A stretch of 64,000 nucleotides of DNA, taken from Macrostomum lignano (lineage: Eukaryota). Below, in pieces: positions 1 to 64,000 of the stretch. The DNA is taken from contig NIVC01000741.1 in the NCBI GenBank assembly GCA_002269645.1, forward strand, positions 248,001 to 312,000. Reading direction: 5' to 3'. A program made the translations under genes and the position numbers. The notes under the pieces are model-generated. The model searched no databases, was not told where the DNA came from, and was given only the letters and a program-made list of their open reading frames with translations. Each line of letters opens with the position of its first letter. Within the stretch, counting starts at the first letter, position 1.

Positions 1-288
1 CAAGCATCCCCAGATAGCAAGCATCCCCCAGATAGCAAGCATCACCCCAGATTGCAAGCATCCCCAAGATAGCAAGCATCCCCCAGATTGCAAGCATCCC
101 CCAGATAGCAAGCATCCCCAAGATAGCAAGCATCCCCCAGATAGCAAGCATCCCCCAGATAGCAAGCATCCCCCAGATAGCAAGCATCCCCCAGATTGCA
201 AGCATCCCCAAGATAGCAAGCATCCCCCAGATAGCAAGCATCCCCGAGATAGATAGCATCCCCAAATAGCAAGCATCCACCAGACAAT
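1..288. repeat. 18-bp tandem repeat (AGCAAGCATCCCCCAGAT)n
   Basis: Direct periodicity; a degenerate reverse-complement copy lies at ~12250-12480. Confidence 0.95.
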
Positions 289-409
289 AAGTAGCTAGTG
301 CGACAATTTCCTTAGCATTATAGCGGCTCCTTTAAAATTCGCTTACTTTTACGTTTGAAATTGTGTATCTTTTATGTTTGATACGGTGGCTTTTCAATGT
401 CTGACATAG

Positions 410-3400
410 TGGCTCTTCTATGTTTGACATGGGGGCTCTTCTATGTTTGACATGGGGGCTCTTCTATGTTTGACATGGGGGCTCTTCTATGTTTGACATG
501 GGGGCTCTTCTATGTTTGACATGGGGGCTCTATTATGTTTGACATGGTGGCTCTTTAATGTTCGAAATGGTGGCTCTTTAATGTTCAAAAAGGTGGCTCT
601 TTTATGTTTGACATGGTGGCTCTTTAATGTTTGACATGGTGGCTCTTTTATGTTCGACATGGTGTCTCTTCAATGTTTGACATGGAGTCATGTATATGTT
701 TGACATGGTGGCTCTTGTATTTTTAACATGTTGGCTCTTTAATGTTCGACATGGTGGCTCTTTAATGTCTAACATGGAGTCACGTATATGTTTGACATGG
801 AGTCATGTATATGTCTGATATGGTAGCTCTTTAATGTTTTACATGGAGTCACGTATATGTTTGACATGGTGGTTCTTAAATGTTCGACATGGTGGCTCTT
901 TAATGTGTTACATGGTGGCACTTTCATGTTTGACCTGGTGGCTCTTTAATGTTTGACATAGTGTCTCTTTAATGTTTGACATGGAGTCATGTATATGTTT
1001 GACATGGTAGCTCTTGAATGTTAGACATGGTGGCACTTTCATGTTTGACCTGGTGGCTCTTTAATGTTTGACATGGTGGCTCCTTAATATTTGACATGGT
1101 GACCCTTTAATATTTGACATGGTGGCCCTTTAATGTTCGACATGGTGGCTCTTCAATGTTCGACATGGTGGCTCTTTTAGGTTTGAAATGGTGGCTCTTT
1201 AATGTTTGACATGGTGGCTTTTTAATGTTCGACATGGTGGCTCTTTTATGTTCGACATGGCGTCATGTATATGTTTGATATGGTAGCTCTTGAATGTTCA
1301 ACATGGAGTCATGTATATGTTGGACATGGTGGCTCTTTAATGTTTGACATGGGGGCTCTTCTATGTTTGACATGGGGCTCTTCTATGTTTGAAATGGGGG
1401 CTCTTCTATGTTTGACATGGGGGCTCTATTATGTTTGACATGGTGGCTCTTTAATGTTCGAAATGGTGGCTCTTTAATGTTCAAAAAGGTGGCTCTTTTA
1501 TGTTTGACATGGTGGCTCTTTAATGTTTGACATGGTGGCTCTTTTATGTTCGACATGGTGTCTCTTCAATGTTTGACATGGAGTCATGTATATGTTTGAC
1601 ATGGTGGCTCTTGTATTTTTAACATGTTGGCTCTTTAATGTTCGACATGGTGGCTCTTTAATGTCTAACATGGAGTCACGTATATGTTTGACATGGAGTC
1701 ATGTATATGTCTGATATGGTAGCTCTTTAATGTTTTACATGGAGTCACGTATATGTTTGACATGGTGGTTCTTAAATGTTCGACATGGTGGCTCTTTAAT
1801 GTGTTACATGGTGGCACTTTCATGTTTGACCTGGTGGCTCTTTAATGTTTGACATAGTGTCTCTTTAATGTTTGACATGGAGTCATGTATATGTTTGACA
1901 TGGTAGCTCTTGAATGTTCGACATAGAGTCATGTATATGTTTGCCATGGTGGCTCTTTAATGTTAGACATGGTGGCACTTTCATGTTTGACCTGGTGGCT
2001 CTTTAATGTTTGACATGGTGGCTCCTTAATATTTGACATGGTGGCCCTTTAATATTTGACATGGTGGCTCTTCAATGTTCGACATGGTGGCTCTTTTAGG
2101 TTTGAAATGGTGGCTCTTTAATGTTTGACATGGTGGCTTTTTAATGTTCGACATGGTGGCTCTTTTATGTTCGACATGGCGTCATGTATATGTTTGACAT
2201 GGTAGCTCTTGAATGTTCAACATGGAGTCATGTATATGTTGGACATGGTGGCTCTTTAATGTTTGACATGGGGGCTCTTCTATGTTTGACATGGGGGCTC
2301 TTCTATGTTTGACATGGGGGCTCTATTATGTTTGACATGGTGGCTCTTTAATGTTCGAAATGGTGGCTCTTTAATGTTCAAAAAGGTGGCTCTTTTATGT
2401 TTGACATGGTGGCTCTTTAATGTTTGACATGGTGGCTCTTTAATGTTTGACATGGTGGCTATTCAATGTTAGACAAAGTAGCTCTTTAATGTTTGACATG
2501 ATGGCTCTTTAATGATAGACATGGTGGCTCTTTAATTTTTGACATGGTGACTCTTTAATGTTGGACATGGTGGCTCTTTAATGTTAGAAATGGTGGCTCT
2601 TTAATGTTCGACATAAAGTCACTTATATGTTTGACATGATGGCTCTTTTATGTTTAACATGGTGGCTCTTTAATGTTTGACATGGTAGCTCTTTTATGTT
2701 CGACATGGTGGCTCTTTAATGTTCGACATGGTGGCTCTTTTATGTTCGACATGGTGTCGCTTCAATGTTTGACATGGAGTTACGTATATGTTTTACATGG
2801 TGGCTCTTTTATGTTCGACGTGGTGGCTCTTTAATGTTTGACATGGGGTCTCTTCAATATTTGACATGGAGTTACGTATATGTTTTACATGGTGGCTCTT
2901 TAATGTTTTACATGGTGGCACTTTCATGTTTGACCTGGTGGCTCTTAAATGTTTGACATGGTGGCTCTTTAATGTTTGACATGGTGTCTCTTTAACGTTC
3001 GACATGGAGTCATGTATATGTTTGACATGGTGGCTCTTGATTGTTCGACATAGAGTCATGTATATGTTTGCCATGGTGGCTCTTTAATGTTAGACATGGT
3101 GGCTCTTTTATGTTTTGCATGGTGGCTCTTTTATGTTCGACATGGTGTCTCTTCAATGTTTGACATGGAGTCATGTATATGTTTGACATGGTGGCTCTTG
3201 TATTTTTAATACGTTGGATCTTTAATGTTCGACATGGTGGCTCTTTAATGTCTAACATGGAGTCACGTATATGTTTGACATGGAGTCATGTATATGTCTG
3301 ATATGGTAGCTCTTTAATGTTTTACATGGAGTCACCTATATGTTTCACATGGTGGCTATTTTATGTTTGACATGGTGGTTCTTAAATGTTCGACATGGTG

Positions 3401-4450
3401 GCTCTTTAATGTGTTACATGGTGGCACTTTCATGTTTGACCTGGTTGCTCTTTAATGTTTGACATGGTGGCTCTTTAATATTTGACATGGTGGCCCTTTT
3501 ATGTTCGACATGGTGGCTCTTTAATGTTTGACATGAAGTCATGTATATGTTTGACCTGGTGGCTCTTTAATGTTTGACATGGTGGCTCTTTAATGTTTTA
3601 TATGGTGGCACTTTCATGTTTGACCTGGTGGCTCTTTAATGTTTGACATGGTGGCTTTTTAATATTTGACATGGTGGCACTTTCATGTTTGACCTGGTGG
3701 GTCATTAATGTTTGACATGGTACCTCTTTTATGTTCGACATGGTGGCTCTTTAATGTTTTACATGGTGGCTCTTTACTGTTTGACATGGTGACTCTTTTA
3801 TGTTCTACATTGTGGCTCTTTTATGTTCGACATGGTGGCTCTTTAATGTTTGATAAGGTGGCTCTTTAATGTTTGACATTGTGGCTCTTTAATATTTGAC
3901 AAGGTGGCTCTTTAATGTTTAAAATGGTGGCTCTTTAATTTTCGAAATGGTGGCTGTTTTATGTTTGACATGGTGGCTCTTTAATGTTCTTAATGGTGTC
4001 TCTTTAATGTTTGCCATTGTGGCTCTTTAATGTTTGACATGGTGGCTTTTTAATGTTCGACATGGTGGCTCTTTTAGGTTTGAAATGGTGGCTCTTTAAT
4101 GTTTGACATTGTGGCTCTTTAATGTTTGACATGGTGGCTCTTTAATGTTTGACATGGTAATTCTTTTATGTTTGATATGGTGGCTCTTTTATGTTCGACA
4201 TGGTGGCTCTTTAATGTTCGACATGGTGGCTCTTTTAGGTTTGAAATGGTGGCTCTTTAATGTTTGACATGGCGGCTCTTTAATGTTTGAAATGGTGGCT
4301 CTTTAATGTTTGATATGGTGGCTCTTTTATGTTCGACATGGTGGCTCTTTAATGTTCGACATGGTGGCTCTTTTAGGTTTGAAATGGTGGCTCTTTAATG
4401 TTTGACATGGTGGCTCTTTTAGGTTTGAAATGGTGGCTCTTTAATGTTTA
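410..4450. repeat. ~21-bp satellite (ATGTTTGACATGGTGGCTCTTTA-like), ~4 kb with higher-order block duplication
   Basis: Continuous periodic variants; the variant series from ~420-1350 recurs at ~1340-2400. Confidence 0.95.
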
Positions 4451-4454
4451 GAAT

Positions 4455-5032
4455 TTTGTGTTTTTTAAGGTGTTTTAATAAAAAAAACATTTTTCACTAC
4501 TAAGATTCGAACCAAGGTCGCTACATTAGCATTCCAGTCTGTTTGCATCCGGCTATCTCTTTTCAATTGGAGAACATGACTTGTGGCCCTTATAATTCAA
4601 TACTTATAGCAAGTCGGTTAGAGTAAAAAGTTATGACACAATCAATTTCTCAGTCAGCCAGTATCAGTCTGAATTTAAGTTAGCAATATGGTTACGCAAT
4701 TTAAATGAAGTCTTGTGTGCGTTTCTGTGGCACTGTTTTCAACTTGTTGTGATGCAATCTTTATCACAATCGTAATTCAGCCAGTCAGTTTTTTCTCTAG
4801 CATTCTTACAATGCATTTCAAGTCAAAAATTTTGCTTGACCTTTGCAAAAAAGCATGTTTTTCGAATATTTAATCCCTTTAACATTGAGCAATTTCTTAG
4901 CCAAGATGCATGTACCGTCCCAGGAACATTTCTGATCGAATGGTGCAAGTTTAAAGAAAATCGGTTGAGCCATTTTTTCTGAGATCTATCGCATAGCTAG
5001 TTAGTTACAGACATTTCATTTTTAGTATATAG
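4455..5032 (+). mobile_element. Conserved repeat module copy 1 (non-autonomous Helitron-like or foldback-arm module; diverged)
   Basis: Aligns by eye with 6452-7125 (e.g. ...TTCTGATCGAATGGTGCAAGTTT...AAAATCGGTTGAGCC...CATTTCATTTTTAGTATAT). The AAAATCGGTTGAGCC...microsatellite...TTTTAGTATATAG end resembles non-autonomous Helitron 3' ends from memory; no canonical GC hairpin seen. Confidence 0.45.
4503..4560 (-). other. tRNA-like remnant (A-box/B-box), degenerate
   Basis: Minus strand AGAGATAGCCGGATG...AATGCTAATGTAGCGACCTTGGTTCGAATCT; B box GGTTCGAATC. Confidence 0.5.
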
Positions 5033-5035
5033 GAG

Positions 5036-6451
5036 ATCCTTGGTTTATCGAGTGCAGTAATCCTTGGTTTATTAATAGCAATAATCCTTGGCTTATCGAG
5101 TGCAGTAATCCTTGGTTTATTAATAGCAATAATCCATGGCTTATCGAGTGCAGTAATCCTTGGTTTGCCAAGAGCAATAGTCCTTGGCTTATCGAGTGCA
5201 GTAATCCTTGGTTTATTAATAGCAATAATCCATGGCTTATCGAGTGCAGTAATCCTTGGTTTGCCAAGAGCAATAGTCCTTGGCTTATCGAGTGCAGTAA
5301 TCCTTGGTTTGCCAAGAGCAATAGTCCTTGGTTTATTGAGTGCAGTAATCCTTGGTTTATTAATAGCAATAGTCCTTGGTTTATTGAGTGCAGTAATCCT
5401 TGGTTTATTAATAGCAATAATCCTTGGCTTATCGAGTGCAGTAATCCTTGGTTTGCCAAGTGCATAATCCTTGGTTTATTAATAGCAATAATCCTTGGCT
5501 TATCAAGTGCAGTAATCCTTGGTTTATTAATAGCAATAATCCTTGGTTTATCGAGTGCATTAATCCTTGGTTTATTAATAGCAATAATCCTTGGCTTATC
5601 GAGTGCAGTAATCCTTGGTTTATTAATAGCAATAATCCTTGGCTTATCGAGTGCAGTAATCCTTGGTTTGCCAAGAGCAATAGTCCTTGGTTTTTTGAGT
5701 GCAGTAATCCTTGGTTTATTAATAGCAATAGTCCTTGGTTTATTGAGTGCAGTAATGCTTGGTTTATTAATAGCAATAATCCTTGGCTTATCGATTGCAG
5801 TAATCCTTGGTTTGCCAAGTGCATAATCCTTGGTTTATTAATAGCAATAATCCTTGGTTTATCGAGTGCAGTAATCCTTAGTTTATTAATAGCAATAATC
5901 CTTGGCTTATCGAGTGCAGTAATCCTTGGTTTATTAATAGCAATAATCCATGGCTTATCGAGTGCAGTAATCCTTGGTTTGCCAAGAGCAATAGTCCTTG
6001 GCTTATCGAGTGCAGTAATCCTTGGTTTGCCAAGAGCAATAGTCCTTGGTTTATTGAGTGCAGTAATCCTTGGTTTATTAATAGCAATAGTCCTTGGCTT
6101 ATCGAGTGCAGTAATCCTTGTTTATTAATAGCAATAATCCTTGGTTTATCGAGTGCAGTAATCCTTGGTTTATTAATAGCAATAATCCTTGGCTTATCGA
6201 GTGCAGTAATCCTTGGTTTATTAATAGCAATAATCCTTGGCTTATCGAGTGCAGTAATTCATGGTTTATTAATAGCAATAATCCTTGGCTTATCGAGTGC
6301 AGTAATCCTTGGTTTATTAATAGCAATAATCCATGGCTTATCGAGTGCAGTAATCCTTGGTTTGCCAAGAGCAATAATCCTTGGCTTATCGAGTGCAGTA
6401 TTCCTTGGTTTGCCAAGAGCAATAATCCTTAGCTTATCGAGTGCAGTAATC
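5036..6451. repeat. 24-bp satellite with 48-bp dimer organisation (TAATCCTTGGTTTATTAATAGCAA / TAATCCTTGGCTTATCGAGTGCAG)
   Basis: Direct periodicity; reverse-complement remnant at ~12100-12225. Confidence 0.95.
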
Positions 6452-7160
6452 TAAGTGTTTTTATTTAGTCCTTTAAAATAAAAGCTTTTAATAAAAAATT
6501 TTACACTACTACTTTTAAACTACTTAGATTCGAACCCAGGTCGCTGCATTAGCAGTCTGGTCTGCTCAGCTCTAGGCTAGCTCTCATCGAAGTTATCAGT
6601 GAATTTGTACCACTTATATAATTCAACACTCACACCAAGTCAGGTAGAGTAAAAAGTCACGCGAAGCAGTTATGACATAATCAATTTCTTAGGCAAGTCA
6701 GTACCAGTGTCTATGAAAGTTAACAATATGGTTACGTAATATAAATTCAGTACTGCACTATACTTTCACCCTCAAAGCTGTGACGCAATTCAATTGAGTG
6801 TCAAATTCAGCCAGTACACAGACGATAAATAAAGTGTATTGTGATGCAATCTATTTCAGAATCAGAATTCAACCAGTCAGATTTTTCTCTAGCATTCTTA
6901 CAATGCATTTCAGGTCGAAAGAGCTGCTTGACCTTTGCAAAAAATCATGTTTTTCGAATATTTAATCCCTTTAAAATTGAGCAATTTCTTAGCCAATATG
7001 CATGTACCGTCCCGGGAAAATTTCTGATCGAATGGTGCAAGTTTGAAGAAAATCGGTTGAGCCGTTCGGGAGAAAATCAATTACAAGCAAGCAACCAAGC
7101 ATTTCATTTTTAGTATATTAGAAGATATAGCACTCAATTCTCTATCATTCTTAAACGATT
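6452..7160 (+). mobile_element. Conserved repeat module copy 2 (left arm of a large inverted repeat)
   Basis: Near-identical reverse complement of 11362-12110; homologous to 4455-5032. Confidence 0.6.
6526..6585 (-). other. tRNA-Ser(GCU)-like remnant
   Basis: Minus strand GAGAGCTAGCCTAGAGCTGAGCAGACCAGACTGCTAATGCAGCGACCTGGGTTCGAATCT: A-box-like TAGCCTAGAG, GACTGCTAAT anticodon-loop-like motif, B box; no 3' acceptor strand. Confidence 0.55.
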
Positions 7161-9639
7161 GCGCAACACTCCTTGAACACACCCCCACTCCTAGGCTGCA
7201 CTCCTTGCAAGAACGCCTAGCTCCTAACTCCTGAAATCTATAGCACACAAAATTCAATCACTCCTTGTCAAGAGTACTCTTGAGTCCTAGCTCCTAACTC
7301 CTGATTCTATAGCACGGGCCCCTGCACCCGCGCCACCCCATGTACGCAGAATGATGAATCAATGTACAGTAGGCCCAATAAGGGATACGATGGACAGACG
7401 AGAACGCAGAATACAGAATAACCAATAGATATCCACAATTAATTTCAGTATACACCTAAAAATGGCCGCATACACTCCCATGGAGGCATTACGCTCGGCG
7501 ACCGGGACAGCCCTTTGTGGATGTCAACATCCACGTTAGGAAGTGCGTCAAAAAAGACGCACAAACACAGGTCGCCGAGCAGGATATCGACGGTGGCTAC
7601 TCGGTGGCCACACAAACGGCCGAAGACAAGACTGGGGACTTGTCCTGGTCCCCAGGAAGACACCCTGGGATGGCGGCCCGTACACGGCCGCCATCACCAT
7701 CAGGCCGTGGCCCTCGCCACAGGGCTACCGCCTCTACCTGTGAAAAAAAGGCAGCGGCCCAGAGGACGACGAGTGCTAAAGGATGACCTCAGCGCATTCA
7801 AAAACTCTGCCTTATACTCGTAATAATAAACCCTAATAAAACATCTTTAATACACCTTTGCAGATTTCTAACATCTTGTATCTTACTATAACATTTAATA
7901 TATTACGAGTATAATAACATCGTTGTTATAATGTTATATATTACATTACCAGCCTAGCATTACCCCTTTTGCTCCTACCATAACTGTAAGCGTTATAAAA
8001 ATGTCAGTCGCAGCATTTTCATGACATTATGATTATAACAATGTTATGACAAGGATGGTGCTGGAAAATATCAATCCCGGAATAATCCCGGGATCCCGGG
8101 ATTGACAGAATACGGGATTTTGTGACCCCTAGTTTTAATACAGTTTGCTTGACAAATGCCAATATAACCAGCTATTGATAAATAATTAATTGGAAAAATT
8201 GGAAAAAACTTATTGTTACGACTTGAAAAACTTACTCGCTCGAAAGCGAGCCAACGTCAAACAAAATTATTGAATAGATTACAATAGTCTAAGATGCGAG
8301 ACTTACCTTAAGCAGTTTTTTACTGGAATAAAATTTAGAAATTCAGTCCCGAGGCACGAGGCTGTCTTTTTGGCAAGAAAACATGGAAAGACAGGCAGAC
8401 GTCAGGCGCAGTGAGAAAGAAAACCTTCTGTTTATATGCGATTCTACACGCTTCAGTTGCTGTTCAGCACTTGGCGAAATAGGGGCTGAGGTGGGTGCAA
8501 TGTGGAGCTCTGTAGCTTCTGTCTTGGCATCGAGCAGGGCGCACACAGCGTGCCCCGACAGGCTACAGCCCGCTCTGGGAGGGGCTGGCAGAGCAGTTGG
8601 CAGGTAGGCAGGGTCAGAGCCAACTCGTGCTCAAAGCCATCTCTAGACAGCTATAGGCTGCTGCAGGTTTTCAGTTTACCCGCTGAGCAAATTCTGAGGA
8701 TACAAGCACACAGTTCACGCAACCCAGCGTCTGCGTCAACTTTTGCTAAGTTAATTCTGAGCACACTAAATTTTCATGTTTTCGAACTATAGGTCAAAAG
8801 ATTGCAGTTTGCAAGCTTTTTAAGTTGTCAAGAAGGAAGGAAAATACTCGTAGGCATTTGTAGAGTTCTAATTTCAATATATTTCTCAATTTTGACTCGC
8901 AGTGTTTGCATCGCGCAGTCGTGCTCTTTAATTATGTTTTTATTCTTGTTTATTCAATAAGTTTCTTTTAAACTTCTGCTAACGTAGCCAGGCCCATATG
9001 AGCGGAGTTCAGACAGAAACTCTCCATGATGAACTGAAAAACTGAGGTCAGCCATGGACGACTATATTTAAGCACGAATCCATGCAGGAGTCCATGGGTC
9101 AGCCTATACAGTTGCCTGAATTGTTGCTGGTTCTCCTTGGTAGAGAGAGGCCTCTGAGAGCAAGCAAAAGATATTAACTAATATGGGGTCCTGTCATTCA
9201 CTTAGCCCTGCCTATTTTGACTCAAAGAACAGAAGCCTGGCGGAGAATGAAATGAAAGAAGCAGAAAACTTGAGGGGTGGGGGCTGACTCATTGATGCAG
9301 TGTGCACACCTCGCCAGCGCCTGCTCGGCTGCGGTCCGCAAAGGGTCGGTGAAACACAATAGAAGCTTTAGTAGGCTGCTTGCTTCTTGATTAGGTTGTT
9401 GCTTGACTCAAATTTTACTCAAATTCCAGTTATAACAAAGCTATGCCTGGCTGGGCTATGGCTAATACAATCATGCATAGCTAGCTGTGTAACACGAGCC
9501 CAAAATTGCATACAGTTATGCAAGGGCATCTTCGTTTTACTTGAAAAATTGACCTTTGACAATGAAGCAGCATTTTGTTTTCCGGTCTGCATCAAAATTA
9601 TCGGGACAACTCTCTTACCCCTTCTACACTCTTCTCATT

Positions 9640-10745
9640 CGCCTCTCTATTCCCACTCTTCTCATTAGCCTCTCTATTCCCACTTTCCATTAGCCTCTCT
9701 ATTCCCACTCTTCTCATTAGCCTCTCTATTCCCACTTTCCATTAGCCTCTCTATTCCCACTCTTCTCATTAGCCTCTTTATTCCCACTCTTTCCATTAGC
9801 ATCTCTATTCCCACTCTTCCCATTAGCCTCTCTATTCCCACTCTTCTCATTAGCCTCTCTATTCCCACTCTTTCCATTAGCATCTCTATTCCCACTCTTC
9901 CCATTAGCCTCTCTATTCCCACTCTTCTCATTAGCCTTTCTATTCCCACTCTTCCCATTAGCCTCTCTATTCCCACTCTTCTCATTAGCCTCTCTATTCC
10001 CACTTTCCATTAGCATCTCTATTCCCACTCTTCTCATTAGCCTCTCTATTCCCACTCTTCTCATTAGCCTCTCTATTCCCACTCTTCTCATTAGCCTCTC
10101 TATTCCCACTCTTTCCATTAGCATCTCTATTCCCACTCTTCCCATTAGCCTCTCTATTCCCACTCTTTCCATTAGCCTCTCTATTCCCACTCTTCTCATT
10201 AGCCTCTCTATTCCCACTCTTCTCATTAGCCTCTCTATTCCCACTCTTCCCATTAGCCTCTCTATTCCCACTCTTCTCATTAGCCTCTCTATTCCCACTT
10301 TCCATTAGCCTCTCTATTCCCACTCTTCTCATTAGCCTCTCTATTCCCACTTTCCATTAGCCTCTCTATTCCCACTCTTCTCATTAGCCTCTCTATTCCC
10401 ACTCTTTCCATTAGCATCTCTATTCCCACTCTTCCCATTAGCCTCTCTATTCCCACTCTTCCCATTAGCCTCTCTATTCCCACTCTTTCCATTAGCATCT
10501 CTATTCCCACTCTTCCCATTAGCCTCTATTCCCACTCTTCTCATTAGCCTCTCTATTCCCACTCTTCTCATTAGCCTCTCTATTCCCACTCTTCTCATTA
10601 GCCTCTCTATTCCCACTCTTCTCATTAGCCTCTCTATTCCCACTCTTCTCATTAGCCTCTCTATTCCAACTCTTTCCATTAGCCTTTCTATTCCCACTCT
10701 TCCCATTAGCCTCTCTATTCCCACTCTTCTCATTAGCCTCTCTAT
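9640..10745. repeat. 27-bp (25-27) pyrimidine-rich minisatellite (CATTAGCCTCTCTATTCCCACTCTTCT)n
   Basis: Direct periodicity; accounts for the MRRVGIERL ORFs. Confidence 0.95.
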
Positions 10746-11361
10746 TATCTGATTCTATTGAGACTCGAGCTCAAATCTTATCTGATGAGTAATTGTACAG
10801 AAACTGTACATGCAACTCGTTGCAGTTTCCTGCATGTCAATCCCTGTGTACACGAAAAGAACCAAGACAATAGAAGCCCTGTGAAGTTATTGTTTTAAAT
10901 ATTGAAGTGACTCAATCTTGTTCAATAAGATAAGAATAGGAAAAATCAACCAATATATAATTACAATATTGCACTGTGTACGTGTTGAGTGTCGGTTTCA
11001 CAGTCAAGCTTTCAGGTCTCTGTGAGCACAATAATCAATGAAGAGAATACAGAGCAAATTTACAGAGAAAATCAGTAGCAATGAGGCCCTCCAAGGCATC
11101 CAATGTGAATAAAGAAAATTATCTTTTTCTGAGAAAAAAACTGACTGAATTTGAAGAAGAAAATTAGGCTCTGTTTGGCCTGGCCAAAATACACTAATAA
11201 TTATTATTGGTGTCAATAAAAAAATAGATTGTTTCCTGTGATTGGTTTATGATTGGAGCAAATCAAAATCTGACTGAAGCTGGGAAAAATCTGTCAATTG
11301 GTGCGCGACCGCAAATATGAGATTAACAAGATTCTGTGGGTGAAGAACCCGTGTTGCGCAA

Positions 11362-12230
11362 TGTTGCGCAATCGTTTAAGAATGATAGAGAATTGAGTGC
11401 TATATCCAATATACTAAATCTAATATACTAAAAATGGTCTGTTTGTGTGTGCGTGCGTGTGTGTGTGTGTGTGTGTGATCGATTTTAGCAAAAACGGCTC
11501 AACCGATTTTGTTCGAACTTGCACTGTTCAATCAGAAATTTTTCCGTGACGGTACATGCATCTTGGCTAAGAAATTGCTCAATATTAAAGGGATTAAATA
11601 TTCGAAAAACATGCTTTTTTGCAAAGGTCAAGCAGCTCTTTCGACTTGAAATGCATTGTAAGAATGCTAGCAGAAAAACTGACTGGTTGAATTCTGATTC
11701 TGAAATAGATTGCATCACAATACACTTTATTTATCGTCTGTGTACTGGCTGAATTTGACACTCAATTGAATTGCGTCACAGCTTTGAGTGTGAAAGTATA
11801 GTGCAGTACTGAATTTATATTACGTAACCATATTGTTAGCTTTCATAGACACTGGTACTGACTTGCCTAAGAAATTGATTATGTCATAACTGCTTCGCGT
11901 GACTTTTTACTCTACCTGACTTGGTGTGAGTGTTGAATTATATAAGTGGTACAAATTCACTGATAACTTCGATGAGAGCTAGCCTAGAGCTGAACAGACC
12001 AGACTGCTAATGCAGCGACCTGGGTTCGAATCTAAGTAGTAGTGTAAAATTTTTTATTAAAAGCTTTTATTAAAGGACTAAATAAAAACACTTAGATTAC
12101 TGCACTCGATAAGCTAAGGATTACTGCACTTGGCAAACCAAGGAATACTGCACTCGATAAGCCATGGATTATTGCTATTAATAAACCAAGGATTACTGCA
12201 CTCGATAGCCAAGGATTACTGCGCTTTATA
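11362..12230 (-). mobile_element. Conserved repeat module copy 3, inverted, with tRNA-like remnant (11974-12033, +) and 24-bp satellite remnant
   Basis: Reverse complement of ~6400-7160, including the TGTTGCGCAATCGTTTAAGAATGATAGAGAATTGAGTG flank; carries a (GT)n tract at ~11445-11477 where copy 2 has CAAG repeats. Confidence 0.6.
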
Positions 12231-12510
12231 AGCTTGGCTACATGTATAGGATTATTTCTATCCAGGGATTCTTGCTATGTGCAGGATGCTTGCTATCTGG
12301 AAGGATGCTTCTACATTATTTGGGGTATGCTTGCTATCTGCAAGATGCTTGCTATCTGCAAGATGCTTGCTATCTGCAAGATGCTTGCTATCTGCAGATG
12401 CTTGCTATCTGGGTGGATGCTTGCTAGGAGTATTAGGGGATGCTTGCTACTGGGGGGATGCTTGCTGTCTTGGGAATATTTTCTATTTAGGGGTAATGAC
12501 TAAAATTCAT

Positions 12511-12569
12511 GAGAGCTAGCCTAGAGGTAAACAGACTAAACTGCTAAATGCAGGGACGATGGTTCGAAT
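12511..12569 (+). other. Fourth tRNA-like remnant, directly abutting the 22-23 bp satellite
   Basis: GAGAGCTAGCCTAGAGGTAAACAGACTAAACTGCTAAATGCAGGGACGATGGTTCGAAT, homologous to 11974-12033. Confidence 0.5.
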
Positions 12570-12571
12570 GG

Positions 12572-14305
12572 TCATGTAAACAATCATAGAAGCGTCATGT
12601 AAAAAAATCATAGAAGCGTCATGTTAAAATCATAAAAGCGTCATAAAAAAATCATAGAAGCGTCATGCAAGCAATCATAGAAGCGTAATGTAAACAATCA
12701 TAGAAGCGTCATGTTAAAATCATACAAGCGTCATGTAAACAATCATAGAAGCGTCATGTTAAAATCATACAAGCGTCATGTAAACAATCATACAAGCGTC
12801 ATGTAAACAATCATAGAAGCGTCATGTAAAAAAATCATAGAAGCGTCATGTTAAAATCATAAAAGCGTCATAAAAATACTAGAAGCGTCATGTAAACAAT
12901 CATAGAAGCGTCATGTAAACAATCATAGAAGCGTCATGTAAAAATCATAGAAGCGTCATGTAAACAATCATAGAAGCGTCATGTAAACAATCATAGAAGC
13001 GTCATGTAAACAATCATAAAAGCGTCATGTAAACAATCATAGAAGCGTCATGTAAACAATCATAGAAGCGTCATGTAAACAATCATAGAAGCGTCATGTA
13101 AAAAATCATAGAAGCGTCATGTAAACAATCATACAAGCGTCATGTAAACAATCATAGAAGCGTCATGTAAAGAATCATAAAAGCGTCATGTAAACAAGCA
13201 TAGAAGCGTCATGTAAACAATCATAGAAGCGTCATGTAAACAAGCATAGAAGCGTCATGTAAACAATCATAGAAGCGTCATGTAAAAAATCGTAGAAGCG
13301 TCATTTAAAAAATCATAGAAGCGTCATGCAAAAATCATAGATGCGTCATTTAAAAAATCATGGAAGCGTCATGTAAACAATCATAGAAGCGTCATGTAAA
13401 AAATCATAGAAGCGTCATATAAAAATCATAGATGCATCATTTAAAAAAATCATAGAAGCGTCATATAAAAAATCATAGAAGCGTCATGTAAAAATCATAG
13501 AAGCGTCATGTAAACAACCATAGAAGCGTCATGTAAAAAATCATAGAAGAGTCATGTAAACAATCATAGAAGCGTCATGTAAGCAATCATAGAAGCGTCA
13601 TGTAAACAATCATAGAAGCGTCATGTAAACAATCATAGAAGCGTCATGTAAGCAATCATAAAAGCATCATGTAAACAATCATAGAAGCGTCATGTAAACA
13701 ATCACAGAAGCGTCATGAAAAAATCATAGAAGCGTCATGTAAACAATCATAGAAGCGTCATGTAAACAATCATAGAAGCATCATGTAAAAAAATCATAGT
13801 AGCGTCATGTAAACAATCATAGAAGCGTCATGTAAAGAATCATAGAAGCGTCATGTAAAAAAATCATAGATGCGTCATTTAAAAAATCATAGAAGCATCA
13901 TGTAAACAATCATAGAAGCGTCATTTAAAAAATCATAGAAGCGTCATATAAAAATCATAGATGCGTCATTTAAAAAATCATAGAAGCGTCATGTGAAAAT
14001 CATAAAAGCGTCACGTAAAGAATCATAGAAGCGTCATGTAAACAATCATAGAAGCGTCATGTAAACAATCATAGAAGCGTCATGTAAACAATCATAGAAG
14101 CGTCATGTAAAAAATCATAGAAGCGTCATTTTAACAATCATAGAAGCGTCATGTAAACAATCATAGAAGCGTCATTTAAAAAATCATAGAAGCGTCATGT
14201 AAACAATCATAGAAGCGTCATGTAAAAAATCATAGAAGCGTCATGTAAAAAATCATAGAAGCGTCATGTAAAAATCGTAGAAGCGTCATTTAAAAATCAT
14301 AGAAA
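12572..14305. repeat. 22-23 bp satellite (TGTAAACAATCATAGAAGCGTCA)n
   Basis: Direct periodicity. Confidence 0.95.
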
Positions 14306-15146
14306 ATCATAAAAATCAAAAATTAAATGCAGCTATAATGCTGTGCTGGGGAGAAAAACTGAGACGTAAAGGCTCTCAGAGAATAACTGCTGAGATTACG
14401 GGGGGGTTTCTGAGATGTCAAAGCAAAAGTCAGAAGCTACTTCAAAGTTCATGTACTTTACTCAATTTTTTTATTGCATTCTTTGTTGGCTCGCCACGGG
14501 AGGCGCTTATAGAAGAAGAGTCATGTAAAAAATAAAAGTAGCACTACGAGCGTATGTACGAGCTATACATAAAAGAAAAGTCATGTTCAAGTTAAAAGAT
14601 TCATTTGGGAATTGCTACGATGTCAAAGCTTGGTGGAAATCGTTATAGTGCTGTGATTCTTAAAGAAGGAATCACTAAAATGTCAAGGCTTAGGGGAGAA
14701 GAATTGCTGAGATTTCAAGGCTTTAGGTTGGGTTAAAGTTAGGTTTAGGTCAGGTGTGGGTTGAGGGTTATATTTTATCGGGTTTCAAGGTTAACAGAAT
14801 AACAGGGGATTTTTTAGATTTCAAGGTTTATGGAGGCCATCGCTGACATGTTAAGGCTTACGGGGGGAATAGCTGAGATGTCAAGGCTCACGGGGTATAA
14901 ATGAGATTTCAAGGCTAAAGTCAGAAGCTACATGTAGTTTATTGAAAACTTTTTATTACATTATTTGATGCCTCCTCAGGGGAGGGATCGCTGATAAAAA
15001 AGCGTAATGTAAAAAATAAAAGAAGCTTCATGTCGAAGTTAAGAGATTCATTTGGGAATCCCTACGATGTCGAGGCTTGCAGGAAATCGCTATAATGCTG
15101 TAGTAGTGCTATAATGACTCTTAGAGAGAATTACTGAAATTTCAAT

Positions 15147-15209
15147 GTTAGGTTAGGGTTAGGGTTAGGGTTAGGGCTAGGGTTAGGGTTAGGGTTAGGC
15201 TAGGGTTAG
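15147..15209 (+). repeat. Interstitial telomeric repeat (TTAGGG)n with CTAGGG variants
   Basis: About 10 units, GTTAGGTTAGGGTTAGGGTTAGGG... Confidence 0.85.
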
Positions 15210-16503
15210 AAGGTTGACAGATATTTTTAGATTTCCAAGGCTTATTGGGGGCATTGCTGAGATGTCAAGGGGGGAAGTTGATATGTCAAAGCTTGTGGGG
15301 GGGGGAATTACTGACATGTCAAGGCTTACAAGGTTTGACAGGAGATTTTTTAAGATTTCAAGGATACATGTAGCTTATTAAAAAAACGTGTATTGCATTT
15401 ATTTGGCTCCCCAACGGGGGGCGTAGATTGCTAGTAGGAAGCTGAAAACCGAGGAGGGCTGGGCGGCTTCTACCTAGCTCCTACATGTACGTACAGGGCA
15501 GGGCGCAGCAGAATCTCACCCAGCCAGCAAGTTTGACACAAAGGCTCTTAAAATGGCTTTTCTCTTCAGCGATTCAACCTTGGCTGTCTGACTCAGCCTT
15601 GTGCGCTCAGTTTATGTACATTTAGCTGTGCGCTTTCCTGCTCTCCTCTCTCCCCTCAGTGCCTGCCATCTCTTATCGGCCTCTTAAACTAGCAGTAGCA
15701 GCAGCTCAAATAGACTGAACTGGAGCGGAATACCCTGCGTGCGAACTTGCTTTGCCTCAACTATTTAAGTAAACCTATGAGAATACAGCATTAGCAGCAA
15801 TTGTCGGTTAAAAAATTACGATTAGCTAAAACAACAGTGTTGCCTATTTGATGCGGCTATTTGATGCTGCAACTGCAGAGCCGTGTCCTGACTGCTCATC
15901 CGCAACTGCAGTAGAATGTCTGCGAGCGTATCTCAAATTTCTGTGGTCTTTCGTCTGCTTGGAGTCTTCGTATTGATTGTAAGATTTCATCTGGATAAAA
16001 TGTTTGTTTCGAATAGCTTTTTTGCGAAATTTGGAGAGAGTCAGATTTCCAGAGAGTAAAGTTAAAACTACCAGCAGCAATTTCATTTAAATCTGAAATT
16101 CCCATTTCTAGCATTAGAGTTATGAGCTGTTTGCAATAAGTCTAAAGCCGGGTCGGAAAACTCCGGCCCGCTCAAGGTTTGGGCCTCTTCTCAGCTTTCT
16201 TCTCTTTTCTCTCCTCTCTCCCCTCTTTTCTCTCTGTTCTCTCCCCTCCACTCTCCCCTCTTCTTTCGCCTCTTCCACTCTACCTTCTCCCCTCTTTCCC
16301 CTTTCCCGAAAAGTGAAATCCGGGGTCCATGAGCATTGCCCGCCTAGCTTTTCCCTCCGAGGTTTGCCCGCAATCCTTTAATTTTTCCTGCAGCGCGTTT
16401 AGCCACGTGGCAGATTCTATCTGCATCCCCCCAATGCTTAGTAAGTCCTAATAAACAGATTACCCGATCAAAACGTTTCGATAGTAACATAGTAACATAC
16501 CAA

Positions 16504-18935
16504 ATGCTTGTTTTCCTTGTAGCTTTTCATTTCTCGGTGAGCTATTAACTCATGCATACGCCATGTCGCTTTGTCCTCAAAATCTGTTTATTAAGACTTA
16601 CCGAGCATTAATGGGCAGTGCAGACAGAATCTGCCGCGGGGCCAAATGCGCTGCAGGAAAAAAGCATTGCGGGCAAATCTCGGCGGGCAATTCTCGTACT
16701 ACCCAGCGAAGGCCAGCAAGCAAGGAAAGTTTTGGCAAAGCTTCAGTTTCAATCTCTGAAGTGTGCTCGTTCTAGACAGTTTTGATGGGATTTTACTTCA
16801 ATCTCTGAAGTGTGCTCGTTCTAGACAGTTTTGATGGGATTTTACTTCAATCTCTGAACTGTGCTCGTTCTAGACAGTTTTGATGGGATTTTACTTCAAT
16901 CTCTGAACTGTGCTCTTTCTAGACAGCTTTGATGAGAATTTTACTTCAATCTCGGAAGTGTGCTCTTTCTAGACAGTTTTGATGGGATTTTACTTCAATC
17001 TCGGAAGTGTGCTCTTTCTAGACAGCTTTGATGGGAATTTTACTTCAATCTCTGAACTGTGCTCTTTCTAGACAGTTTTGATGGGAATTTTACTTCAATC
17101 TCTGAACTGTGCTCTTTCTAGACAGTTTTGATGGGATTTTACTTCAATCTCTGAACTGTGCTCTTTCTAGACAGTTTTGATGGGATTTTACTCGACCTAA
17201 TTTGTCCATGACAAAACTGCAAATCTTTGAAAATATCCGTTTGGAAAACAGAACTGTATTTCGAGTGCTGCCGCTATCCAAAAGTACTTTTCATTTTTTC
17301 TCCACCGATGGGAGATTACTTAATATGTATTCCAATTCATACTGTTCTGCACTCAAACATGTACCCGCGAAATTTTCTCCAACCCAGCTGGTGGTGGTGC
17401 TGGTGTTTCACCTGGTTCCGTCATCGCCGAGTGCCGACAGCTTCACGGAGACCGGCGACCCGCACCCGCTGGCCCCCATTGAAGGCGGCACGACGGCCCA
17501 CTTCGAGATCCCCCACATTCTGCACCACACCTTCGCCTCCGAGATGGTCTACGAGAACTATCGGCCAATGATCAGCAGCTGCTTGAAGCTCAACCCCAAC
17601 TGGACTTACTACCTGTGGCGGGACTCCGATGCCAGGGCCCTCATCTTTTTGCACTATCCGCAGTACATGAAGACATACATGCGCTTCAATGACAACCTGC
17701 AGCGCTCCGACGCCATTCGATACATCATCCTGCACCGGTTCGGAGGTGCAATAATTACTAACAACACATTCGATAGCTTTTGAATAAAATTAGGATTGTT
17801 TAAAAAGCTCCTGCAGAGCAACTCTGGGGTTGAGTAGCGAAGTGTTGACCTGCCCAAATCTCGTGCCAAATGATCTGGGTTCGAGTTCAGGGGTGACCAT
17901 ATTATTTAGAGGCCAAGGTGCTTGTACACCCTGTGTGAGCGTGTTAAAGTCTGACCCGTGCTCGGATGCATACTCAGGGGTTAGCGGATTTGCCATTGTC
18001 TTGATTTGCAGCAGTGCCTGCAACCTCCACCATGCCAGATCAGAGGCAAGTTTTTCATTCCCGTAGGGGGCCCGCTGAAATGCAACTCCTTGTACCGACC
18101 TTAACCGCAGGCATCTACCTTGACATGGATGTCGAGTGCGTGCGGCCGTTCCACCCGGCCCTCACTCGCCAGGCAGCCTTCCTTGACCAGGAGCGGGTGG
18201 AGCAGACGCGGATCGCATGGGGACGCCAGTTCAGCGCGATGAACTCGCTCATGGGCTCGGTGCCCGGGCACAAATTCTTCCAAGCAATGTCCGATCGCGT
18301 GCTGCTCAGGAAGCTGCCCGGCGATGCGTACTCGTCTACCGGGCCGAACGTGCTCACCCAGGTGTTCCAGCGGTTCCGCAACAGCCCGGCGATTTGGAAC
18401 TGGCCGGTGCACCTGCTTCCGCCGAGCGTTGCCTCACCACTGATGGACCCGAACAGGAACTGGAGGCAGCTCTGTCGCTATGCTCGTGAGTAACAGGCCT
18501 GCTGTTGTGCAGGTGTTGTGCCTGCATAATTTTACTGCCTAAAACGTATTTTTCTGAATTTCGGGCATCCAATAGAGCTTGGACAGACTCGCACGAAAAT
18601 ATCCGCCGAGAAGAGTCAGCTGTTTTCTACAATTGTAAACTTTTGCAGGATTGCAGCAGAGTGATGTTTCAGAATGTATTTCAAGAAAAATTGAAAAAAA
18701 AATTATCAGAACCACCGAATCCGCATATGCAGGCTACGGCTGGGGCTCCCGCGGCTGCCGCATGCTGCGGGCCAAGAAGTGGCGCATGGACGACCGCAAC
18801 GGCGGCACGGTGGCCGTGCACCGCTTCCTGCACCTGGGCTACGGCTTCGCTGTCCGCCAGAGAAAGTCTTTGTTCAACCTGACTAAGGAGTTTGGCAGCG
18901 CGAGAGTCAACTTCTATTTACGACGCCCAGTTTGA
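16504..18935 (+). CDS. GT32 (DXD, SUR1/CSH1-like) glycosyltransferase paralogue 1; exons 16504-16536, 17388-17745, 18111-18485, 18733-18935 (322 aa)
   Basis: Motifs [37 protein letters not shown]|[30 protein letters not shown] sites give an open frame (969 nt). Exon 1 ([11 protein letters not shown]) is the least certain part. Confidence 0.85.
16750..17192. repeat. 49-50 bp minisatellite in GT paralogue 1 intron 1
   Basis: About 9 copies of TTTTACTTCAATCTCTGAAGTGTGCTCGTTCTAGACAGTTTTGATGGGA. Confidence 0.9.
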
Positions 18936-19385
18936 GCAAAGAAGACAAATTTTCATGCCGCAGCGCATTTCTGCTATTTTAGCAGCTCAAACTGCCTTAT
19001 ATTTGTCCTTAGCGAGTTTTTGTTTTCCAAGAATATAGAATTTTTTTCAAATTAACGGCGCATTGCACAATTACATTGGGCAGTATGTGACGTAATACAT
19101 TAGGCAGTATGCGATGTAATCTGCACGCGCTATATTGCAGCATTCAGCAATTTGAGCAGAATTTTCGTACAAACTATAAGTCATCAGCGGTTTCAGTCTG
19201 TCTACTATTATTTTACATTTGAGCAAATGCAACTGGAATAATGTTACTCCTGTACATTGCAGGAATTATTAATTAATTTTCTCTTAAGTATCCATAAGTG
19301 GAAACGGATTGAGCAGCACAATTGAGACAGCCAGCACTCAGATTAGCCAAAGTAGCGAAATCTCCTGAATGAAAAACTGAGTCGT

Positions 19386-19644
19386 ATAAATGAAATTTAC
19401 ACTAAAACCATCTAGACGTTCGCCCGGGGCAAGTGGTGGATACATCACATATTCCCTGGTAATACCAAATGTCTAGGGCAAAAATGGGGATATATGGTAT
19501 ATATTCACCATTTATACCAGTGCTAGGGCAATAAATGCATCCCCATTTTTGCCCTAGACACTTGGTATTACCAGGGAATATGTGATGTATCCACCACTTG
19601 CCCCGCGCGAACGTCTAGATGGTTTTAGTGTAAATTTCATTTAT
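19386..19644. mobile_element. MITE-like long inverted repeat (~104-bp arms)
   Basis: ATAAATGAAATTTACACTAAAACCATCTAGACGTTCG...AAAAATGGGGA mirrored by TCCCCATTTTT...CGAACGTCTAGATGGTTTTAGTGTAAATTTCATTTAT, with few mismatches. Confidence 0.7.
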
Positions 19645-21385
19645 TTGCATCGAAAGAGCAGTTGCACAGTGAAATAAACCGTTTATCTGCACCGATGCAA
19701 ATAAATGAAATTTACACTGAGACCATAGACGTTCTGATTGATAGACAAATAGGCTTAGGCCATTTGATTCCGACCATAGACAAATAAATATTCACATTCA
19801 CGAAGCAGCCAACAAGTCCAAAGCACAGATTTTATATTATCTCGATGGGTAAATTTAGACTCTCAACATACTAAGCCTTCGCCTCATAGGCGCTCGCGAA
19901 AACCCCGAGGTTTTGGCCATAGACAAACCTATGGCTACTCATTTCTCTTCATCGAAAAAGTAGTGTGAGCGCGCATCTATTTCTACTCTGTTCTATTCTA
20001 AAAAGACGCTGATTGAGCATTCTGTGTAAGATTCAGTCAGTGAGAATAAAGTTAGTGCATGCTTGCTCAAAGAGATCTAAATCTAGATTTCTATGGCTTG
20101 CTCTTGAGCAAATGCCCATGGTTGTCTATGGTTTCTATGGCTCAACTGCTCAACTGAGCAACTGCTCAGGGTGGTTGAGGGTTTGTTCAAAGTTTGAGAT
20201 ATGTCCTTATTCATACAAATAGTGAGCGGTTGCTCCTCAATCTCCGAGCTAATTCTCAGCACTGAGCAACTGCTCCGACTCAGAGGAGGAGCGCTTACTC
20301 GTGAGAAATTGCTCACTTTATTCATAATTTCATACGGCCTTGTATTTAGCTTGTCAAACTTTGCACCATGTAATTTCAATTGAATGCAAAAGATAGAGCG
20401 GGTCAAGTGATGTACATCCCTCATATGTACCTCTGCTCATTGATTGTATCAGACTAACAAATGATGTTTAAAAGCCAAAAATTCTTTTCATTAGACGCAA
20501 AGTTTTGACCTGTCGAAGAGCTCTGAGGCTTGGAAACCGGTTGCCAATTTTTCAGCTCCAAGTATTTTAAACTCAATACGGCGTGACCTCTTAATTCTCT
20601 CTCTCCTTCTCTTTAGAAAGTCGCCATTGATCACTTTAAGTCGTAATTTTCATGGCAGCGTTTACATGCACTTTTGCACTTTTGCAATGTACCGAAAAAG
20701 TATATATATCCTATATACCGAGACTTTCAAGTAGCCCCAGTCGAATTACTCAGTTTTCGCATTATTTTGGCTGTCCATCTTTCTCTCGTTGATGGCGCGG
20801 CAGTAGTTGTAGAATCATCAGCAGCCAGCGCATATTGTTGCACTGCTCGGCCAGCCAAAAATCGAAAGAAAGAATATCACAGGATGCTCATTTGGGTAAA
20901 AACTATCTGGACGAATTGAAACGCCATGACCCTTACTCTTGGGGTGAAGAAAGCAAGTACAATAGTACAAGCCATAGACAATCTAAAAGTCTCTATTTGC
21001 TCAATTGCTGTTCTGTGGTAATATGCTGCACGTGTATACATGTAAATAATAAAAACAACCCGGTCTTGCTACTGCTCAGTAGATCTGGTGTCTCATGTAC
21101 AGTAGTATACGCAAACTGTTAGTGATGCTTGGTTGCAGGCAGGTCAGAATTTGCTCTAGGCTGTACTTTAAGTAAATGATCCCTGTTGGCTACAAAATCC
21201 TGACGTTCACCTGCGTGTCTGCATGGAATTCTCGCAAAAGCAATTACTATACAGCACAATGCGAGCTGACATTCGCTAGGGACGTGTCTGCGACTTCTGT
21301 ACAGTATATGAGCGAGCACCACCACCCAAACCCCCCCCCCCGACCCGAGCCGCACACGGTTTAATGCGCAATATTGTGCATCCAA

Positions 21386-21530
21386 ATGACTGCGAGTATT
21401 TCTTTCTTTCAGCACAGCACAATAGGTCAGCGCCCACGATCTCTTGCTGCATGAGTCTGTCTCATGCAGCAAGAGATCGTGGGCGCTGACCTATTGTGCT
21501 GTGCTGAAAGAAAGAAATACTCGCAGTCAT
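21386..21530. repeat. Perfect palindrome, 70-bp arms with 5-nt loop
   Basis: 21386-21455 is the exact reverse complement of 21461-21530; loop TCTGT. Confidence 0.9.
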
Positions 21531-21765
21531 GTCTCTATTTATAGAGTCTGTCTCTATTTCTTGTACAATGGGCGCAAGCCGCAGATGTGCAGCCGTACGC
21601 AGAGAGCAGAGTGCATGCAGTCACAGACTGGGCGGCATCCCGTTTTGAGTTAAAAAGCAACGCGCTGTGCCATTCGTGCTTTAGAAACTGAACTCAATCT
21701 TGACTCTTGTTTTAGCTCCTCGATTCTCTGTGCAGCTGAAACAGAATTCGTGTAAGATTTTATGC

Positions 21766-23991
21766 ATGGCAAGAGCGTCCCGAGCTTTTCTCACCAGATG
21801 GCTCTGCCTTCTCCAACTCGTATCCGTTGCGTTGGTGAGTTTGCCCCTACCCTGACCCCTCGTCTATGCGCAATCGCATAGCTTCAGCTCTTGACTAGAA
21901 CCATTGAAGTTTGCGGTCAGGTTCATAGTTTCCACCCAGAAATGCAGCATTAAATTAATGCTGTGTTGGCTAGCTGAAGTTTATAGCTGACAACAAAAGC
22001 AGGGGGACGACGGGGCGCAAGCAGGAACAAAACCCCGTCCAAATCTATATCTATATTTAGCTTAACAACAAAATGGGGCTAAACTGGGCTAACTAGCTCG
22101 TACAACCCCAGCATACAGTATTACCCCTAACTCGAGCTTAGCTCTTCTTTGGGTCGCACTCACCGGGGGCAAAACGCTACAGACTTCTACTCTTTTACCC
22201 ACTTCAGCTGCTATTCACCTACATCTACTTTTTGACCACGGCTTCCGGTGAGAAGCAGAGATATGCTTCCGGCAGACAGACGCGGCCTGGAGACCAGCAG
22301 ATGATCGAAATTAAAGACAAACTGATCGTCGGAACCGATGGGCAAACGGATGCTGGAAACAAACAAGCAAAGCCTGATGGTGCAGGAAAGAAAAATACGG
22401 GAAAGGGTCCTCCAGATAAAAGCACACTGCAGTCAAACCGACCGATTGAAAAAGAACGGACTAAGGCCGATAACTCGGTGCGCCACAATGGCAGTGGTAA
22501 AGCAGGAAAAACTAATGATAAACAAAACCATCCTAAAGATCAAAGGCATGAAGGAGCACGAACCAAAGAAAAACAATTTAAGGATAAAAAGCCACAACCC
22601 AAACACAAGAAAGCAAAGGCTGAACAGGAGAAGCAGAAAGACAAGAAAGCAAAGGCTAAACAGCAGAAGCAGAAAGACAAGAAAGCAAAGGCTGAACAGC
22701 AGAAGCAGAAAGACAACAAAGCAAAGGGTAAACAGACAAAACCTACAAAAAAGAAGCCAAAAACCAAAGCCAAACAAGACGAAGCTATCAGGATTCCCCC
22801 AGCGACGTTTGAGATCCCCCACATTCTGCACCACACCTTTGCCTCCGAGATGGTCTACGAGAACTACCGGCCATTGATCAGCCGCTGCCTGAAACTGAAC
22901 CCGGATTGGACTTACTACCTGTGGCGGGACTCCGACGCCAAGGCCCTCATCTCCAAGGAGTATCCTCAATACTTGAAGACGTACACGCGCTTCAAAGACA
23001 ATTTGCAGCGCTCAGACGCCATTAGATACGTCATCCTGCACCGGTTCGGAGGTGCTGCACGTGAACTGTTTATGTAGATGTTATTAGTTTCCTGAATACG
23101 AGTGTGGTAAATATTTAGGTGTGAGTCCAAATGCATCTTCCCAGATCGCAATTAGGTGATATCATCCTCGAGTTCCGTTGCCATGAGTTCCATTCTGCAT
23201 ACATTAATTGCTTTTTAACTGACAATAAATGTAGATCCTGGCTCATAGGTGTCCTTTCGGCCCACAGGCATCTACCTCGACATGGACGTCGAGTGCCTGC
23301 AGCCGTTCCCCTCGTCTCTCACGCGTCAGGCGGCCTTCCTCGACCAGGAGCGGCTAGAGCAGACCAGAATCTTTTGGAGGCGGGACTTCAGCGCGATGAA
23401 CTCTGTCATGGGCTCGGTGCCCGGGCACCCGTTTTACAAGGCCATGGCTGACCGGGTGCTCACAAAGAACACTGGGACGAGCGCTTTCAGCACCACGGGA
23501 CCCAAGGTGCTCACTGAATTCTTCAAGGAGTACAAAGAGAGCCCAACCAGCTGGATCTGGCCGGTGGCGCTGCTGCCTCCTAGCGTTGCGTCCCCACTGA
23601 TGGACGATCAGAAAAACTGGAAGTGGCTCTGCCGGAAAGCCAGTAAGTGCAAAGGCCACCACTATTCTTGAGCTTTTCTCATTGTTCAAACGTTGCAAAA
23701 TATTTTCCTTTCAAGCTCATTCAGAACCTCGAAATGCTCATCTGAGCCTTTAATTTCTAAGCACCAGCCTCTTCAAATTCCACAGAAAAGCTCGGCAGTC
23801 CGGGTTTCGGCTGGGCCGACATCGGTTGCCGCATGCTGGAGTCCAAAAACTGGCACCTTGGCAGCGCTGACAAAAGTACAATCGTAGTGCACAGGTTTCT
23901 TCACCTGGGCTACCATTCCCACCACCGTAAGAGGAGACCTCGGTTTGACGTATCCAAAGAATTTAAATCTAGAGTGAAATTCTATCACTGA
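21766..23991 (+). CDS. GT32 glycosyltransferase paralogue 2 with long Lys-rich stem; exons 21766-21834, 22208-23051, 23268-23642, 23786-23991 (497 aa)
   Basis: Signal anchor split by a phase-0 intron (MARASRAFLTRWLCLLQLVSVAL|LLFTYIYFL); same catalytic motifs; spliced frame open (1494 nt). Confidence 0.9.
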
Positions 23992-24462
23992 AGAGACATT
24001 ATGTTACTTGTATAGTCGCAATGTGCGCGTTTCTTGTACGCTCGTAGCCTTCTGGTCCCCCACACATTCTCATGTATTTAGCGGATCTGCAAAGGTGACT
24101 GGAAGAAGATCATGGATTCCCTCTAATTAATAATGCAAACAATGTCATACACGCTCTTTCAACGAAGACGGAATTCTGTAGGGAATGGATTCTTCCGGCA
24201 TCGGCCGTATTCTCCCGAGAAGCTTAGTCTATTGTATTACCTGTCTTAGTTTAATTGCGTATCATCGCAATCTGTTACGTTCTGTACTTTTATCAATATA
24301 AGTGGCGATAGGATTATTTTTTGTTTTTGAACTGGTGCTTAACATATTTTGGTGCTCTGTGATTGATCAACTCTTGGTTATTTCACGCCAGTTGGCGACT
24401 TCGACTTCTAATACAAGTCAACTCGACCGATAAACCGGTTTGCCTGCGGAGCACAGCAGCAG

Positions 24463-25138
24463 CGGGTGTTGGTACATGTAAATATGACGCTACTAGTCCG
24501 GGTGTTGGTACATGTAAATATGACGCTACTAGTCCGGGTGTTGGTACATGTAAATATGACGCTACTAGTCCGGGTGTTGGTACATGTAAATATGACGCTA
24601 CTAGTCCGGGTGTTGGTACATGTAAATATGACGCTACTAGTCCGGGTGTTGGTACATGTAAATATGACGCTACTAGTCCGGGTGTTGGTACATGTAAATA
24701 TGACGCTACTAGTCCGGGTGTTGGTACATGTAAATATGACGCTACTAGTCCGGGTGTTGGTACATGTAAATATGACGCTACTAGTCCGGGTGTTGGTACA
24801 TGTAAATATGACGCTACTAGTCCGGGTGTTGGTACATGTAAATATGACGCTACTAGTCCGGGTGTTGGTACATGTAAATATGACGCTACTAGTCCGGGTG
24901 TTGGTACATGTAAATATGACGCTACTAGTCCGGGTGTTGGTACATGTAAATATGACGCTACTAGTCCGGGTGTTGGTGTAAATATGACGCTACTAGTCCG
25001 GGTGTTGGTACATGTAAATATGACGCTACTAGTCCGGGTGTTGGTACATGTAAATATGACGCTACTAGTCCGGGTGTTGGTGTAAATATGACGCTACTAG
25101 TCCGGGTGTTGGTACATGTAAATATGACGCTACCAGTC
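24463..25138. repeat. 36-bp minisatellite (CCGGGTGTTGGTACATGTAAATATGACGCTACTAGT)n
   Basis: About 18 near-identical copies between GT paralogues 2 and 3. Confidence 0.95.
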
Positions 25139-25497
25139 ATTGTTTATGAGCTTTTTCTGCTTTGAGTCACGAACTCTTCTCGTGAAAGCGATGTCATAAT
25201 TAACACTGCAACATACGGTCTTGCCCAACCCGGTGAAATGAGTAAATGTACAGCTGACTCAATCTTTAATTTAAACTGCTGCTGCTGCCAAACAATACCA
25301 ACGGGTCTCACTCCCAAGTTTCTCTGTCTGTTTTCGCGAGCAGAGCTCATGCAGCTGTACGCAGGGCTGAGTGCACACTCTGGAGCAGCTTTCGAGTGGA
25401 AAACAATTCCTTGGATAGTTAAGCTCGAATCGTCGGTACTGTAGAGACTGTGGAGCTTAAATAAATTTCATGCTCTGTGCTTTTTTCTCATATGAAC

Positions 25498-28154
25498 ATG
25501 CTGAGTTTGGTGCCGGCTCCTTTATCAAGAAGGAGGTATTTCCTTTTTCAGCTGATCTTTTCTGCCGTGCTGGTGAGTTTTCTCGTGTGAACCTCTGTGA
25601 AAGTTTGTCTAATTTAGGTCGCTATGGGGGTATTGCAATTTTTTTTCTACAAAATTTCTACAGTGTAATTTCTCCCACCTGCAGTTACTCTTGGCCTACA
25701 TTTTCTTTGTGGCGCCGGCCTCCCAGATGGGGCTCGATTACAACTCCGATAGACTGGTGCAGCTCGATGCGCACCAACTGAAGCGAACTCAGGACCAGCT
25801 GGCGCAATCTGCAGGAGGCAATCTGCAAAATGACGGCAAAATGGCGCAATCGATAGGCAAACCTGCGCAAAGCATAGACCAGCCGAAGCAGACTGCAGAC
25901 CAAGACCCGGAGAAGACAGAAAAGAGACAGGAAAGCAAGGAGCAGAGTGTCGAGTCTAAAAACAACTTAATAGACTCCATTGAAAAGATGGTTCATCATC
26001 AGATAAAGCATCGGGAGCCTTTACAGGAAAACAGTGACAGTGGAGGCAGCCTCAGAAACGCTGGCAGCGGCCCCTCAAAGACCAAAGAGATCCCTCACAT
26101 TCTGCACCACACCTTTGCCTCCGAGATGGTCTACGAGAACTACCGGCCAATGATCAGCAGCTGCTTGAAGCTCAACCCCAACTGGACTTACTACCTGTGG
26201 CGTGACTCCGATGCGATCGCCCTCATCTCTAAGGAGTATCCGGAGTACCTGAAGACTTACCTGAGCTTCAAAGACAACCTGCAACGCTCCGACGCCATTC
26301 GATACGTCATCCTGCACCGGTTCGGAGGTGAATTTTGTTTTACTTTTGTCAATGAGGAACTGATTGTCTGATACAGTGTGCTGATACAGTGTGCTGATAC
26401 AGTGTGCTGATAGTGTGCTGATAGTGTGCTGATACAGTGTGCTGATACAGTGTGCTGATACAGTGTGCTGATACAGTGTGCTGATACAGTGTGCTGATAC
26501 AGTGTGCTGATACAGTGTGCTGATACAGTGTGCTGATACAGTGTGCTGATACAGTGTGCTGATACAGTGTGCTGATACAGTGTGCTGATACAGTGTGCTG
26601 ATACGGTGTGCTGATACAGTGTGCTGATACAGTGTGCTGATACAGTGTGCTGATACAGTGTGCTGATACAGTGTGCTGATACAGTGTGCTGATACAGTGT
26701 GCTGATACAGTGTGCTGATACAGTGTGCTGATACAGTGTGCTGATACAGTGTGCTGATACAGTGTGCTGATACAGTGTGCTGATACAGTGTGCTGATACA
26801 GTGTGCTGATACAGTGTGCTGATACAGTGTGCTGATACAGTGTGCTGATACAGTGTGCTGATACAGTGTGCTGATACAGTGTGCTGATACAGTGGGCTGA
26901 TACAGTGTGCTGATACAGTGTGCTGATACAGTGTGCTGATACAGTGTGCTGATACAGTGTGCTGATACAGTGTGCTGATACAGTGTGCTGATACAGTGTG
27001 CTGATACAGTGTGCTGATACAGTGTGCTGATACAGTGTGCTGATACAGTGTGCTGATACAGTGTGCTGATACAGTGTGCTGATACAGTGTGCTGATACAG
27101 TGTGCTGATACAGTGTGCTGATACAGTGTGCTGATACAGTGTGCTGATACAGTGGAGTTGGTGGAATTTTGACGCAGTAACAACGGATAAATTAAAAAAA
27201 ATAATTCTTTAAAGGTTAATCCAAACTGCCAAACGGGAATTAAAAGTACAAAGCTATTGTTCTACTATGTACTGTAAAACTCCCTTGTGACTGACCCACA
27301 GGCATCTACCTGGACATGGACGTCGAGTGCCTGCAGCCCTTCCACCCGGGTCTCACACACCTTGCCGCCTTTATCGACCAGGAGCGGCTGGAGCAGACCA
27401 GAATCCTTTGGAGGCGGGACTTCAGCGCGATGAACTCAGTCATGGGCTCGGTGCCCGGGCACCCTTTTTACAAGGCCATGGCTGACCGGGTGCTGAAGAA
27501 GTACCCAGGAAGGTACGCGTTCCAATCCACCGGACCTCTCGCGCTCACCAAATTCTTTCAAGAGTACAAAGGGAGCTCAGAAGCCAAGAGCTGGCCGGTA
27601 ACGCTGCTGCCTCCGAGCGTTGCATCGCCACTGATGGACAATCAGAAAAACTGGAAGTGGCTCTGCCGGAAAGCCAGTAAGCATCTCACTATTGCTATGG
27701 TCATTTATTTTTTATTTCTATTTTATTGCAACACAACTGCAGAACAGATCGTAAATCCTAGCCATTCATTATTGTGATAAAACACTATACTCATCTATTA
27801 ATAATTCATTACTCACTAATATTAACCTACCTTTGATTTCACAGCAGTCCCATAAATTCCCAACGTGTAACTCGGATTTGGCAAAACCCCAGCAACCTGT
27901 TCGATTCCACACTCGCCGTTGCTCCTCATCACCTCACACATCCCGCAGAGAGGCGCGGCAGCCCGAGGCTCAGCTGGTTCGACAAAGGCTGCCACATGCT
28001 GGAGTCCAAGAACTGGCACCTGGGCAGCACTGACAAAAGTACAATCGTAGTGCACAGGTTCTTGCACCTTGGGTACGATTCCCACAATCGCAATAGGAGA
28101 TCGAAGTTCGACGTCTCCAAGGACTTTAAGTCTAGAGTGAACTTTTATTTGTGA
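25498..28154 (+). CDS. GT32 glycosyltransferase paralogue 3; exons 25498-25572, 25685-26327, 27302-27676, 27949-28154 (432 aa; in-frame ATG also at 25492)
   Basis: [25 protein letters not shown]|LLLAYIFFV signal anchor; DXD motif YLDMDVEC; spliced frame open (1299 nt). Confidence 0.9.
26366..27153. repeat. 13-bp tandem repeat (TACAGTGTGCTGA)n in GT paralogue 3 intron 2
   Basis: About 60 highly homogeneous copies. Confidence 0.95.
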
Positions 28155-28559
28155 AGAGATTTGAGGACGCTGCTATTGTTTAATTAGTTATGAGTATTAG
28201 CCAAATACTATTGGGTGCTGACGTGAAACAGCTCACGAGAAAATTCTCAGCCTCTGACCACGAGAATTTGATCCAACTTGAGAATATTCTCCGAGTGCGA
28301 GCAAAGGCTCAAAGAGGATATGAATAGAGAAAGTCCTCAAGCTCTTAGAATTTTCTCCGTGACCAGAGCAAATCCTTAGCCACTTTAAACCATAGATAAG
28401 ACGTCGTCCCACTTGATTCTATTGACCTTTATGCGCATCTGAAGCTTACTTGTGCCGAGGAGATTTGCTATAGACATTCTCCGAGTTTCAGTTGGTTATT
28501 GAAACGTATCCCTCGAATGCAAGGAGCGGAGCATATTGGCTAGATTCGCGGAGATTATG

Positions 28560-28751
28560 GGCCGTATGCAGAAAGCTCTGTCTAGGGTAGTCCGGTCTTG
28601 AAAAGCTAGTCTGGACTTGGATTTGGTATGCAGAAACACAAAGTTAGACCGGTCTACTATAGACAGAACTAAGGTAGCTAGACCATAGACTATAGACTGA
28701 ACTACCCAAGTCCGGACTAGCTAGTCTGGACTAAGCTTTCTGCATACGGCC
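28560..28751. mobile_element. MITE-like element with 18-bp terminal inverted repeats
   Basis: GGCCGTATGCAGAAAGCT ... AGCTTTCTGCATACGGCC; no clear TSD. Confidence 0.5.
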
Positions 28752-29520
28752 GTATACGGCCTTTCTGCATAGGCAGCGGAGAATACTCCGCTGCCTGTAT
28801 TCGCGGGATACTTTTTGTCTATGGTATAAGAAAGTGTTCAACCAACCTCACTTTGGCTCGCGGCGTTAATTTTATTGTCTATGGCAGCGGAGCTTACTTA
28901 GTGAGAATCTCCGCTAGCAAAGCACTAGCGACATAGACAAGGCGTACAGGCAAAGTGGGAGACATTTCACCTTGTGAGAATGGAAAGAGAAAGAGAAAAA
29001 GCAAGAGATTTCTTACAAGAGACAAAATGGAAACACAGAAGGATGTTGAGGACAAAAACTTTGTCAGCCCCGATCTGTTGGACAGAGCGAAAACACCTGG
29101 AGCAATTCATACGGCCTGATGCAAACTCGTGCTTTGCCTCTTTTTCGGGATTTTTTCAGGCGCCGCGAACATCATCAAGGGATTTATGAAGGCTTTTCAG
29201 TGCCCATGTACACGCATTCTATAACAGCACATCATGAATCGTCATGAATAGGCAGAAAAAACATTCATAGCCATCTAACAGCCAGTGAGTGAGTCAGTAA
29301 GCACGAATGCGTTTTGCCATATCGATGAGAGTGACGTCAAGGACATCTTGCAGTCGTAGACTCGAATAGTGCAAAAATCTGTATTTCTGCCTGAAAGGTC
29401 TGACATAGCCTTGGCTCACACTTGATATATGATATTCGTTTAGTTTGTACATCGCAACAATAGTAGAAAAATTGCAAGTGCCATTAAATTTCAAAATGGT
29501 AGCAAACTACATGTAGTACT

Positions 29521-31736
29521 TGATGTAACCACGCTCTGGTCGCGGGATAGGGCATGGGAACTTTTTCGAAAGTGCCTCCTATCCCGTGCACCCTCTGCAC
29601 AGAGCTGTCGAGACTCGGCCAGGTCTCCGACCGGGCCTGGAGACTCCCGCTCTGCTGCACCTCTCCTGCTGCCTTGGTCCCGTCTCTCCTGCCGCCACAC
29701 CTGCCTTTCCGGAGCCCCTACCCCTTTCTGTACCTCCCCCTCTACCCTATCTCTTCTGTTCCCGCCCTATTCTTCCTGTACTTTCTCTACCTCCTCCTTT
29801 TTTTTGTCTCCCTCTGCACTCTTTTCCTGCGCTGTCCCCTCTTTCCCTGTGTCTACTTACAGTACTTTGTGTGCTCACCGTCTCCCCATCCCCTCTCAAA
29901 CTCCCAAACGGTGACGCAAGTCGTGTGACCCCTTCTCCCCCTCGGTGACTCATCGATGACTCATCCCCCTCTCTTGCGCAACCTTTTCTCACGCAATTGT
30001 TCTCCTTCCCAAATTTCTCATGTGACACCCACCCCACCTCCGCTTCTATAGTTCTCGTTTTTGCTTCTTTTGTTCTCTCGACCCCCACCAATTATCACAT
30101 TTTCTCCGATTTTCTCTTTCTTTTGTTCTCGTTTTCGCACCTAATTATCACCTTTTCTCCAATGTTTACTTTTCCATTGTTCTCAGTTTTCCCCAATTAT
30201 CCCCGATTTCCAATTCCTTTGTTCTCGACCCCAGCCCTATTGTTCTCAATGTTTGCTTGCGCAACACTTTCGCGACCACCCGCTGCGCCAATTATCCCCC
30301 ACCCCACCTCCGGATTGCGCAATTTCCCGATTTCTCATGTTGCTATGCCGGTCTCATGCTTCTCATCATGACTCATTCTGACGTCATTCTGCCGGCAGCC
30401 AATCAGAGAGAGGGAGCCATGGTAACGACCTTGAGGAGGCGGCTGTGAGGTCTATAAAAGGAAGCGATTTCGGCATGAGAATACTCAACTGAGTTTATCT
30501 CTGTTCCTCTCCTCGTCCTTCTTTGGACTTGCTGTCAGATTGAGTTCTGACCCATTCGTCTATAAGACGAATCCCTGCCGGCCCGCGTCTGTTACCGCCA
30601 AGTTATCCTTAGCTCCCCAAGTGAGCTCGCCTATCGGCCAGCGGTCTGATACCGCCCCGCATCATCAGCATCGCCTGATCTACATCAGCGCCTCGTCGCT
30701 CCAGCGCATCGCCGCTTCACCGTCTGCCTGACTGCAGCCTACAGCCGCCCTCGGTCACTCCGCCTCTCTCTCTCTCTGTGCAGCTGCCGGTAAGTTCCTG
30801 CTACTAATTTGTGCTCTAATTGCCTTTGCTTATCCGGGGTTTGCCTATTTTCCATTGTCTGATTAGAGAGCTGAGCCAATTGTGATACCGTATCTTTTGC
30901 TGTATTTTACTCAATAGTGAAGCTGCCTAATTGCCTGCTTATTTGCCTAAGGGCCTAATTATTAACTATTAACTAACTTCATCATTATTCAATCTTTCAC
31001 CATCATTTCACTCATGGCTTGCTAAGCCTTTCTCCCGGGGTGGCAAAGCATAAGGAAGTTTGGGTAAGCTAATGGCCTCTCCCCGTGCACAGCCCGCCTG
31101 TGAGTGCGTGCTGCGGGGCCGCGTGTGCGTGCAGTAGAGGGATTAGCGAGTCTTGGCACAGAATGGCAGTGGGAAGGTTGCAACCCCATGCTAACGCGTC
31201 CCTTCGCCCTGAGCAATCTAAACTGTAGACAGTACATGTTCGCCTCATACTACTCTTAGTAATCAAAGTCGCAAGCCAGCCTCGCTCACAGCCACAAAGG
31301 ATCCCCTGCTGAGAAATCCTCCAGGATTGAGCCCAGAGTTCCCGATCATGCCCCAAGCAGAGTCCCTGTACTCGGCTGCATGCGTCTCCCCTGTTAGCCT
31401 AAATCCCCTGGTAACCAATCCAGGCGGGGCTCTAGCCTCGAGAGGTCTGGTAGAAAGATCCAGGTGCGCCAGGTCACATAGAGTGGTGGCAGCCACTCGG
31501 TCATACCATGACCGAGTGACCAACTATTGCACCTTGGCTACAGGTGGGGTCCATGTGGGTCCTTGGCCCTCTGGTCACGAAGCGCTACCAAAGCTACTAA
31601 TCATGTGGGCGGGACAGTCTGGTGCTGGAGGTCCGTCAGGTCATTGCCCGGTCATAGGCAGCCTACGGTCATTGCCCCCTCTAGCCATGCGTTCGTCTCT
31701 CTACGGAGCGGACAGGCGACAAGGGCGGTTACATCA
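29521..31736 (+). mobile_element. Solo-LTR-like insertion, 2216 bp
   Basis: TG...CA ends with 10-bp inverted termini TGATGTAACC/GGTTACATCA; 4-bp TSD TACT (29517-29520, 31737-31740); internal promoter motifs; no clear poly(A) signal seen. Confidence 0.65.
30379..30459 (+). promoter_or_regulatory. CRE - CCAAT - TATA Pol II promoter cassette inside the solo-LTR-like element
   Basis: TGACGTCA (30379-30386), GCCAATCAG (~30399-30406), TATAAAA (30453-30459), in canonical order and spacing. Confidence 0.6.
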
Positions 31737-32574
31737 TACTGACAGAAACTTGCATGGATCAAGTACTTGAACTTTTCTTGGAGAGTTTTCTTAAGACTAG
31801 CCTACCTCCCAAATGTATTTGTCTCAGAAATAAAGGGTGTTTCGTCCTGTTATCGAAGTGACTTCTTGGTGGGTCCTTGGATAGTTATCCGGGTCTGGGA
31901 TTTGATCAGCAGATCGAAAACCAGTTAAGTTGCTTCTACTAACGCCTCGCAACATTTACTATTTCCGTCAGGGATTGCGATGGTCAAGAACCGCTACTAA
32001 ACTGCTTGAGGATACAGAAAGCTTGGGGATTTTCTGATAAGGCTTTAGAAGGCATTTGGCGAGCGGCTGGGGAGTTCAGAGAGGATAATTTATGAGCACA
32101 TGTCAGCGATAGCTGTGTGAGGTGGATAAAAAGCAGAATGAAAAATGCCAGCCCATTGGCTGGGCTACTGGCGCCGCACAGAGCACAAACTTTGAGCTAC
32201 AGCTCATCTCACAGAGTTGAAGACACCAGTGCGGGTCAAACGTTTTATTAAACGGTTGAATGGTCCGCGACAGTGTACGCAGCGCAGAGACCGTCAACAT
32301 TTCTCAGGTCGTTCTGTTTCCACTGCACAGAGCCACAGTCGCCACTCAAAAATTTAATAAAAGAGAGAGAGTTGCTGTTTCTAGCAAAGACAGCGCAGCT
32401 CGGTGCTCGGGTTTCTTCCAGCTATCTTTGAATTTGCCTTGTCTTCTATCATTGTAACAGGGGTCAGACTTTTTAGTGGCCTGACCAGAAGAGTGGCTTG
32501 AAGACGGATTTTCCAGAGCCCACTGCTTGCTTCGACACTGAGTACTCAGAACTTAGACTCAAGCATCTGCTGCC

Positions 32575-36446
<3,872 letters not shown>

Positions 36447-36591
36447 TCTGACGAATGTTCGAGCAAAAAGTCAAATTGCAATTAAGTGACAAATAAGTAC
36501 AAAAGTCTATTTTTGGTGCTCATGGAGTTTAAAGGCGCGATCGGCATCCAGAAACAGTTTCTTGATTTCTTTAGGCTTGCAGAATAATTTT

Positions 36592-37788
36592 CAGGTGTGA
36601 TCACAGCAGCGTGCGTGTCGTGGTAGAGCGCCATCACTGCTGCAATCAGTTTCTCTGGCACGTTGTAGGCTCGGAGAACTAGTGGAATCACGCCTCGAGC
36701 CACCGAGTCGAAAGCCTTCAGGAAGTCGATGAACAGACAGAAAAGGTCCGACTGGCGAATGCGCGATTCCTCGATAATTCTCCGGAGCGACTTCTTCACC
36801 ACCTCATCCGGAGTCCTGCAAGGAGACACCCTCGCTCCCTTCCTGTTCATCCTCATCTTGGACTGGGTGCTGCGGACAGGACTACCGGACAACTCGGACG
36901 GCTACATCCTATGCAGGCGAACGAGCAGCCGGCACCCGGAGAAGCGGCTGGCAGTCCTCGGATATGCTGATGACCTCGCCCTGCTGGCATCCACTGCTGC
37001 TGGTGCTCAACGCCTCCTCGACGGCCTAGCTGCTGCCGCTGCGAAGGTTGGCCTTAAGATCAACGCCAAGAAGACGGAGGTCCTGACTGTGCCAGCCGAT
37101 CTGCCAGCGGTCATCCGCCTTCCCAGCATGGACAGCGCAACGGCAGCACCGCTCCCCCGATGTGAGCAGTTCCGGTACCTTGGTGGTCTCGTGCCCAGCG
37201 TCCAGGAGGACCTGCGGCGTCGCAGAGGGCTTGCGTGGGCGGCTTTCCGCTCAGTGCGCATCGTGCTCCAAAGCGACGCCCTGCCAGACCAGCTGAGAAC
37301 CAGACTGTTCCAGGCGGTGGTGGAAACGGTGCTCTTCTACAACGCCGAGACCTGGACCATGACGGATGTGCTGGAGCGCCAGCTGGACGCGGCGCACTCC
37401 AGCCTGCTGCGCGCTGCCTTCAGCGTGCACCGTCACGCCGAACACGTCACCAACCAGGCTCTCTACCAGCGGGCCAAGCTGAGCCCTCCCAGCGTGACCC
37501 TGCGACAGCGCCGCCTGAAGCTGGCGGGCCACGTCATTCGCGCCGAGTCCTACTGCCCGGAGCCGCTGCAGGAGGTCTTGCTGTACACGCAGCAGGGCCC
37601 GTTCCGGCGGGGGCAGGCGCGGACCCGGAGGTTCGTCGACTGTCTGACAGAAGACGCCAGGGCGCCTGATCAGATCAATGGCGCTACCTTCATCAGAGAC
37701 TGCGCAGCTAAGCGTGCTTTTTGACAATGTCCCCCCCTTTCCTGACCACTTGTGGCCGGTGGCCATTGTATTTATTGTATTGTATTGT
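36592..37788 (+). mobile_element. 5'-truncated, 5'-inverted RTE-like non-LTR retrotransposon (reverse transcriptase fragment)
   Basis: Forward part from ~36786: SDFFTTSSGVLQGDTLAP, YADD, LKINAKKT, FRYLG, LAGHVIR, stop at 37724, (ATTGT)n tail. Inverted part 36592-36787: LRRIIEE...FIDFLKAFDSV...AAVITP. TSD AGAATAATTTT at 36581-36591 and 37789-37799. Confidence 0.9.
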
Positions 37789-38387
37789 AGAATAATTTTG
37801 TGTGTTTTGTGTGGTTGAATCATGTAGACAACTGAATTTTACAGGTCTCATAACAGTCTTATTTCATGTTTTTTTTACTTTGAATGTCGAGTGCTTTTTA
37901 GAAGTCACAATGGAAACTTTGTTGAATAATCTGTAATTGTGTAGCTCACCATCGTTCACACTGCATTGGCTGAGTCCTGAATCTACAGTTGCAAACAGCA
38001 TATTGCTGCCAAAGTACGTTCGAAACAGCCTACTTTGGATAACGCATTCAAGTAGTCGCGGTTATTCAAAGGAAATGTTTTCAGAACAAAAACTATAAAT
38101 TTTGCAGCGAGTAAAATGTCTTTTGGCATTACAAGCCTGCATGGTAATGAGTTGATATGGTCCACAGATCGTAAATACATGTTGCAGTGAGCCTTACGAG
38201 GCGTAATTTGCAACCACTCCAATGGACACACGAGTTAAGAAGGATTCTCGTGCCTCTTAAAGCACCGCTATTACACAATCGTGCCTTCAATTTTTTACAA
38301 TTAGATGTTCTCTGGTGACAATCTCCGCCTCTACCTCGACACTCAATCCATGCGCGAGCCAAATCTTCATGATGGAGTTACGAGGGG

Positions 38388-38585
38388 TATTTGTGATATT
38401 TCGGGTTTGTGATATTTCGGGTTTGTGATATTTCGGGTTTGTGATATTTCGGGCTTGTGCTCACTCGGGTTTGTGATATTTCGGGCTTATGATAATTCGG
38501 GTTTGTGATCTTTCGGGTATGTGATATTTCGGGTTTGCGACAATTCGGGTTTGTGATATTTCGGGTTTGTGATATTTCGGATTTG
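38388..38585 (-). repeat. 16-bp repeat (ACAAACCCGAAATATC)n, same family as 63085-63790 but opposite orientation
   Basis: GATATTTCGGGTTTGT units. Confidence 0.85.
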
Positions 38586-39059
38586 TGATGGGAAGTGCTT
38601 TCGGAGCTGTGACTTTTCGGGTTTGTGATGCCTCCCGTATAGTTGTCTGAAACTGATTCAATTTTGACAAAAGCTGAAATTTCAACTTTGTCAGGTCCCA
38701 CTTCTACGAGCCTATATGGACTATCTGAATTCAATCGTAGCTCAAGCCGTTCATTTTTTAATTTTAATTTTTAATTTTTTAACCGCGTTGGCCTTGCTGG
38801 GAAACCGGCCAGTTGAGCGGCGCATCCAGGTGCTGATTTCAGAATTATCAATAGAGATATTCCCATCTCCATGGTCTCTTCAGACCATTTAGTCTATGGC
38901 AAAAGCTCCCGATGGTCTGTGCACAGCTGGCAAAAGTCTGCCAAAATTGAATGCAGACTGTCAATATACGCTCGTTGAAGTGGAACAGACAAAACAAAAT
39001 CAGATTTTTTGAATAGTTAAAATTAATTTATTAAGTACTTAAAAAGAATAGTAAGAATA

Positions 39060-39387
39060 TTATTAATAATAACAATAATAATATTAATTGATTACACCTG
39101 CCCCAATTGGGCCAGATGTGCAACCGACAGCTCAGCCGCAGCTATTGCGCGGCGCATCTGAAGGCTGCGTACGGCTGTTCAGTCCAAGGACTGGGGGGTC
39201 GCCAAACTCACCCTCAATTACCCCAGCTAATGCTGGCACCCATTTTACAGCTGGTTGAACTGAAGCAATGCAGGGGTAATTGTCTTCTTGCTCAAAGACA
39301 CAAATTGTTCCAGTGGGATCGGGAATCGAATCCCGGACCTTCAAAAAGTCGTGAGTCCGACGCTCGAACCACTGAGCTGAACCCCCC
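39060..39387 (-). mobile_element. tRNA-derived SINE with CORE-like domain, copy 1
   Basis: Minus-strand head GGGGGGTTCAGCTCAGTGGTTCGAGCGTCGGACTCACGAC...GATTCGATTCC; body CTTTGAGCAAGAAGAC...CTTCAGTTCAACCAGCTGTAAAATGGGT resembling the MIR CORE; (ATT)n tail; homologous to 54947-55223. Confidence 0.75.
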
Positions 39388-40341
39388 TTGTCACTATAGA
39401 AGGCTCAGCTGCTCAAACTGAGGGTAAATTGTGTACATTTACGAGATAAAAAAGCATTCGGAATAGCAACACCAGCCGTACTCAGAAATCTTGAGTTTAT
39501 TTGGCAATAATTTAAACTTGACAAACAGACTCAATGGAACGCTTTTATTAGGAATCAGAGAAGAAGCGATGTCTCAGCTGCGGAGGTTCTTGCAAATGAC
39601 TTCGTTATTAAAAAGCTGGAAAGGTGAGAACAGAAGTCACTTGGAGAACTTGGGATTAAAACAATAAAACAATATAGTAACTGGTCTCTGAGTATTTGCA
39701 GATGAAAGTATCAAGAAGCGCGTGGGGGTCAGATACAGCAAAGATGGACTATGCAAGACTAAGCTGGAGCTCTAATATATGCTTGAACTCGCTGACTAAA
39801 CGGACAGAGGGGATAAACATGGGGCTGAAACCGGATTAACAAAGAGGCTTAAAACAGCTGGGAGCTTTTTGTAAGCGGCAAACACAGAAGGCATGCAATG
39901 GAGTGAGTTGTACATGCAGCATTGTTAAATAGACCCTTCAAACACTTGACATTTTTCTCAAATTTGTGTAGTGCATTTTTGTAGCGGGGGCAAGTGGACC
40001 CGAGAACCAGGAGCCATGGAATGGGCGGCCCCTCCCACCTGTAGCTATAGGCCAGTCCGACAAACAAACAATTTGACAAACAAATCAAAATCACTCTTGC
40101 CAGGAAAATTCGGCATTTTTTTAAAATTCAGATGCAGAGCCAAAAAGCAGTTGAAATAAACAGCAAATCGAGCAGGACAACCAGTGCGGTCCTGTCGACA
40201 CCAAGGCGAGTTCGACAGGCTCAAAAACTGAAAAGCTAAAACTAGTGAAAAAGGCCGGTCTCGTGAACAAAGCACAAAGACCAGAGGAAGACCCTTCGGA
40301 AAAACTGCTTCAGAGTCGAATGCTTTTTAAAATAATGCTCA

Positions 40342-48674
<8,333 letters not shown>

Positions 48675-49134
48675 TGCTGTTGCCGGAGTGCTGGAAATGC
48701 GGCGGCGGCAATTGTGCACGTCACGTGACCGAATTGCTGCTGAAAGCAGTAGACTGGCTTAAGGTCTTTTAGCTTGTACGGATCAGCCTGTTGATAGGAC
48801 TTGGCCTTTGCCTGGAGCTAAATAGAGGGGCAGAGGGGGGCAGAGGGTGCAGGGAAGGCAGCAGCCGGTTAAATCCATCACAGCGATTATTGGTTCGTCC
48901 CCGCATGGAAGCGCGCGCAGGAAGCCAAGTCTGCAACAAGCCGGGAGTGCAGCTGGTACACTTGCAATTTGCAGGCCTTCACACGCCCGACTGTACCGAG
49001 TTGAGCGCAAGAATCCATTAATAAATCATGCGAGCCGCAGCTTTCATTACCGGTCGGGCCAGAGCTGAGAGCAACGTGTAAATTTATGCCAGCGGTGACC
49101 AGCTGCTCGGTTGCCTCTGTACCGAGCTGCTCTC

Positions 49135-52100
49135 AATGATCTGATTGCAATGATCTGATTGCAGTGATCTGATTGCAATGATCTGATTGCTATGATCTGA
49201 TTGTAGTGATCTGATTGCAGTGATCTGATTGCAATGATCTGATTGCAATGATCTGATTGCTATGATCTGATTGTAGTGATCTGATTGCAGTGATCTGATT
49301 GCAATGATCTGATTGCAATGATCTGATTGCAGTGATCTGATTGCAATGATCTGATTGCAGTGATCTGATTGCAGTGATCTGATTGCAATGATCTGATTGC
49401 AGTGATCTGATTGCTATGATCTGATTGTAGTGATCTGATTGCAGTGATCTGATTGCAATGATCTGATTGCAGTGATCTGATTGCTATGATCTGATTGCAG
49501 TGATCTGATTGCAATGATCTGATTTCAGTGATCTGATTGCAATGATCTGATTGCAGTGATCTGATTGCAATGATCTGATTGCAGTGATCTGATTGCAGTG
49601 ATCTGATTGCAATGATCTGATTGCAGTGATCTGATTGCAGTGATCTGATTGCAATGATCTGATTGCAGTGATCTGATTGCTATGATCTGATTGTAGTGAT
49701 CTGATTGCAGTGATCTGATTGCAATGATCTGATTGCAGTGATCTGATTGCTATGATCTGATTGTAGTGATCTGATTGCAGTGATCTGATTGTAGTGATCT
49801 GATTGCAATGATCTGATTTCAGTGATCTGATTGCAATGATCTGATTGCAGTGTTCTGATTGCAATGATCTGTTTGCAGTGATCTGATTGCTATGATCTGA
49901 TTGTAGTGATCTGATTGCAGTGATCTGATTGCAATGATCTGATTGCAGTGATCTGATTGCTATGATCTGATTGTAGTGATCTGATTGCTATGATCTGATT
50001 GTAGTGATCTGATTGCAGCGATCTGATTGTAGTGATCTGATTGCAATGATCTGATTGCAGTGATCTGATTGCAGTGATCTGATTGCAGTGATCTGTTTGT
50101 AGTGATCTGGTTGCAGTGATCTGTTTGCAGTGATCTGATTGCAATGATCTGATTGCAGTGTTCTGATTGCAATGATCTGTTTGCAGTGATCTGATTGCTA
50201 TGATCTGATTGTAGTGATCTGATTGCAATGATCTGATTGCAGTGATCTGATTGTAGTGATCTGATTGCAGTGATCTGATTGCAATGATCTGATTGCAGTG
50301 ATCTGATTGCAGTGATCTGTTTGCAGTGATCTGGTTGCAGTGATCTGTTTGCAGTGATCTGATTGCAATGATCTGATTGCAGTGTTCTGATTGCAATGAT
50401 CTGTTTGCAGTGATCTGATTGCTATGATCTGATTGTAGTGATCTGATTGCAATGATCTGATTGCAGTGATCTGATTGTAGTGATCTGATTGCAGTGATCT
50501 GATTGCAATGATCTGATTGCAGTGATCTGATTGCAGTGATCTGTTTGCAGTGATCTGGTTGCAGTGATCTGTTTGCAGTGATCTGATTGCAGTGATCTGA
50601 TTGCAGTGATCTGATTGCAATGAACTGATTGCAATGATCTGATTGCTATGATCTGATTGTAGTGATCTGATTGCAGTGATCTGATTGCAATGATCTGATT
50701 GCAGTGATCTGATTGCTATGATCTGATTGTAGTGATCTGATTGCAGTGATCTGATTGCAATGATCTGATTGCAGTGATCTGATTGCTATGATCTGATTGT
50801 AGTGATCTGATTGCTATGATCTGATTGTAGTGATCTGATTGCAGTGATCTGATTGCAATGATCTGATTGCAATGATCTGATTGCAGTGATCTGATTGCAG
50901 TGATCTGATTGCAGTGATCTGTTTGCAGTGATCTGGTTGCAGTGATCTGTTTGCAGTGATCTGATTGCAGTGATCTGATTGCAGTGATCTGATTGCAATG
51001 AACTGATTGCAATGAACTGATTGCATTGAACTGATTGCAATGAACTGATTGCAATGATCTGATTGCATTGAACTGATTGCATTGAACTGATTGCAATGAA
51101 CTGATTGCAATGATCTGATTGCAATGAACTGATTGCAATGAACTGATTGCAATGAACTGATTGCAATGATCTGATTGCAATGATCTGATTGCAGTGATCT
51201 GATTGCAGTGATCTGATTGCAATGAACTGATTGCAATGATCTGATTGCAATGATCTGATTGCAGTGATCTGATTGCAGTGATCTGATTGCAGTGATCTGA
51301 TTGCAATGATCTGATTGCAATGATCTGATTGCAATGATCTGATTGCAATGATCTGATTGCAGTGATCTGTTTGCAGTGATCTGATTGCAGTGATCTGATT
51401 GCAGTGATCTGATTGCAATGAACTGATTGCAATGATCTGATTGCTATGATCTGATTGTAGTGATCTGATTGCAGTGATCTGATTGCAATGATCTGATTGC
51501 AGTGATCTGATTGCTATGATCTGATTGTAGTGATCTGATTGCAGTGATCTGATTGCAATGATCTGATTGCAGTGATCTGATTGCTATGATCTGATTGTAG
51601 TGATCTGATTGCTATGATCTGATTGTAGTGATCTGATTGCAGTGATCTGATTGCAATGATCTGATTGCAATGATCTGATTGCAGTGATCTGATTGCAGTG
51701 ATCTGATTGCAGTGATCTGTTTGCAGTGATCTGGTTGCAGTGATCTGTTTGCAGTGATCTGATTGCAGTGATCTGATTGCAGTGATCTGATTGCAATGAA
51801 CTGATTGCAATGAACTGATTGCATTGAACTGATTGCAATGAACTGATTGCAATGATCTGATTGCATTGAACTGATTGCATTGAACTGATTGCAATGAACT
51901 GATTGCAATGATCTGATTGCAATGAACTGATTGCAATGAACTGATTGCAATGAACTGATTGCAATGATCTGATTGCAATGATCTGATTGCAGTGATCTGA
52001 TTGCAGTGATCTGATTGCAATGAACTGATTGCAATGATCTGATTGCAATGATCTGATTGCAGTGATCTGATTGCAGTGATCTGATTGCAGTGATCTGATT

Positions 52101-52345
52101 GCAATGATCTGATTGCAATGATCTGATTGCAATGATCTGATTGCAATGATCTGATTGCAGTGATCTGATTGCAGTGATCTGATTGCAGTGATCTGATTGC
52201 AGTGATCTGATTGCAGTGATCTGATTGCAGTGATCTGATTGCAGTGATCTGATTGCAATGATCTGATTGCAATGATCTGATTGCAGCGATCTGGTTGCAG
52301 TGATCTGATTGCAGTGATCTGATTGCAGTGATCTGATTGCAGTGA
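49135..52345. repeat. 14-bp satellite (TGATCTGATTGCAG)n, 3.2 kb, with a 798-bp higher-order duplication
   Basis: Direct periodicity; the GAACTGATTGCATT variant block recurs at ~51000 and ~51800. Confidence 0.95.
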
Positions 52346-53044
52346 ATGCGCTTGCAACAGCGAAAAACAACTCGTATGTAAATCATAATAAAATCATGTT
52401 AAGTAGCAGAATTTTATGAAATTCGGTTGAAAAATTTCGCGGTGTCGATGCGCTACTCAATGAGTAGTGTGTAGCAGCCAGTAGTGGTTAAATGTTTTCT
52501 TGTGCGACTTTGCTGGAATGAAGTGGTGGCCCTTCTAAATATTAACAACAGTTATAAATGGACACATTTCCTCGCCAATAGGATTTATCTGCTGCCAAGG
52601 ACACTTTGAACTAGAATTTCGGACTGCCAACGCTTCCACGAATGTTCAGTTCTTTACAGTCTCCGCGACTGCAGGATTTTGCTTGAAGGTCTCCTTGGCC
52701 GCAGCGCAGTTCACACTGGGAGAACTTGGGCTTACGAGAGACGGGAGCAGCCCAAATCAGGGAGGTGGCAGTTAAAAGTGCGCTGGCAATGTGCAGCACT
52801 GAAGAGAATTCTACAGTCGAGGTCAGCCCACAGATCTTATATATATAAGCCTGCAGGGTCACCAGCAGCTGCGAAAAAAGACGAATTGCTGACAGAATCT
52901 GCTGCTTTCGGCGCGGCTCAGCGATTCTCCCGTCAAGATTTTTTAACCCGATTGGTTCCGCATGGTGACTGCAAAAACAGGTGGGCTTCCCTGCGTTCGT
53001 TCTGTGAGCAGAACTTTCACTGAAATTTGATCATCTGAGTAATG

Positions 53045-53295
53045 CATCCTCAACCTATCTCAGCCTATGAGCATCCAATCTCAGCTATGAGCATCCAATC
53101 TCAGCCTATGAGCATCCAATCTCAGCCTATGAGCATCCAATCTCAGCCTATGAGCATCCAATCTCAGCCTATGAGCATCCAATCTCAGCCTATGAGCATC
53201 CAATCTCAGCCTATGAGCATCCAATCTCAGCCTATGAGCATCCAATCTCAGCCTATGAGCATCCAATCTCAGCCTATGAGCATCCAATCTCAGCA
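53045..53295. repeat. 21-bp tandem repeat (GAGCATCCAATCTCAGCCTAT)n
   Basis: About 12 copies. Confidence 0.95.
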
Positions 53296-53407
53296 AATGC
53301 GCATTCAATCTTAGCTACTCGTGAAAATCAATTGGAGCAAAGGTGATGTTTTGATCATAGACAGTGTTTCCTGGGGTGTTTTCATGTTTCCGAAACAGTG
53401 TCCGAGT

Positions 53408-54715
53408 TATGAAGTATCAGAGATATGAAGTGTCAGAGATATGAAGTGTCAGAGATATGAAGTGTAGTGACTTGGTTTGTGTTGTGTGGGGTGCTGGGGG
53501 TTGCTGCGTACACTTTACCATCGTGCCCTTCAACTCTCTCCTTCGCTTGTTCTTTTGTGCGTACGTGCACGTGACTAATATGTCTATTTTACAGTCCCCA
53601 AATTATTGATCGGTTAAAATACTATTTCGACAAATACATATATGAAATCTTTCTGCCACGCAAACTAAGTGAAGTCTTTACAGTGGCGACGAGGCATGAG
53701 CTTGGTTGGCTCCATAGAACCCTATGAAGAGGGCACTGAAAAGTGGATTCAGTACCAAGAAAGACTGGAGCAGTATTTTGAGGCTAATGATATCAAAGAA
53801 GAGAAGAAGCGTGCCGTTCTCCTTAGCGTCTGCGGCAAGAAGACGTATCAGTTGCTTGCCAGCCTGCTGTCTCCAGAGTCGCCTGCCCAGTCCAGCTACA
53901 CTGCGATCTGCGCTAAGCTGAAAGAGCATTTCGACCCTGAGCCCCCTGAGATCGTGCTACGTTACCGTTTCTACTCCAGGAGTCGCCAAGTTGGTGAATC
54001 GCGGATTTTCTCGCGGATCTTCGCAGACTGGCACGGGACTGCAACTTCGGCGGCAGCCTGAATGACATGATCAGAGACCGGCTCGTGCTTGGCATCGCTG
54101 ACGACAACATCCAGCGAAGGCTTCTTTCGGAGAAGAAGCTGACTCTCGAAACCGCAATATCTCTGGCGCAAGCTCAAGCGTCGGCCGCTGAGGGCAATCT
54201 TCTCGTGATGAAATCTGTGAGTCAGGACGCCTTTCAGATAGCACACCAGCCACAGTCCACTGGACGCTGCTTTCGTTGCCGGTCGCAGCGGCGCGTCGCG
54301 GCGAAGTGCCCGTTTGCTGACAAGAAGTGCTTCAACTGTTCGAAGGTGGGCCATACGGCTGCTGCCTGTAAGTCTCCTGCGGGTTCGAATCGTCGCATGG
54401 ACCATAATGTTTCGCTTTCGACATATTCGAATACTATTTCGACAAATACATATATGAATGATTTTATCATGCTATCGCATAAGCATCTTTCTGCCACGCA
54501 AACTAAGTGAAGTCTTTACATGAAGTGTCAGAGATATGAAGTGTCAGAGATATGAAGTGTCAGAGATATGAAGCGTCAGAGATATGAAGTGTCAGAGATA
54601 TGAAGTGTCAGAGATATGAAGCGTCAGAGATATGAAGTGTCAGAGATATGAAGTGTGTCAGAGATATGAAGTGTCAGAGATATGAAGTGTCAGAGATATG
54701 AAGTGTCAGAGATAT
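53408..54715. repeat. 16-bp tandem array (ATGAAGTGTCAGAGAT)n interrupted by an LTR element
   Basis: Units at 53408-53462 and 54521-54715. Confidence 0.9.
53463..54520 (+). mobile_element. Internally deleted Gypsy element (gag only): 5' LTR 53463-53682, PBS 53684-53694, frameshifted gag with two Zn-knuckle-like motifs, 3' LTR remnant 54430-54520
   Basis: TGT...ACA ends; TSD TGAAG (53458-53462, 54521-54525); PBS TGGCGACGAGG; gag ERLEQYFEAN...KRAVLLSVCG, IRDRLVLGI, CFNCSKVGHTAAAC. Confidence 0.9.
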
Positions 54716-54946
54716 ACAGAGCCTTGAAACAGCTTGCTTGGCTTGCAGTGGATAATAGGTCATGATTTTGGTCAAGATTTCATAGAAATGTTTTTCTAGT
54801 CAATTTCAAATGATTATTCGAATACTTTTGAATAATTTTGGGGTCTATTTGAATAAGGTAAAATGAAATTGTCGATTTTATATGATTTTTTACTTTCTTT
54901 ATTCGATATTTAAATGCAACTCAGTGCTTCAATTGATATAATAATA

Positions 54947-55223
54947 TTGGGCCAGTTGTGCAACCGACAGCTCAGCCGCAGCTATTGCGCGGCGCATCTG
55001 AAGGCTGCGTACGGCTGTTCAGTCCAAGGACTGGGGGGGTCGCCACACACACCCTCAATTACCCCAGCTAATGCTGGCACCCATTTTACAGCTGGGTGAA
55101 CTGAAGCAATGCAGAGTTAAGTGTCTTGCTCAAGGATACAATGTGATCCAGTGGGATCTTGGATCGAACCCCCGACCTTCAAGTCGTGAGTCCGACGCTC
55201 TAACCACTAGGCTACAACCCCTA
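54947..55223 (-). mobile_element. tRNA-derived SINE with CORE-like domain, copy 2; its 5' end is continuous with the 26-bp satellite
   Basis: Minus strand GGGGTTGTAGCCTAGTGGTTAGAGCGTCGGACTCACGACTTGAAGGTCGGGGGTTCGATCC, then ATCCTTGAGCAAGACACTTAAC...CAGCTGTAAAATGGG. Confidence 0.8.
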
Positions 55224-56686
55224 CTCTAACCACTAGGCTACAACCCCTACTCTAACCACTAGGCTACAACCCCTACTCTAACCACTAGGCTACAGCCCCT
55301 ACTCTAACCACTAGGCTACAGCCCCTACTCTAACCACTAGGCTACAACCCCTACTCTAACCACTAGGCTACAACCCCTACTCTAACCACTAGGCTACAAC
55401 CCCTACTCTAACCACTAGGCTACAACCCCTACCCTAACCACTAGGCTACAACCCCTACTCTAACCACTAGGCTACAACCCCTACTCTAACCACTAGGCTA
55501 CAACCCCTACTCTAACCACTAGGCTACAACCCCTACTCTAACCACTAGGCTACAACCCCTACTCTAACCACTAGGCTGCAACCCCTACTCTAACCACTAG
55601 GCTACAGCCCCTACTCTAACCACTAGGCTACAACCCCTACTCTAACCACTAGGCTACAACCCCTACTCTAACCACTAGGCTACAACCCCTACTCTAACCA
55701 CTAGGCTACAACCCCTACTCTAACCACTAGGCTGCAACCCCTACTCTAACCACTAGGCTACAGCCCCTACTCTAACCACTAGGCTACAACCCCTACCCTA
55801 ACCACTAGGCTACAACCCCTACTCTAACCACTAGGCTACAACCCCTACCCTAACCACTAGGCTACAACCCCTACTCTAACCACTAGGCTACAGCCCCTAC
55901 TCTAACCACTAGGCTACAACCCCTACTCTAACCACTAGGCTACAGCCCCTACTCTAACCACTAGGCTACAACCCCTACTCTAACCACTAGGCTACAACCC
56001 CTACTCTAACCACTAGGCTACAACCCCTACTCTAACCACTAGGCTACAACCCCTACTCTAACCACTAGGCTACAACCCCTACTCTAACCACTAGGCTGCA
56101 ACCCCTACTCTAACCACTAGGCTACAGCCCCTACTCTAACCACTAGGCTACAACCCCTACTCTAACCACTAGGCTACAACCCCTACTCTAACCACTAGGC
56201 TACAACCCCTACTCTAACCACTAGGCTACAACCCCTACTCTAACCACTAGGCTACAACCCCTACTCTAACCACTAGGCTACAACCCCTACTCTAACCACT
56301 AGGCTACAACCCCTACTCTAACCACTAGGCTACAACCCCTACTCTAACCACTAGGCTACAGCCCCTACTCTAACCACTAGGCTACAACCCCTACTCTAAC
56401 CACTAGGCTACAACCCCTACTCTAACCACTAGGCTACAACCCCTACTCTAACCACTAGGCTACAACCCCTACTCTAACCACTAGGCTACAGCCCCTACTC
56501 TAACCACTAGGCTACAACCCCTACTCTAACCACTAGGCTACAGCCCCTACTCTAACCACTAGGCTACAACCCCTACTCTAACCACTAGGCTACAACCCCT
56601 ACTCTAACCACTAGGCTACAACCCCTACCCTAACCACTAGGCTACAACCCCTACCCTAACCACTAGGCTACAACCCCTACTCTAAC
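55198..56686 (-). repeat. 26-bp satellite made of the SINE tRNA head (GGGGTTGTAGCCTAGTGGTTAGAGTA)n, part 1
   Basis: About 57 units; the unit equals the first ~25 nt of the adjacent SINE. Confidence 0.95.
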
Positions 56687-59600
56687 TGTGATGAATTGAG
56701 ATTGAGACGAAGCGATTGAATTGGCTTGAGCCGCAAGTTGTAAACAGCGTTTCTTAACTGACGCGTTGGTCCTTTATATTGTATTATAGAACTGAGTGCA
56801 TGTAGTTAGGATGAACGATGTACATTGCGAAGAAGTACTGTACGTATAAATAGAAATCGATCAGTTCAGTGGAGGGGGAGGGTCTAAAATGGTAAGCTAA
56901 AATTGAGCAGCCAAACGCACAAAGCAGTATAGTTCGAATCGGTATAAGACAGCCAATTCACACTTCCCTCCCCAAGGGGAAGTGGGATCAATGAGATGAA
57001 TTTTTTACGAAAAGCGAATCGACGATAGCGTACATGTAGTATTGTAGTATTGGAAAACAATCGAATTAGCAAACACAATTGCAGAGCAGATAAAAAGTAA
57101 GGAAATAAAATTGTGTCGAACAAAATAGCGAAATATTGCATTGTCGAAAACTAGAATTAGTAGGGAATCAATAATTTGTATTGGAGAAACATACGTAATA
57201 ATGGGTTGCATGAAAGACAGGAGAATTTGCAAAAAGTCAGTTCAAGATCATTGTCAGCTCCCGCACAGCCACTCATCACACCCCCACTTGAAGTCGCTCT
57301 GGACATGACCGAATTCGAGGCGGGTATCGGCGGGTCGCACCCTCTGGAAAGTGGTCAGGTACGTCCGCGTCCGCGGCTGCCGCCTTGTCTGCCGGGCCTG
57401 CGGGGACCGCGGCTCTTTCCTCCGATGGTGGCTGGATAGCGGGCTCGGAGACAGCCGCGGGGCTCAGAACATCTAGAGCCGGAGGCGCCGACGATGGAGT
57501 CGAGATGCTGGTGCCGAGGTGCTGAGACTCAGCGGCGGATGGCGGAGGCTGCTCCGAATCAGGCAGCATCTGGTCAACGTGCCGCCGGACGATGCTGGTG
57601 CCGACTCGAACATCGTAGTTCCGTTGCGACGCCGCGACGACCACTCCAGGCAGCCAGCCGGATTCCTTGCCGAATCCGGAAACAATAACCACTATTGTCG
57701 GAAACAATAATTCTTGGTAGGCCCAGACGGCTGAAGATTTCACAGAGATGTGCGATGGTGCTGTCTGCTGAAGTATCCTTGACTAGACGAACCTCGGGCC
57801 ATTTGCTGTGAGCGTCCATGATGACCAGGTAGACTCGCCCATTAACAGGACCAGCAAAGTCCAAGTGAATTCTGCTCCAAGGTTCGCTGGAAAATATCCA
57901 AGGATGCACCGGAGCTTTGGCTGGATCAGACTGGTGAGCCTTGCAGGTTTCGCAGGTTCTAGCCAACTGCTCCAAGTCCTTGTCCAGCCTTGGCCACCAA
58001 ACAAAACTGCGTGCCAGGGCTTTCATGCGACTGGCACCGGTGTGAGCCAAATGGAGTTCCTGTAGGACGGCCTTGCGCAGGGCCTCCGGGATTATCACGC
58101 GAGTCCCCCAGAGTAAGCAGCCGGCTTCGATGGTCATCTCGTTTTGCTGATGAGCGAACTCTGGAAATTCTTTGCCGGATAGTCGCTCTCTGGATTGCAG
58201 AAGGCGAAGCAGCTTGGACAGTATAGGGTCAGCCAGAGTTGCTTTGGCGACCAAAGCCGCAGTCACAGCAATGGAAGAGTCCTCCTCGAGCGTGAGCGAG
58301 TGCACCGCCTCTTCTTCAATAAAGTTTCCTTTTAGAGGCAATCGAGAAAGAGAGTCGCAATTGCTGTGCTTCTGGGTGGGCCTGAACTCCATGGCGTACC
58401 GGTATCCAGATAGACGGATGGCCCATCGCTGCATCCTGGCAGCCGCACGTGTCGGAATCTCTTTGTCTGGGCCCAGCAGTCCCAGCAGAGGCTGATGGTC
58501 AATGACAATCGTAAAGTGCCGCCCATAGAGGAATTGATGGAAGCGTTGGACACCGTAGATTATGGCTAGTGCCTCCTTATCCAGCTGAGAATAGTTTCGC
58601 TGGGCTGAAGTCAGCGACTTGCTAGCAAATGCGATCGCATGATCCTGACCGCCCACCCGGTGACTGAGAACCACGCCAATGCCGTACGCGGAAGCGTCGC
58701 ACTCGAGACGAATCGGCAGATTTGGATCAAAGTGCATCAGAGCTTTTGATTCGAGCAGCATTCGCTTCGATGCTTGGAAGGCTTCGTTCTCGCGGTCGCT
58801 CCAAAGCCAGCTGACGCCCTTCGACAAGAGCTGATTAAGCGGCGCCACGACTGATGCCAGATTGGGAAGAAACTTGGCGTAATGCGTTAGCATTCCCAAA
58901 TAGGATCGCAGCTGAGATACGTCTTTCGGAGCCGGCGCGTTCTGAACTGCGTCGACCTTGCTCTCGAGCGGCCGCAGCCCGTGTTGGTCAATTCGGTGGC
59001 CCAGATAGTCGATGGAGTCTTGGAAGAAAGCACACTTGGTGACGTTGAGACGTAGTCCGGCCTCTTGAAGCTTGTGCAGGACTTTTTTTGCAGCAGATTT
59101 TCTTTGTGAGCCGCCAGTGAAGACCCGGTAACCAGGATGTCGTCCTGATAAACCTGGACGCCGTTGAGATGCCCGAGCAGACTGTCAAGGATGCGTTGAA
59201 AAATTGCACTGGCCGAGCAGATACCGAATGGCAGGCGGTTCACCTTGAACAGTCCACGTTGAGTGTTGATAACGAGGTACTGTTTGCTGTCTTCTGATAT
59301 TGGGAGCTGCATGCCTTTGCCAGGTCGAGTTTGCTCCATTTGTGGCCGCCACCCAGTCTCGCAAATAAATCTTCGATCCTCGGCAGCGGGTAGTGCTCTT
59401 GCTTTGCGACCTGGTTGAATGTGCACTTGTAATCTCCGCAGATTCGTACAGAACCGTCCTTCTTTACTACTGGCACAATCGGGGCAGCCCATCGAGAAGT
59501 CGCTATTGGAGTGATGACCCCTTCTGATTCCATGCGCTGAAGCTTTAAATCGACGGTCTCACGCAGAGCATAGGGAATCGGTCGCGCCTTGTAAAACCTT

Positions 59601-60938
59601 GGCGTAGCATTTTCTTGTAAATGAAGATCACTTCACTGAGGCGATACTTACCGAGACCCTCGGCGAAGACATCCGGAAACTGACGGACCAGCTCAGTAGC
59701 CATATCGTTAGGTGCTGCGATCAACGAGTTGACGGGTGCTGTCAAGCGAGGCCAGTCTAGGCGGATGACGGTTAGCCAGTTGCGTCCCAGGAGTCGAGCG
59801 CTGCCTTCAGACACCACGAGTAGCGGCAGAGAAGCTTCCTGCCCTTCGTAAGTGACCTTCACTGTTACTTCTCCGATCGGAGAGAACTCCTGGTCCGTGT
59901 AGGTTCGCAGAGTCGTCTTGGACGGATGCAGTCGCAGATGAGACAGATGGCTATCATAGAATGCCTTAGGAACGAGACTTACAGCAGATCCTGTGTCCAG
60001 CTCAAAATGAGATTGCACTTCCTCGATTTGCAGAGGCACCAGAATGGGGACTTGGAAGTCATTGAGACATGAAATATTGGCTCTTCCTCGTAGTTTTCTT
60101 CGTCGTACTAAGACCCGGTTTCATTCTCCTCCAGGAGTTTCACAGATTTTGCTGACCTGCAAACCTTCTTAATGTGGCCAACCTTCCCGCAAGCATGGCA
60201 TTTCGAGTTACGGAATTTACAGTTCTGACGCGAATGTGGACCTCCACAGCTGTCGCAGGTGCCTGGCTTGGATGCTGATCCAGCGGGACCAGAGTGTTGG
60301 CTGATGTTGTACTGTGCTCTCGGGCGTGCCACTGATGGATTCGCGCTGACTCGATTGGTTGCTGAAGTGTGCGCCATCTCGCTTGAAGATTTGTGAGCAG
60401 CTTCGAGGTCCAAGGCCAGTTTGATCAGCCCAGCGTACGAATGATCCGAACTCTCGAGTAGCTTAGAGCGGAAATTGTCGCTTCTCATTCCGAACAAAAA
60501 CTGATCTCGAAGTCGCTCCTGAAGGGATTCGCCAAACTTGCAATGGTTTGCAGCGTTTTTCAGTCCTGCCAAGAAGTTAGCGAAAGATTCACCATCTTGC
60601 TAAAGACGTTGCTGAAATTTGAAACGTGCGGCGATCTCCGAAGGTTCAGGCGAGCAATGCTTCTTTAGTATGTCCTGCAGCTCTTCGTAGGATTTTTGAG
60701 TCAGTTTCTGTGGCTGACACAAGTCGCGAAGCAATTTGTAGTACTTCTCACCAATGGCAGTAAGAAAGATAGCACGCTTGGCCTCAGCAGTCTCAACTTT
60801 GTTGCATAGGAAATATTGGTTCATGCGCTCAGCGTAGATTTCAAGGTCTGATTCAGCAGAAAGTTCTGGAATTTGGCCAAAAGTCCTCGTCGCCATTGTG
60901 ATGAATTGATTGACGAATTGACTGACAGCCAATTCACA
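56687..60938 (-). mobile_element. Decayed Gypsy LTR retrotransposon (gag-PR-RT-RH-partial IN); 3' LTR 56687-57280, 5' LTR collapsed to 60897-60938
   Basis: LTR termini TGTGATGA...TCATCACA; purine-rich tract before 57280; PBS TGGCGACGAGGA (60895-60884); TSD CTAAC (56682-56686, 60939-60943). Motifs FELDTGSAVS, WAAPIVPVVKKDGSVRICGDY, YQDDILV, CDASAYGIG, HLAHTG...ARSFVWWP, RIHLDFAGP, IVSDN. Stops, frameshifts and an integrase-core deletion. Confidence 0.92.
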
Positions 60939-61765
60939 CTAACCACTAGGCTACAGCCCCTACTCTAACCACTAGGCTACAACCCCTACTCTAACCACTA
61001 GGCTACAACCCCTACTCTAACCACTAGGCTACAACCCCTACTCTAACCACTAGGCTACAGCCCCTACTCTAACCACTAGGCTACAGCCCCTACTCTAACC
61101 ACTAGGCTACAGCCCCTACTCTAACCACTAGGCTACAACCCCTACTCTAACCACTAGGCTACAACCCCTACTCTAACCACTAGGCTACAGCCCCTACTCT
61201 AACCACTAGGCTACAACCCCTACTCTAACCACTAGGCTACAACCCCTACTCTAACCACTAGGCTACAGCCCCTACTCTAACCACTAGGCTACAACCCCTA
61301 CTCTAACCACTAGGCTACAACCCCTACTCTAACCACTAGGCTACAACTCCTACTCTAACCACTAGGCTACAGCCCCTACTCTAACCACTAGGCTACAACT
61401 CCTACTCTAACCACTAGGCTACAGCCCCTACTCTAACCACTAGGCTACAACCCCTACTCTAACCACTAGGCTACAACCCCTACTCTAACCACTAGGCTAC
61501 AACCCCTACTCTAACCACTAGGCTACAACCCCTACTCTAACCACTAGGCTACAACCCCTACTCTAACCACTAGGCTACAGCCCCTACTCTAACCACTAGG
61601 CTACAACCCCTACTCTAACCACTAGGCTACAACCCCTACTCTAACCACTAGGCTACAACCCCTACTCTAACCACTAGGCTACAACCCCTACTCTAACCAC
61701 TAGGCTACAACCCCTACTCTAACCACTAGGCTACAACCCCTACTCTAACCACTAGGCTACAACCC
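60939..61765 (-). repeat. 26-bp SINE-head satellite, part 2
   Basis: About 32 units, same register as part 1. Confidence 0.95.
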
Positions 61766-62053
61766 AAGTTTAATTTAATTTGATGCAAACCTTGGCCGCA
61801 AGCCGAACCCGCTGTAATCGCATGAGTCGCATCTCACAAGGAACATCGCCTGCATGTAGAACGAATCGCGGAAAACAAGGTGAAGCTGAAGTGCGGGTGA
61901 AACTTGATACTCGACTTCGCGGCCGCACCTCGAATGGCAGGAAATTCCAACCAGCTTCAAGGGTTACTTCCGGCTTTCTTTCTAGGAAAATTAAAATCAA
62001 GTCAGGAAACTAATTTATTCTGGGGCTTTCTAGGAAAGCTCAGCGCACAAAGC

Positions 62054-62861
62054 ATGAGAGCCGCCAGCCCAAATGTGATGCTGGTCAATGGCAGCCAGAC
62101 CATGGACCGCCTCGTCAACCTTCCAGACGGTCGCCGCGGCGGCGGAGACGGCGCAGACGGCGGCGGAGGCATCGATGCCGAAGGCTCCTCGGACGGCTGC
62201 TACAGCGTGCTGAAGTCCATCATGTTCTTTTTTAATGGCATCTTCTGGGTGAGCTTCAAACTGCCATTCGATCAGTCTCTCCCTGCATCTCCTCTCTCTC
62301 CCTGCCTCTTCCCTCCCAGCCTCTCTCCCTGACTGCCTCTCCCCCATATTTTTCCCTCCCTACCTCTCCCTCCCTACCTCTCCCTCCCTGCCTCTCCCTA
62401 CCCCCTCCCTGCCTCTCCCTCCCTGCCTCTCCCTCCCTGCCTCTCCCTCCCTGCCTCTCCCTCCCAGCCTCTCTCCCTGACTGCCTCTCCCCCCTATTTT
62501 TCCCTCCCTACCTCTCCCTTCCTACCTCCCTCCCTCCCTGCCTCTCCCTCCCTGCCTCTCCCACCCTACCTCTCCCTCACTACCTCTCCTCCCTACCTCT
62601 CGCTCCCTGCTTTTTCTGCCTCTCTCCCAGTCACCAGACTCCACTTTGTGCACCGCCTGACTTCAGCTGCTGGGCGTGGCCACCTTCAGCGTGGGCATCG
62701 CAATCCACACCGACCGCGAGTTCCGTGTGGCGGTGGCCGGCTACGTTCCCGGCGCGGGCACCGGCGCCAGCATCTTCATAGTTGTCGGCGTTGCCATGGT
62801 TACCACAGGATTTCTTGGCTGCTGCGGCGCGATCCGAGAGAGCCAGTGCATGCTGCTGTCG
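62054..62861 (+). CDS. Tetraspanin, 5' partial: exons 62054-62248 and 62667-62861; the gene continues beyond the window
   Basis: GCYSVLKSIMFFFNGIFW|LLGVATFSVGI and GFLGCCGAIRESQCMLL are classic tetraspanin TM1-TM3 signatures; phase-0 GT-AG sites. The start codon is tentative. Confidence 0.85.
62290..62625. repeat. CT-rich low-complexity repeat (CCCTGCCTCTCCCT-like) in tetraspanin intron 1
   Basis: Direct. Confidence 0.8.
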
Positions 62862-63084
62862 GTGAGAGAGGCGGTGGGATCCGGGTAGAGCTTTACAGGG
62901 GACTGGGAGCCCTGAGTAAAAAGCCTAACCCGAACCCTGACCCGAACCCGAACCCCGACCCGAACCCGAACCCTGACCCGAACCCGAACCCTAACAGTTT
63001 TCGACAGATAAAATTTGCTGTTTACTTGTAAGCAGCTGACAGTTGAAATTCGCACTACCACTGATTTTGAGGGGTCGCCATCGC

Positions 63085-63790
63085 AAACCCGAAATATCAA
63101 TAAACCCGAAATATCACAAACCCGAAATAACACAAACCCGAAATATCACAAACCCGAAATATCACCAAACCGAAAAATCACAAACCCGAAATATCACAAA
63201 CCCGAAATAACACAAACCCGAAATATCACCAAACCGAAAAATCACAAACCCGAAATAACAATAAACCGAAACATCACAAACCCGAAATAACACAAACCCG
63301 AAATATCACAAACCCGAAATAACACAAACCCGAAATATCACAAACCCGAAATATCACCAAACCGAAAAATCACAAACCCGAAATAACAATAAACCGAAAT
63401 ATCACAAACCCGAAATAACAATAAACCGAAACATCACAAACCCGAAATAACACAAACCCGAAATATCACAAACCCGAAATAACACAAACCCGAAATATCA
63501 CAAACCCGAAATAACACAAACCCGAAATATCACCAAACCGAAAAATCACAAACCCGAAATAACAATAAACCGAAACATCACAAACCCGAAATAACACAAA
63601 CCCGAAATATCACAAACCCGAAATATCACCAAACCGAAAAATCACAAACCCGAAATAACAATAAACCGAAATATCACAAACCCGAAATATCACAAATCCG
63701 AAACATCACAAACCCGAAATATCACAAACCCGAAATAACACAAACCTGAAATATCACAAACCCGAAACGTCACAAACCCGAAATGTCACA
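63085..63790 (+). repeat. 16-bp (15-17) repeat (ACAAACCCGAAATATC)n in tetraspanin intron 2, preceded by a telomere-like AACCCG/AACCCT tract (62925-62995)
   Basis: Direct; same family as 38388-38585. Confidence 0.9.
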
Positions 63791-64000
63791 ACTCCTATAT
63801 CTAGTTGTAGCAATGCCTAGCACTATTTTGGTTTTCGGAGTTACGATATTGCACGCATTGATTGACAGAGACGAGCGTATTTTGTCTCTGGGCGAATAAA
63901 ACTTGCTTGCCACTTATTCCTGCAATTGCAATCTTAGGCTCTGAAGCATGAATAGAATGTTATAGAACTGTATGGGATCAGTATTGCTTTATTGATAGCA

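What the first reader, a model, noticed from the sequence alone, without database searches (positions are those of the whole stretch)
54947..61765. A satellite built from a SINE's Pol III A-box head
Seen: the 26-bp monomer (minus strand GGGGTTGTAGCCTAGTGGTTAGAGTA) is the first ~25 nt of the adjacent tRNA-derived SINE. The last monomer runs on seamlessly into the rest of the tRNA head and its single B box. The other SINE copy (39060-39387) has only one head, so the array grew from the SINE 5' end: about 89 A-boxes feeding one B box. Inference: a captured birth of a satellite from a Pol III promoter half. It could offer multiple Pol III start sites, extend SINE transcripts or act as a boundary. 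It ends ~290 bp upstream of the tetraspanin ATG, in divergent orientation.
Basis: partly seen in the sequence, partly recalled or inferred. Interest (0 to 1): 0.7.

Follow-up and report, generated by a model that had tools for sequence, protein, structure and literature searches.

The report
Minisatellite grown from a SINE head
A 2.3-kb run of a 26-base unit did grow out of the first two dozen bases (the Pol III A-box part) of one tRNA-derived SINE copy in a Macrostomum-type flatworm genome, but it is best read as one more minisatellite in a repeat-saturated region, a kind of event already described, and not as a working multi-promoter device.

Summary
On the minus strand, 88 in-register 26-bp units (98.7% identical to their consensus) run without a break into the tRNA-like head of a SINE copy (54940-55221). 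That gives 89 A-box positions and one B box. A second copy (39106-39386) has a single head. A decayed Ty3/gypsy-like LTR element (56687-60938, 5-bp target duplication) splits the array, and removing it restores the register, so the array is older than that insertion. The single-head copy is more tRNA-like than the arrayed head and matches the unit at only 20 of 26 positions. And 38% of the window is tandem arrays (18 of at least 300 bp), in a Macrostomum-type genome known for tandem-repeat excess. The variant patterns show 2-, 3- and 6-unit duplications, as unequal exchange or slippage would produce. Only the three A boxes nearest the B box lie at natural TFIIIC spacing. SINE-derived tandem arrays whose terminal unit runs on into the SINE are already published, so this is a new member of a known kind. 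One oddity remains: the unit's left edge sits exactly at SINE base 1. I could not test whether other loci carry the array, because no Macrostomum DNA beyond 64 kb was reachable.

The parts
60939..61766 (-). Upstream block of the 26-bp array: 31 full units plus the first 22 nt of the unit that the LTR element interrupts. The first unit starts TGGGTTG, directly after unique flank.
56687..60938 (-). Decayed Ty3/gypsy-like LTR retrotransposon inserted into the array. It carries gag CCHC, RT, RNase H and integrase H2C2/rve pieces in at least 5 separate reading frames. The 3' LTR is about 276 bp (56687-56962); the 5' LTR is reduced to 42 bp (60897-60938). The GTTAG target duplication lies at 60939-60943 and 56682-56686.
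55222..56686 (-). Downstream block of the array: the second GTTAG copy, the last 4 nt of the interrupted unit, then 56 full units.
54940..55221 (-). SINE copy 1. The tRNA-like head is 55152-55221, the A box 55204-55214 and the B box 55160-55170. The body is 90% identical to copy 2 and ends in a short AT-rich tail. The first T4 run on the sense strand is at 54860-54863, 358 nt from the head start.
39106..39386 (-). SINE copy 2, with a single head that is more tRNA-like (27.3 bits). It has a T5 run at nt 39-43 and an (ATT)n-like tail running down to about 39060.
62054..62248 (+). Tetraspanin exon 1. The ATG lies 287 bp beyond the array end, in divergent orientation, and a GT donor follows at 62249.
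62667..62861 (+). Tetraspanin exon 2 (...GFLGCCGAIRESQCMLLS).

Best explanation
This is a locus-specific, SINE-derived minisatellite. One inserted copy of a tRNA-derived SINE had its first 24-26 bases duplicated. The duplicate was then amplified in place, by replication slippage and unequal exchange, to about 88 extra units. The genome and the region make tandem arrays out of almost anything. Every unit carries an A box only because the A box lies at nt 8-18 of any tRNA-derived head. Later a Ty3/gypsy-like element inserted into the array.

The array most likely has no selected function. At most, the two or three units nearest the single B box could offer alternative TFIIIC/TFIIIB positions if this SINE copy is transcribed at all.

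Shown: the anatomy, the order of events (array before LTR insertion) and the multi-unit duplications. Inferred: the slippage/unequal-exchange mechanism and the neutrality.
For: - **Origin in the SINE head.** The 89 hits (88 units plus the head) are in register. The last runs on into the SINE, and the units hold SINE nt 1-24 and never nt 27 onward.
- **Growth by block duplication.** Variant maps show blocks: (5C 3A)x2 and (.. 5C)x3 in the upstream block, and the 6-unit motif '5C 8C... .' three times in the downstream block, two of them adjacent.
- **Homogeneity.** There are 30 substitutions in 2288 nt. All are transitions except the G to T in the edge unit at 61766.
- **Order of events.** Joining the two flanks of the LTR element and dropping one GTTAG restores a perfect unit in register.
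- **Repeat-rich setting.** 38% of the window is tandem arrays, 18 of them at least 300 bp. The best protein matches are to Macrostomum lignano, whose genome is 15% simple and tandem repeats (PMC5730564).
- **No unusual structure.** Four units folded as single-stranded DNA are no more stable than shuffles (z = +0.85).
- **Precedent.** SINE-derived arrays whose terminal unit extends to the SINE end are described in squamates (PMC10702118). Alu- and B1-derived minisatellites are also known (PMC9659126).
- **Limits on promoter use.** The natural A-B spacing is 31-93 bp, and the B box is the high-affinity anchor (PMC11724288). Here the spacing is 33 + 26n bp.
Against: - The left edge of the unit coincides with SINE nt 1 (within 2 nt). 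With random breakpoints this has a chance of only about 1-2%. It hints at a process tied to the RNA 5' end or the Pol III start, rather than generic slippage.
- The two blocks share the same consensus and the same main variant, even though the element that separates them is badly decayed. Either the element inserted already defective, or the blocks are still being homogenised.
- Neutrality is assumed, not tested.
- Only about 128 kb of Macrostomum-type DNA could be inspected, so other loci cannot be excluded.
Confidence: 0.68

Rival explanations
1. The first head duplication, or a few of them, arose at the SINE's 5' end during retrotransposition. Either the reverse transcriptase switched template when it reached the RNA 5' end, or a master copy already had several heads. 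The array then expanded in place by the usual means.
For: - The unit's left edge is at SINE nt 1, which is the 5' end of the RNA.
- The two non-SINE bases (TA) at each junction could be untemplated additions.
- A gapped 6+6 match, TTGCAT..TTAAAT, lies just outside both ends of array plus SINE. It occurs in about 1.3-1.6% of control pairs, as a target-site duplication around the whole unit would.
Against: - The TSD candidate was defined after seeing it, is interrupted, and sits 7 nt from the array edge.
- TA may simply be the mutated CG of nt 25-26.
- There is only one locus, and copy 2 has no detectable TSD for comparison.
- Known end-to-end template jumps yield whole-element dimers, not 26-nt pieces (my own knowledge of R2/L1 reverse transcriptases).
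Confidence: 0.17
2. The array is functional Pol III or TFIIIC hardware. The many A boxes would give multiple start sites or longer SINE transcripts, or would act as a TFIIIC-bound boundary next to the tetraspanin promoter.
For: - 86 exact A-box matches, an intact-looking B box, no T4 run in the array or SINE until +358, and a position 287 bp from a gene start.
- Three A boxes lie at 33, 59 and 85 bp from the B box, inside the natural range.
Against: - The A box alone binds TFIIIC only weakly, and the B box is the anchor. TFIIIC also occupies extra-TFIIIC (ETC) sites without TFIIIB or Pol III (PMC11724288); that those sites carry B-box-type motifs is my own knowledge.
- 86 of the 89 A boxes lie more than 93 bp from the only B box.
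- The arrayed head is less tRNA-like than that of copy 2.
- An LTR element was tolerated inside the array.
- The region is full of unrelated arrays.
- No expression data were available.
Confidence: 0.07
3. The 26-mer is a pre-existing, dispersed satellite, perhaps derived from a tRNA gene, and the SINE joined it secondarily by insertion or recombination.
For: Several other array families in this window occur at more than one place, and one of them is shared with M. lignano contigs. So dispersed minisatellite families do exist in this genome.
Against: - The last unit is in register with the SINE head and identical to it at 24 of 26 positions, and the array stops exactly at SINE nt 1 at its far end.
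- There is no other occurrence in the window or in 64 kb of M. lignano DNA.
Confidence: 0.05
4. Assembly artefact: the array or its length was produced by mis-assembly of long reads.
For: Long homogeneous arrays are error-prone in assemblies, so the exact copy number is uncertain.
Against: The ordered variant pattern and an LTR insertion with a clean 5-bp target duplication in register are not what an artefact produces.
Confidence: 0.03

Closest known systems
SINE-derived satellites (sSat1/2/3) of squamate reptiles (Vassetzky et al. 2023, PMC10702118)
   Same: Both are tandem arrays whose unit is a portion of a tRNA-derived SINE, with a longer terminal unit that continues to the SINE terminus. 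In both, long arrays are homogeneous and sub-variants alternate, as expected from multi-unit growth.
   Different: The squamate units are 67-215 nt, occur at tens to thousands of loci and are often subtelomeric. Those described in the sections I read hold the B box, the body or larger 5' parts. Here the unit is 26 nt, holds only the A-box part, starts at SINE nt 1, is known from one locus and is in a flatworm.
Minisatellites/VNTRs expanded from Alu and B1 SINEs in human and mouse (listed in PMC9659126)
   Same: A short internal piece of a single SINE copy is amplified in place into a locus-specific array, and no function is required.
   Different: Those arise mostly from A-rich or GC-rich internal or 3' motifs of 7SL-derived SINEs. 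Here the 5' terminal tRNA-like promoter half is amplified.
PcH-sat of Patella limpets, derived from a Nin-SINE (PMC11121367)
   Same: It is an invertebrate tandem repeat with clear SINE ancestry.
   Different: It has a 179-bp unit taken from the SINE's 3' region and lacks both Pol III boxes. It makes up as much as 10% of the genome and is pericentromeric, so it is a true satellite.
tRNA-related tandem families of amphibians (Xenopus satellite 1/OAX, Hy/Pol III, PolIII/TAN)
   Same: These are tandem repeats that carry tRNA-like Pol III promoter sequence.
   Different: Their units are 200-740 bp and mostly carry tRNA-like Pol III sequence (box B is lacking in Hy/Pol III), and at least PolIII/TAN is transcribed in vitro. 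Their link to a SINE is judged inconclusive by PMC10702118. Here each unit has half a promoter, and the link to the SINE is direct.
Tandem promoter monomers at the 5' end of mouse L1 (my own knowledge, not tested here)
   Same: This is a working analogy only: a retroposon whose 5' promoter region is multimerised head to tail.
   Different: L1 monomers are about 200 bp, each is a complete Pol II promoter, they are present in all family members and are carried through retrotransposition. None of this is shown here.

Membership tests
tRNA-derived SINE | 5' head related to tRNA, with internal A and B boxes | tested here: met
   Rfam's tRNA model aligns full length at 19.3 bits (copy 1) and 27.3 bits, E = 0.0011 (copy 2); both are below the gathering score of 29. 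The A box TAGCCTAGTGG is at nt 8 and the B box GGTTCGATCC at nt 52.
tRNA-derived SINE | Short, non-coding, dispersed copies at unrelated sites | tested here: met
   There are two copies in the window, 90% identical over 282 nt with unrelated flanks. A body-derived peptide also sits inside M. lignano protein model A0A1I8H822. The genome-wide copy number is unknown.
tRNA-derived SINE | Target-site duplications and a simple-repeat tail | tested here: inconclusive
   Both copies have AT-rich, (ATT)n-like tails. The TSD candidate for copy 1 is only a gapped 6+6 match (p about 0.015, post hoc), and none was found for copy 2.
tRNA-derived SINE | 3' region shared with a partner LINE | tested here: inconclusive
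   The SINE matches nothing else in the window, including the RT-bearing ORF at 36729-37724. No LINE library was available.
SINE-derived satellite (sSat, PMC10702118) | Tandem units derived from a portion of a SINE, with a terminal unit extending to the SINE terminus | tested here: met
SINE-derived satellite (sSat, PMC10702118) | Several or many loci with the same unit; satellite-like abundance | not testable with these tools
   There is no second locus in the window or in 64 kb of M. lignano contigs. The metagenome and prokaryote-genome scans were empty but hold no flatworm DNA.
SINE-derived satellite (sSat, PMC10702118) | Subtelomeric or heterochromatic location | not testable with these tools
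   The chromosomal position of the window is unknown. Short telomere-like tracts at 15147-15209 and 62927-62995 are only a hint.
Type 2 RNA polymerase III promoter (functional unit) | A and B boxes spaced 31-93 bp apart, with an oligo-T terminator downstream | tested here: met
   The spacing is 33 bp for the proximal A box and 59 and 85 bp for the next two units; the other 86 lie beyond 93 bp. The first T4 run is at +358.
Type 2 RNA polymerase III promoter (functional unit) | Actual TFIIIC/Pol III occupancy and transcripts | not testable with these tools
   No expression or ChIP data were available.

The most novel reading that the evidence does not exclude
Head multimerisation is not an accident of this locus but a 5'-end-directed process. 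Because the unit starts exactly at the SINE's first transcribed base, the first duplications would be made either at the RNA 5' end during target-primed reverse transcription or by replication forks stalling at a bound TFIIIB/Pol III complex. Other members of this Macrostomum SINE family would then also carry multi-head arrays, whose proximal units give SINE transcripts with 5' ends laddered by 26 nt.
Probability: 0.1. Interest if true: 0.6.

Novelty: new member of a known kind. Interest (0 to 1): 0.3.

Why it matters
The locus is a clean, datable example of how a tandem array starts from a transposable element. The seed is still attached, the unit boundaries can be read to the base, block duplications are visible, and a later LTR insertion gives the order of events. 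It extends SINE-derived tandem arrays, documented in detail for squamates, to a flatworm and to a much shorter unit from the promoter end. It does not establish a new mechanism or function. Its value would rise only if genome-wide data showed that the start of the unit at SINE base 1 recurs at other loci.

Tried and rejected
- **tRNA gene search.** ARAGORN and Rfam at gathering threshold found nothing in the window. Only sub-threshold tRNA alignments to the two SINE heads exist.
- **Other loci by DNA pattern.** I scanned for the array junction and for a conserved SINE body 24-mer in metagenome and prokaryote-genome collections. All four scans were empty. They are uninformative because those collections are unlikely to hold flatworm DNA.
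- **Other loci through proteins.** Three M. lignano contig pieces (64 kb, L001-L003) hold no SINE and no 26-mer.
- **SINE-derived 61-aa ORF.** It gave one true hit among 1.84 billion representatives (P0009, an M. lignano gene model). Its top hit, P0008, is an unrelated repeat protein. The word-indexed search found nothing, and exact look-ups of two window ORFs found nothing.
- **Tetraspanin orthologue, for a comparison of orthologous sites.** The only hit was a 49%-identical protein on a 3.8-kb contig, which I did not pursue.
- **Hairpin or slipped-strand explanation for the expansion.** Rejected: the array folds no better than shuffles.
- **B-box-like motifs at 6527(+), 12032(-) and 54391(-), checked as possible further SINE heads.** Around 6527 there was no tRNA match. 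The first two lie in a 567-bp inverted duplication. 54391 was only read and not scanned.
- **Handling of the LTR element.** It was printed once, as part of reading the finding's own coordinates, before I knew what it was. After that I examined it only piece by piece and did not assemble, repair or save it.
Full report
**What is there**

Tandem Repeats Finder reports two period-26 blocks, 55198-56686 and 60939-61765, each with 97% matches. A search for the minus-strand unit GGGGTTGTAGCCTAGTGGTTAGAGTA with up to three mismatches gives 89 hits. All are on the minus strand and in a single 26-nt register within each block. None is expected by chance and none lies elsewhere in the 64-kb window.

Read 5' to 3' on the minus strand, the array starts at 61766 directly after unique sequence (...AAACTT|GGGTTGTAGCC). 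It ends in a unit (55196-55221) that finishes CG instead of TA and continues, without any break, as GTCGGACTCACGACTTGAAGGTCGGGGGTTCGATCC and a further ~220 nt.

That 282-nt stretch (54940-55221) recurs at 39106-39385, also on the minus strand. The two are 90% identical and have unrelated flanks. A peptide read from its body also sits inside a Macrostomum lignano gene model, UniProt A0A1I8H822. So it is a dispersed short repeat.

Rfam's tRNA model aligns end to end with both heads, at 19.3 bits for the arrayed copy and 27.3 bits (E = 0.0011) for the other. Both are under the gathering score of 29, and ARAGORN calls no tRNA. The element is therefore a tRNA-derived SINE. Its A box (TAGCCTAGTGG) is at nt 8-18 and its B box (GGTTCGATCC) at nt 52-61.

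- *The interval 56687-60938 is not array.* It is an LTR retrotransposon on the minus strand. It begins TG and ends CA. Its 3' LTR is about 276 bp and its 5' LTR is reduced to 42 bp. Pfam finds a gag zinc knuckle, RT, RNase H and integrase domains spread over at least five separate frames. It is flanked by a 5-bp duplication, GTTAG. Joining the flanks and dropping one GTTAG restores a perfect unit in register. The array therefore existed before this insertion. I read the element once as part of the finding's coordinates and afterwards handled it only in pieces.
- *The single-head copy is the more tRNA-like one.* Its D stem (GCTC/GAGC) is intact. It matches the unit at only 20 of 26 positions, against 232 of 256 for the rest of the element (Fisher p = 0.04). 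The unit is this copy's own, derived head and not an evident family consensus. Copy 2 also has a T5 run at nt 39, which would stop Pol III.
- *The setting is repeat-saturated.* 38% of the window is tandem arrays, 18 of them at least 300 bp, with unrelated units of 4 to 49 bp.

**Whose DNA it is**

A glycosyltransferase-32 exon in the window finds its best relatives in M. lignano, at 70-85% identity. A 21-bp array of the window recurs at ~93% identity in an M. lignano contig. The GC content is 45.7%. The window comes from M. lignano or a close relative. [quoted passage not shown]

**How the array grew**

- 58 of the 88 non-head units equal the consensus. The other 30 differ by one substitution each, giving 98.7% identity. 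The variants are 19x T5C, 5x A23G, 3x T8C, 2x G3A and one G1T at the edge.
- The variants are arranged in blocks. The upstream block holds (5C 3A) twice and (.. 5C) three times. The downstream block holds the six-unit motif '5C 8C... .' three times, two of them adjacent.
- This is the signature of duplication in registers of 2, 3 and 6 units, that is, unequal exchange or slippage.
- 23G and 8C occur only downstream of the LTR element and 3A only upstream, but both blocks share the same consensus and the 5C variant.
- Four units folded as single-stranded DNA are no more stable than shuffles (z = +0.85), so no hairpin-driven mechanism is suggested.

**Base rates**

SINE sequence makes up about 560 bp of about 39 kb of non-array DNA. 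With 18 large arrays, each seeded from some local sequence, the chance that at least one is SINE-seeded is roughly 20%. Any 26-nt piece that starts at nt 1 of a tRNA-like head must contain the A box. 'A satellite of A boxes' therefore needs no Pol III-related cause.

**Could it work as a promoter array or a boundary?**

The B box is TFIIIC's nanomolar anchor and the A box binds only with micromolar affinity. Natural A-B spacings run from 31 to 93 bp. TFIIIC is also found at ETC sites without TFIIIB or Pol III (PMC11724288).

Here the spacing is 33 bp for the proximal A box and rises by 26 bp per unit. So three A boxes (33, 59 and 85 bp) are within natural reach of the one B box and 86 are not.

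No T4 run occurs in the array or in SINE copy 1 before +358. If the copy is active, transcripts starting one or two units upstream are conceivable. Nothing supports use of the remaining units, and an A-box-only array is a poor candidate for a TFIIIC-based boundary. An LTR element was tolerated in its middle. No expression or occupancy data could be consulted.

**One feature that generic slippage does not explain**

The units contain SINE nt 1-24 plus TA and never nt 27 onward, and the array's far edge is SINE nt 1 or 2. The left breakpoint of the original duplication therefore lay within about 2 nt of the SINE's 5' terminus, which is both the RNA 5' end and the Pol III start. With random breakpoints over a ~280-nt element this has a chance of about 1-2%. 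The estimate is post hoc and rests on one locus.

It leaves room for an origin at the 5' junction during retrotransposition. A gapped 6+6 match (TTGCAT..TTAAAT) lies just outside both ends of array plus SINE. It occurs in 1.3-1.6% of control pairs, which is suggestive but not conclusive. A second possibility is fork stalling at a Pol III complex. I give the retrotransposition-linked origin about 0.17.

**Comparison with what is known**

Vassetzky et al. (PMC10702118) describe SINE-derived satellites in 56 squamate genomes. These are arrays of a SINE portion with a longer terminal unit that runs to the SINE terminus. Longer arrays are more homogeneous, and sub-variants alternate. The authors propose duplication followed by amplification followed by concerted evolution.

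The present locus has that anatomy. It differs in unit length (26 nt against 67-215 nt), in the part used (the extreme 5' A-box half) and in host phylum. Only one locus is known here.

Alu- and B1-derived minisatellites, the Nin-SINE-derived PcH-sat of limpets and tRNA-related amphibian tandem families are further precedents. Membership as a 'satellite' proper is not shown.

**What could not be done**

Pattern scans of metagenome and prokaryote collections were empty and uninformative. The family-level question is therefore open. That question covers other multi-head copies, free arrays and the orthologous site, and it is the decisive next step.

**Verdict**

- The locus is an ordinary, though unusually legible, TE-derived minisatellite: a new member of a known kind.
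- Interest is 0.3. A 10% reading, a 5'-end-directed and family-wide multimerisation process, would be worth about 0.6 if it were true.

Noticed in passing
window 1-284 vs 12266-12426; 5036-6451 vs 12095-12233; 6519-7085 vs 11474-12040: The same 18-mer and 24/48-mer array families occur twice in opposite orientation, next to a 567-bp inverted duplication that is 96% complementary. Together these form a large palindromic arrangement of arrays plus unique sequence.
   Followed up: partly
window 33757-34551; L002 17658-18104 (M. lignano NIVC01000176.1): A 21-bp array (TGGCGCCGCAGGCACTCATTT) is also present at ~93% identity in an M. lignano contig. So some minisatellite families of this window are dispersed in the genome, unlike the SINE-head 26-mer as far as I could see.
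   Followed up: partly
window 38390-38589 and 63080-63791: The same 16-mer (TTTGTGATATTTCGGG and its reverse complement) forms arrays about 500 bp from SINE copy 2 and downstream of tetraspanin exon 2, in opposite orientations.
   Followed up: no
window 53397-53465, 54520-54715 and ORF 54067-54510: Two arrays of one 16-mer family (AGTGTCAGAGATATGA) flank about 1 kb holding an ORF with a weak CCHC zinc-knuckle match (20.5 bits, just under Pfam's 20.8 cut-off). This may be a transposable-element fragment with terminal tandem repeats. It lies 225 bp downstream of SINE copy 1.
   Followed up: no
window 17202-17783, 22232-23077, 25691-26371 (also 33110-33355): At least three tandem paralogous exons of a glycosyltransferase family 32 (PF04488, DXD region) are separated by arrays. 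One ORF ends only a few bases into a 13-mer array (26368-27154), and one holds a 36-bp coding repeat.
   Followed up: partly
window 35792-36122: A perfectly homogeneous 21-mer array (15.8 copies, 100% matches) has a unit that contains the hairpin AGACTG-TACG-CAGTCT. It lies inside ORF 35335-36255 and next to a reverse-transcriptase ORF (36729-37724, RVT_1).
   Followed up: no
window 15147-15209 and 62927-62995: There are short interstitial telomere-like tracts: (GTTAGG)n, and a degenerate (AACCCG/AACCCT)n downstream of tetraspanin exon 2.
   Followed up: no
window 46761-48428 and 49137-52345: Very long simple arrays lie back to back: (GTCT)n, 1.2 kb of (ATCT)n at 98% matches, and a 3.2-kb 14-mer array.
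   Followed up: no
window 39344-39348 (SINE copy 2, nt 39-43): Copy 2 has a T5 run in its anticodon-arm region, which would terminate Pol III. Copy 1 lacks it, so the arrayed copy is the one without an internal terminator.
   Followed up: yes
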